In this document: positions 1 to 64,000 of the stretch, in pieces
Layout: each line of letters begins with the position of its first letter
Position numbering within the stretch: the first letter of the stretch is position 1
NCBI RefSeq assembly: GCF_006345805.1
Contig: NC_043017.1
Location: 23,994,001 to 24,058,000, forward strand
Length of the DNA: 64,000 nucleotides
Direction of reading: 5' to 3'
From: Octopus sinensis
Taxonomy: Eukaryota
Translations under genes and position numbers: made by a program
The notes under the pieces: generated by a model
The model's input: the letters and a program-made list of their open reading frames with translations, nothing else
Told to the model about the DNA's origin: nothing
The model's database searches: none

Positions 1-699
1 CTTTTGAACGGCAGTTTTCAACACAATTTCTAGTTAACTAGACATTTTAAAACTTCGTATATTGGTAGAATGTGTCAAAATAAAACATTTTTTTCTCTTG
101 GCTTCCTTGAGAAAATTGTAATTTGTAAGTTTAACGTAGTTTAATTTTTCGAATTTTAACCAATCCTATGGCCTCTAAAATCATTTGCTGCGTCTAAAAC
201 AGACAACATCCTGTCACTAACCCTAACCCTAAATTTTAGCCTTTCGGGTTTTTTTTCTTAATTGTTAAATTAATTTAAGGATAACAATTAAAAAAACGAA
301 AGCAATGGAAAATAATTTTAATTTAACAATTAAGAAAAAAAACGAAAGGCTAAAACGAAAGCAAAAACTCAAAACAAAAACAAAACGAATAATTTTAGAC
401 ACACGCGTAACAATTAAATTAATTTAACAATTAAGAAAAGAAAACGAAATGCTAAAATTTAGGGTTAGGGTTAGTGACAGGATGTAGACGCAGCAAATGA
501 TTTTAGCTCAAAAGAGGCCATAGGATTGGTTAAAATTCGAAAAATTAAACTACATTAAACTTACAAATTACAATTTTCTCAAGAAAGCCAAGAGAAAAAA
601 AATGTTTTATTTTGACACATTCTACCCGTATACGAAGTTTAAAAGTGTTTAGTTAACTAGAAATTGTGTTGAAAACTGCCATTCAAAAGGAAAAAATCC
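1..699. mobile_element. Foldback-type MITE with ~280-bp inverted arms (Merlin-type ends; left tip cut by the window edge)
   Basis: 1-276 is the reverse complement of 416-699. The right end reads ...AAAACTGCCATTCAAAAGGAAAAAATCC. Each arm has (TAACCC)2. The outer ~110 bp is homologous to the left arm of the MITE at 8659. Confidence 0.85.
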
Positions 700-2289
700 G
701 AGGTGGGGCACTACAGAAATGTTAAATGGTCTACGGCACAAAAAAATTTCTTTAAACTCGCTAAAATAATAACCGGGGTGCCTTTATCTCTACTAAGTAT
801 AGATGCAGGTGTGTTACCTAAGATTAATGTACTTAAATCAAAAGTTCACCATATTATTTTTTCAGGCATTGTGTATCCCGCTTGTACTCTTTTTAAAATG
901 GTAAGTTGTAGTATGAAGAAGAGATCATTACTATTTCTAGCAAGTTTAGTGTCCATATCAAGGCTCCCGTGCTGACTCTTTTTTAAGAACGAAATTCTAA
1001 GTTATCTTGACTTTCGTAAAAAGAAAAAGAAAACACAGAAAATCAAAACCAAAATGTAGAACATTTCACTCTCCTGACTAAACAGCTTCTAACGTAACAT
1101 CAATGTTATAGATACCCTTAAAGGATCGACAAGTCCTTAGATATTCGCTAGCACTTCACCATACATAACGTAATTGTTAATAATCTCTGTGTTGTAAGGA
1201 CAATAACAGTTGTAATACAAAGTAATTGTCGAAATTAATAAATAAATAAATAGATAAATAAACGAGAATAACAAACTACGGTAGTTATGAATGGAATGCA
1301 AGTAGAAAATACAAATATAAAGAATGCTTCTAAACTGTTTCGTTGCCGTAAAGGAAAAAAGTGGCGGGGGGGAGAAAACAACAACATATAATAGCAGTGT
1401 GTAATACAGTCGTGATGACAGGAAATATACGTTTCATGTAGTTATGTCTAAAATTCTTCACGTAATGAATTTCTTTACTGAATTATTTCCCTGGACTAAA
1501 CCCTAACCGATATTACAAGATAATAAAGAAAAGGAACAATTCGCTTTATTAGATTTCTTGATATTAGTGTTAAATTAAGCAGGCGAGTAAAGTATCAGTA
1601 TACATGTCAAATTCCGAAACAGTCCCCCTAACAGATTCTTTGGCTACCGTTTTGAGAAGAGTTATCATAGCACATTAGTGGTAAGAAAGAAAAAAAAAAC
1701 CTTCATATGAAATTGCTTTAGGTGAGACGATCGAGGTATAAAGTTTTAACATAGCGTCCTCTACTTGACCTTGATAATTTAAACGAAATCATTAGCAAAC
1801 GAGAGAAATTTGCAGTAGAAAACCGTAAGCGTTCATTCACACAATGATAACCATATTTTTGTTTTGTTTTATTTTTCTAACGCAATATTTCAGTTATCAT
1901 AATTAAGATATGATTACTGGAATCAGAAATATGTTTTGCTTTAGGTAGAATGAATTGTAATATTTGTATGAAACAGTACATATTAAGCAAAGTAATTACG
2001 TTATAACCACTATGTAGTAGTTAAAATATTAGTGTGCAGAGTCTGTGTTGAAGACTCAGTCGGCACCATTCTGTTTTGCTGGTGTCATTGGTGCTTTTGA
2101 GGAAGACATAAATACTACAATTTTCCACTTCAACTTGTTGGCTGAATATAAGTTATCATTCGTAAAATACACTCTCATAGATCGGAGAAGATACAGAAAA
2201 TATGGGACAATCTGCGTCCAGGTCCCACTTTCAACTCTCCCCTTGATCAATCTGATCAATTTCCAAGGTGTCACCTACTTCCAGCAAGT

Positions 2290-2965
2290 GCAAAATTCTC
2301 AGGGGACTGGAATGATGCCCTGCCTGTGGCCAACATTGGAGGTCTACACAGTCTAGATGAACTCCGCATCTCCATCGCACTCAGAATGGGAACTGACGCT
2401 TATAGAGCTGAGATGCCGCTGTGGGTAGGCCTCTCGACCCCACAGGTTTTCACGGTTTGTTTTGCCGCCTAAATGATGGTCGCTTCACTTGTCACACTGA
2501 GCTAAACCTAATTATTAAGCGGGCCCTGGCTCGGATTAATATCCCCTCAGTTCTGCAGCCGCCAGGGTTATCCAGGAGAGATGGAAAGAGACCAGATGGT
2601 CTTTCCCTCTGTTCCTATGTTAGAGGTAGGCGCCTCATTTGGGAAGCCAGAGTCTGCGACTCCTCTGATCCTACCCAAATCCTGGATGCTGTAGATAATG
2701 AGAGGGTCACTGCTTCCGTAGCCGAACAGAAGAAAACCCTGAAGTATCGAGACCTGACAGTGAACTATCTCTTCCAGCCTGTGGCGTTTAAGACGTTCGG
2801 ATGGATTGGGCCTCTAACCACGAAGTTCTTGTCAACGTTGGCAGCTCGCCTCACCTAGGTGTCAGGTGATACTTGTAAGAGCACTTGGCTTTCCTAACGC
2901 CTTAGCATCGCCATCGCCCCTGGTAATGCTGCGAACGTGCTGGCTTGCTTCAGTAGGTTCCGTTA
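2290..2965 (+). pseudogene. 3' part of a CRE-like non-LTR retrotransposon ORF (zinc knuckle plus restriction-like endonuclease)
   Basis: Frameshifted translation reads SGDWNDALP..DELRISIALRMG / CRCG..GFHGLFC..GRFTCHTELNLIIKRAL..RRDGKRPDGL..LIWEARVCD..AEQKKTLKY..FQPVAFKTFG..RLSIAIAPGNAA. This is the C/H knuckle and RPD..(D/E)..K pattern of RLE-type LINEs. Confidence 0.8.
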
Positions 2966-3175
2966 AACCTTGTAGTGTGTGACCAGTTGCTGGGATAAAA
3001 CAAATGCTTTTAGTACAGCTTTAACAAAGATTTGGAAGAATTAGATGAAAGTTCTTCGATAATTTTCTTTCATGCAAATAAGTGTTTATGTTAATTTAAA
3101 AATTTGCCAGCAAAATCTTATAAAATGACAATGTTCTAAAAGATGTACGTTTATATGTTATGTATGAAAATAAAA

Positions 3176-3510
3176 TCTGTCCCTATATATATTTTCAGAA
3201 GTTTGAGTGTAAAACTTAATTACCATTTGGAATGCTTTCGCTAATAACATCGTTATCCTTAGTAAAACGTATAAGATGCCCTGACCTATTATCTAAGACA
3301 ATGATATTTTTAAGGTTGTAGTACCAAATTTTTTTTTTTTTTTTTTCTTGCAAAAGTGTTAAAAGCGTTTAGAGCTCTGGAGCTGATGCCATAAAAACCA
3401 ATACGTCGATATTATAAATGATTGAGAGAAACGAATTGAGAGAACTGAATTTGATAGGTTTGGAACTGGAGGAACATCTGCGGCAGATGACCTCATACAA
3501 ATACAACTAG
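3176..3510 (+). mobile_element. Putative non-autonomous Helitron
   Basis: 5' A|TC end. A strong hairpin GAGG-AA-CATCTG-CGG-CAGATG-A-CCTC (3469-3494) lies 12 nt before CTAG (3507-3510). The base after CTAG is G rather than the canonical T. Confidence 0.5.
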
Positions 3511-3610
3511 GTTGATGGCTGAAATATTAGAACAGACGCAGTTTAAGGAAATGTTTCTACCAGGTTTTGTTAAACATATTCAAAAGTTTGAAATTTTAAC
3601 TCCTACAAAT

Positions 3611-3830
3611 GATAATGGCTTAAATTTTGGCACAAGGTCAGCAGTTTCGAGGGAAGGGGTAAGTCGATTATATCGACCCCAGTACTCACCTACTACTTAT
3701 TTTATTGACTCCGAAAGGAAGAAAGGCGAAGTCGACCTCGGCAGAATTTGAACTCAGAACATGCAGACGAACGAAATGTCGCAAAGCATTTTGCCCGGCG
3801 TGATAACCGTTCTGCCAGTTCGCCACCTTA
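3611..3830 (-). mobile_element. tRNA-derived SINE, family A
   Basis: Reverse complement of the A-box head / GAGTTCAAATT B-box SINE seen at 7259. The TSD CTCCTACAAAT is at 3600-3610 and 3831-3841. Confidence 0.85.
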
Positions 3831-4109
3831 CTCCTACAAATTATAACAATAGTATGCTAAAAAGAATTATTAATATCACATAGCGACAACAATCGTCAAA
3901 GAAAAGTTGTATGTTAATCTTGCGACTATATACTCAGACTAGGAATATGTCTTATTTCAAGGAAGATATGCGCTGTATCTATAGGAAGAGCCATTTTCAA
4001 TTTGTCCGCCAATCTTCTACAAAGACATTTGGGAAAGCGCATGAAGTTGATGCTGGGCAATGTCTTCAGTATTGAGGGCAGTGATGCCAACTCCCTGATC
4101 TCCATTAAA

Positions 4110-5010
4110 TAAAACTATATTGAGGCACAGATGCAAGTAGATACTAACAGTGTTGTCACTATCATCCCAAGTAACGTCTGGATAAAACTAGTGCCTCCCA
4201 ATCTTGAACCTTGCAACACCAACTTAAACATTTAGCGGTTCGATTATCAAACTGGTGGGGAGTTTGAAATAATGAATGGAGACGGGAAGTATAAAAGATA
4301 TAGTTTCCGTAATTGTCACTGTTATAAGAAAAAACGTGGTCTTCTTGAAATGGAAGTGTTAAAATGTACATCACTGATTTATCATATATCATTTATCTTT
4401 AAAACTGCAAAAGAAAGTTATAAAAGCTGAAATAGAATTAAAAAGTAAAGTTGAACAAGCGCATTAGGAATGAAGACAACTTCCTATGCATATTTATGTC
4501 CATATTCTAATGAAATTAAAGGAAATGATAAACTATGAAAAGAGCTGAATGAGGAGGACTTCACCGTCGGTTGTGGAGCGCAAGCCTGATAGCAATTTAC
4601 GTACTTGTGCAGAGTAAAAGATATATGTTCTGCCTATTACGTACACCACAATATTTAGTTCACAAGCTGGTAAGTATGAAATATTTTGCAAAGATTGATT
4701 TGGTCGAACCCTAATATCCAGTCTTAATTTCTGATGAAGCTCAGGATATAACAGTGAACGCAATATTTCAACATGTTATAAAAAATGTATTAGGAGATGT
4801 CACCGATATAATAATTTATCAAGACGACATTTGCATTGGTGGTCACTCTACTGACGGCCCGGAGCAGAAAAGTAAAAGTATTTTTATTAGAAAAAATTCA
4901 CCTCCCATGTTATGACTATTAACAGAATGAAGAATATCTTTCGTGCAAAGGCAGTGACCTTTTTTGACTGTAAGATCTCCAAACATGATATTCAACCACA
5001 CGATATTAGA
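4110..5010 (+). pseudogene. Decayed Ty3/Gypsy pol (protease and reverse transcriptase)
   Basis: MQVDTNSVVTIIPSNVWIKL from 4131 (DTG-like protease). TSPSVVERKPDSNLRTC at ~4558. YFAKIDL..EAQDITVN-AIFQHVIKNVL..IIIYQDDICIGG from 4682, with YQDD at 4817-4828. Stops and deletions are present. The ORF track misses it. Confidence 0.8.
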
Positions 5011-6638
5011 CCTAAAAAGGTTGACACAAAAAGCGAGATGAACAGATGTTCATATTTATCTACATAAATTTCTATCAGAGACAATGCCACAAATTGTAGG
5101 TGAGAAAACAGTGGATTAAATCGACCGCAAGAGTTAACTAGCACTTGTTCTATCGACCGCAAAGTCGATTTCTGTGAGACTCGAATTCTGATCGTAAAAT
5201 AATTTAACTATAACTTACTACTCAGTATTTTGTCGTCGCTCAGCTGATTCTGCCATTCATAGTCGAACCTGCAACCACATGGTTATGCGATGCAATTCAT
5301 ACCCACATAGCCAAGGCGATGGAGGAAACGAGGTATGTACGAGAAAAGGGGCACTCGTTCTTCTGACGAAATAAAATTCAAAAATATCATCTTGCTAAAA
5401 ATAGGCCTTACTATGCTCTGAAGCCCCGGTGAAAGTCCCTCAAATAAAGGATTTGAAGAAAAAACTGCTGAAGCAGCTAATCTGTTATAAACTCATTATA
5501 TCCTACATCGTATATTGTCTTTCACAAATATGTCTAATATTTTGTTTGCTTTTTTTTTTTTTTACTATTCCAAATCAACGAAATTCTTTTACAATTGGGA
5601 GACTAGAGTTGAAATGCCGAGAATAATTTTTCTTCTTTGACAGCATAAACAGAAGTTTGGTAGTTTTTTTCTTTTTTTAGCAAAAGGGTAGCCCAAAGTA
5701 CGTTTTACAAATGAAAACAAACTCCATGTTTTAGGATAAAAGCAATCTACAAACTGGATTGCTATGAGTTACGACAAGTGTAACACCGCAAAGCATATCA
5801 CTTACATATCACTTTTCTGGATATATCGAAGAATAATTGCCCAAATCAAAGACAGAACATGCCCCAGTGATATATTGTTTCACAATTTAAAAAAAATACT
5901 TTCCATGTGTTTACAGCTCGGATAGAGAAATGTCAAGATTTAAACGAGTTAAACTGTTTTTGAAGAGGGATGTTACCAAAAATAGTTGGTTTTGCTTAAC
6001 TAAAGAGGGGGTACGTAAGTTTTTTCAAGAACAACTCTCCCAAACTTAACGAAACCAAACGAAAAAATTAGGATCAACATCCCAGATTCGACTTCCAGTC
6101 ACAACCATTTTACTTCACTTGCGGTGCTAATGGCTAAGGCAGACCACAAATATAACAACTCAAATTCACAAAATTCAAAATTATTTTATTCGCTGTTCCG
6201 TAGTTTCATAAAATAAAATAATAATAATAATAACTTTACGTAAAACAACAGTGTCATAGGAAAGCGATACAGTCATGATAAGGTGATTTCGTTTCTAATT
6301 CATTAGTTGAAACTATTTTATTGCAACTGAAGTCACTTGCACCCTAGTAAGATATATGAGAATTAGATAATTCCATTTTTATTACCAACTGCTAGAAAAT
6401 ATAGATAAATTCCTTCCAGGTCTTCTCAGTCTATGGGAGAGAGGTAGCATGCCAGGGTTTCATACAGCTGAGATTCAGTTTGAATATTTGCAGGTTGGTG
6501 TTTAGAGACACAATTTAGACAGATAGGGAATTCAAAATGCATGCAAACACAAGATCTGGAGTGGAACACAGAAAGCGAGGGAAAGAGAGTCGCATACACA
6601 GAACGGCAGGTTTGAGTGTGAGTAGTATATCTTTTATT

Positions 6639-6797
6639 GGCGAACCTTCGGTATATGTACCGGTGTAAGTACTGGAAGTGTATTTTTTTTATATATGGGT
6701 TAGGGTTTGCGTTAGGGTTAGGGGTGGGAGTAAAGGGTTTCTGTTATCTTCAGAAATGTAAACAAAGTCACGTGTGTACATATACCGAAGCATCGCC
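6639..6797. mobile_element. 159-bp Merlin-type MITE
   Basis: 22-bp TIR GGCGAACCTTCGGTATATGTAC / GTACATATACCGAAGCATCGCC (20/22 matches). 8-bp TSD CTTTTATT / CTTTTTTT. Internal GGGTTAGGG motifs. Confidence 0.75.
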
Positions 6798-6801
6798 CTT
6801 T

Positions 6802-6973
6802 TTTTGTTTCGGTCATGAGACTGCGGTCATGCTGTGGCACCACCTTGAAGAATTTATTCCATCGGTCTCTTTGCCGAACTGCAAAGTTACGGTGATGTAA
6901 ACATACTAACACCGATTGTTAAGCGGTGGTGGAGGACAAACACAGGCATAAAGACACACACACATACATATAG

Positions 6974-7005
<32 letters not shown>

Positions 7006-7138
7006 TAATCGACAGGTTTCTTTCCGTTTTCGTCTACCAAATCCACTCATAAGGCTTTAATCAGCCTGTGACTATAGCAGAAGACACTTGCTCAAGAACC
7101 CGGAACCAAGCTTCTTACAACACAGCCACGCTGTGCCT
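6802..7138 (-). mobile_element. tRNA-derived SINE, family B (decayed)
   Basis: Reverse-complement homology to 9660-10062, including the internal (TA)n tract. Confidence 0.8.
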
Positions 7139-7258
7139 GGTGCATTAGTGACAGTAGAAGGGAGAGAGCAAATACACTACACATTTGTGATTCAGTAGTT
7201 GGAGAATACTCTTAGGTGTGGGGCGTATTTAATGTTGTTTAGTGGTAGCAGTGCAGAA

Positions 7259-7478
7259 AAGGCAGCGAATTGGCAGAATCGTTAGCGCGCCGGGCGAAAT
7301 GCTCAGCGGTATTTTGTCTGCCGTTACGTTCTGAGTTCAAATTCCGCCGAGGTCGACTTTGCCTTTCATCCTTTCGGGGTCGATAAATTAAGTACCAGTT
7401 ACGCACTGGGGTCGATATAATCGACTTAATCCGTTTGTCTGCCTTGTTTGTCCCTTCTGTGTGTGTAGTAAAGAAATA
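7259..7478 (+). mobile_element. tRNA-derived SINE, family A, full length (tail type 1)
   Basis: A-box-like TGGCAGAATCGTTAGC and B-box GAGTTCAAATTCC. Exact 15-bp TSD GGTAGCAGTGCAGAA at 7244-7258 and 7479-7493. Confidence 0.9.
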
Positions 7479-8658
7479 GGTAGCAGTGCAGAATTATTTT
7501 CAATTAAAAAGAAATACATCCTTTGTTATGCTGATTTGGCTGCATAAAGTATATTTGCCGTTGCCATTAAGGATCATCATATATTATAAGTGCGTGTATT
7601 TGTAAAGCGTGTTGAGTTTTTAAATGAGTAGTTAAAATGCAGTGTTGTATGTTTTCGTGATAAAAATGTCTATGTGACTCTTTTATAATTTGAGAGCACG
7701 TACTTATTTTGCAGTATTTACTCAAGTTTAGAGCTCAGGTAAAATAAACAACTTTTTTTTTTATCCCAACAGTGAGCAAAATAAAAGGAACACCTATAAA
7801 ATGGTGGAAGCATTTGATACGTTTCACTTTAATTGCTGAGGGCGTAAGTGGTAGTATTAGATTAGATGCAGTGCAAGTATTTTGATCCATCACGTTTCAG
7901 GAATCAAATCATGCTGGAATTGACTTTAAGTTCACTATCAATTAAGTTTAACATTCTCTTCCTAAATTAGTTGGGACATGTGCACACTTGATATATCCTA
8001 ATACCTGCTCGTGCCCATGCCTTAATATGTTCAAAACATGCAGAGAAGCTTGGTGACAGTCTAATGCCGAAACAATTTGTACAGGTAAGAGACCTAGACT
8101 TAGTTGATCGACTATACCACCTCCATTACAAAACTGGCCTTGTGCCTAGTCTAGACTAAAGAAATCGTTATTGTTTTATTTCTTGTTTTCTCATGGCAGT
8201 GTTCCACATGAAGCTGTAGATAAGATGTCACATCCAAAAGCCACATAGCGATATCCAAAACCCTCATACTACTCAGAGTTGTTCTATTTTAGAGAGGCCT
8301 CATGCTGTGAAAGAAGTTCTTATTGAAATTAATCCTTTCGTCGGCATGATATTTGGCAATAACAATAACAAATAAATACATGCAGCAATTTAAAATAAAA
8401 ATGGCAATTTTCAACAACAGAATGACAATAGTAGCAGCAGAAGAATTGGTGTAAAGACGAGTGTAGCCACAAAAATTACGTCAATAAAGACAGCAGATAT
8501 ATTTGTTCCTTACGAACAGTGTCACAGCAGTCACGAATGGACCAAACCATTTTAAAATCCACTTTTCATCCTTTTTCTCTTCTCCTTCTGCCTTATAATA
8601 GATGCTACATTAAAGTACTAATCAAGACATTGCATAACTGATGAGTATCATCGACTCG

Positions 8659-9042
8659 GGATCTTTTCGGTTTGAACGGCAGTTTTTAACATAATTTCTA
8701 GGTAACTAAAATATTTTAAACTTCGTATACTGGTAGAATGTGTTTATAAAACATATTTTTCTCTTGGCTTTATTGAGAAAATTCTATGGTTTCAATTTCT
8801 GCAATTTCAACCAATCAGTGACGTCTATTGAGTTAAAAAGCATTCTGTGCCGTATGAATATGTCCCTCGTTTAAGAAACAGATTGGGTTTATTTACATTT
8901 GTGAATAAAAAAAGATACCCTTCCTCCACCCCTAACCCTAAAAGAGATTGAAATGCAATAGATCGATTCTAGGGTCATAATTATGGGTGACAATTTCATA
9001 TGACACCGCTAGAAAAAACTGCCGTTCAAACCGAAAAGATCC
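8659..9042. mobile_element. 384-bp Merlin-type MITE
   Basis: Perfect 29-bp TIR GGATCTTTTCGGTTTGAACGGCAGTTTTT. Perfect 8-bp TSD TCGACTCG at 8651-8658 and 9043-9050. Internal CCCTAACCCTAA. Confidence 0.9.
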
Positions 9043-9659
9043 TCGACTCGCAGTACTTAACTATCCCCCCACGGGAATATGACTTGTTGGTACTGAGCAC
9101 CGACAAGAATTAGAGAGAAAATTGGTGTGATTTTTTTCGATTTATTCATGTACAAAAATTAATCATGGCGACTACAACTACTACAACAACGAGTACAAAG
9201 AGCAGTAACAGCAATAAAAAAAATAGCTAACAACATTAATAATATCAACAATAACAGCAGTAGCGACATCATTTGTCTTTGTACGACATTTCCTCGGTGC
9301 CAAATATGCAGTGAAAGAAGATGTTTCAGATTTTCCCACAGATATAAATGGATTTGTTGTGATAAGAATGCAAAGTGTTGAACTCTGCTAGACAGTAGCT
9401 TTTGGGCGACATACGATATAGTGAATTAGTATCGCATCGCGCATTTTTATTGTACCTTGTCGGAGATTAGGATACAATGATGTTAAGAAATATATCTCCG
9501 TATATATTTTCCGATAAAACTGATGTAGAAAATCGAAATACTTAGAGTATTGTATTATTTCAAACAATATGCGGGTGGATATATCATATGCCCACAAATA
9601 CACATACATTTGACCAAGAGACTATTTTTGATATAAAATTAATTAATGAGATAAACATA

Positions 9660-10062
9660 GGCGCAGGAGTGGCTGTGTGGTAAGTAGCTTGCTAACCAAC
9701 CACATGGTTCCGGGTTCAGTCCCACTGCGTGGCATCTTGGGCAAGTGTCTTCTGCTATAGCCCCGGGCCGACCAATGCCTTGTGAGTGGATTTGGTAGAC
9801 GGAAACTGAAAGAAGCCTGTCGTATATATGTATATATATATATGTGTTTGTGTGTCTGTGTTTGTCTCCCTAGCATTGCTTGACAACCGATGCTGGTGTG
9901 TTTACGTCCCCGTCACTTAGCGGTTCGGCAAAAGAGACCGATAGAATAAGTACTGGGCTTACAAAGAATAAGTCCCGGGGTCGATTTGCTCGACTAAAGG
10001 CGGTGCTCCAGCATGGCCGCAGTCAAATGACTGAAACAAGTAAAAGAGTAAAAGAGAAAAGA
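9660..10062 (+). mobile_element. tRNA-derived SINE, family B, full length
   Basis: Head GGCGCAGGAGTGGCTGTGTGG..GGTTCAGTCCC, central TTGGGCAAGTGTCTTCT, internal TA/TG tract and AAAGAG tail. Nearly identical to 29806-30192. Confidence 0.9.
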
Positions 10063-11099
10063 GTATAGTTTTACTTCAACAAACGTTTCAGATTTGGAAT
10101 GATTAAAGTTCGCAGTTCACTTTTGCTACAGCGTTCTTTTATGTCTTTATTTAGTCCAAAGTCAGGCTTAATCAAGCATACCTGTAATCAAAGACATTCC
10201 AGCCACAACCACTCCATCTTTGTAAACAGTGTTGCTAAACTAACATTATCCTTCTTTTCTTAAAATGGTAATGTATGATTTGGAGATTTGGTTAATACTT
10301 CTATGAAGTCGAACAACCACTCAGAGCTTTCCTCGCTGACACATTTTGTTAAAGCAATCAGAGAAGGGTCACCTTTGCAAATCCTTCCAGACTGATGAGG
10401 TCGATGCGGTTGGTGTTCGGTTTAAACATTTCTATGTCAATGTTCGCTATATAAGAGTGCGCAGAGAAGAAGTTTAGACAAGTTGCAGACATCGGATGAA
10501 GAAGCGTTGAAAAATGCTCGGTGATGAGGCATGGTGAGTGGGATGAAGTGTGTCTGGGTGAAGTATTCAGTAAGTCCAAAAGATCAGAGACCGTTGTTGT
10601 ATAGGTAGAAGAGGAAAAGAGAGGAGTCTGCATGTTAGTAAGTTAGTTATTTCAAAGTGTTGATAATTAAATATTCACCAAAAGAAGAATAGTATTCTTA
10701 TGAAATCGCTCACAGTTGTTTGTTTGCAAAGCAGCGGCACTGACTCATGCATGTATTGTAATATGACACATATTTGAAAATTTTCGAGAGAATCCTCGAC
10801 TATTCAAGGCTGATGTACTTTCTAGTCCAAAAGAGAACTCCTAGGCTTAATAGAGCAGTTTAAAAAAGATAATACATTTGGTGTCATCTGAAATTCTAAG
10901 CCTTTACACGGTTTAGAAGATTTTAGTGGATTGTTACTTCTGACTAAAAGGAATGAGGTGCAAACTAGTTTCATTAAAATATGTATCGACTGTTTTGCAT
11001 GTTTGTGTATGTTGTTGTTATTGTTGCTAAAAGAGGTGAGGTTACCGTGTCTCTACTGAGGAATTTTTCACAGTCATTATTCAGCAGTACCTGTCTGTC

Positions 11100-11450
11100 T
11101 GAAGCTGCTGCGTGTGGGTGACACCAGTATGCGGGAAATTGTAATATGAAGGCTTACATAAGCTGCATTATTGAAGTGAACAGCAAGTATAGCATTAACG
11201 AACAGAAGAAAGGGTGTGCGTGAAAGAAAGGAATAATTGACGATTGAAAGACACCCGACGGTCATATGGGATTTGCAAATCTTCTGCGACTGGTGAGTTC
11301 GACACAGCTGACGTTCCTCTTTTAAGAGTCGCAAGTTGACGGCTGTAGGAAAACATGTACAAAGAGAGCATTTCAAGGGACAACATTCTTGAAGGAAGAC
11401 TAAGCATAAGAGTTGGTGCAGGATCTGGGGTTTGAATATAATAGGGATGA
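11100..11450 (+). pseudogene. Possible very decayed RTE-type LINE RT C-terminus
   Basis: KSRKLTAVGKHVQR / DNILEGRL resembles the RTE pattern K.RKL.(Y/F)GH..R / .ILEG.. Weak and frameshifted. Confidence 0.3.
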
Positions 11451-11799
11451 CGAGAAGAAGAGAGGCAAGTGAATTGGGAGTGATTGGGTGGAGTCGCATG
11501 AGGACAACCAGTTCGAAGGAATCGAGGCCATTGTGACAATGATAGCAAAAGATGAGAGCGAAGACAATGCGCCTACAGGACACGTGCTGATCCCTATTAG
11601 TCAGTGACTTCATATTAATTAAAGAGGGTTTATTTTTCTTTCTGGATGCGGTCAAGGTTCCAAAGAAGCACCAGCCCCACACAGCTGTGAGACTAGCAGC
11701 TGCATAATCTTATCTATGACAATAATAGAAATGAAAATCTAGGACTAAGATGCAAGAGCTGCAAGTTTCTCATTATGTATGTATGTATGTATGTATGTG

Positions 11800-12108
11800 T
11801 GGAGGTGCAATGGCCCAGTGGTTAGGGCAGCGGACTCGCGGTCGTAGGATCGCGGTTTTGATTTCCAGACCAGGCATTGTGAGTGTTTATTGAGCGAAAA
11901 CACCTAAAGCTCCACGGGGCTCCGGCAGGGGCCGGTGGTGATCCCTGCTGTACTCTTTCACCACAACTTTCTCTCACTCTTTCTTCTGTTAGCCGGCTCG
12001 CTTAGCCAGCGGGGTGGTGTCATTGAAGGCTAAAACAATGCGAAGTGCATTGTGACCAGCGATGTATAGCAACATCTGATGGCCTGGTCGGTCACGTGAT
12101 CATGTGAT
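11800..12108 (+). mobile_element. tRNA-derived SINE, family C (tail type 1), flanked on both sides by (ATGT)n
   Basis: The head GGAGGTGCAATGGCCCAGTGGTTAGGGCAGCGGACTCGCGG is shared with 56683. The tail ends GGTCGGTCACGTGATCA. Confidence 0.85.
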
Positions 12109-12661
12109 GCATGCATGTATGTATGTATGTATGTATGTATGTATGTATGTATGTAGGAATACAGTAAAAGCCGCTTTATAAAAGTTGAGTAGCTGTTAAG
12201 GTAGAGTGGGTTATATTTCTTCACTAAAAAGGAAAGCCAGTCTTTATCTTTGATGTATGTATTAGGCATTTTAAGTTATTTTTCCTTTGAAGAATTCAAA
12301 CCGGTCACTAACAAAGTGACGAAGATCTTTTGTTTAAGTCAAGACACTTCTTCGGGTTTGTAGGTATTTGAATTGGTGTATGTAAGTATGCTTGAACTCA
12401 GTGGATATACATGTTACTTGGGTACATAAGTGTGTCTGTTTGCTTCGTTACTGCTTGTATGTGTATGGATTTAATATGCATATGTGACTGTGTGCATGTT
12501 GTTTAGCTCAGGAACCTCGGATGAAGATTCTTTGGAATGTTTTGCAAATTTTCACAGTACCACTAATCCATTGTGTTTGGACAATGAGAATACGTTTAGT
12601 TTGTCTTTCTTTGGCGAACTCCAGCATTTGTGGGCTTTTAAGCAAATCTGTTGTTATATAG

Positions 12662-12862
12662 CAGTGCTTTTCAAACGTTTTGCTGGAGTGGAACCCCAAG
12701 GAAACATTCCACTGGCTCGAGGAACCCCTGTGCAATAATTTAATAGTCTTATGCACACATATCTGCACAGGAGAATTAAAAATTACTGCCGATTTTAGCA
12801 GTTTTGTAACTTCTTGCGGAACCCCTGGACTGTACTGGCGGAACCCTGGTTGAAAACCACTG
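12662..12862. mobile_element. hAT (Charlie-like) MITE
   Basis: TIR CAGTGCTTTTCAA / TTGAAAACCACTG. Perfect 8-bp TSD TTATATAG at 12654-12661 and 12863-12870, fitting the nTnTAnAn target pattern. Confidence 0.9.
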
Positions 12863-13065
12863 TTATATAGCCTAGTGCACCTATGATAATATGTACAAAT
12901 GAAAATCTATAACTTAGATCCAACAGTTTCAAATTTCTCATGTATGTAGTGCGCATACAGTGAAAGCCGCTTATTGTGGTCGCTTTTGGACAAAGCTCTT
13001 TCGATAACAATAATCAGCAGATAATAAGCGATTGAAACATTATTCGTAATTATAATGAAATAAGC

Positions 13066-13108
<43 letters not shown>

Positions 13109-13250
13109 TATATATGTCGTATGTATGTTTACTCTCGTGGAAGTTGCGCTGTGATGTAAAGCAAGATAGTTCATTAGTGACTCAGTCTACCCAACTAGTG
13201 CTAGAATTATACGTATCTATCTGCGTGTTTTACCAGTTTATAGCTGCAAC

Positions 13251-13251
<1 letters not shown>

Positions 13252-13328
<77 letters not shown>

Positions 13329-13349
13329 GACAGAGAGACAGACAGACTG
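13252..13349. repeat. Compound microsatellite (TG)n(AG)n(ACAG)n
   Basis: Read directly from the sequence. Confidence 0.95.
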
Positions 13350-15649
13350 ATCGTAAAGTTGAATAATGACACTTAAGTAATAGTAACAAAACGATGAATG
13401 CGTGTTTGTTCGCCACTCATCTGTACGTGTATATGTGCAAGCATCAATTTTACTGTGCACACAGACCTTGTGCTTATGACAAATTTAAGCATAGACGCGC
13501 GTCGGTTATTTCGAAGACAAAACACAAAATGCAAGCAGAGGGATTAATCAGTATAAATCGCCGGTAGAAAATAACAGCGTGTTTTCATAATAAAGTATTT
13601 ATTTTCTCGTTCGTGAGTCGAAACATCTTAATGGGTTGCCCCGAACAGTTCAAGTTTGCCATGAAATATATAACATACTGTAATTTAGGGGTGAAAAAAA
13701 AATATAGAAAATTAGCTGTCAGGATTAAAATAAAATTTTAATCGTGGCTGCTATTCTTAAGGCGCGATGAAATTTGAAAACTATGGGTGGGGGGATCTTT
13801 TTAAATACGAATTCCTAGTGTTTTGGCAAGTGGGATATTACAAAATGATTTTAAAAAATAGCGAAAAAAATATAATGAAATAAAATTTCGTGATAGCTAT
13901 TCTGAAAGTCCGCCAAAGTAACATTGAGAAAAGGCTTTAAATATGTCGGGCCGAGAGTAATCTCAACTTAAATCCTATCAGAAATGGGTAGTCGCCGTAT
14001 CAAAATATAAGCAAATAGTTATTTTGAGAAAAATTGGATATAAAATATACAGGATGGAAGGGAAGTAACTCTTAGATTAGTGTTTTACTCTATTACATTT
14101 TTACCTATCTCTAACTTGATCTTTCAATCGATTTTCCTTTATACCTATCAACACTGCTCTTTCTGTTATTTTATATCCATACCCTTTTGCCTAATTTTAT
14201 TATGTATTTCATTAAAGAAGTGACTGATGGTAAAACATTAAATTATTTGTGATTCAGTTCAGAAGATGGCAATCATAAGGTGCCTGTAGTGAGGAAGAAT
14301 AATCGTGGGATTATAACTACATCCACTTGGCTAGCATTGGACCAAACAAAGCTAAGACAGCAGTGATTTGTTTAGTGGAGGGGGGTGCAGGAAATACTTC
14401 ATCAAAGGCATTGCAGATCAAAGGGTAGGGAGGAAAAAATTCTTCAGTTGCAACTCGGATTGGTATGGTGGCTGTATTGAAAACGGGATGGAGGTGTTCT
14501 ACTGTGTGAGTCAAAAGAACCCCGAAATTTTCTGATAGTTTCAATACTACTTAGAACCCGCTGGAGGGAGTAAAACTGTTAGTGATACTGCCGAAATCGT
14601 TGAGGTCACCACTCGACAGCTGTTCCTTGGGGTGCGACGATCACCTAGAGCGTGACTATCCAGCGTGGGCCGACCCGTAAGCTCACGGGTCTGTTTCCGT
14701 TAACTTAGTATAATATCAATCAATTAATTTTTATCGATAGTATTCTTCATCCAACGAGGATACTGCTACATGGTTATTCCACCTGCTAGAAACAATACAT
14801 TTTCAAATCACACCTTACCCTATCGTCATAAAAAAGAAAAGACACTGAGTAATACAGTGTTGGTCAATAAAAAAAAATGCGGTAAGATCGTGGCTGGAGC
14901 GCTTTGATCTGCTCTAGCAAAACAAACGAAACAACGACAGGCTTTTTTTTATAATTAGCTTCGTCAGTGTGGAAAAGGCAGCGCGCCCACTTGCGACTAT
15001 CAAGATATGTTGTTGTCTATCAACTAACTCTCCAGGTAGTCGATGATCGTCAGAAGAATTGTGTTATATCCGTAGCAAGCAAACTAATCAAGCACTTAAC
15101 AAGCTTGTTGCATATAAGCACAGAAGCATTCGCAGTCGTGAGCATCAGTATTGTAAAATTTCATAGTTTATGAATAACTTTGGTGAAGAAAAGTAGCCAA
15201 CTTAACCATCTAAAAACAAACGAACAGTCTATGCAAAACTATCCTTTATTATTTTCTGGAATCAGATGTGGATGGCAGAAGTAGTAATTAGACAAAGTAA
15301 TTAATTAACAGTCCCTCTAAATTCTGAGTTCAAGGCCCACAACAATCAACTTCACTTTTTATTTTTCTCGGACTGTTAAAGCAAATAAAAGCAATGGTAT
15401 TGGATCGATTAAATCAACCTCTCTGAAAAAGTCTCCACACACTGTGTGTCAGTTCCTTAGCCTGTAGTATTCAAGCTTTATTGAATACCTACTGAAGTCG
15501 TGTAATACAGACAGGGAAATTGTTTTTAAAGGGAAAATCAGGCAACACCTTTACAAGGATTTGAACTCGATAGTGCAAGCTAGCGAAACATGTGTCTATT
15601 AAACGTTACATCTGTTTGCGGTGGTCAGTTTTTTCCTGTCAACGCTATT

Positions 15650-16310
15650 ACAGTTAAGTAGATGAGGAAGCATTGCAAGTGTCCGAACTATCCATTAATC
15701 GATCATATCCACCCAGCCAACTCACTGCAAAAATTATGTTTCAGAGAGCGTTCTTCGTCCATTCTGTCAATGCGATCAGGCCAGTTACAGTCGAGCCCCG
15801 TACAGCAGAGTGTGTGCATATGACATCGAAGTTCTTGGTCTTTGGGAACTTGTTTTTCAGCATCAATCCAAAGATATAAGATAACCTTGCTATTGAGAGA
15901 TCTACCAAGTACAACCTCACCAGGAAAGATATCATAACAAATGAGTAAAAGTGGGAGCCATGCACTAGTATAGCTAGAGTATGTGCCACCCGGGGCGGCC
16001 CTTCCGTTTGCCGCCCCCTGACCCCACAAAAAACATATATTGCCTACAACAGGTTGAAAAATACCACCCCTTTAAAAGTGCCGCCTCTACCGCCCGCCCC
16101 ACCCCCTAGCTACGCTAATGGAGTCATGGAAGTCCAAAGCTGTCAGCGCACTGGCGTAGAGTTCCGACTGTCCAATGTTTTGTGTCTCTATTTGACTTGT
16201 CAGCCACTCCCAGAAATACTGGATGTCTTAGAACTGTTGAGTGATATCATTGTCATCAAACTATGGATGGACGAACAGGACAGGATAGGAAATGAAGGGA
16301 CATTTTAAGG
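15650..16310 (-). pseudogene. RTE-type LINE RT C-terminal remnant, interrupted by a MITE
   Basis: Minus-strand LWIDAEKQVP..CNWPDRIDRMDEERSLKHNFCSELAG resembles RTE W.GH..RM.D.R.PK..FY.EL. Upstream ELYASALTALDF resembles VY.A.VL..LLYG. Confidence 0.6.
15963..16120. mobile_element. hAT MITE nested in the RTE remnant
   Basis: TIR CACTAGTATAGCTAG / CTAGCTACGCTAATG (12/15). 8-bp TSD GAGCCATG / GAGTCATG. Confidence 0.75.
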
Positions 16311-18218
16311 TTGCGATCGCCGTTGATAACGTACATTCGACCAGCCGTCTGACAGCTCATTGACTCGGATAGCTGTAAACTTCAACAGATAGAAAAAAAT
16401 AAACATTTAAAATTTTATTGAATTCCATTTTTCGTATTATTACGAGAGTTTAACTGACTCTACATAAATTGCTTAATCTCTTCGCATGAGTTAAACAATA
16501 GATATGCTTACATACAGATTAGCAGCTTGATTTCCAAATATCTCTATCTCTCTGTTTCAAATATGCAAAACACCAAACTTAAAATTTCCCCTAATTTCCA
16601 CATTTTTCATCAAAATTTAAACTGGAAATATTTCAAAATGCCCTTTTCATAAAGTGTGTGTTGTAGCAGAACAAATTGTTAGTATTTTGGTATTCAAGCT
16701 GAACGTGAATGATTCTTATTTCGTTAGTAATATTGAGACGTACATCTACCAAAATAAATTAGCTCTCCACAGTCCAGATCATCTGTCTGAGGTAAGTTTT
16801 CAAGAAGTGATATAAGAAGCAGATGAAGCATTGTATACTTGATGAAAGTGTGGCTATTTTTTTTCTTCTTTTTCAGTAATGACTTATAAAAATTACTAGA
16901 ATATAACATAGAGAAGGAGGGGTTCTGAGTAAGAAATATTTGACGAAAATTTAATATTTAATAATGAACCAACAAGCCAATGAGCATTTTCCTGTTTTGT
17001 ATTCACACACACACATACATATTTATTTTTGCCTAGATTTCATATTTGACTGAACCAAGGAAACAAAAGCAAATGATTGTTATGACTTTGTCAATGATAT
17101 CAGCAACGTAAGTAAAATAAAATTATTTCAAATCGGACTTCTCTCATGACTAAGTGAATATATTTCCAACTTCTTTCAAATGTTCCGCATTTACTTGATG
17201 CGATTTATTTCAGGTCCATTCTTTCCATTTGCTTAATTGACATAAACATAAATCGTAACACCGATTGTCTTTTGAATCGTTGTGCACTCGGTGACTAAAT
17301 GGTTCACTTGGTTGATGTAAGATTGTATTACTTAGGTGTGTGTGTGTGTGTGTGTGTGTGCATTCATGTTTCTTGATTAAATACTTTACGTGTAAAGATA
17401 TACTTTTATTGTCTATATCTTATAAGACTGCTTGTAACAGAATTTAATACTGTTAACAACTATGTGCCGTATAAGCATTTTTTTCTTTTAGCATGTAATA
17501 CTTATCTTTAATAAAACCCTGCTTACATATTATACTGTTGTGTCAATTGTATTGTTTTCTATAACATTGTGATTTATTCCATTATTGTATGAACTGAAAT
17601 CCTGTCATCTTTTGCCTTTTATCCTTCCAGGTGCAATAAAATAATTACTAGTCATCGATCTGATCAACAATCCACTTACCATCACCAACAAATGAGTTAC
17701 TTTGTGGGTATGTAAGAAAATTTTATATGCACTAAATAAGAGATCCATTTGGAGATGTCGCAGCATCTCAATGAAAGATAAATACAACAGTAACGTCTAA
17801 ATGTAATGACATATCAGGCGTGTTTGATAGGATTGTACTTGTTTTCATTGCAACTAATTTTACTGACCTATCTACCAGGTTGCTCGTTAAAGTGCTGCAA
17901 GTGAATTTGTGTTGCACACCCAACGTAAAACGTTGACTCAAGAACTAGGATGCCATAAAATTGAAAGCCACTTTAACATTTAACCTTTACTTCTTTAAAC
18001 TGCCAAAAGGGCGATGAATCGCTGAAGGGCATATTCTTCACTCTGCTGCTCTGTTAAGTATATACCTTCAACGGATATATATATTAGTCTGATATAGTCA
18101 CTACCTCTGAAATCGATTTCGAGATCAATAAAAAGAAAATCTACTAAATGACCAGAAATAACACCAACGGCTGGCTAAGCTGGTGTTTGCTTGCTAAGCT
18201 CGTTTATTATCATTATTA

Positions 18219-18257
<39 letters not shown>

Positions 18258-18688
18258 GCCTGAGGATCTAACTTTAAGCTCATGATATTCTGATACTTGC
18301 GGCAAACTCGACAGGGATGTTGGAGTCGACCATTGAGGTCGACTTGCCTTTCCATCACTGGGGTTAGAGGTTAATAAAATAATTATACTGTCAGTATATA
18401 ACATAGAGCGACTCAATTAGGAAGGGGAATAAAAAGCCTTTGTTAATTAGTAGTTGTTACAACTGGACATAATAACAAGGAAGTTTGAATTTAATGTAAC
18501 CATGATGCAATTCCAAAATAATAATTTGAAGAGACTAGAACTCGTCTGGAAATAACATCCAGTGCTACTCTCGAATAATTACTTAAATCAGCAAATATAT
18601 TTCTAAATGAGAGAGTGAGAGTTAGAGAAGAATAACAAAAGCACATTCAGTACAGTTTATTACAAACAATACAACTTTATGATGGAGT

Positions 18689-18860
18689 CAGGCCCGTCGC
18701 CTGACTTCGGTGCCCGGGGATGCTTCAAAATATTCTGGGTAGGTACTAATTTGCATTGTGGGAAGATTTTTGTAAACTGTATTTTCTAAATCTGAGGGTG
18801 CACCTTTGAATAGTGAGGGGGCAGTGCCGTCCTCTGTCCCCACCCCTGGCGTTGGGCATG
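18689..18860. mobile_element. hAT MITE
   Basis: TIR CAGGCCCGTCGCC / GGCGTTGGGCATG (10/13). Perfect 8-bp TSD GATGGAGT at 18681-18688 and 18861-18868. Confidence 0.85.
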
Positions 18861-19944
18861 GATGGAGTTTCGGATTAGGAAAACCATACCTCATAGGAAA
18901 TGAGAAAGTTACAGAATTCTAGTGGAGGTGGGGGGGGGGGGTATTGTAAAAGAATTGAAATTATGCAAAAAATTCAGAATCGTAATTTCCGTTGTTTGAA
19001 ACACAAAATTAATAAAATAAATAGATAAGTAAAACTAAGGAAAATATTTCCCAATATGTTTGGTGTACATAATCCGAATCACCGTTAAGTTTTTCCCTTA
19101 AGATTACAAACAAGCAAAATACGTTAGCTACAGCTTTACAATAGGAAACAGTCGCATCCACGACCATGGCAAGCTAATTTGCATTTTTAACAGGAAATGA
19201 CTTAAGAGGAATTATAATATGAATTTTATCAGTGAGCCTTGACAATGAATGAGGAATACTCAGAATGGGAACTACATGGATAATTTCTCCACAGTGTCAA
19301 TAGTATACAGAAAAATAAAATCAATGAACTTGAAAAACTTCACAGGAAAATTTTATAAGCTCATTATAGTCACGTTTTAATCTGTATCTTAAAGAGGTAC
19401 TTCATTAATTAATTTGTAATACATACATAATACTTGCAAAACTTGTAATACAAAGTTTTGTAATACCAAATTTTTCGATACATTGATCGAGCAATCAATC
19501 GGTGGATCGTGATAAATATAGCATATCAATGTCTAGCAAACGCAGAAGCAAAGTCCAAGTACTCGCAATGAAGTCAACCTAGTAATTCTAGAAATCAGAA
19601 GCCAAATATCTTAATGATCAATCCATCATTTATTCATACATCTGTCAAGTCTGCATTTTTTAAAAAAATATATAAGCAAATTAAAGTCTAATGCTTTCTT
19701 TTAAAGAAAAATTATAACCTAGAAACTGCACAAACCCTCCGAATATCAGCAGACGTGTTGCTGCCCTAATTTCTATATCTAAAATAACTTTATCTTCGTA
19801 AAAGTAGGGCTTTTCCATTAGCATTATCGTATAAAAGCTAATTCAGTTCATTTTTAAGATGAATTAATTCAAATTTATTTTACCATTTTAGCAGATCATG
19901 AATCATCTATTACCCAGAATCCAGTATTATTTTCCTAAATTAAT

Positions 19945-21960
19945 GTAAAATAATAATAATAATAATAATGAAATCAATGTGTATAGAATTATGTACAAAA
20001 GTCAGGAAAGTGAACAGTGTATGAGTCATGATATACGTGTGTGCATGCGTATGGAAGGTGGGGGAGGGAGCATCAAGTGTAGTGTTGACGAATTTCAGGA
20101 AGCATGGAGGCTTTAAAGGATGCAATGTCTCAGCAACTAACAACTGATTCAAGTAATTTGTTCCATGCTTCAGCAACTCTGAGTATGAAAAAATGTTTCC
20201 GAAAGTCATGGGAGTTGTGCTGTTTTCTGACTTTGTAGGCATGTCCACGTGTGTTAGACACATGGAGCTGAAAAAGGTGCTCATGGTGGTTGTTGACACG
20301 ATGGTTAATAATTTTGTGGGTCAGTTGCCAGACGTCGGAGCTTCAATGTATCTATGCCCAAGGAATCAAAATGTTCAGAGTATGATAGATGCCTCATGGA
20401 GGGCATTCGCTTGGTTACATGTCTCTGAACAGTTCCCGGGAAGTCAATGTCCTGTGCAAGATAGGGGTTCCAGACTGTTGATGCAAATTCCAAGTGTGGC
20501 TGTACCATAGTCATATACAGCCTTAAATAGATAACTGGAGAGTGGCTGACAAAGTTCTTTCTGAGTAATGCCAAGACACCCTCGGCCTTCTTGACAATTT
20601 TAGAGATGTGCTTTCTCCAGCGCAAATCGCTGCTGACAGTAATGCTCATATCATGTTCACAAAAATACTTCTTTAATATTAGTGTTAGTGTTGTGGAGAG
20701 AATATGTGGACGCTAGGTTTTTCCTTCCAAAATGCATTGTGATAAACTTGTCCACAGCCAGCCTAAGTTGCCAGTCTGTGATCCATTATTGTATTGTGTC
20801 CATGTCCGATTGCAGGAAAGATCTATAGTGTTCAGGATCTGTCCTTTTTTATCTCAAGATACAGCTTGATGTCATCTGCATATTTTAGCACTGTGGCAAT
20901 CTTTGAGTTGACATCTATGCCATTAATGTATGCAACAAACAAATGGGGACCAAGAACTGATCCCTGCGGTACACCAGATGACATCTCACAGGATGAAGAA
21001 TGCTGTCCTAGTACCATGACTACCTATTTTCGGCTGAGAATGAAGGACTCCAACCAGTTAAAAAGATCATCTTTCACACTCACTGCAGAGAGTTTTGCCA
21101 TAAGTCTTTTGTGTAGCACAGAATTAAAAGTTTTAGCAAAGTCAAGGTAAACAATATCCACCCATAAGCCGCCATCAGTGTCCCGGGTAATGTCTTCAAG
21201 AAACTCGACAAGTTGATCACAGCAGCTAGAGTTAGGGATAAATCCAAAGTGCGAAGGCCGGATAAGGTTGTGAGAATTCCAGAAATTTCGGCGTCTTCCT
21301 CTTACACAGGATTCCATCAGTTTGGCAATGCATCTAGTAAGACTGACTGGACGACAGTTAAGACAGAACTGAAAGAAAAATGAAGGCTGGTGCAGAAGAA
21401 CGTACCCACCACGTTTGAGAAGCAGGTACGTAACACCCTCAAAACCAGGAGAAGCATAGTTGCGCTTATTCTTAAGATGATGTCGCAGCATTGCAGGTGT
21501 AAATTTCATGGAATTTATGGAATTTGGTGTCAGAGGTGGTGGAGATGTACGTTTTAGTTTTCGACAGTGAAAATGCCTGCATAGCTTTCAGCAATGAGTT
21601 CTGCGCATTTTAGGGGATCATCAGTAATCTGGTTTGTGTGGGGATTGCGAAGAGAACCAACTGGAGAGTGAGGTTTCTGCTTTGAACGCACATATTTCTA
21701 GAACACCTCACTGTCAGGGTTGGTTGCTATGACTGCTCAAATTCAAGTACTGCCCTCTTTTGTCACCTTGCTTGAGATGGTTGAATGATTTATTGCACTT
21801 TTTCCTGTTTATATCTGATTTATGCAGTTTGTATTCCCGTTCAGCATTACGACGTTCTTTCCTGGCAAGTCTGACTGCTGCAGTCTCCCAAATTGCACTT
21901 TTGAGATGTCCATATTGAGTTCAGGATGTTCTGAATTATTATGTTCACATCTCCAGAGTC
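19945..21960 (-). pseudogene. 5'-truncated CR1-clade LINE (RT domain, 3' UTR and (ATT)n tail)
   Basis: NCRPVSLT, DIVYLDFAKTFNSVLH, SGVPQGSVLGPHLF, YADDIKLY, VQPHLEFASTVWNPY and NTRGHAYKV..FFILRVAEAWNKL. Coding ends near 20074. Frameshifts and stops are present. Confidence 0.92.
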
Positions 21961-22065
21961 GTAAAATTCCAGCACTAGCGCAATGAAATCATTTGCACTT
22001 TACGGCCAACAAAAACTTTTTGACAAGACTCGCTTTAATCAATATCATTTAATATTTTTTCCACC

Positions 22066-22281
22066 AACAAAGCGGCAGAATTGTTAACGCACCAGGTAAA
22101 ATGCTTGGCAGCATTTCGACCGTCTTTACGTTCTAAGTTTAAATTCCACCGAGGTCGACTTTGCTCTTCATCCTTTCGGTGTCGATAAAATAAGTACCAG
22201 TTGAGCACTAGGATCGATGTAATCGATTTACCTTGTCCCCCGAAATTGCTGGCCTTATGCCAAAACTTGAAACCAATATTT
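22066..22281 (+). mobile_element. SINE family A (tail type 2)
   Basis: Family A head and core; tail AAATTGCTGGCCTTATGCCAAAACTTGAAACCAATATT. Confidence 0.85.
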
Positions 22282-22555
22282 ATTCCATAATCCCACCCCA
22301 CAAAACAAAATTACTTTCAACACTTGATTGAATTTAAAATCTTTTTTCATCCTTTTTGTGCTTTCTATGCTTTACCCTGCTGCACGTTGTCAGACATTTC
22401 TGCACAGTATTTACCTTGACCGAACAAACAAATACACACATCCGAACATATATAACACACAAAACCACTTCATTGAGCCTAATATGCACAGTTTAAGAAT
22501 AACTGGACCTATGACATAGATGAACTCCGTTGGGGCTTTTGCTAATAATGATTTC

Positions 22556-22785
22556 TAATTCTGGTACAAGGCCAGCAATTTCGAGGAAGGGAGTAAGACG
22601 ATTACATTGACCCCAGTGTTCAAATGGTGGTTATTTCATCGACCCAACTGTTCAAATGGTGACCCCCAAAAAGATGAATGGCAAAGATGACCTCGGTGGA
22701 ATTTGAACTCAGAACGTAACGGCAGACGAAATGCCGCTAAGCATTTTGCCAGGCATGCTAACGTTTCTGCCAGCTAGTCGCCTTA
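22556..22785 (-). mobile_element. SINE family A (tail type 2), inverted relative to its neighbours
   Basis: Reverse-complement homology to family A, with a small internal duplication of GACCC..TGTTCAAATGGTG. Confidence 0.85.
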
Positions 22786-22908
22786 CCTCTTGCTAGTAGT
22801 AAAAGAGAATGAATGAACTGTATATTCTTTGGGAGATACAAATTCGCCACTTAAATGTATATTAAAGTATATCAACATAGAGATAATATTTTATCGATAT
22901 TTTATCGA

Positions 22909-23320
22909 AAGGCGGCGAGCTGGCAGAAAGGCTAGCACGCTGGGTGAAATGCTTATTGGTATTTCGTCTGCCGTTACGTTCTGAATTCAAATTCCGCCGA
23001 GGTTGACTTTGCCTTTCATCCTTTCGGGATCGGTTAAATAAGTACCAGTTACACACTGGAGTCGATATAATCAACTTAATTCGTTTGTCTGTCCTTGTTT
23101 GTCCTCTCTGTGTTTAGCCCCTTGTGGGTAGTAAAGAAATAGAAATAGGTATTTCTTCTGCCGTTACGTTCTGAGTTCAAATTCCGCCGAGGTCAACTTT
23201 GCCTTTTATCCTTTCGGAGTCGATCAAATAAGTACCAGTTATGCACTGGAGTCGATGTAATTGACTTAATCCCTTTGTCTGTCCCCTCTATGTTTAGCCC
23301 CTTGAGTGCAATAAAGACAA
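22909..23320 (+). mobile_element. Head-to-tail SINE family A dimer (full unit plus a unit lacking the A-box)
   Basis: The second unit starts at GGTATTTCTTCTGCCGTTACG (~23148). ATATTTTATCGA flanks the whole dimer at 22897-22908 and 23321-23332. Confidence 0.8.
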
Positions 23321-23336
23321 ATATTTTATCGATATT

Positions 23337-23516
23337 AAAGCAACGAGAAGGCAGAATCGTTTTAAGTTCTGAGTTCAAATTCCACCAAGGTCAACTTTGC
23401 CTTTCAACCTTTTGGGACCGATAAAATAAGTACCAGTTGAGCACTGGAGTCGATGTAATCGACATACGCCCTCACCTGAATCTGATGGCCTTGTACCAAA
23501 ATTTGAAACCAATATT
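23337..23516 (+). mobile_element. SINE family A (tail type 2, internally deleted)
   Basis: Partial head, B-box, core hairpins and tail type 2. Confidence 0.8.
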
Positions 23517-24556
23517 TTACCCATATTAGAGAAATAAACTGTAAAGTCGTTCCTTGGAAGTTTTTGATATGAAAAGAAGCAAAAATGTGGAAATGTTATA
23601 ATGGATATAGTTTCTTCTTATGATTATTCTGCAGATGGTGAATAGCAGATTGCCGAACAGTCACACCCGAGAATACTTAGTTACATCCCTTTAAGTTCTG
23701 AGTTTAAAATTCCACCTAGGAATTCTTTTGTGGTCAATAAAACAAATACTGGTCAATATCCTATCAGTCTAAAATGAGTGTCTCCAGTTTCTTAGTTAAA
23801 TAACACACTGTGGTGATTTGGATCGTAAGTTCTCAAGTTTATATATGATGAGAAATAAGTTATACAACGTCTCTTTTCTTGAAGGAGTATAGGCTCAGTT
23901 GGTTCATCATTTCAAGACCAAGGAAACACAGGAGAGGCACGTAACTATCTAAGAGTCCCTTCTAAATAATGAAAGTATTCTTTAAAAAAACTCGCACTCC
24001 CATGAATTTTGACTCGGAACATGAAAGCAGATTTATTCCTCCTCGCTAATTTTCTTTCGGAGGCCCTGAAAGACATTTGGGAGTCAGTTAAGTAAAATTG
24101 GCTACTACAATAATGAATCGAAACTGTGTCGGATTAATATCGATCAAAAATTTTTTAACTCAATAAAAAACGTTTTTTTTTTTAAAAAAGAGAGCAACAA
24201 AGAAAAGAAGGAAAAAATGGTGAACATCACTTCTATTGGAAAATTCACTAATGACGGAAGTGAAGGAATTGAAATCAGAACAGATGTGAAACTAAAACAC
24301 AAAGAATGCCTTTTTTTTTTTTTCATTAATCCATTAAATCCCAGGTTTATAGGAATAAAGGGAAAGTCGTAGAGTTCATGTTTTTTCCTTCAGTACATAA
24401 GATTAACAGCTTTTTTTTTCCTTTTTCAAGAAACAACAACGAATACAATAACTAGATAAGTTCTATTATTTACAAACATATGGATAAAAATCAATCAAAC
24501 CTAACACTGGCATTCATACATCTACACTTGCAATATAAGCTTACGAATTACATATA

Positions 24557-24693
<137 letters not shown>

Positions 24694-25104
24694 CATAATG
24701 TGAGTGTGTTTATGATTTATTGATTTATTTTAAAGAGATTGTTTTTGTTTTCTATCCTGTCTTTCTTCCACTGCTGTTTATTTATAAAATGTAATACAAT
24801 AAACTGATCAGGCGGTGAACGGGATCAACAGGGTGAGTAGAGAAGAGGATAATTGGGAAGATGAAAGAAAACTGCTTAAAATAGAGAGGACAGTGAAAAA
24901 ATACAAAAGGACACAGTGCAGAGGATTGGTTTGAAAAAAAAAAAAAAAGAAAAAACAGAAAATAAAAATTCAATCAGACACACGTAGACTATGTTTACAT
25001 GAGACGCATATATTTCAGATTCGTGAATTTATGAGAAAATGTAAAAGAGTTTGTGTAGGTTCATGCAAAATGTTTTGAGTAGAACTAGAAATGAATGTAC
25101 ATCT

Positions 25105-25168
25105 AATATATATATATGTATATGTGTGTGTACGTGCGCGCGCGTGTCAGCATATATAATACATATGC

Positions 25169-25206
<38 letters not shown>

Positions 25207-25217
25207 AATGTGTGTGT

Positions 25218-25277
<60 letters not shown>

Positions 25278-25288
25278 AATGTGTGTGT

Positions 25289-25341
<53 letters not shown>

Positions 25342-25480
25342 GTGTGTATATATATTATATATATGTGTGTATGTATATACATACATACATATATACATAC
25401 ATATATATATATATTCGGATATGTATACATATAAATTTATGTGTGTGCATGCATAACACTCATACGCACACGCACACAAA
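25105..25480. repeat. Compound TA/TG/CA microsatellite with a duplicated (GT)n-AATGTGTGTGTACACAC-(AT)n module
   Basis: Read directly from the sequence; it produces the poly-YI/CV ORFs in the track. Confidence 0.95.
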
Positions 25481-25629
25481 TTGATATTGCTGTCATGTTT
25501 CAAGCCCAGTAATTAAGCAAAATGAAAACAAATAGAAAAGATAAAAACATAAAACTTTGTATGCTTAAGATATTATTAAATAAATCCACCACGACCACCA
25601 CCAGGAGTTCATAATCAATTGTATATAGA

Positions 25630-26020
25630 GGTGGAAATGTAAGCATTTTTTTTTTGCCTCATCCATGTAAACCTAAATACCTTCCTAGTAGCAGACTTCG
25701 GCATAGATTGTTGCATTAGACTTCTTCTCAATGACATCCCACATCCAAAAGAGACACAGATCCATATCTGGCAGGCTAGAAGTCCAAACATCATTGAAGA
25801 CAAATAGTGAATGTTTCAAAGTTTCACCGTGAAATAATCCTCCTGCATGCAGATTGAATCTTGTACTGGTGCAGAGTGTTTGGTGGACATATTGCCATTT
25901 GGATCATAACGTTTAGAAATTCTTGGTGTCAGAATATTATCAGGGATGTCCAAATAGTCAGTTGTGCTGGTATCAAGTCCACTTCGACGATAGTAGACGG
26001 CATCATATGTCATTTGCTAT
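25630..26020 (-). pseudogene. Decayed Tc1/mariner-superfamily (maT/DD37D-like) transposase C-terminus
   Basis: MSTKHSAPVQ resembles FQQDSAPAH. DVWTSSLPDMDLCLFWMWDVIEKKSN resembles WPSSSPDLNPLDY..W..LE. Confidence 0.5.
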
Positions 26021-26051
26021 GAATTTAAAAATCATCACAAAGACAGGACTT

Positions 26052-26290
26052 TTAGTTAGTTAGTTAGTTAATTTGGCTCAAAAGCAAATAGCAAGGCCAT
26101 GTAGGGGGACATGGAGTTAAGTACAGGGTGGTGTTCATGTAAAGAGTTCAGGCCACTTGAGGTCTGGCAGCTTATTCCACGGATCCGCAACCCGGACGGA
26201 GAAAGCTCCTCTCCTTCGATTGAGATGAAATCGTCGCAGGTAGAGCTTTTCGGAATGACCCCTCAGCCGACGCTCTGGATAACAATTTAG
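26052..26290 (-). mobile_element. 3' end of a second CR1 family with a (TAAC)n tail
   Basis: RLRGHSEKLYLRRFHLNRRRGAFSVRVADPWNKLPD followed by a short UTR and (TAAC)4. Confidence 0.85.
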
Positions 26291-26584
26291 ATAACAATAG
26301 GGACTCAGGAAGGCTTAAAGGCTATCACCCAACAATTGTGACGTTAGGTAACTTGATTCACTACGAATTTCTTTTTCCTTTGGTCTGAAGAATTTTAACT
26401 TCCTTACCATGTACTTCAGGTAGTAAAAAGATCTAGAATAATCTATAAGAATATTTCGATTCATATAAATGAATGGTTTCACGCCGAAGTGATTTCCAAT
26501 GGACCTAACAGTCGTCTTTCTACTCAGACGACACTTTGTTTGTCATACGTATGTGTGTATACCTGCTTGTATATACTAACATAC

Positions 26585-26588
26585 AAAC

Positions 26589-26619
<31 letters not shown>

Positions 26620-26646
26620 GAGAGAGGTAGATAGATATGCATACGA

Positions 26647-26679
<33 letters not shown>

Positions 26680-27076
26680 TAAAAAACATATATATACATA
26701 CATATATGTATACATACATATACATACATGCATACATACATGTATATAGACATACATATATACATATATATATATATCTATACATATATATATATACATA
26801 TATATACATATATATCTATACATATATATATACATATATATCTATACATATATATACATATATATATATACATATATATATACATACATATATATACATA
26901 TATATATACATATATATCTATACGTATATCTATACATATATATCTATACATATATATATCTATACATATATATCTATACATATATATACATATACATATA
27001 TATCTATACATATATATACATACATATATATCTATACATATATATACATATACATATATATCTATACATATATATA

Positions 27077-27142
<66 letters not shown>

Positions 27143-27363
27143 ATATACATACATACACACACACACACACATACTACATACATACATACACATACATACA
27201 CACACCACACACACATACATACATACATACATATACATACATACACACACCACACACACACACATACATACATATACATATACACATACATATACATATA
27301 CTATATATATATACATACATATACATATACATATATATATATACATACATATACATATACATA

Positions 27364-27397
<34 letters not shown>

Positions 27398-27780
27398 CAT
27401 ATATATATATATATATACGTATATAGATATATATATATACATACACATACATATATAAATATACATACGTATATAGATATATATATATACATACACATAC
27501 ATATATATATAAATATACATACATATATATATATACATATACATACATACATACATATATATATACACCTATACATACATACATACATACATATATATAT
27601 ACACATATACATACATACATATATTATATATATATATACATACATACATATATATACATACTATATATACATACATACATATACATACATACATACATAT
27701 ACATACATACACACACACACACATACATACATACATACATATACATACATACACACACACACACACACATATACATATAC

Positions 27781-27818
<38 letters not shown>
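26585..27818. repeat. ~1.2-kb degenerate TA/TACA/TCTA compound microsatellite
   Basis: Read directly from the sequence. Confidence 0.95.
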
Positions 27819-27823
<5 letters not shown>

Positions 27824-28013
27824 TTAAATAAGAAAATTAAGAAACAGGATAAAAATTTACGTAGAGATGTTTTTACTTAAATACATTCAAGTTCATACAT
27901 AGAAATTCCTACCTACAGCTGTTTCCATACCCAATTCTTTAATTTCAGAAATAAATATGTATGTGTATATATACATACAAATACACACACACACACATAC
28001 ACACACACACACA

Positions 28014-29180
28014 CACACACGATAGAAGTAAATACACACCCCATAAAACATCATTCTAAGTTTATTCTCACACTTAAATGTTTATATTTTTTTATTAATT
28101 GACATTTTTATGTTCAGGTTCTATATGTAACTGTTTACATGCATTGTACAAAAGAAGCTTTGGGACTGCCTGAAAGAGGCCGTATTGTGGGTCATTGCGA
28201 AGGTGGACATAGTCAACGCATAATCGCAGAAAACTTTTCTACAGTTAATAGAGTAATTGTGCAATTCACCATAGAGGGAAAGGAGTCTGCATCACCTCAC
28301 CCAGATCAGCCTCTGGCAGACCCTTCTCTTTGTTAAGAGAAATGTGGAGGATAACCCTCTTTGCAAGGCCTCTGACATAACAGAACAAGTTGATGTCAGT
28401 CCCAGAATAGCTGTCACGTATCTCCACAAACTTTGTGACTATGGCAGAGCAGCAAGAAGGAAGCCACTTTTTCGACCAGTCAACATCAATCGGAGAAACG
28501 ATTGGGCCAGTGAGATGGTGAAGAAGCTACTAGCATTTTAGGAAACTCTTATATTCGCTGATGAGTCTAGATTTGCTGTATTTTTTGACAGTGGTCAAGT
28601 GTGTGTCTGGAGACTCTGTGATCAAGAATTTGATGTGAAAAGTTTGCAGCCAACAATGAAACACAGCAGCTATTCTGTGGTCTGGGTAGCAATGGTTCAT
28701 TAGACTTGGTGGAGTGTGGGGGAAACATAAACTCAGATAAATATGTGTCCATATTGCAGAAAGGACTCCTTCCAATCTTCTCCAGTGGTGAAATGATTTA
28801 AGCTAAAATGATCAAATATCTGTTGGATGAGAATGACATTAAAAGGCTTCCATGTCCAAGCTAGTCACCACATATGAACCCTATTGAACACCTCTGGGAC
28901 ATAATGGACAGGATGCTTCATAAAAAGAACAAGAAAGCATCTTCAAAGCCAAATCTTTTGAGATTACTGCATGAAACTAGGCAAGAAATTCCGCAAGAGA
29001 ATATTCGTCATCAGACCAGTAACATGCCCAATAGAGTCCTTGCATTGAAAAATACAAAGGGCACGTCTACTAAGTATCGAATATTTATATTATAACAATT
29101 AATAAATAAATTTAATGTATAATTTCAGATTTAAATAAATTTTAGTAATTATAATGGCGTCTATTTATTTCTGCCATGTG

Positions 29181-29182
<2 letters not shown>
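28014..29182 (+). mobile_element. Near full-length Tc1 (DD34E) element with a pseudogenised transposase (28139-29080)
   Basis: [26 protein letters not shown] and SPHMNPIEHLWD. Degenerate 27-bp TIRs CACACACGATAGAAGTAAATACACACC / GGCGTCTATTTATTTCTGCCATGTGTG (21/27). Confidence 0.85.
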
Positions 29183-29211
<29 letters not shown>

Positions 29212-29249
29212 TGTGTGTGTAAACACACTTTTCCTTTTTTCTTTTACTT

Positions 29250-29495
29250 TTCCTAGTACTCATTCGATCGGTTCTTTGACCGAACCGCTAAGTTACGGGG
29301 ATGTAAACACACCAACATCGGTTGTCAAGCAATGGGGGTGGACAAATACATACACAGTTTCCATCTACCAAATCCACTCAAAAGGCCTTGGTCAGCTCGA
29401 GGCTATAGTAGAAGGCACCTGCCCAAGGTGCCACGTAGTTGGAGCGAACCCGGAACCATGTGGTTCGGGAGCAAGCTTCTTACCGCACGGGCCAA
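29250..29495 (-). mobile_element. SINE family B (partial)
   Basis: Reverse-complement homology to 9660-10062. Confidence 0.8.
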
Positions 29496-29805
29496 GTTAA
29501 ATATTATATTACACAGGAATTGTATTAGTGAGATTTACTTAATTGACCCACTGATCGGTTGAGAAAAATTAAACGACCTAGAAAATTAATACTTTCGCCA
29601 ATCCTTTCTGGTTATAAACCAAGCAGAACACTGAAGGTAGGGAAGGACATACAGATTGAAACCGGATATATTTTGTAAAGGTCACTCAATGGAATAAGCA
29701 TGGAGCAGTCTTTGAACATACTTTCGTACGTTTTACACCTTTACTTTTTAACTATAAATTTTGATTTGTATAGATTCTTAACCGCTTTTCAACTGCATGC
29801 ATACA

Positions 29806-30251
29806 ATCGCAGGAGTGGCTGTGTGGTAAGTAGCTTGCTTACCAGCCACATGGTTCCGGGTTCAGTCCCACTGCGTGGAATCATGGGCAAGTGTCTTCTG
29901 CTATAGCCCCGGGCCGACCAATGCCTTGTGAGTGGATTTGGTAGACGGAAACTGAAAGAGACCTGTCGTATATGTGTGTATGTATATATGTTTGTGTGTC
30001 TGTGTTTGTCCCCCTAGCATTGCTTGACAACCGATGCTGGTGTGTTTACGTCCCCGTCACTTAGCGGTTCGGCAAAAGAGACCGATAGAATAAGTACTGG
30101 GCTTACAAAGAATAGTCCCTGGGTCGATTTTCTCGACTAAAGGCGGTGCTCCAGCATGGCCGCAGTCAAATGACTGAAACAAGTAAAGAGTATACATACA
30201 TACATACATACATACATACATACATACATACATACATACATACATACATAC
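29806..30251 (+). mobile_element. SINE family B, near full length, followed by (TACA)n
   Basis: Only scattered differences from the copy at 9660. Confidence 0.9.
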
Positions 30252-30779
30252 ATGATGCCTGTTTTAATGCCAGGAACTTTATAGTTTATACTGGGTGCGT
30301 TTTTCGTGGCACCAGCACCAGTGAGGTAACTTTGGATCTTGCAAGACTTAAAGGGGCTACCACGACATAAAGAGGAATAAAAGTTAGTGTATGGTGTTTA
30401 TAAGAGATATGCCAACATCAGCTAAATATGATTACAATAACAGATTTATAGCTGTGATAGTGAATTAGTAGAGATTAACAGTATACAATAGGGATAGGAA
30501 GTAAGTAACGGATAAAAAAGGAAGGAGGGATTAATGTCAAATGTTAGTGAGAAAGGAAGTGACAGAGTGGTAAAGGTGAATGAGATGGGCTGCGTAGGGG
30601 CATATCTGTAGAGATGTCGTATATTATACATTTCAAAGTTCACGGTCTACTCCGAATTTCACACTTGGCTGGGCTGTTCCCTTTACCCAACGCATTCAGT
30701 TTTATACCAGATAATGATTGCACTATATAAAATATATTATTGATATCAACAACTGTTGAATTATATATATATATAGTTA

Positions 30780-30978
30780 ATCCAAACATGAAAACACAAC
30801 AACGCGAGGACGTGGAACAAGTATAGTATTATTGGACGCTCAGGAAAAAGGAAAGAAGGAGGGTTTAACGTTTCGAGCGGAGCTCTTCGTCAGAAACATA
30901 GGAAAAGGAAAGATCCAAAGAAGGGAAGACGGAGGTTAAAAAAATCGCCAACGGTACACACGCAGTTACATTTTGAAT
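30780..30978 (-). mobile_element. Penelope-like pseudo-LTR / terminal fragment inserted in (TA)n
   Basis: Contains the PLE-typical CTGACGAAGAGC..GCTCGAAACGTT motif and is flanked by TA runs. Confidence 0.65.
30863..30897 (-). ncRNA. Minimal type I hammerhead ribozyme motif
   Basis: Minus strand GUUU-CUGACGA-A-GAGC-UCC-GCUC-GAAACGUU-AAAC: 4-bp stem I, intact core, 4-bp stem II, and a palindromic AACGUU in place of stem III. Confidence 0.7.
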
Positions 30979-32139
30979 ATATATATCATACATATATATC
31001 ATATATACATCATAGCATCATATACATGTATGTATGTATGTATGTATGTATAAGACTGGTTGTTCGGTTCCTGTAGATAATTCTGTCCATTTATATTTGT
31101 GCAGTTTAGAAACTTATTTTCAAATTTCTCAATGTTTCGTACAAACCGAAAGGAAGGAAGGAAGGACAGACAGACAGACAGACAGATTTGTGTGCGAATA
31201 CATTTAAGAATAAATTATCATATGGATGTTTCCACAGACTAGTTAAACAAGTATTTCTCTCCGAATTCAAGGAACGTACAATTTCTTTCTGAAAAATGCG
31301 ATTTTACCAATCATTATTTGTATTTTACTTTTCATTCGTCATTATTTAACAAAGTTCGCAAGCTCATGTCCCAACTTCGAAAGTGAAAAGCAAAATGAGC
31401 CAGTTTAGCGAAGGGCCCTGTCCATTTGAATTCAACATTCGTCAACATGACTGTCCCACCCAACACTATTTTTCATATCGCCGAATTGTAGATAAAATTG
31501 GATTTAGATGCTGCCTCTTTAGAAATAATGGACTAAATCACTAAAAAGCAAGCTTATTTGCTTTGGACATCAAACAGCAATGGTGACAAAACGCAACTAA
31601 TAACTCTTCAGCCGGTACTTCGACATTAAAAAAAAAATCAATTCTTTGATTTAAGCTTTATGTTGTTAATCCTTTCAAGAGAAAATAACAGCAACAGTTT
31701 TTTTCTTAATAACTGGTTTAGCAATGGTTTTAAAATGATGGATTAAAGGGTTAAATAAAGTAGCACTTCCATAGAATCAAGCAGCATAAAAAATTATTAC
31801 TGGCATGGTGTACTAAATTATATAAGAGAACTGTAGAGGAATTTTGGAAGAGATAAGTGACACTCGGAATGTTTCTGTAATTTGGTTTAAAAAATGTAAC
31901 TTTCACTACGAATTCTAATAAGTGTTGTTAATAGGAGGATGACGAAGGGGCATTATTGTCACGAATGTGAATTAAAGGAATCCAAAAAGCCATCATTTCA
32001 AATAATGCGAATATCTGATGGGTGCAATAAAGACACAGGATGCGTGTTAGACATCATCCAGTTTTCATTCTACAGTCAGGTGCATATAATAAATTTCATA
32101 TTACGTATTATACATACAATACACTTTTACACACACACA

Positions 32140-32318
<179 letters not shown>

Positions 32319-33082
32319 GGTGCGTAGTTAGTATGCATTTATCTGAATTGATGTTGTTATCGAGTGCGGCCAACCGAAGTGTCGGTAATTTATCTCCAGT
32401 CTACTTATACCCTATCCAAATTCATTACTAAAGAAGGATTAACTTAGACTCCTTCATGATCCGACTACATAGAGGGGTGACCCGAAGTTCAAACCGAGAA
32501 AATAATCGCAACGAATTGGTAGGGTAACTTAGATCGTGGGAGAGAATATTTTGCAGTGATGATTCTGTCTTTCTGAGATCAAATTCCCATTGAGATCAAC
32601 TTAAACTTTAATCCATTCGAGTCAGCAAGTAAAATACCAATACTAGATCAATTCTCTCTCTCTCTCATTTGTAATTCAAAGGTCCAGTTTTGTCACTCAG
32701 TATCACAGTGATTCGGCTTGAGTTTCATGAAAGATACACGTGTCTAGGATAGAAAACGCGTTTGTATTTTTGACGTGAAAGTTAACTTCCAAACACACCA
32801 CAAGGAGGAGAGTTTTGCTAGAAAATGTGACAAATGACAACAAAATAGAGGCCTATATTTTTCCTTCCCCTTCCTTAAAGGGTGACAAACTTCACATTTA
32901 GTTTAGAAGGAAGATGCGTTTTTCCATTACACGGATATTAATAACTTACACTGCAATCTGAGTTTGTGCTAAGAAAATCTACAGAAGATTCGAAGCAATA
33001 TGATATATGTATATCATTAAAATATTTAGATGGAAGTAATATAAAGGATTCGATACCTTTATGTAGTTAATTATTTCAAGGG

Positions 33083-33250
33083 AAGGAGTAAGTCGATTAC
33101 ATCGACACCAGTGCTCCACTGGTACTTATTTTATCGGCCCCGAAAGGCAAAATGACCTCGGCAGAATTTGAACGCAGAATGCAAAGAAAGGCAAAATGAC
33201 CGCTAAGCATTTTGCCCGACGTGCAAATGATTCTGCCAGCTCGCCGCTTT
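33083..33250 (-). mobile_element. SINE family A (partial)
   Basis: Reverse complement of the head and core. Confidence 0.8.
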
Positions 33251-33274
33251 ATGCGTGTCACTAATGTGAATCAT

Positions 33275-33427
33275 GTATTCAAATTCCGCCAAGGTTTACT
33301 TTGTCTTCCATCCTTTCGAGGGCGATAAAATAAGTACCAGTCGATCACGGAGGGTCGATGTAATCGACTTCTCCCTAACCACTCCCCCGAACTTGCTGGC
33401 CTAGTGCCAAAATTTGAAACCAATATT
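33275..33427 (+). mobile_element. SINE family A (5'-truncated, tail type 2)
   Basis: B-box, core and tail; it sits head-to-head with 33083-33250. Confidence 0.8.
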
Positions 33428-33867
33428 AATCAGGTATCATAATAAAGTGTAAGATGATTTTTGAACTCAATCATAATTTTTTTTTTTTATTATCATCGCG
33501 CAGTGTATAAGTCCCAGGTGGGCCGCAGATTACAATAAATATGCTCCGATAGAGCACATGCTATAATGCTCCCATGATTTTCATCGCACGTACATACATA
33601 TTGATCAGACAATTATACAGTGTCAAACACACACACACACACACACACATCTAACAATTACTTCATGTGCGCATACATATATTTATTTCATATATATGTC
33701 CTTATATGTAAATATATACTCATACACTAACTTGCATGCATGAGTATTGAAACTCGATACACAGTAAACACACTCGTAAAAAAGAAAAAAAAAAAAACAA
33801 CAATACTTTTCTCTCCCGTCACCAAAAACACACTGACTGTAACAACAAAATTCCCCTTTGTACTCAC

Positions 33868-33943
33868 CGGATCCTTCAACTCGGTTTATTATAGTATCCA
33901 GAAACCTATTACCGGCTGTCCTTCTGCCTCTTCGGACAGGCAT
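33868..33943 (-). CDS. erg: First coding exon of an ether-a-go-go-related (erg / KCNH2/6/7-type) voltage-gated potassium channel, encoding the PAS-cap
   Basis: Encodes MPVRRGRRTAGNRFLDTIINRVEGS plus 1 nt, 15/25 identical to the hERG N-terminus [25 protein letters not shown]. The ATG has A at -3. The exon ends at a consensus donor G|GTGAGT after 76 coding nt (phase 1), the length and phase I recall for KCNH2 exon 1. Confidence 0.9.
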
Positions 33944-34162
33944 TGTTGCAGTTAAATTCCAATTTTTCTTTTATCCTAACTTTTAATTAGTCGAAGTAAA
34001 AGTTCAGTAAAAATCCAAAGGTCTCATTATTTTTTTTAATCGTCATAATTGTTAGAGTTTGTTTTATTTTTTTCGCTTCCTTTTCATCGGATTTAAATTT
34101 TAATTTTTAATAATTTTCTATAAACGAGAAAGAAAAACAATAAAAGGAGGCGGGGAGAATAT

Positions 34163-34163
<1 letters not shown>

Positions 34164-34239
<76 letters not shown>

Positions 34240-34240
34240 T
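34164..34240. repeat. (GA)n(GACA)n microsatellite ~220 bp upstream of the erg ATG, probably in the 5' leader
   Basis: The repeat is read directly; its location in the leader is inferred. Confidence 0.9.
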
Positions 34241-35524
34241 AAGGTGCTTTTGCTAGTGGAGGTAGGGTTGTGTGTGTGATTCTTTTCTCTCGGAAACAAC
34301 TTATGAAAATAAAAAGTAATAAAAATCACGGATAAGTTGTCAACGAGAACCGTTTTCTCTTCGAGGTCAGGTAAAGATTCCGCTGAGTCTACAGGAATTC
34401 TCACATGCTTAACCCACCGACTGGTAAACTTATTGGTAATTTTTTCTCAACAAAGGACCTCCATGGTCGATTTACGCTTGTTAATTACTAAGCAGTTGTG
34501 TAGCCTAAACACTTTTTTTGTATTGTTCTCTCTTCTTGACATGTCTTGTGTGAATACACGCAAAGATATATATATATATGTTTAAAGAGGTATATGCAAA
34601 TATACACGCGTAAATACCAGAGTTATGTGAGTGTGAGGGTTAAAGATAGAAACTGTGTGTTAGTGTGGGTGTGTGTTAGTGAATGCACACGTGTGTTTAC
34701 ATATAGTTTACAATGCGATAGAAGCGTGTGCATATATGAATATGTCTCAGGTTTACGTACGTTTCCAAGCATGCACGTGTGTTTATGTGTTTATGTTTGC
34801 ATATAATATTTGAGTAATTTGTTCTATTTTTGTACTTTAACAATCCACATCAGTGGAAGACTGCTGCAACAGATTGAAATAGCTGCCCTTCAGTAAAACA
34901 TTGATGAAAAAAAAAAAAAGAAGAAGAAAAAAGAAAGACTTTAGCCGGTGGCTGGTTTATAGCAGGACGATTTGAAAGAGAAAGAAGAGAAAGACGAAAG
35001 AAGGTGGGAGAATGAAATCAGAGATGATGAAAGGAGGAGATTAAGAGAAAACCTATGTAGTCGTTTGTAAGCGGCTTGCATATTTACATGTATTTGTTGT
35101 CGAATCACTTTAATTCGTGATGAGTTACTTCAGCTTTGCCAAGAAGTAAACATCTATTCATTATAGTTTATCATATGTGATAAGGCAAGCGCTCGAAGAA
35201 ATGACACGAGCGCCTGGCGAGCTCAGACCACACTTTAGTTTCGTTTTCTGTCTATAGCCATTGTCACCTGAATTACTCTTCGTTAATGTTCTTGACGAAA
35301 GTATGAATGTCACCTATTACCATTTCCTCTTCTTTCTTTTTTAATCGCAGGATTTATATTTCTATGTAAGAAATCAATATGATAACAAGTGCAGTAGACT
35401 CGAGTAAGCATAAGCTATGAACTTCCAACACCGTTCAAAATACTTCCGCACCACCACTTACAAAGCATTCGCACGTATGTATATATACATATGTATATGA
35501 GTGTGTGCGCACGTGTGTGTGTGT

Positions 35525-35590
<66 letters not shown>

Positions 35591-35598
35591 CATCTATA

Positions 35599-35797
35599 CG
35601 AGTGGGTGCTGAAAAGTTCATGGCTTTGGGTGAAAGGAAAAGACAGGAGAATCAGTTAATTATGATTTTATTCAATATATTCCCCTCTCAGATTTACACT
35701 TATTGCAGCGGTCCTTCAGCTTTTCTAAGCTTCGTAAAAGAACTGGGAAGGTTGGGCCTTCAACTAGGCCTTTCGCGAGATTCTTAAAGCCAAGAAC
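35599..35797. mobile_element. Mariner-type MITE with a truncated right TIR
   Basis: TA|CGAGTGGGTGCTGAAAAGTTCATGGCTTT at the left; AAAGCCAAGAAC at 35786-35797 complements the inner TIR. Confidence 0.6.
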
Positions 35798-35799
35798 GT

Positions 35800-36645
35800 C
35801 ATTTATGACGTTTACCCAACGTTTCTCTCTTCCATCTTTAAAAAAATATTCATCTGTTGCTGTGATAAACTGATAAATGCTTCAATTACCTCTTCTCTAC
35901 TTAAGAATCTTTTATTGCTTATGAAAAGCTCAAAATGCTTAAATAATTGATAATCAGTAGGAGAGATATCAGGGGAATAGGGAGGATGTTGCAAAATCTC
36001 ATAATTCAGGCTTTCATCTTTTGGGCCGTAGTTTGAAGAGTGTGAGTGAGGTCGTGCATTGTCGTGGTGCAAAATTGGGCCATCTCTATTCACTAGTCTG
36101 GGTTGCTTCTTTTTCAAATTCTCATGCACACAATCAATTTCCTGGCAATACGATGTTGCTGTTACCGTTTTTCCTTGTAGCAAAAATAATGAATAACTCC
36201 CTTCGCAGACCACCATACAGTGACCACTAACTTTTTAAGGTGCAATGGTAGGTTTGGGTTAGTGTTTAGGGTTAGGGACTTTGTTCAACCAAAGTATTTA
36301 ATCCATCATGCCGAATAACTGATTTTGGCCTATCCCTTGGTTTCTTTCCAAGGTTATCATCTCCTGAACGGGAGCTTTGGAACCATCTCTGAACAGTTCT
36401 GATGTCAACAAAACCATTGGCCCGCTTGATTTTCCGTAGTGCTTCTGCAGCAGAGTGGCCCATACGAGAAAATCCCTCAACATAGTTTGGTTGTTATCAC
36501 TTTCATGAGGCCTGTGGATGCGAATTTTGTATTTCAATATTGTTGGAAAAGAAAAAGAGTCAAAATCAAATGCAAGTTATACATAATTGAGTTTTTGAAT
36601 TACTAAAATAAGTAATTAAAAATGCGACGTTTCATACACCCAATG
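35800..36645 (-). pseudogene. Internally deleted mariner (DD34D) element
   Basis: HTH GHSAAEALRKI..RTVQRWF, then PKPT-LHLKKLVVTVWWSAKG, ILHHDNARPH and HPPYSPDISPTDYQLF. The first catalytic Asp region is missing. A TIR-like TA|CATTGGGTGTATGAAA is at 36630-36647. Confidence 0.88.
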
Positions 36646-36739
36646 TAAGCTATAAACGTATAAGAGATGCAGTAGAATCACAGGTAGATTAACAGATGAG
36701 ATCGCTTTCGTTTGTGGCAGCACTAAGAGCATGTGGGAC

Positions 36740-36905
36740 TTAGACTTTCTCAAATGCCCATGGGGCACGCTTGAGGTAGTAGATAGTTTCTGCTACTTGG
36801 GTAACCAAGTTAGTAGCGGTGGTGGATGCTCTGAAATTATTGTTTCGAGACTAAGAATAGGATAGGGGAAGTTCAGAGAGCTACTACCTCTGTTGACAAC
36901 AAATG

Positions 36906-36985
<80 letters not shown>

Positions 36986-37430
36986 GTGAAAGATAGATTG
37001 TATGTTGCTTGTGTACGAACGGCTGTATTCCATAATAGTGAGACATGGGCTCTGAATGCAGAGGACAAGCGTAGACTGGAGAGGAATGAAGGTAATATAC
37101 TCCGTTAGATGTGCAATATCAGTGTCCATGAACGACAAAGCGCAACTGTGTTAAGAGATAAGTTGGGCATAAGAGGAATTAAATGTGGCACGCAGGAGAG
37201 GAGAATGCGTTGGTTTGAACAGGTAATGCGTATGAGTAAAGACAGCTGTATAAAGAAGTGCCCGTCACTGAAAGTGGATGGTACATGTAGAAGAGGGAGA
37301 CCCAGGAAGACATGGGATGAAGTGGTGAAGACTGAACTCAGGATGTTAGGGCTCACGGAGGAAATGAGAATGGGCCGAGATGTCTGGCGATATGAGGTTC
37401 TAGAGAAGACCTGCCCACGTCAGCGAAATT
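36740..37430 (+). pseudogene. RTE-clade LINE 3' fragment with a (CT)n expansion inside the ORF
   Basis: EVVDSFCYLG..KFRELLPLLT..RLYVACVRTAVFHNSETWAL..RMRWFEQVMRM..RRGRPRKTWDEVV. Confidence 0.9.
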
Positions 37431-37714
37431 GAGTGCTAGAAGCGTTATGTTCCACCCACGTGTAACAATGAAACTTTTCCACACTCTACCCCAAGAAACC
37501 AAATTACATCTCTTCTAAACTGCATCTGTTTCTTCCTTGCATTTTCTCTTCATACACTATGATTATCTCCCACTCCTTATCCCTACCCTCACTGTCCTAC
37601 TCATTTATCGCTGCTTTCCCTCACCCTATCTTTAAACCCAGATTTTCACCAGTCATTGCAATCCTCACTCCCTACTTGCGCCTTCTTCAGCCTTCAAGTG
37701 GCTCTATGGTAATA

Positions 37715-37828
37715 AATTTGCTTCCCTACACAGTTCCGGGTTCAGTCCTACTGCGTAACACTTTGAGCAAGTGTCTTCTATTATAGTATTGAGTGTGGAT
37801 TTGGTAGGCGGAAACTGAAAGAAGCCTG

Positions 37829-37867
<39 letters not shown>

Positions 37868-38040
37868 TTAGTGTCTATGTACGTCTCCCAGCACTGCTTG
37901 ACAACCACTGTTGGTGTGTTTACGTCCCTGTAACTTAACGGTTCGGCAAAGCAAACCAATAGAATAAGTACCAAGCTTTACAAACTCTTCGAGGTGGTGC
38001 CTCAGCACGGTCGCAGACTAATAATTGAAACAAGTAAAAT
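37715..38040 (+). mobile_element. SINE family B (decayed head)
   Basis: GTTCCGGGTTCAGTCC, GAGCAAGTGTCTTCT, internal (GT)n and the family B 3' part. Confidence 0.8.
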
Positions 38041-38330
38041 GTATATATAAGTTGAAGAGACTGTCCAACACGTTCGCGTGCGTGTTTGTGTGTGTGGTGT
38101 CTTAGTGTCTATGTACGTCTCCCAGCACTGCTTGACAACCACTGTTGGTGTGTTTACGTCCCTGTAACTTAACGGTTCGGCAAAGCAAACCAATAGAATA
38201 AGTACCAAGCTTTACAAACTCTTCGAGGTGGTGCCTCAGCACGGTCGCAGACTAATAATTGAAACAAGTAAAATGTATATATAAGTTGAAGAGACTGTCC
38301 AACACGTTCGCGTGCGTGTTTGTGTGTGTG
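37863..38330 (+). repeat. Tandem duplication with a 234-bp period (SINE B 3' half plus flank)
   Basis: GTGTCTTAG at 37863 and 38097; AAGTTGAAGAG at 38049 and 38283. The units look identical. Confidence 0.92.
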
Positions 38331-38654
38331 TATGTATGCGTGCGAACGTGTCGGATAGTCTCTCCAACTTTTTTTTTTCGAAAGTATCCCCTTCAGATCC
38401 CTACGTTTTCAAATGTGGATTTTCTTTTTTTAAGGAAGAATTTGTTGGATTGTATACCAACCAGCACCTGTTCATCACAAATTAAAGGCGTTTTAAGTAT
38501 GTCAGCCTGCAAACAAGTCATTCAAGATGTGACACTGGTTCCAGCTTCTGGAAACATAAGCTCGTGTGTGACTGACAATGCCCGATGGATCGAAATAGTC
38601 AACTAACAATGATTTCTCAAATCTCAGTTTGATAAGTGCCATTCATCACTTAAC

Positions 38655-38689
<35 letters not shown>

Positions 38690-38714
38690 TATCTCAAGTG
38701 TGTTTGTGGTGCGC

Positions 38715-38940
38715 GTGTTCGCATCATGCCCGTCGCTAAGAAGGAGCACTGGACGGTACTGCTCCTTTACTATTCAATGGTGCACCCTCAGATTTACAGT
38801 GATACACATTTCGAAACTCAATTTTAGCATTACTACAAACTAGTGCTCACCCAGAATATTCTGAAGTGCCCTCAGCCACCAAAGTCTGGCGATAGGCTTG
38901 GCTTGAATACACGACCATATATTCTGAACAACGCATATAG
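38715..38940 (+). repeat. Unclassified interspersed repeat (copy 1)
   Basis: Shares ACTATTCAATGGT.CACCCTCAGATTTACAGTGATACACA..TTCGAAACTC and CACCAAAGTCT with 54715-54920. Confidence 0.7.
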
Positions 38941-40399
38941 CTTATGATTTCAGACGAGATAAATATGAAGATAACCAACTGAATAACCTTGTGAGAGTAA
39001 GACATAAATTCTATAGCTTTATTGCCCAAACAAAAAAAAACATTCATCCTAATTTCTTTATCCCTTTTTTATAGCTGGCTTTATGGCAATGTACGAATTT
39101 TCAAAAGCCAAAATCACAACCGAAACGCAACACCGTTCCAACACTCAACAGACGGCTGCCCCACTTGTTTGCAAACATCAAAAGCTACGTATTTAGTAAA
39201 TTTATGAAGGTGGTAAATGTACGGAATGTCGTACGCAAAAACTTCGTAACTCTCAAATGGCTGCCCTTGTGGCAAAATTTGAGACCATTATTATTATTAC
39301 TTCAAATTTGACACAAGGCCAGTACTTTCGGGGAGTGGCTAAGTCGATTACATCGATCACAGTGTTCAACAGGTACTTATTTTATCTCAAGTCGGCCATT
39401 GTCTTGAATTCAGATAATTCATGTTAGCGTTGGCGTACTAAATAAATAGCGTGCGGTAAAAAAAATCTCAGCGAATTGAGATTTGCCTGCTGGATGGAGA
39501 AAGGAAACAAGAACCTAGTGCTCGATCACGTGAGGCGCCGGCGCACACACACATTGCGTCTGATTAAAGGAGATGGACAGTTTATTGGATCTAAATATTC
39601 TCTTCCATGAAAAAGAAAAAAATTACTCTATTTACTATACGTGTTTTAAGGATTTCGTAGCATTGGACATTTCACTTGATTAAATGGCCGACATCTAATT
39701 CACATTCGTTCTTGTACTTTTTCTTTGCTTTCTTCCTTCTCTGTTTTCATTTCCTCTTCATTTCCCTTATCTATATTACCATCCTTCTATTTTCTTCTTT
39801 CCTCCTCTACCTTTTTCTACTTTTCTCTCTTGACTGTTTTCCTTTCTTATGTTTTTCCATTTTTTCTCCTCTTTACTTTTTTTTTCTTTCTTTCTCGACC
39901 CTTCTTTTTCATCCTTCCCTTCACTGCTTCCCTTTCTCATTTCTACCCTAATTTCTCCTATTTCTCCTAGTTGTCCCCAAACCTATCTTTTAACCCAACC
40001 AAAAGCAACAATATCCCAAAGTTTCTAATGAATAACAGAGTGTCGACAGCAATTACGTATCTATTAATATTTGCCCATCAGATGATGGCATGTTTACGAA
40101 ACGTGTTAAAAGCACTAATCTGAGAAGATACAGTATGAAAACTAAAGGGACGTGCAGTTTGTTTTCTTCGACCAACCCAGTCACACCAGAACTAAATAAA
40201 AATGTGTGCTGACAATGATAATTTGTGCTAATGAAGAATCAGCATTAGAAAGTTTGTGTGTGTGCGCTCCCTGAAGGAACCAGAAAGATTACGAACGACT
40301 ACTAAACATGAAATCACTTACCAATTCATTATTCCTCTATTCTCTAACTGGTTTCAATCATTGAACTCTGTCGTGGTAGGACACTGCTCTCATAATGAT

Positions 40400-40508
40400 T
40401 TCAAACATTGGCACAAGACCAGCAATTTTAGGGGAGGGGTAAGTCGATTACAAAGACGGACGAAATGCATTTTGTCCGGCGTGCTAACGATTCTGCCAGC
40501 TCGCCACC
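40400..40508 (-). mobile_element. SINE family A with a central deletion
   Basis: The head and tail type 2 are joined directly. Confidence 0.7.
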
Positions 40509-41329
40509 AATCATAATGACCCTAGAACTTACACAATCTGGTACTTACTTTATCGTTCTGTTTTTATAAAATCAATATGTTATGCTTTTTGGTACAGTAC
40601 CGACTTTTACACCAGTAAATATAAATATACACACACACACACATTCACTCAACTCGCTTCTGTACAGTTTCCACCAACCAAACTTCATTCATAAGGTCTT
40701 AGTCAAAACGAAACCACAGTAATATAAGTAATACACAGCGGCCTCTTCTTTATTAAATTTTACTGCAGCTTCCATTCAAGATTATTTATTTCCAACTATA
40801 TACTTATCGCCTTCAGAATTTTGTATTATGTTAATCAGTTGTACCTTTTCTCCACTGTTAAGAGAGTAACAAAAAAAAAATTGATCGTATATAATATCTA
40901 AAGGTTTTAAATGACTATAGACCAACTAATTTCATGATATCAAGTTATGTTGTACTGAGAAGCCCATAATAAAGTCGAAATGGCGATATCTATTACTAGG
41001 ACATCTAAAAAGAAATTTTAAAATAATTATATGGAAATATTTAATATACTCTCACTCAAAAGAATAAAAAAACCTATTAATAATGACTTATAAACCCTGA
41101 AGTGGATTTCTCCCCTTGAAGGGAATCTTCACTCTCTCCTCTTACTCCAGAAGCAAGTGTAGGTGGCAGCAGCAACAGTCCATAATCAAAATTTCCCACA
41201 TTTTGAACCATGTTTGTCTAAAGAATAAACATTCAATCAACTTATCGAATCAGTCATTTATTCCATTTTATACATTAAAAAAAAACTCTCGTGTTTAATC
41301 TCCTTAGAGTTAGGATAGGGACCACAGAG

Positions 41330-43112
41330 TGTGGGTTTGAATGTACGATGTGCAGTGAGGAAACAACGCATAGACAAGGAGCTACGAATGGGTAACTCAG
41401 TTCTGTACTCTTTAGAGTAGGATAGATCACCAATCATGAACTGGAAAGATAGATAATGCGGGATTATGTAACATATAAGCAAGACTCATTTGGTGTTGAG
41501 TTCAAGGTAACCTTTTCTACTCGTACTCTCTGGCAATCAATAGAATTCATGGAAAGATCTGTGTGTGCAATGGGCGTCACCGGGCATTTTATACCGCCTG
41601 AATTTATCTTCAAGAGGAAGCACATAGCCAACCAACTGCTTCATAGAGTACCAGAAGGTTCAGTTGCTTGTGGAGGCGAAAATGGATGGATTGATCAGGA
41701 AACATTTTCTAAGCGGCTATGTAATTTCATAATCATATAAATCCATCTGTTGAGAGAAAAGTGCTCCTCTTTTGGACAATCACAACATCCACATTAACTT
41801 GGATGCAATTGAGCTTGCTCGCAAGCATGGCGTAGTCATGGTATCAATTCCACTTCATACCAGCCACAAGCTTCAGCCCTTAGACAGGACCTTTTTTGTG
41901 CCCGTCAAAACCAGGAAGTTGATAAGTGGATCATCAATCACCCAGGTCAGCGAAGAGATGACTTCAAAGTTACTGCCTTTTGGGGCAGGCCTTCATACGA
42001 GCCTCCAACAGTTCAGAACGCCTGCAATGGATTTCGTTGCACTGGGGTCTGGCCATACAATCTGGATGTGTTTGATGATGTCGATTTCATTTTGGCAGAA
42101 GTCACTGAAATTGCTGATTCTAAAGGAAGTCCAACACCATCACAGGAACAGCCACAAGTAGATCCTGCACCTCCCCAGTCTTATGATCCATCGGTCAAAG
42201 GTGCAGATGAATGCAAGAGTCAAGAAGATACAGAGGTAAGCCAACACAATTCCCCACAACAAAGAATCTGTGTTGTTTCCCTGTCACCTGTTCCACGAAC
42301 TCGGGCTACAGCAAGAAAAAAGAAGCACTCAAACTTCAGAGTGCCTCATCAGTTCACCTTTTAAAGACTCTCTCTCTCTCTCTTTCTCAGCTAAAGCCTT
42401 GAAAAAAACAACTAAACCAACAGCAAGGAGAAATGCTCGCAAACCCAAGACCACTGGAAGTATGCTGAAGACACTAGCCTGCACATCAAGAACAACAGAC
42501 AAGGAATTCCATTGCTATTTCTGTGACGAACTTTATCAAGAACCCCGACAGAAAATTGGATTGAATGTCAGCTGTGCAGGGAATGGCCACATGAAAAGTG
42601 AGCTGGGGTTGAAATTGATGACGTTACATTAATTTGGGAACTTTGTATGAACTTTGTATCCCCTAATCAGCTACCTTGCTGACCAGTCACATCGAGCACT
42701 ATTTCTGTGTCTTTAGAAAAAGAAAACCATGAACCTTCAAGTGTGGGATGGGTCTGCAAACTGAGAGTAGGAAACAGTATTTCTCATGATCATAGTTTAC
42801 TTTCATTTATGTCATTTTCAGTTTTTTTTTTTATAAATAAAAGATGTATTCCAGGACAATACACATGAGTATGCATTTGAATATGGCAAAATGTAATAAA
42901 CAATTTTATGGGGCAAAACGGACCATGTCTGATAAAAATTTCTTTTGCATATATCTATGCAAGATTTTATTCCAATTAATCATACTACACAGAAACATAA
43001 GAATGGCTATTCTCTATGCCCATAGCAATTTCTATCTGTAATAAGATGAGTGCATTTTTGACGTAAATATCGAACTTTTCCAAGGAGGGGGGCGTTTTGC
43101 CACGTCTTCCTC
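41330..43112 (+). pseudogene. 5'-truncated pogo-family (DDE_1) transposase with a C-terminal PHD finger
   Basis: GHFIPPEFIFKRK..ENGWIDQETF, LLFLDNHNIH, HTSHKLQPLDRTFF and CYFCDELY..WIECQLCREWPHEK. A putative right TIR GGGGCGTTTTGCCACGTCTTCCTC|TA is at ~43089-43114. Confidence 0.85.
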
Positions 43113-43388
43113 TAATCACTTTCATCAACTACTATTCTTTTGTTATTTTGGTCGATACTATGAACTTTGTCATTTCGGGATGGGTAGATTAAAAATGTGT
43201 ACACTAAATTTACAACACTCTCTATAAACAGCACCATACTCAAAGAGAGAATGAAAAAGAGAAAGTAAAACTGTTAACAGAGAAGGAATAAGAACGATAA
43301 TAACAATCCTATAACAAGGCTCGTTATAGTTCTGTGAATATATCATTAGAGATATCTCACATTGTTTTCTAAAGAGTTTATTTAAAAT

Positions 43389-43485
43389 TGGACAAAAAGT
43401 TGTTGGACAAAAAAAATCATCGGACAAAAAGACGTGGGTGAAAAGACGTTTGACGAAGTGACGTCGAACGAAAAGACAGCTACGC
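43389..43485 (+). repeat. ~15-bp degenerate tandem units (GGACAAAAAGACGT-like), probably the subterminal array of a non-autonomous DNA transposon
   Basis: About six imperfect units are visible; the transposon origin is inferred. Confidence 0.55.
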
Positions 43486-44869
43486 TTCTGATCGGACCCT
43501 ATAGAGGAGGTGCCTAAGAACTTTATCCCAACGACCCTCCCAAGAGTAGCGAAGGAAGAAAGATGGATATATATAAGTGGGTATGTGAATCTATTGTTTC
43601 CATGTGAAGTATGTATTTGCCTTCTGACTTACTTGATAACATAACGAATTTGATTTACTGTCGCTGTTAAAAATTTAAAGAATCTAATAATAACACTTTT
43701 AAAGGAATTCGAACCGCTTATCAACTAACTACCTAGTGGATGCAGCAATTTTATTTCTCTCTGGTTACTCTAATTGGGTAATTTTAAGGCAAATATAATG
43801 AAGTATCTTGCTGATTCAATACAGCGTTTCCTCTTGAAGGCAAAGAATTCACAACAACTGCTATTTTTGCAACTAGTTTTCTGAAGCTTTTATAGATTTC
43901 ATCAACTTCTATTGAAAAAAGTTAACCTGAATAGTTTGGCTATTCCTGAAAACTGGTTCTAAAAGAAGAAGTGAAAATAAGTTAAACTAAAGAAATAGAA
44001 CGGTTAATATTACAGATAGAAAATTCGTGTGTATTTATCTTTGTTCCATCGCAAACTGTTTTCTTATTGAAAAAAAAAATAGACAAAAAAGAACAATGCA
44101 ATCACTCCATTTTCATGAGGGATTTTTTTTTTGTAGGTGAGTGTAGTGTGAGGAATTTATTATTGCTGTCTTACCCTCATCTCTTCTGTTGCTTTTCATT
44201 TACTTTCCTTACCCGTCTCATCTTCTCTCCCAACTCTCTTCAGCCTCTTTCTATTTCCTGTTTTTCCCCTTTTCCATATTTCTCTTCCTTTCTTGTCCTC
44301 TTATTTTCTCCTCCTTTTTGTCTCTTTCATAGTTTGCTCTTCTTTGCTTTCTATCTTCTTTTTTTATCTTCCTTTTCTCTTTATTTGCATATCTCTCATC
44401 TTTTCTTTGTCAGTCCTTCTTTTCTCTTTTCTCCCTCCTCTCTTTTCCCATCTCACCTCTATCTCGGAAAGAACGACTGTAAACTACTAAGTAGAAGGAA
44501 TTCTAAATGGAGGGAATAAAACGAACATAAAAATACAGAAAATAATAAACCAACGTACAAACCAAAGCAAATTCTATGAATGTGTAACGAAGACGAGCAG
44601 CTGTTATTACGTTGCAACGGAATCTGATATATCGAAGAGATGCTAAACGTTCGTGTAATATATATTCATATTTACTTTTCAAAATATCCTCATCACATCC
44701 TCACCGATACACTATATATATACCTCTTAACTGTTTCCGAGATATATACCACATCACGCCATTACTCCTTCAGTGATAACTTTTCAATATTGCAATGAAT
44801 TTATTGGTTTCTAACATAGGCACAAGGCCATAAATTTGAGAGAAAATTCAAGTCTCACCTGGTGATCTC

Positions 44870-45190
44870 ACATTCAGAACATTGCAATAACTGCGTCCCT
44901 TCCTCTTTAAAACCAAAACATACTTCAGCTCTCAGCACTTGCGAAAACTTTACAAACTCAAGCGAGACCCACAATGGAAAATTGCTCTCACCTATGGAAC
45001 AGTGTTGCTAGAACACACAGAAAAATACTAGACGGCATCCAAAAGAACTCAACTGGCTGGCAAAAAATTTGTTCACCACACCCCTTTATGAACCGTATAC
45101 ATGCTCTCCTCTCATCATGCCTTTTCAACCACTCTACAATACCCTTTGAGTTGGCTGGGCTTGTTTCATTTCAACCCAAGCCAACATAAT
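44870..45190 (+). pseudogene. L2/Jockey-like LINE RT C-terminal remnant
   Basis: LYKL..RPTMENCSHLWNSVARTHRKILDGIQKN resembles YK..IRP.LEYCSHIW.....L..LD.IQ.R. Confidence 0.65.
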
Positions 45191-45940
45191 TTAGATGTTT
45201 CTCCTCTCTTCATTATTTCCCTCATAATACTCCTCCTTTCAGGCCCTGCACTAGCCATTATTATCCAGCCCCCATTTTCCAGAATGTCAACCGGCTCAAA
45301 TTCCGCCTCTGCCCATGTTTTTTTCTTTTGGGGCTTTTTTTTTTTTTTTTGCAACTATCTCTTCCTTCAGATCAAACTGTATAACAATCTAATGTCTAGA
45401 ACAAGAGTTATAACGTTGACTTCGTAAAAATATCAAAATCAACCCCATAGCAAAGAGCCCGAGCATTTATCTGCTTAGCACTTAAAATCCATGTTGATTC
45501 GTGTATCTATGAAAGAATGATTTCTTTAATAGGTATATATTCTTTGAAATGATCAGGAAAGTGTGATTTTTATCCCTTTATCTAAAAAATTATCATCTTA
45601 TACAGCTTGAGTGCAAAATAGAGGTAAAACAAACAGCACAACAGTAATTCTTAGTAATAGTAAATCCCTCTCTTTGTTGAGAAGCATTATTTCGAGCAGA
45701 GATAGTTTTAAGTTTGTATTCTCTAGATTTATGAGCAGATTTTCAGCTCAGTAACAACAGCTACTGAAACAACTGTCAGTTATAGAGCGACCTTGCTATG
45801 CAAAGCGAAAAGAATATATATATATATGTTACAACAATACCTATTTACAGAATTACTAAAGAGTCAAGTATTTTTATCAAATCATAGACAACGAAAGCTT
45901 GGCAAACAGACCTGGTGCGATTCTCAACAACAGTTATAAT

Positions 45941-46049
45941 AGAGTACCGAGTTGGCAAAAACGTAAGAGCACCGAGTTGGCAAAAACGAAAGAGCGCCGA
46001 ATCGGCAAAAACGAAAGAGCGCCGAATCGGCAAAAATATAAGAGCGCCG
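45941..46049 (+). repeat. 25-bp tandem repeat, 4.4 units, no spacers
   Basis: Units start at 45941, 45966, 45991, 46016 and 46041 (AGAGCGCCGAATCGGCAAAAACGAA type). Confidence 0.9.
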
Positions 46050-46989
46050 TCGTGCACGTTCAATAGTACATGTTTAGTCACGCAAGGGAGTTCGAGAGAA
46101 ATTTGGGAAGGTGGAACAAGACTGCTTCCTTCTCCTTTTCTCTCAAAATTAAACGTGGTGATTTTCTTTTTAGAGGGGAATCCAGCAGACAGTCTCTGGC
46201 CTCTATTCATCCCCCACCATACACACACACACACACACACACCTAGTCCCCGGACCAACTGAATCTCTCTCTTACAGACTATGAGACTCAAAGCGGCCTT
46301 TGTCTGCCTTTTATTGATAAATTCAATAGTAGTAATATAGTCACATAATAGCCAAACGGGGTTGACAGGCTCATACGACCTCCCCTACTCTCATATCCGA
46401 TACTACATGCACACAATTATTTAAAATTTGATTTTGTGTTAACTGCAAATGAGACAGCTGATGATCAACCTATTTTAATAATTGAAAAAGTCTTGCTATA
46501 ACTATGATGCAGGAGTGAAATCGTGATCCCTGCCTGGTAATTAAGAATAATTAATTTAACTTCTTCAGAGATATATTTGCAATAGTAAATATAAACATAT
46601 ACGCGCTCGTTTGTGAAACCATAAATGTTATACAGGAAATTTTCCAAAAGGTGCCTTCTGGATGAAGAACATACAGTTAACTGCTGGCTAAAATATTCAA
46701 TAAAAGTAACACGACTAGAGTATTAAATCAATTGATATTACACTCATAATGGGAAGAAAATTTATAAGCGTTAACGACAATTCTTGTCAAGATGAGCAGT
46801 AAAGAGAGCTCAGAAATTAAAATTTAATAAAAATGAACAGGGTATTTTACCTTTAGCAGTTACAATGACAACTCCGGACATGTTTTGTCACCCTTCTTGG
46901 TAAACAGTGTAAAATGTGTCTAATCTTTTAGTTCTCTCCCTTGTCCCTCTTTAAGGATTGAAAACGTTAATTGCTTCTTTGTATTGCTA

Positions 46990-47800
46990 ATGTAATTTCA
47001 ATTGGCTGTTCTTCTAGGAAATAGCCGTCCTCCAAGCCACAAAAACAGAAAATTCGGTATGGAAAGGCCAAACACTAGACCTGATCATACAGGGTACTGC
47101 AGAAACACTGGAAAATATGGTGGAGACGGTGACCATTGGAGATGTAGTGTTGAGAGTGTGGGTGTAGGGCAAAACCCCTCGTTGCTTTAAATGTAGTCAA
47201 AAAGGTCACATTAGAGCACATTGCCCTCTACAGAAGTCAGGAGGAAGTTGGAAAGGAGTCGGAGAAGGTGCAACAGGAAGAAAAGAGAAACGAAGAACAG
47301 TGGATGGTAGCTGAAGGAAGAAGAGGAAGAAAGGACAGAGTGAAGTAGGACCCCAAACCATACGCTTTCAGACCCACCCTCCCCCACAGACACCAAACCC
47401 ACCCATTCCCCTCCTACACAAAGCAAGAGAAAAAAAGAAATACAAACACACAAGGATCGACAAACTCCCCCTCCCACTGAAAATTGTTTCGCGAGTATGA
47501 TGGTTGAAGGTGTGGACAAGGAACTGCTCAATAAGATAACAAAATGGAAGACTGCAAGATTTGTCCATGTCAAAGGATGGACAAACATTGATGGATGGCA
47601 CTCATGCGTTCTGGTATCCGAAAGCCAAACAGACGAAATATTGAAATTCAAGAGGAGTTATAAGTGTTGGAGGGTGATGTGTGATTTAAAAACGATACCA
47701 GACAATATAAAGTACGAGGGGCTGACCAACAAATACGGTATAGACATTTTAAAGGACTCGGAATTTAAAAGATAAAAGGAAGCAAGTGATGCTGCTTGAG
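46990..47800 (+). pseudogene. Gag/ORF1-like zinc-knuckle element remnant with no RT nearby
   Basis: CFKCSQKGHIRAHC (CX2CX4HX4C) at 47183-47224, after DLIIQGT..VLRVWV*GKTPR. It is followed by a K/E-rich region and the 92-aa ORF 47497-47775. Confidence 0.7.
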
Positions 47801-48459
47801 GTGGGACAAGGAGCTCATTTTCATTATCATTTTCATTGTATCATTCATGTATATCATCCGTTTAAATTTTTTATTCATTTTTTCGTTTTTGTGTGTTCCC
47901 ACATGTGTTTGTATTGTCCCATCTTCGTTGGTTATTATTTTGTCTATCGGAACGATTGTATTTTTATATTTCAGTCATTAAGAAAATCTTTGATATCTGG
48001 TAAAAAAAAAAATCATCTCTTCTTCGCCGAACTTCGACCTAGACGCATCGTTGTCGTGGAGAGCAGCTAAGTTTGTCCACACGCGGCCTAAGCCACAGAA
48101 ATTACTTCCAGCGGCAACGGTGTATGGCAGGCCTTTTATACTGTACGATATGTGTACGAATCAATCCTACGCTACTAGCGAACTAATTATGGTACGAAAT
48201 TTTTCCTTAGATTTCCAATCACATTCCTTTCCACACAGAGTGTGACAAAGGCTAAACTGTATGTAACTTTTCACAGTCATGCACAGCTTCACACGAAGCA
48301 TATTGTTAGTGGACTTGTATCTGTTCTTAAATAAATTTTAGAATGGCTCTTTCGTTATTCCTAACTTTGCATCCGCATTAACATTTAGTACAGAGAAAAC
48401 TACTGCTAGAGTGACGACGACAACGCTAAACATATGACGTAGTAATAATGTGGTAGACA

Positions 48460-49150
48460 GGGAAGAATACGAAAAATACCTTGTCATGTCCATACACGTT
48501 CTGGGTGTAAAATCTCTCGAATAGAATTTTGACTTTCAACACTTGGGGTCGACATTACAATACCAGCAATCCGTCTCTACATCTTTCTTGGTCAAGTGGT
48601 AAGGTTAAAAATCAATATTATACCATTCGAATTGTTTACGAATTTCAAGGATCCAAGAAGGTGACAGTACTTCCTGATTTCAGTCGTGTACAATGAATGA
48701 AAGACAGATACTAGTTTACTGCTGGAAGGTTTTACCACTGAAAAATTTGAAACCGGGCATTGCGAATAAACAAATCGCTCTTTAATTCCACATTCCGGTT
48801 ACTTACAAGGATGAGTTATACGAACTGAAATAACTACTTGGATTTATACCAGCCTACAAGAGAGCCTCCTGTGAGGAAAGGGTGAGCCCATCCCTATAAC
48901 TCCTAAACTGCCTTTTTTTCATTTCACCACCTTTTTCACAGCAACCGCAAACTGGATGTGTCAGTTCACCTTCGCCTATACAGAGCAGTCGCCATATTCC
49001 CTTCCATATCGGTTAACTCTGATGAGCGTAAGGTTATATAATCGGATTGTTACTTAACACTCCATTGTACTCCTTGCACGAAACCGACTGGTATGATCAG
49101 ACGTGATGGATATATAATACTGTACATTTCGGATAATACACCCACTCTAT
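48460..49150 (+). pseudogene. Highly decayed Penelope-like element (GIY-YIG C-terminus plus a terminal region)
   Basis: EKYLVMS, KNQYYTIRIVY and CTMNERQILVY..ANKQIAL loosely follow the PLE YIG / W.LK....Y.I.W / C.LC..E...I layout. A hammerhead-like motif follows, as in the better-preserved copy at 59.0-59.7 kb. Confidence 0.4.
49004..49110 (+). ncRNA. Decayed type I hammerhead ribozyme motif
   Basis: CUGAUGA (49019-49025). Stem II GCGUAAGG/CCUUGCAC (7/8 pairs, 38-nt loop). GAAA (49080-49083). Stem III ACC-GACU-GGU and a GUA triplet. Stem I pairs poorly. Confidence 0.5.
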
Positions 49151-49319
49151 TGACAGAATATACGAGTGCATCTTTTCCTGAATTGTGGACTCTTAGACGA
49201 CTCACTTTATATATATATATATATATATATGAGTGATACAAAAAGTGTATTTTTAAATTAATGAATGAGAGAATATAATAAAAACGTTTTTAGAATAGTG
49301 TCTTTGTTTTATCGAAATC

Positions 49320-50420
49320 AATGTAAAACTTTGACGTAATCAGCTACATAATTACTTAGTAGTCATCGAGATGCTCGTTAGTTATTTTTGTTCGATATTT
49401 AGATTTAATATGATTCATGTGAGAAAAAAGATGCTTCACACAAATAAATACTCCCAAAACAAACTTGCATGCAAGCATCTTTAAATTGTGAATATTTATT
49501 AGAAGTCAATTATCTTTAAAGCTCAGAATTTTTGTGCGATATGACATCAATGCTTCTCCGTAAATCAATAGTCTACGCTTATAATTACTAACAGTCAAAT
49601 ATTAAATAGCTAAGTTCTTTGCATATATATTCCAGGTTATTTGTCCTAACTGAAAGCTATGTTATAAAAAACTGCATATTTCAGACACCTCCTTAAAATT
49701 ATTAAAATCTCTTAAAATAATAACCATTGCAAACTCTTCCTAATTACTATGGTTTGCGTTTGAAGTTAAATTCATCTCATCAAACTTACCTTTAGTATTT
49801 TTTTAAAAAGAACGTGTAAGATCATTTCTGCAAAACTGAGTTATAAACAAAGCTAATTTCATTATGAAAGAATTAGTGAGAGATCATGCTTGTTATATTT
49901 TTATTTTCACTTTGTAATGCAATATTGATGAAAATGCTAATTTTGTCTTTCGGAACGGTTGTATTTTTATCTTTCAGTCATTAAGAAAATCTTTGATATC
50001 TGGTAACAATTGCCTGAATCTAACAAAAACTGATCTTTTACTCAGTCATCTAAGTTCGATGTGAAGAAGTAAATTTTTACCATGTGCATCAATTTCTTCC
50101 AAAAGACATAAATAATCTTTGATGTGTTTTGGCTTTGATAGAGTCTATATTTCTTTACGGTTACAATCATAACTTCAAAGTTCAACATTTCCCCTTGTAG
50201 CTTGTTAGTGTGTTAAGCAATGATAAGCAATAACATTCGGAAATTCTTAATCTTTTCTACAATATGCAATAAAGCTATTTTGACGCCAACCATAACTAGT
50301 GCACTATCTGGTGTAACAGATACGAGTTATTTTGGTGAAATTTTCCATGTTACAAAGCTTCTAAAAGCATTTCTTTCTTTACTGCTTTTTCTTTCGCGGG
50401 AATATTACTGAGGAGTTGGG
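49320..50420 (-). pseudogene. hAT (Charlie/GTF2IRD2-like) transposase relic
   Basis: LVSVTPDSALVMVG, FIAYCRKD*EFPNVIAYHC, LLLHIELR*LSKRSVFVRF, LPDIKDFL and the dimerisation motif FGSIYLCE..FSHMNHIKSKYRTKITNEHL. Confidence 0.85.
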
Positions 50421-50580
50421 TTTTTTTTATATTAAAATCAGGAAAAAAAAAGAAAACTCCTGAAAATATGCTTAGCAGTAGCTTGTCACATGTGTCACGT
50501 GATTCAGGCTGAAGCAAAAAAACAAGTACATATTTCAAGCGGGGAACATAATTTATATGCCATTATTTCAACCCGCCTTA

Positions 50581-50795
50581 AGACAGCGAGCTGCCAGAAT
50601 CGTTAGCGCATCGGGCAAAATACTAAGCGTCATTTCGTCCATTTTCACGGTCTGAGTTCAAATTCCGCCGAAGTCAACTTTGCCTTTCATACTTCTGGGG
50701 ACGATGAAATAAGTACCAGTTAAACACTTGGGTCGATGTAATCGACTTATGCCATCCCCCAAAAGACTACTGACTTTGTATCAAAATTTGAAACT
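50581..50795 (+). mobile_element. SINE family A, full length
   Basis: 19-bp TSD ATTATTTCA(A/G)CCCGCCTTA at 50562-50580 and 50796-50814. Confidence 0.9.
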
Positions 50796-50899
50796 ATTAT
50801 TTCAGCCCGCCTTATCAGTTTGTCTTGTGTACTGGAGTCGATCTAATCGACTGCCCACCTCCCACCAAATTCCAGGCCTTGTGCCTATAGTAGGAAAGG

Positions 50900-50937
<38 letters not shown>

Positions 50938-51256
50938 TAAGTTGCTAATACACTCGAAAACATGTATGAATATCTCTCCGTCACATTTTCCTTCCTCTGT
51001 ATATCTAAAACTTTATGCAAGAGTAAGAAATTAATCATAAACGGTGATGTTCAGTTGCAGACGATGGTTTATGATTTCTAGTTCAATGTCTTATGTTTCT
51101 CTTTTCAAATCCAATAGAAATTGAGTTTGCTTTTCATCCCTTTAGATTCCACACAGTAATTATTTATATACCGAAATTATACTTTTACTTACGAACAAGG
51201 AGCCTGTGTCTCATCTAACCAACATTTAATCACTTATCACTGAGCTATTCTTAATA

Positions 51257-53552
51257 CAGTGATACCTCACAGTACGAGTTTAATTCGTTCCCTCACCAAG
51301 TTCGTTTTACAATTTACTCGTTTTACAAATCAATTTTTCCCATTGAAATTAATTAAGATATAATTAATCCGTTCCAGCCCCACAAAGCCACCTAGAAATC
51401 ATTTTTTTATGGGCTTTAAAACAGAAAAGGAGCAGTTAATAGGAAAATGACAATTGTAAAATCATAATAAGAGAGAATGCAAAATAAATATGTAAAATAG
51501 TTTGATAAATTTAATTACCTTAAAGATGGGACGATTTGTGCGCGAGGAAGACGATGGAGCGGGGAGGAGGGGGATTATTGTTTGGAAGGAGAATCTCTTT
51601 CCAATACGACTTCAGGAAGAACAATTTCTGGCGTTTTCTCTCTCACTTCGCTTAATTTAATCATTTTGGACACACTTTCTTCACTTTTCACGCTTGCAGG
51701 TCGTTTCATTAGAAACGTATCAAGAGAAGTCTGCATTATCCTGCCTTTCAAAATGTTACGAAAATGCGCCAGAGCAGTGTCATTAAACAAAGCAGTTGCA
51801 CGACCTGTAAATATTTTTTCAGGGTGATATTTTTCTACAAATTCAGAAACATACTGCTACTTTGTCCAAAACTGCCTTTATGTCACTCGTAGAGATAGCC
51901 TTCTCTGCTACACTGCCCTCCTCCGGAACCAATCTCGTCCACCGTATCCAAATGCTGCTGCTCCTAAAGCTGCAGGAGTTCATCTGTCGTAATCAGACTC
52001 AAACCCCTCGAACTCTCTTTCAGATACGAAGTCAGGCCACAGTTTCCTCTATGCAGAATTCACCGTTCTCCTCGTTACACCCTGTCAGGTCATATCAATG
52101 ATTTTCAGGCAGTTTACAATGTTGCAATGCTCCTTCCAAAAGTCACGAATTACAAATAGATTTGTATTTTCGTTCATTTCAAAGCACCGACGAAACAGGT
52201 ATTTGGTGTACAATTTCTTAAAATTAACAATCACTTGCTGGTCCATGGACTGCAAGATAGGGGTAGTGTTGCGTGAAAGGCATAGAACTTTTATGAATTT
52301 AAATTCGTCCAGGATATCAGCATCATAGTTAGGAGAGTGAGCAGGAGCATTATCTAGGATGAGGAGAGCCCTGAGAGGAAGATCGTTCTCCAGAAGGTAC
52401 TTTTTCACTGCTGGTCTGAAGATAAGTTTGAGCCCCTCGATGAAGAATTGCCTGGTGACCGAGGCTATCACGTTTGCCTTCTACAGGACTTGCAGCTTCT
52501 CCTTCTGGATTTTGTGCGACTTGAACGCTCGTGGGTTTTGGGGATGGTAGACAAGGAGCGGCTTAATCTTCAAGTCTCCACTTGCAGTTGTACAAAGAGC
52601 AAGAGTTAGCCTACCTTTTATAAGCTTGTGGCCTAGAATTTTCTTCTCCTCTGCAATTACGTAGGTTCCTCTGGGCATTTTATCCCTAAGAGGCCAGTTT
52701 CATCACAGTTGAATACTTGTTATGCCATGTACCCCTCGGCTACGATGAGCTGACGGAATTCACGCAAGAAATCCTCAGCTGCCTTCGTGTCAGAACTCGC
52801 TGCTTCTCCATACCTGTCGACGCTATTGAACACCAGTCCTCTTCTTCAAATTATCGAACCAGGTGCGACTGGTCTTAAATGCGTCTGCTAATGTCTCCTC
52901 CGTCGATGTTTCAGAGTTCTGCTTCAGGAGATCCCCATACAGCTCTCGTGTTTTCTCGCTGGCGATGGTCTCCGTAATCGTATCCCCTGGGAGTTGCTTC
53001 TCGTTGATCCACAAGAGAAGCAATTTTTCCATTCTTTCGTGGATAGATGTGCATTGTAATGGTGCTTTGCTGTTGTAATGGCCTTGATCTCGTCTTTTTT
53101 CTTCAGGATGGTGCAGATCGTCTGCGTGCTTCGGTCGTATTGATGTGCTATGTCCATTACACGCACTCCTCTCTCATGTTTATCAATGATCTCCTTCAAT
53201 TCTATCGTAGTCAGCTTTTTCGTTTCGGCATTTTCTTTTGCAGTAACCTTCTTAGGCTAACACAATTAATTATAAAATAATAGCAAAAAACGCACAAAAC
53301 TGAAAACAACAAAAACTGAGGAAAACATAACAGGAGTGCTGCCACAGCGAGATAAACACGTGAATTGAGCGAGCGGAGGTTGCGCTTGTTGGGAGAGCGT
53401 GTCCGAGCTCAGCCCTGACTAGCGGTCATTTGTATGAAACTCGCTCTTACTGCGGATTTCCACTCGTACTTCAAGAAAAAAATTCGCACGATCTTCGGCT
53501 TGTGCAACAAATTACTTGTACAATGGTGCACTCGTACAACGAGGTTCTACTG
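51257..53552 (-). mobile_element. Full-length (2296 bp) Tigger/TIGD1-like pogo element with a pseudogenised transposase
   Basis: TIRs CAGTGATACCTCACAGTACGA / TCGTACAACGAGGTTCTACTG with TA on both sides. HTH (KEIIDKHERGVRV), CENP-B HTH (MEKLLLLWINEKQL..FKTSRTWFDNLKKR), VFNCDETG, LLILDNAPAH and ILQSMDQQVI are all recognisable. Confidence 0.93.
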
Positions 53553-54019
53553 TAATTGGAAAACTCAAAGCGGAAATACAAACCAGAGAGACTAGATACC
53601 AAGTCGCAAGAAAAAGCAAAAACTGAGTGGATTAAAATCAAATTATCAGGATATTGGAGGTTGTGTCAAACTTATTTATTGTGCACTGTCCTAGACTTCG
53701 TACATAATTATTTTATATTCAATCGAGAAAATAGAAGTATGAACTCGTTTGCTCCGGAAACGATCTGCCGGAAGGGCCAGAGTGAATTTATAATAGTTAA
53801 TTCAAAATCATTATTTTCAAATAAGAAATGAGTACATAAGTTGCTTTAGGTATAAAGAATACAGCTTACTTAGATGTTTAAGAATGGGGAAAATAATAAG
53901 AAAACTCAGCGGATGTCTACAACGAAAAAGAAAAACATATGATGGAGTGATTTCTAATCTCGTTCGCGTTGAGCATCAGAACTAACTACGTACCACCTGG
54001 TACTCCAACCAGTACTAAC

Positions 54020-54292
54020 GTCTGTCATGAGCTCTCGCGCTCATAAGGCCAGAATTAAATTCGGATTCTATGGCGTATAACTGTAATAGCACTCGCCCTT
54101 GGACGAGACGCGGGTCTGGCACAGGGTTAGTTTCCCAGTTATTGCTGGAACGCATTTACAGCTAAAGAGACTGGAGCAATGTGAAATTAAATTCTTTGTC
54201 CAAGAACTCAACGCACCGACCGGTGCAGGAACCGAAACCACGGTTTTACAATCGTCAGTGCAACGCCCTAACTACTAGGCAACGCGCCTTCA
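54020..54292 (-). mobile_element. tRNA-derived SINE, family D
   Basis: Minus strand GAAGGCGCGTTGCCTAGTAGTTAGGG..GGTTTCGGTTCC head, GTTCTTGGACAAAGAATTTAATTTCACATTGCTCCAG centre and a 3' stem-loop ATGAGC..GCTCATG. Confidence 0.75.
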
Positions 54293-54714
54293 TAGGGTAC
54301 CAGAGATGAGAGAAGTTACACTATCTAGCAAAGCAACCTAGCGAGGCCAGTCGGCTAGGTTTTAACAAATAAATAACTGAGCAGTCAAGTAATGGGATCA
54401 ATGAGAACGAACCACGTTAGAGAGCAGCGAGACGAATTTATTTTTAATTTCCTGGGTGGATTGCTTGTTTCGGTAGCTTGCGAGAGATTAGGGTCTTGGT
54501 TTTTCAAACCACTAACACTAGGTCTTCTTTCTAGAATCAGATCTCTTTCTGCTCGGATATGGAGAAGTACAGTTTTTCGGTGGTGTTTGTCATAATTGGA
54601 GATGGAGACGAGAAAAGAACAGAGAACTTATGCAATAATTGAATGATTGAAAGCAAAATCAAAAATATATCAATTTCTAATTGAAAATTCACTTGCAATC
54701 GGTAGAAGACACCC

Positions 54715-54920
54715 AAAGCATGCCCATCACTAAGGAGGTGCACTGGGAAGCACTTTCCCCTCACTATTCAATGGTTCACCCTCAGATTTACAGTGATACA
54801 CATATTTCGAAACTCCACTTAAGCACAATCACAAGTTAGTACCCACCCAGATCATTCTGAAGCACCCCCAGGCACCAAAGTCTAGTGACAGGCCTGACCT
54901 AAGGAGACAGAATTCTAAAT
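54715..54920 (+). repeat. Unclassified interspersed repeat (copy 2)
   Basis: Homologous to 38715-38940. Confidence 0.7.
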
Positions 54921-56682
54921 CTTATGATCCGTTGTCCAGTGAAACTGTAAAGGGAGGTAATGTGAGAATAAGAGTAAAAAAAAAATCTGTTGAAAAGTGA
55001 TGACTTTGTTTTTTTGCATGATGTGTTAGGTGTATTTGCAAGTCAACAAAGTGAACAGAAAGTATTACTTTGGACGGACTTGAAAAAAAATTATTAAATA
55101 ACACCTGTCTAATCTAATTTTGTTAACGCCCACTTTTTTATCACCTGGTCGACAAATATGTTTATATCTGACATCTATAGCTCTTAATACTTAAATATTA
55201 TTCGCTTACTTCAATCCTCTCCATCTAGCTATTTTGCCTCTTTCTCGTTTCTACATTGTCTATCTTACTTCACTTCGTTTCTCTGCCTCTTCTCCTGACA
55301 TCTTCTCTCCTTCTCCCCCTCTCATACTCTCTCTCCACACACACACACACTCTTATTAGAACAGATAATATTTGATAGACCTATGGCCGTTCAACAATCA
55401 GATTTAATACTAAGATTTATGGTCGAACATAAATCACTACATTTTTTTTTTGTCCGTAAGTGGCTTTATTTAACTGGATCTAAGCAGATTAGTGGCAGAG
55501 ATCATGTTTATTTCACAGGTTAAAAAAATAGCTTCAAGAACACAAAAACAATTTGATTGTCATTTAATAGAAAATAGAGGAATTGAGATACCGGAAGAAT
55601 TTGTGAAACCTGTAAAACGTTAAAATTATTTGAAGACACACAAGAACATTCCACTTTGTCTCATTCTACGTGGTTGCAGATGTGAAGAGCTACTCCTCTC
55701 CAGAATAGATTTCGACCTTTTTGGCTTGTATTTATTTTATTTATTCAAATAAATGAAAGTAGCTAATTAACGCTTAAAACTTAAACTGGAAGCCCCATCA
55801 ACTATCAAATCTCAGCCTTGCAGAAGTCAGCATTGACCAACATGTCTGCGGAGCTGCTGTCTTAAACAACATACGATCTCTGACCCAATTTTAAAAAATA
55901 AGCATCGAAATTTTATGCCACTGTGTACTATAAAATAACATTTTCCCTCCATTATAAATCAGAGATCTTGTATCACAGTAAGAAATTCATTGAATTTTTC
56001 TATTTTATAGTACTACCCACTTAGAGTTACCCACTTTAACACCCATCCACCCAACATTTGGAACGATATCTTCAGTCGGATAGCATACGTAAGTAGCTAT
56101 GATTGCTATTCATGCATATTCTAACAAATACTCGTATTGTCCACACAATTATTTACCCATCCCGAGTGAAAAACGTCCTGCAACCCCAAGTGCTGAAAGT
56201 TCATATCAGGGGCTAAAAGCAAAGCATTGTAGGTGAATCACAGGCTTTGCCTATGATGAAATTGGAACTTAGCACTGCAAGTTTGCGAAATATTCGCTCT
56301 GGTTCCTTCGACGAGGAACAGTATCAAGCCAGAATCTCGGATTTACATCGAGCAGCATGACGCTATTAAAAGCATAACATGCTTTACTAAGGAATACATC
56401 ATAGTACTGATGTGAGATATGAACACTCAACCATTCGGTTAGCAAGCCTACAGCCTAAGGAATCGGTCAGTTGCGACTTTCACTCAAAGATGCTAATGCT
56501 TTTATTGGTAGTAGAAAGGAACGTTATTACTTTCTGTCCCATATTGATATATAATGGGCAAAATTATTATTGTAAAATGAAAAATAGAAAAAAATATCGA
56601 CGTCGCTAGCTTGCACGATAAACAAAATCTGCAACATAATTTCGATATGTCGTTTTTAATTGCTTCAGTTATTGAGTTCATG

Positions 56683-57064
56683 GAGGCGCAATGGCCCAGT
56701 GGTTAGCGCAGCGGACTCGCGGTCGTAGGATCGCGGTTTCGATTCCCAGACCGGGCGTTGTGAGTGTTTATTGAGCGAAAACACCGAAAGCTCCACGAGG
56801 CTCCGGCAGGGGATGGTGATGATCCTTGCTGTACTCTTTCACCACAACTTTCTCTCATTCTTACTTCCTGTTTCTGTTGTACCTGTATTTCAAAGGGCCG
56901 GCCTTGTCACTCTCTGTGTCGCTGAATATCCCCGAGAACTACGTTAAGGGTACACGTGTCTGTGGAGTGCTCAGCCACTTACACGTTAATTTCACGAGCA
57001 GGCTGTTCCGTTGATTCGGATCAACCGGAACCCTCATCGTCGTAACCGACGGAGTGCTTCCATA
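56683..57064 (+). mobile_element. tRNA-derived SINE, family C (tail type 2), full length
   Basis: B-box-like GGTTTCGATTCC. 13-bp TSD TATTG(A/C)GTTCATG at 56670-56682 and 57065-57077. Confidence 0.9.
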
Positions 57065-57469
57065 TATTGCGTTCATGTTCTTGGGAAAGTCATGGGTTTC
57101 ACAACCTTCCATTTATCACTTACGGAACTTAAAATAACATCTCGAACTACGAAATATTATTTGCTTGTTTTTTGTTTGTTTTTGTTTTTTTTTTCTTCTT
57201 TCAGATCATTTTTTTTTTTTTTATTTGTGTGAGTGAGTGTTATTTTGTTTTTAATGTTATCATTCTAAATATTATCTTTGTTGCCATCCTTATTATTTAC
57301 TGCTTTTGTTGCTGTCGGTGCTGCTTGCTTCGTCTAACTCTGATGACGTCAACAGACATCAAACTAACAAAGCTGTAGATCAATAAATCAAAGCATCAAC
57401 AATACCTTCCCGTACTTTTCCACTTTTTTCTTCTGTTTCTTCTCCGCCTCTTTTTAGCATTCATAAATA

Positions 57470-57508
<39 letters not shown>

Positions 57509-58639
57509 CGTGGCCATCATAATTATTATTGAAAGTAATTGTTAGAGAAGCACGTGTGGACCCACTCAAACAGATAGGATAATTTATAATGACGTAATAG
57601 CTATGTCTTTGAATTGTTGGTCCCATTAGTGAAAACTCTCAGGGTTAATGTATTCCAGTAAGTGATAAGGACGACCAGCTACGGATGCTGGGACTATACA
57701 AGACTTTAATTTTGTAGAAAAAAGAACTGGATTACTGGATCTATATACTACAGGGAGTTAAATTGGAATTACTGGGTCCATATACTACAGGAAGTTAAAG
57801 TGGATATCAGGGTCAACTGAATTTGAGACTGAGAGACACAAACCAAGGTAGGGTCTGAGATAGCTCGACTGCACAGACGATGAGTAACGACAAATACGTA
57901 TTCACTGAAGTAAATACGAATTTGTTCCTCCAGTTTAACGAAGAATCTTACATCTCACAATATGGAAATATATCTCATGGCACCAGCAGACAAAATGGAA
58001 AAGATGTTACCCCGGAGAATATCGAGGGAGATGTACTGGAACAGCCACTCTGACTCACGAAGATCGCACTTGCGGGCGACAATCTCTGCCTCGATAGCAA
58101 TGACATGGTCCGGAGGCCAAGAACTCCGGAGATCTCAACTACTACAGTCTCCCCCATGAACCTGCCGGAGAGCGACCGATACCTTGACAGTTTGCTTTTC
58201 CCAACCAGACGAGCAGCAGAGCCTGGGCTAGTAAGCTAATCCGTATTGAATTTAGTGAGTATGCTTTTATCGTTTTACAGCGTTTGTACATAGTCGCGCT
58301 ATCTCTGATAGACAGACTAGAATAGATAGGTATATAGATAGAGAGAGAGCAAAAATAAATGATCCAGTGAAGATGAAAGCCCCATCATAACATAAGAATG
58401 CACTTAAGTTATACAATAAACAACCCTTCAAATATGTACTGCACTTGGTTACGGTAGAAGGCACACGCCGAAAGTATGCAATGGCCCTCACACTAAATCA
58501 CGCAGCCATATAGGAAACGAAAATAAGCTAAGAGAAATAACTCAAATTGGCTTGTGGCATGTATTGTAACAATAAAGATAAATAAGCGTGTATTAAATAC
58601 TATAGAATAAATGTTCAATTTATTGAAATTATCTCTGCT

Positions 58640-59740
58640 TCCACAGTAGATAAACCAATGGCTTCAGTTCAATAGGGACCAACTCCGAATGAGCAGGGAG
58701 ATAATCTCAAGAATCAAGAACACTCTTAGGCTTAATAGGCTTAAAGAAAAGACAACTTGATTATTTGGAGGTAGAGGACATCGGTGTCCATCACTCCCAA
58801 ATGGGATTGAGGATGAATTACCTCGCCTGTCCATGACAGGGGTTTTAACACCCGGCGATTTGAGAGTGTATTTACTCCACCACACTACTGCAGCGACCGG
58901 AAAATACACGAAGCATATTATACGTTAAATATATGTGGGACAATAGCCACAGCGATATTGCCGGACCCACGCTTCGCAATGATAACAGCATCGATGACAG
59001 CCCCAGCAACACCGATGGCAACAACATCTCCAGGCCCGGAGCCAACCGAAGATGCGCCAGTAATGTGAGCGCAACCAACACCCAAGCCTGGAAATAGATC
59101 GAGTCAGCCGGTGCGGCCTTCAAGTGACGCCTGCACAACTACAGGTCTTCTTTTAGGATTCCAGAAAGACGATTCGTCACACTTGGCCAGTCACGTGTGA
59201 TGCCTCGAAAGATGAAGGGACCCCATATGATATCAAATGGAGGACCTTAGAGCGGCCGGAACACTACATTAACGGGATCAAACGCTGCAAGCTTTGCATA
59301 GCCGAACGAGCAAAGATACTCAAGACTCCCTGAAACCTGGATCGCTGATCACTCGCCAGGAAATTTACAACTCTTGCATCCATTTCAAGCGTTACTCGCT
59401 GCAAGTATGGGATTTCCCGTTCTGCGATTGAGACTGGAAGGGTCTTTACGATCCATAAGCAGCCCAAGGGATAAATCCCTTGTTCCACCTCTTTTGGCCC
59501 ACAAAAACTGGTCTAAGGGAGATAACCCGTCCTCACTGGCCCCGGACTATTTATTCTTTGGTGACCAAGTGACCGTAACAGATTCCTGCCTTCCAGGGGT
59601 GAAGAATTATATGTTTTCAGCTTTAGAGTTTGATGAGACGCCTGTGAGGCTAAGCCCTTTGTGGATGCGAAATCACTGGTCACTCTGTAACCGGACACAG
59701 ACTTTATTATTTTTAATACATTACTGCCCTATGCTTTAGA
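58640..59740 (+). pseudogene. Penelope-like element 3' part (GIY-YIG endonuclease C-terminus and pseudo-LTR)
   Basis: K*IESAGAAFK*RLHNYRSSF / HLASHV*CL / KDEGTPYDIKWRTLE..GIKRCKLCIAERAKIL / GSLITRQEIYNSCIHFKRYSL. The 5' boundary is uncertain. Confidence 0.85.
59625..59686 (+). ncRNA. Type I hammerhead ribozyme motif (C3U variant)
   Basis: Stem I AGAGU/ACUCU, core UUGAUGA, stem II containing the GGC-UAA-GCC hairpin, GAAA (59669-59672), stem III AUC-ACU-GGU and a GUC cleavage triplet (C59681). Confidence 0.7.
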
Positions 59741-59874
59741 GTGAGCTTCTTTCTCGGATATGACACATTGATATATATATGAGATTCAGCTGAATTAGCT
59801 ACTTAAGTTAAAGCACCATGTCAGTCCGGTATTATCCGCACAGCTCGAAGGTGAATAAAATCAAAATAAGTAAC

Positions 59875-60350
59875 AGATGTGCGTCTGTCTGTGTTTGTCA
59901 TGTCGTTAAAGCTCGAGATCCACCCAACCGATTTTAAGGAAATTTTACACATGCATTACATAGGGCCCAAAAAATGTCCAACTTCTTAACTAATGCGAGC
60001 CCAGGAGTAGATAAACTGCATTTTAAAGCATTTTCGCAGCGTTAAGGCCCGTAACTTGAAGAATATCCAGTCGCTTTCCTTGAAATTTGCAACAAACGTT
60101 AATGAGGCTCCTCGAATTGCTGTCGACTACAAAAAAAATTTCTAACACCGGCTATGGGCCCCACAAAAATTCAGATTAATCAGATTTGAGTATACTGCAC
60201 TGGGTTTTATCTTTGTTTTAGGGCATTTTCCGACGATAAAATATTGATATTACTTATGCATTATAAGTAGTGTATAATATTTCATGAAAACCTTTTTGTC
60301 CAATTTAGTAGAGGAAGTGAGAACATTAAAATTTTTGACAGCGCCCTGTT
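59875..60350 (+). mobile_element. Possible Helentron/HINE-like non-autonomous fragment
   Basis: GTCTGTCT short repeat followed by CAACCGATTTTAAGGAAATTTT. The ends are not resolved. Confidence 0.35.
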
Positions 60351-61179
60351 GATGCTTCATGTTATCATCCCATGCACCACTGGGCCATATGCGTGTGTGT
60401 GCGGCAGGATAAAAGCACAACAAACCCATTCATCCATTCTCCAAAAGTTCCCTGTTGATGTTTCCAGTTCTGCGCAACGCACATGGTTCAACAGTATGTC
60501 TGTTTTCTATGTCATCCGTTTCAACTATGTAATGCAAAATGTTCATTCAAAAAAAAAAAAAACTGTCGTTGTAACTCGCAGTCATTTGAGTTTGGCCGTG
60601 TGACCACTTCCGAAAGCTACGCTTTCCACCTGCAATTAGTCCCCTGTGTTCCCTCCCCCGTTTACACGGACGAGTTAATACAGGGTGTTCCAGAATTAAT
60701 GATGATTTGAGTGAAATCGGATGCATTTTTATAAAAAACTCACTTTCATTCATGTTTATCATGTTTAATATGTGTTAAAAGTGTATAAATTTTAAATTTT
60801 GTTTATAATTTTATTTTCATTCCTGTTAGACCCCTCTTATTTGTACATGACAGCTTTTTATCAAAAGACCCTGATCTGGGTTAGGATGAGATTTTAAGGT
60901 TAGACTGTATGCTAAAGTGTAATTAGCCAGGCAGTCCGTATACTAAAGTGGCATCTTAAAAACTCCATGAGCAACTGTGTCCAATCAGACAAACTAAAAA
61001 CTGGTATATATAAAAAAAAACATCCACATATACATATCCCATCCAACTAAAAACTCCTGCAAGAAAACAAACCAGAAGCGTATTCAATACTCTAAACTTG
61101 GAGGCGAAACCATTGACAAAATTAGACATAGAGCAGAGTCGAACACTTACTCTTAAGAGTACTTAGTTTCGCAAGGAAA

Positions 61180-61581
61180 TCTTCTTTATATATAAAAGTC
61201 AAGTTGTGTGTCTGTCTCCTACGATTTAGATTCCTAACTACTCCCACATTTTGCAGTGCAGTTTAACCAAAACCGGGTATCTTATAGTTGTGATTCATAT
61301 CGAGCCCTTCTGGATATTAGCGCGCGTCTACGATGAGTCTACGATTTTAAAAAAAATTTACCATCATTTTTTTCCATTTTAATGCATTTTTTCACTATTA
61401 TATAAGGGAAGTAACTCTCTAAAAATGTCTACGATGAGTCAACGATTTTTTAAAAAAATTTATCATAATTTTTTTTCCATTTTTAATGCATTTTTTTACT
61501 ATTTTTTGGCTATAACTCTCTAAAAATGCTTATATAGTTATTTCCCTTACAAACCCGAGCAACGCCGGGCGATACTGCTAG
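61180..61581 (+). mobile_element. Non-autonomous Helitron (402 bp)
   Basis: A|TC...CTAG|T ends. Hairpin CCCG-A-GC-AAC-GC-CGGG (61554-61569) lies 8 nt before CTAG. There is an internal duplication starting GTCTACGATGAGTC. Confidence 0.88.
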
Positions 61582-62235
61582 TATATAATAAAACTGGAAA
61601 CATATGGTTCTTGCTGTCCATAAACGTATCCCGCAATATTGGTTGAAAAATATTAACATTGCCTTGCTTAACCAAGTCAATGACAAAATGTGTCAGTTAC
61701 GTACTTCTAAGTCCTTCGGAAGTCTCTTTCCTGAAACAAATTTACATAACTGCAAACTTTGAGCTGGTTTCCTTATCAAAACAATAAATCATAAAATCTC
61801 AAAACCTTCTTAATCTCATTATCTTCAACAGATAATCCACCACCTTTTTTTTTTTAAACATCATATCGTAGTCTCTCCATATCTCCACCACTTACATAAG
61901 TTTCCTTCCTAAATCATCGTATTTATTCCAATTTTTACCAATATGTTGTTGTATTTCGGGACGGTAATTTTTTTTTTGTGTGTGTGTGTCAAATTGACAC
62001 ACGCGCTATCTATATTTTTCTTCGTCCGTTTATTACTGTTCTCAATGGTTTATCGTTTTATTTTGTTCTATTTCTTTACGAAGATACATTACATTAATTT
62101 TATCTAAGAATCACATTAACTCTGCATGCAGCTCACAATAAATGTTCATCCTATTAATCGAATTTATTGTAAACAAATATATTCAATATACTTTTAATCA
62201 CTTAGCGTTATCACTGTTGTATATCTACCAATGAC

Positions 62236-62860
62236 TTCAAGCTGGAAGATCATTAACGAGTTGGACAAAATGCTTAGCAGCATTTTTCTTTTTCTTTTTT
62301 GGATCTTTACGTTCTGAGTTAAAATTTCGTCGAGGTCTTCGACTTTGCCTTTCATCCTTTCGGGCCCGATAAAATAATACCAGTCGAGCACTGGGGTCGA
62401 TTACATCGACTGCCCCGCCACTCAAAATTGCTGGCCTTGTACCAAAATTAGAAAAAAATATCTACTAATGACAAGTGTTTATATATCATTTTTTTTTTTC
62501 GGATCTTTACGTTCTGAGTTAAAATTTCGTCGAGGTCTTCGACTTTGCCTTTCATCCTTTCGGGCCCGATAAAATAATACCAGTCGAGCACTGGGGTCGA
62601 TTACATCGACTGCCCCGCCACTCAAAATTGCTGGCCTTGTACCAAAATTAGAAAAAAATATCTACTAATGACAAGTGTTTATATATCATTTTTTTTTTTC
62701 GGATCTTTACGTTCTGAGTTAAAATTTCGTCGAGGTCTTCGACTTTCGGGCCCAATAAAATAATACCAGTCGAGCACTGGAGTCGATTACATCGACTGCC
62801 CCGCCACTCAAAATTGCTGGCCTTGTACCAAAATTAGAAAAACATATCTACCAATGACAT
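62236..62860 (+). repeat. SINE family A with a tandem triplication of a 200-bp unit
   Basis: GGATCTTTAC at 62301, 62501 and 62701. The TSD ATATCTAC(C/T)AATGAC occurs at 62221, 62458, 62658 and 62844. Confidence 0.9.
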
Positions 62861-63436
62861 AATGACAAGTGTTTGTATATCACCTCACGACGCCTACCAA
62901 ATTATTCAAGTTTTCGATCCCTTCATTTTTTGTTTTGTTTTGTATTTATCTTATTTTTATTCATATTTTCATTCTTGTTTACCGTTAATGTCTGTACCTT
63001 ACACATTTGTCCACGTGATATTATTCTTGTTCTTGATTTTGTTGTTTATATATATGTTTATAGGCTGCATAATAACCCACTTCACTAAATTTGCTAATTA
63101 TTTTCTATTTACGACTTCATTATTACTTATTTTATTCTTTTGTTCCATTTATTATTCATAAGCAACTAACACCCGGTCAATAATCTTATTAATGGCCTTA
63201 CGAACACTACTTTGCGTTTTGCATCATTTAACGCTGCATTTGCAATTATCCAGCATTCAAATTTTTAAGGAGATAGAACACACACACACATACACAGACG
63301 TATGTATATACCGGATGCAATTGCATGAACATACGAACGTGACGTGATATTTGTATGCAAGGTATATGTGTGTTTAAACACACAAACACACGTATGCGTG
63401 TAGCTAGCTAGACAGACAGACAGACAGATAGATAGA

Positions 63437-64000
63437 TATTAGTTTGTCAAGAAAGTCGTTAAAGGCGTGTTTGACATCGTCTTGGTTTTTGAAGCATTTC
63501 TCACGCAGGAAGTCGTCGAGATGCTTGAAAAAGTGGTAGTCGGTAGGCAAGAGGTCAGGTAAGTATGGTAGATGAGGCAGAGTTTCGTAGCCCAATTCGT
63601 TCAATTTCTGCAGGGTCAGTTGTGTGACGTGCGGCCGAGCGTTGTTATGCAGAAGAATTGGTCCTTTTCTATTTGACCAATGCTGGCTGTTGTTGTTGGA
63701 GTTTCTTATGCATTTCCTCCATTTGCTGAGAGTACTTCTCCGCCGTAATGGTTTCGCCTGGATCCAAAAAGCTGTGATGGATGAGACCGACCGCAGACCA
63801 CCAAACAGTCACCATGATCTTTTTTGGTGCAACTTTGGCTCCGGGAAGTGCTGCGGAGCTTCGTCGACGTCCAACCACTGAGCTGAACGTTGCCGGTTGT
63901 TGTAAAGAATCAACTTTTCATCGCAAGTCACAATCCGGTCGAGAAACGGGTTGCGTTAAAGAAAGGAAGACAACACTTAAAAACGGCATTTAAAAATTTT
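63437..64000 (-). pseudogene. Mariner transposase C-terminal part (its 5' end runs past the window edge)
   Basis: RIVTCDEKLILYNNR, PKLHQKKIMVTVWWS, ILLHNNARPH and HLPYLPDLLPTDYHFFKHLD. Confidence 0.9.

What the first reader, a model, noticed from the sequence alone, without database searches (positions are those of the whole stretch)
33868..33943. erg K+ channel exon 1 with a rewired, poly-basic PAS-cap (RRGRRTAGNR in place of [10 protein letters not shown])
Seen: the exon keeps MPVRRG, N12, FLDTII and EG, the 76-nt length and the phase-1 donor, but residues 7-11 and 13 read R-R-T-A-G and R. Established: the (H/L)VAPQNTF segment is highly conserved across EAG/ERG/ELK channels, and the hERG N-tail controls slow deactivation through contact with the cyclic-nucleotide-binding homology domain and gating machinery. 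Inference: three extra arginines and loss of the AP-Q turn could mark a cephalopod erg paralogue with altered gating. The A-rich codons (AGA, AGG, AAT) are also possible A-to-I recoding sites.
Basis: partly seen in the sequence, partly recalled or inferred. Interest (0 to 1): 0.72.

Follow-up and report, generated by a model that had tools for sequence, protein, structure and literature searches.

The report
Octopod Elk channel exon, unusual N-tail
This is a real, conserved first coding exon of a voltage-gated potassium channel gene in an octopus-like genome, but it belongs to the Elk (Kv12) branch, not erg, and its tip has replaced a motif that is otherwise almost invariant in animals with a more positively charged one.

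Summary
On the minus strand, 33943→33868 reads ATG…MPVRRGRRTAGNRFLDTIINRVEGS+G, which is 76 nt, followed by a G|GTGAGT phase-1 donor. An exhaustive search found one true relative, an Argonauta hians protein that starts MPVRKGRTVAGNRFLDTIINRVEGSG and continues into a PAS domain. The two exons show dN/dS ≈0.10. Residues 10–25 are identical despite 6 silent changes, and the flanks do not align. In Argonauta, exon 2 lies 58 kb downstream, so its absence from the window is expected.

The "erg" label is not supported. The attached PAS core scores Elk 123, Eag 91 and Erg 82 bits, groups with Elk in 93/100 bootstraps, carries the Elk-only N-linker motif, and matches the fly ELK PAS structure best. The 76-nt phase-1 exon also occurs in canonical Elk genes.

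The tail is genuinely unusual. Of 52 KCNH caps, 50 keep APQN(T/I), and the octopod cap is one of the two exceptions. Its net charge is +5 (Argonauta +4), against +1 to +3 elsewhere. Basic residue 5 and the helix hydrophobic face are retained.

Any gating consequence, such as stronger PIP2 or S4–S5-linker coupling, is inference. RNA editing was not tested.

The parts
33868..33943 (-). Coding part of exon 1 (76 nt): start codon plus 25 codons plus the first base of Gly26. It encodes the PAS-cap MPVRRGRRTAGNRFLDTIINRVEGS(G).
   Evidence: It is 83% identical (63/76 nt) to Argonauta exon 1 (L001 10001-10076), with 9 synonymous and 3 non-synonymous codon differences and dN/dS 0.10.
33941..33943 (-). 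Start codon ATG, in context aacaATGc.
   Evidence: The ATG is conserved in Argonauta, and it is the first in-frame ATG after the upstream stop.
33905..33925 (-). Codons 7-13, R-R-T-A-G-N-R. This is the divergent, basic segment of the disordered N-tail that replaces the canonical LLAPQNT / HVAPQNT.
   Evidence: 50/52 KCNH caps have APQN(T/I) here. Argonauta has R-T-V-A-G-N-R. In the AF2 model residues 1-12 are coil with pLDDT about 50.
33869..33904 (-). Codons 14-25, FLDTIINRVEGS. This is the amphipathic cap helix, with the hydrophobic face F14, L15, I18, I19, V22 retained.
   Evidence: Identical in Argonauta despite 4 silent changes within codons 14-25 (L15, T17, N20, S25). Helix 13-25 is predicted in the Argonauta model. 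The hERG hydrophobic patch F14/L15/I18/I19/F22 is described in bioRxiv 10.1101/2023.03.04.531007.
33862..33867 (-). 5' splice donor GTGAGT (phase 1, after CCG).
   Evidence: Argonauta has G|GTAAGT at the same position. Canonical Elk loci L002-L004 have C|GTGAGG or C|GTAAGT after exactly 76 nt.
33971..33973 (-). In-frame stop TAA, 10 codons upstream of the ATG, which bounds the reading frame.
1..33861 (-). Part of intron 1 (at least 33.9 kb). It holds no PAS exon or any other KCNH exon, and it is full of dispersed repeats and transposon relics.
   Evidence: tblastn with hERG and with the Argonauta protein finds no further exon in the window. Argonauta intron 1 is about 58.3 kb (exon 2 starts at L001 68335).

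Best explanation
Window 33943-33868 (minus strand) is the first coding exon of an Elk-subfamily (Kv12, KCNH3/4/8-like) voltage-gated K+ channel gene of an octopod-like cephalopod. It encodes the PAS-cap, which has a disordered N-tail (residues 1-12) and an amphipathic helix (13-25). The exon is spliced, across an intron longer than the rest of the window, to exons encoding an Elk-type PAS domain, an Elk-type N-linker and the channel core.

Shown:
- The exon is real and under purifying selection.
- Its Argonauta counterpart is joined in phase to an Elk-type PAS domain.
- The helix hydrophobic face (F14, L15, I18, I19, V22) is kept.
- The basic residue at position 5 is kept (R5 in the window, K5 in Argonauta).
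- The PAS arginine aligned with hERG R56 is kept.
- The otherwise near-invariant L-L-A-P-Q-N-T tail is replaced by R-(R/T)-(T/V)-A-G-N-R, raising the N-tail net charge to +4/+5.

Inferred: as in other KCNH channels, the eag domain docks on the neighbouring subunit's CNBHD and the N-tail reaches up to the S4-S5 linker, C-linker and inner leaflet. There the extra arginines would strengthen electrostatic contact with PIP2 or acidic gating-machinery residues. That would change open-state stabilisation, i.e. mode shift (voltage-dependent potentiation) and deactivation speed.
For: Exon identity and selection:
- Sequence, frame, ATG and donor.
- Only true homologue of the cap among 1.84 billion proteins: Argonauta hians GAB1606936.1, cap at residue 1, 82% identical.
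- dN/dS 0.10 with dS 0.74; residues 10-25 are identical with 6 silent changes; the 100-nt flanks are 32-34% identical, which is chance level.
- The exon is the only unique collinear match between the two loci by blastn and tblastx.

Splicing in Argonauta:
- 76-nt exon 1, then a polypyrimidine-CAG acceptor at L001 68335, in phase, continuing into a PAS domain (Pfam PAS_9, 7.9e-15).
- The next gene model on the same strand is 845 aa with Ion_trans and cNMP_binding.
- Neither locus has an alternative canonical cap exon.

Elk assignment:
- PDB sequence search of the PAS core: fly ELK 123.1 bits, hERG 86.9, ERG3 79.7, EAG1 76.2, EAG2 68.6.
- Subfamily HMMs: 122.6, 91.0 and 81.9 bits for Elk, Eag and Erg.
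- Bootstraps: 93/100 with Elk.
- The N-linker KRKRRGREVLFNLS matches the motif RRRSRAVLYxLS, found only in Elk fragments.
- Foldseek top hit 4hp4, fly ELK PAS: TM 0.93, 52% identity.

Cap anatomy:
- Helix 13-25 and a low-confidence coil at 1-12 in the AF2 model.
- 50/52 caps have APQN(T/I); charge is an outlier.

Mechanistic background:
- The PAS-cap regulates voltage-dependent potentiation and intrinsic-ligand dynamics in ELK, and points toward S4, the S4-S5 linker and the C-linker (PMC7515569).
- Elk1 cap residue K5 is a 'universally conserved' basic residue needed for PIP2-dependent mode shift, together with R347 and R479 (PMC4621751).
Against: - The Elk assignment rests on the Argonauta orthologue, because the window holds only the cap exon. 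On its own the cap is nominally closer to the Erg cap (62.5% identity) than to the Elk cap (48%).
- Orthology of the two exons is inferred from unique best match only. No flanking synteny could be shown.
- The Argonauta PAS domain sits on a long branch at the base of the Elk clade in 72/100 bootstraps, and it scores 122.6 bits against the Elk HMM where typical Elks score 160-172 (those were training members). It could therefore be a fast-evolving paralogue or a separate lineage.
- The Erg reference set was small: 4 vertebrate sequences plus 2 Erg-like ones.
- No RNA evidence for the splice was examined; the Argonauta model is a split gene prediction.
- Residues 5, 8 and 9 differ between the two species, so part of the tail may simply be drifting.
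- No functional data exist. The PIP2/electrostatic idea is inference.
Confidence: 0.8

Rival explanations
1. One reading: exon 1 of an erg (Kv11, KCNH2/6/7-like) paralogue with a rewired PAS-cap.
For: MPVRRG and FLDTII match the Erg cap best (62.5% identity vs 48% for Elk caps). The 76-nt phase-1 exon equals my recollection of hERG exon 1, which was not checked with a tool.
Against: The PAS domain spliced to this cap in Argonauta is Elk-type by four tests, and it carries the Elk-only N-linker motif. Erg+P0002 is a clade in only 3/100 bootstraps. The 76-nt phase-1 exon is also found in canonical Elk genes. Elk caps also start MPV/MPA-x-(K/R)-G.
Confidence: 0.06
2. Same gene identity, but the divergent tail is degenerate rather than rewired. 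The canonical APQNT contact was lost in this lineage, residues 7-13 are under relaxed constraint, and the extra arginines have no specific gating role.
For: All three amino-acid differences between the two octopod exons fall in the tail, at residues 5, 8 and 9. The tail is predicted disordered with low confidence. The whole PAS domain sits on a long branch. A firefly Erg fragment also shows a variant cap, HVAPRTT, so the motif can change.
Against: A10-G11-N12-R13 and R7 are identical in both species although synonymous sites are about half saturated (dS 0.74). Basic residue 5 is kept as R/K. 50/52 caps across Metazoa keep APQN, which argues that this position is normally functional.
Confidence: 0.35
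3. The gene is neither Elk nor Erg proper. It is a separate, possibly cephalopod- or mollusc-specific KCNH lineage, or an old Elk duplicate that coexists with a canonical Elk gene.
For: P0002 is basal to all Elk fragments in 72/100 bootstraps and lies on a long branch. Its identity to Elk PAS cores averages only 46.7%. Both the cap and several near-invariant PAS positions deviate.
Against: The Elk-specific N-linker motif is present. Elk+P0002 is a clade in 93/100 bootstraps. Basal placement is the usual behaviour of a fast-evolving member. No second Elk-like cap or PAS was seen in the loci examined, although whole genomes could not be searched.
Confidence: 0.12
4. A chance ORF, pseudo-exon or annotation artefact that is never expressed.
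For: No transcript data were examined. The Argonauta gene model is a split prediction with a read-through tail. The surrounding window is repeat-rich.
Against: The ATG, frame, length and donor are conserved between two species whose flanks are unalignable. dN/dS is 0.10. The Argonauta junction to exon 2 is in phase with a good acceptor. The match to KCNH caps is highly significant.
Confidence: 0.02

Closest known systems
Elk (Kv12; KCNH3/KCNH4/KCNH8; Drosophila Elk) channels, PAS-cap and eag domain
   Same: - Start MPV-R-(R/K)-G with a basic residue at position 5.
- Cap helix FLDTI..R..G.
- 76-nt phase-1 first coding exon.
- In the Argonauta orthologue: an Elk-type PAS core (54% identity to fly Elk), the Elk N-linker motif, the conserved PAS arginine that forms the CNBHD salt bridge (invariant R55; PMC7515569), and an adjacent Ion_trans + cNMP_binding core.
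   Different: - Residues 7-13 are R(R/T)(T/V)AGNR instead of LLAPQNT.
- N-tail net charge is +4/+5 instead of +1/+2.
- The helix reads IINRVEGS instead of IATRFDGTH, one residue shorter before the PAS domain.
- The PAS core is unusually divergent: long branch, 122.6 vs 160-172 bits against the Elk HMM.
hERG (Kv11.1, KCNH2) PAS-cap
   Same: MPVRRG is identical. The hydrophobic patch F14, L15, I18, I19 is identical and position 22 is hydrophobic (V for F). The architecture of a disordered tail at 1-12 plus a helix at 13-25 is the same. From my own knowledge, not checked with a tool, the 76-nt coding exon 1 is also the same.
   Different: HVAPQNT is replaced. The attached PAS domain is not Erg-type: 33-36% identity, 82-87 bits. 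Membership in Erg is not supported.
Eag (Kv10, KCNH1/5) PAS-cap
   Same: The general cap-plus-PAS architecture, and NFVLGNA at the start of the PAS core.
   Different: Eag caps read (R/K)[14 protein letters not shown](I/V)RR and are one residue longer. The PAS core scores only 69-76 bits against solved Eag structures and 91 bits against the Eag HMM, and Eag+P0002 is a clade in 0/100 bootstraps.

Membership tests
KCNH (EAG superfamily) eag domain | N-terminal PAS-cap: a basic residue at position 4/5 and an amphipathic helix with hydrophobic positions 14, 15, 18, 19 and 22 | tested here: met
   The window has R4, R5, F14, L15, I18, I19, V22. Helix 13-25 is predicted for the Argonauta orthologue. 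The reference patch is taken and the position-5 residue.
KCNH (EAG superfamily) eag domain | Near-invariant A-P-Q-N-T segment just before the cap helix | tested here: not met
   50 of 52 caps have APQN(T/I). The window has T-A-G-N-R and Argonauta V-A-G-N-R; only N12 is kept.
KCNH (EAG superfamily) eag domain | Cap encoded by a 76-nt first coding exon ending in phase 1 | tested here: met
   Window, Argonauta, and three canonical Elk loci L002-L004.
KCNH (EAG superfamily) eag domain | Cap spliced to a PAS domain, followed by a six-TM core and a CNBHD | tested here: inconclusive
   The window holds no exon 2. In Argonauta the gene model joins the cap in phase to a PAS domain, and the next model has Ion_trans + cNMP_binding. 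No transcript evidence was examined.
Elk subfamily (Kv12) | PAS core closest to Elk orthologues | tested here: met
   For the Argonauta orthologue: 123 vs 87/80/76/69 bits; HMM scores 122.6/91.0/81.9; bootstrap 93/100; Foldseek top hit fly ELK.
Elk subfamily (Kv12) | N-linker motif RRRSRAVLYx(L/I)S after the PAS domain | tested here: met
   Argonauta has KRKRRGREVLFNLS. Among the 120 fragments the motif was found only in Elk-class ones.
Elk subfamily (Kv12) | Canonical Elk cap (K/R)[21 protein letters not shown] | tested here: not met
   48-52% identity to Elk caps; residues 7-13 and 19-26 differ.
Elk subfamily (Kv12) | Elk-type S1-S6/CNBHD core and Elk gating (hyperpolarised activation, voltage-dependent potentiation) | not testable with these tools
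Erg subfamily (Kv11) | Erg cap [25 protein letters not shown] | tested here: inconclusive
   This is the best cap-level match (62.5% identity), but HVAPQNT is absent, and MPV-x-(K/R)-G also occurs in Elk caps.
Erg subfamily (Kv11) | Erg-type PAS core (KFIIANA…, …CFLC…, …VIMFILNF) | tested here: not met
   The Argonauta orthologue has NFVLGNA…, PFWC and VVLFLVSF. Identity to Erg is 30-36%, the Erg HMM gives 81.9 bits, and Erg+P0002 is a clade in 3/100 bootstraps.

The most novel reading that the evidence does not exclude
Octopod cephalopods carry an Elk-type channel whose PAS-cap N-tail has exchanged the almost universally conserved LLAPQNT segment for a conserved, strongly basic R-x-x-A-G-N-R tail. 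This exchange retunes PIP2- and S4-S5-linker-dependent open-state stabilisation (mode shift) of a subthreshold K+ current in the cephalopod nervous system. It would be a natural experiment showing which part of the KCNH N-tail is dispensable and what extra charge does. A further possibility is that codon 5 (AAA in Argonauta, AGA here) is a K-to-R A-to-I recoding site that is hard-wired as G in this species.
Probability: 0.2. Interest if true: 0.55.

Novelty: new variant of a known kind. Interest (0 to 1): 0.38.

Why it matters
The PAS-cap tail is the part of KCNH channels that reaches the gating machinery, and in this sample its APQNT core is conserved from cnidarian-like sequences to humans. 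This lineage has replaced the core while keeping the rest of the cap under purifying selection. That offers a natural variant for testing what the tail does in Elk channels, where the only cap residue studied so far is K5 in PIP2-dependent mode shift. On the practical side, the result corrects the gene label from erg to Elk, shows that the cap sequence and exon length cannot assign the subfamily, and flags a split gene model in the Argonauta annotation.

Tried and rejected
- Plus-strand reading of the coordinates gives a frame with a stop; the exon is on the minus strand.
There are none.
- The word-index homology search with the X-padded 25-aa cap found no candidates. This is uninformative, because the Argonauta protein is in that database and shares 12 five-residue words with the cap. 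The attempts were rejected for parameter reasons.
- The homology search with the 205-aa Argonauta protein returned only itself. The later profile search listed only proteins of up to about 240 aa. Full-length cephalopod or mollusc KCNH proteins, and the 845-aa Argonauta core, could therefore not be retrieved.
- Exact-product look-ups to identify the window's species failed (the read-through ORF, an RT fragment and a DDE fragment). The species is undetermined.
- There is no alternative canonical cap exon in the window or in Argonauta intron 1.
- Collinear conserved elements around the exon by blastn and tblastx: only repeats and transposons.
- RNA folding of the exon with 100 nt on each side, as a hint of an editing substrate: z = +0.76, nothing special.
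- Literature search for the peptide string and for octopus KCNH channels found nothing relevant.
- No tRNA genes in the window.

Full report
**1. Observation**

The plus-strand translation of 33868-33943 contains a stop. The reverse strand reads ATG CCT GTC CGA AGA GGC AGA AGG ACA GCC GGT AAT AGG TTT CTG GAT ACT ATA ATA AAC CGA GTT GAA GGA TCC G, which is MPVRRGRRTAGNRFLDTIINRVEGS plus one base. It is followed by GTGAGTAC. An in-frame TAA lies ten codons upstream, with no intervening in-frame ATG.

The resemblance to KCNH PAS-caps is not chance. The Erg cap hits this spot, and nothing else, in the six-frame window at E 2.7e-6. An exhaustive HMMER scan of 1.84 billion proteins with the window's first 30 residues returned three hits. 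Two are repeat proteins matched internally. The third, P0002, matches at its own residue 1 with 82% identity.

**2. The relative and its gene**

P0002 is GAB1606936.1, a 'hypothetical protein' of the octopod Argonauta hians. It starts MPVRKGRTVAGNRFLDTIINRVEGSG and continues into a PAS domain (Pfam PAS_9, E 7.9e-15).

Its genomic locus, L001, shows the following:

- Exon 1 is exactly 76 nt (10001-10076), with donor G|GTAAGT.
- Exon 2 starts at 68335, behind …tttattttccag, in phase.
- Two further exons follow.
- About 5 kb downstream on the same strand there is a separate 845-aa gene model with Ion_trans and cNMP_binding domains.

The annotation has evidently split one channel gene. The last 16 residues of P0002 begin at GATAAG|GTTGGT and look like intron read-through.

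Intron 1 is about 58 kb in Argonauta, while the window offers only 33.9 kb downstream of the exon. That explains why no PAS exon is found in the window.

**3. Is the exon functional?**

Between the window and Argonauta, the exon with a few flanking bases (window 33861-33947) is the only unique collinear match. Everything else shared is SINE-like repeats or transposon families.

Within the exon, 63/76 bases are identical, whereas the 100-nt flanks are 32-34% identical, which is chance level. Nine codons differ synonymously and three non-synonymously (R5K, R8T, T9V). This gives dS 0.74, dN 0.075 and dN/dS 0.10. Residues 10-25 (AGNRFLDTIINRVEGS) are identical despite six silent changes. The ATG, the length, the frame and the donor are all conserved.

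This is the signature of a coding exon under purifying selection. It also shows that A-G-N-R is a conserved feature of this lineage and not an error in one genome.

**4. Which subfamily?**

The cap alone is indeed nominally closest to the Erg cap (62.5% identity vs 48% for Elk caps). The rest of the protein says otherwise.

- *Solved structures.* The Argonauta PAS core scores 123.1 bits against fly ELK (4hp4), 86.9 against hERG, 79.7 against ERG3, 76.2 against EAG1 and 68.6 against EAG2.
- *Subfamily HMMs.* A profile search yielded 120 KCNH N-terminal fragments from many animals. HMMs built from them without P0002 score it at Elk 122.6, Eag 91.0 and Erg 81.9 bits. Mean identity is 46.7% to Elk, 37.7% to Eag and 33.0% to Erg.
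- *Bootstraps.* In 100 neighbour-joining replicates, Elk+P0002 is a clade 93 times, Erg+P0002 3 times and Eag+P0002 never.
- *N-linker.* The sequence KRKRRGREVLFNLS matches RRRSRAVLYx(L/I)S, a motif found only in Elk-class fragments: KCNH8, KCNH3-like, centipede and mite.
- *Structure.* An AlphaFold model (PAS core pLDDT about 96) matches the fly ELK PAS crystal structure best (TM 0.93, 52% identity), with hERG and EAG at 34-39% identity.
- *Exon structure.* The 76-nt phase-1 exon is not an Erg trait. Three loci with canonical Elk caps (L002-L004) encode the cap in exactly 76 nt, followed by C|GTGAGG or C|GTAAGT.

Caveats apply to this assignment:

- P0002 sits on a long branch, basal to the other Elks in 72/100 replicates.
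- The Erg reference set is small.
- The channel core could not be retrieved.
- The assignment is transferred to the window through exon-level orthology only.

**5. How unusual is the cap?**

Among the fragments, 52 retain a cap. Of these, 50 have APQN(T/I) immediately before the helix. This holds across Elk, Erg and Eag, and across vertebrates, insects, mites, nematodes and three flatworms (Macrostomum and Hymenolepis Elk, Heterobilharzia Eag). The exceptions are the Argonauta protein and a firefly Erg fragment with APRTT. So the octopod tail is not a general spiralian feature. No other mollusc cap was available for comparison.

Net charge of the residues before F14 is +5 in the window, +4 in Argonauta and +1 to +3 in the other 51 caps.

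Several elements are retained:

- Basic residue 5 (R here, K in Argonauta).
- The helix hydrophobic face F14, L15, I18, I19, V22.
- In Argonauta, the PAS arginine that is invariant across the alignment (R55). It aligns with hERG R56, one of the PAS residues reported to form the CNBHD salt bridge (PMC7515569).

The model predicts a helix at residues 13-25 and a low-confidence coil at 1-12. This is the same layout described for hERG.

**6. Likely mechanism**

Established background from the papers read:

- In KCNH channels the PAS-cap's extended N-terminus points toward S4, the S4-S5 linker and the C-linker.
- It controls deactivation in hERG, and voltage-dependent potentiation and intrinsic-ligand dynamics in ELK (PMC7515569).
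- In human Elk1 the cap residue K5, described as universally conserved and basic, is required for PIP2-dependent mode shift, together with R347 (S4-S5 linker) and R479 (post-S6) (PMC4621751).
- In hERG the cap helix's hydrophobic patch anchors the cap between the PAS domain and the CNBHD (bioRxiv 10.1101/2023.03.04.531007).

Inference for this exon: the docking elements are intact, so the cap is probably positioned as usual. The segment that changed is the flexible stretch between the tip and the helix, and it now carries two to three extra arginines close to the inner leaflet and the gating machinery. The most likely consequence is altered electrostatic coupling to PIP2 or to acidic residues, and hence altered open-state stabilisation.

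The main rival is that this stretch has lost its canonical contact and is partly drifting, since residues 8 and 9 differ between the two species. Nothing here distinguishes the two readings, so I give the specific mechanism about 0.3.

**7. RNA editing**

This could not be tested. Folding the exon with 100 nt on each side gives no unusual stability (z +0.76). That neither supports nor excludes editing. The only suggestive detail is codon 5: AAA (K) in Argonauta and AGA (R) here.

**8. Novelty and verdict**

I found no paper on cephalopod KCNH channels in the library. The gene itself is an ordinary family member and probably already exists as a gene prediction. The new observation is a lineage-conserved replacement of the APQNT tail in an Elk-type channel.

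The finding is real. The label should change from erg to Elk. The functional claims remain hypotheses. The species of the window is undetermined: the sequence shares repeat families with Argonauta but has unalignable unique DNA and an exon dS of about 0.74, consistent with another octopod-like cephalopod (inference).

Noticed in passing
window 35812-36216 (-), 52085-52471 (-), 21024-21509 (-): Transposon relics: a mariner-like Transposase_1 fragment (E 4.9e-5, just below Pfam's cut-off), a DDE_1 pogo/Tigger-like fragment (E 1.7e-11) and a reverse-transcriptase fragment (E 1.6e-9).
   Followed up: partly
window 7009-7097, 9711-9825, 29355-29435, 29857-29970: A short SINE-like dispersed repeat, present in several copies in the window and in many copies in the Argonauta locus (about 76-89% identity over these intervals). 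This is the main reason to think the window comes from a related cephalopod.
   Followed up: partly
window 36989-37411; L001 42382-42804 and 62148-62570: A shared transposon-like coding family, about 50% amino-acid identity over 141 residues by tblastx. It is not collinear with the channel gene.
   Followed up: no
window 34162-34240, 33626-33650, 33775-33800: Microsatellites close to the exon: a long (GA)n run followed by (GACA)n about 220-300 nt upstream of the ATG, (CA)n in intron 1, and a poly-A/T run about 70 nt into the intron. The transcription start site and the extent of the 5'UTR were not determined.
   Followed up: no
window 25000-27650: A very AT-rich low-complexity block (GC 0.25, strong GC skew) made of TA/CA-type simple repeats. 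It produces long spurious ORFs on both strands.
   Followed up: no
window 62289-62859, 37843-38335, 61326-61528, 36908-36982: Tandem arrays: a 200-nt unit x2.9 (94% matches), a 234-nt unit x2.1 (98%), a 101-nt unit x2.0, and (CT)37.
   Followed up: no
L001 10001-75420 and 80699-85420 (Argonauta hians BAAFZT010000054.1): The Argonauta annotation splits the channel gene into two models. One is a 205-aa N-terminal model (GAB1606936.1) whose last 16 residues look like read-through of the donor GATAAG|GTTGGT. The other is an 845-aa model with Ion_trans and cNMP_binding domains.
   Followed up: partly
P0118 (Photinus pyralis fragment), P0017/P0065 (unnamed JGI fragments): Other cap variants in the panel. 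A firefly Erg-like fragment reads [19 protein letters not shown], losing QNT and FLDT. Two unnamed Elk-like fragments read MPIRRGR(G)FAPQNT, with an extra arginine at position 7 like the octopod cap.
   Followed up: no
L002, L003, L004: Canonical Elk-cap loci, one NCBI assembly and two metagenome contigs, in which gene callers read straight through a short intron 1. They show that the 76-nt phase-1 cap exon is shared by Elk genes.
   Followed up: yes
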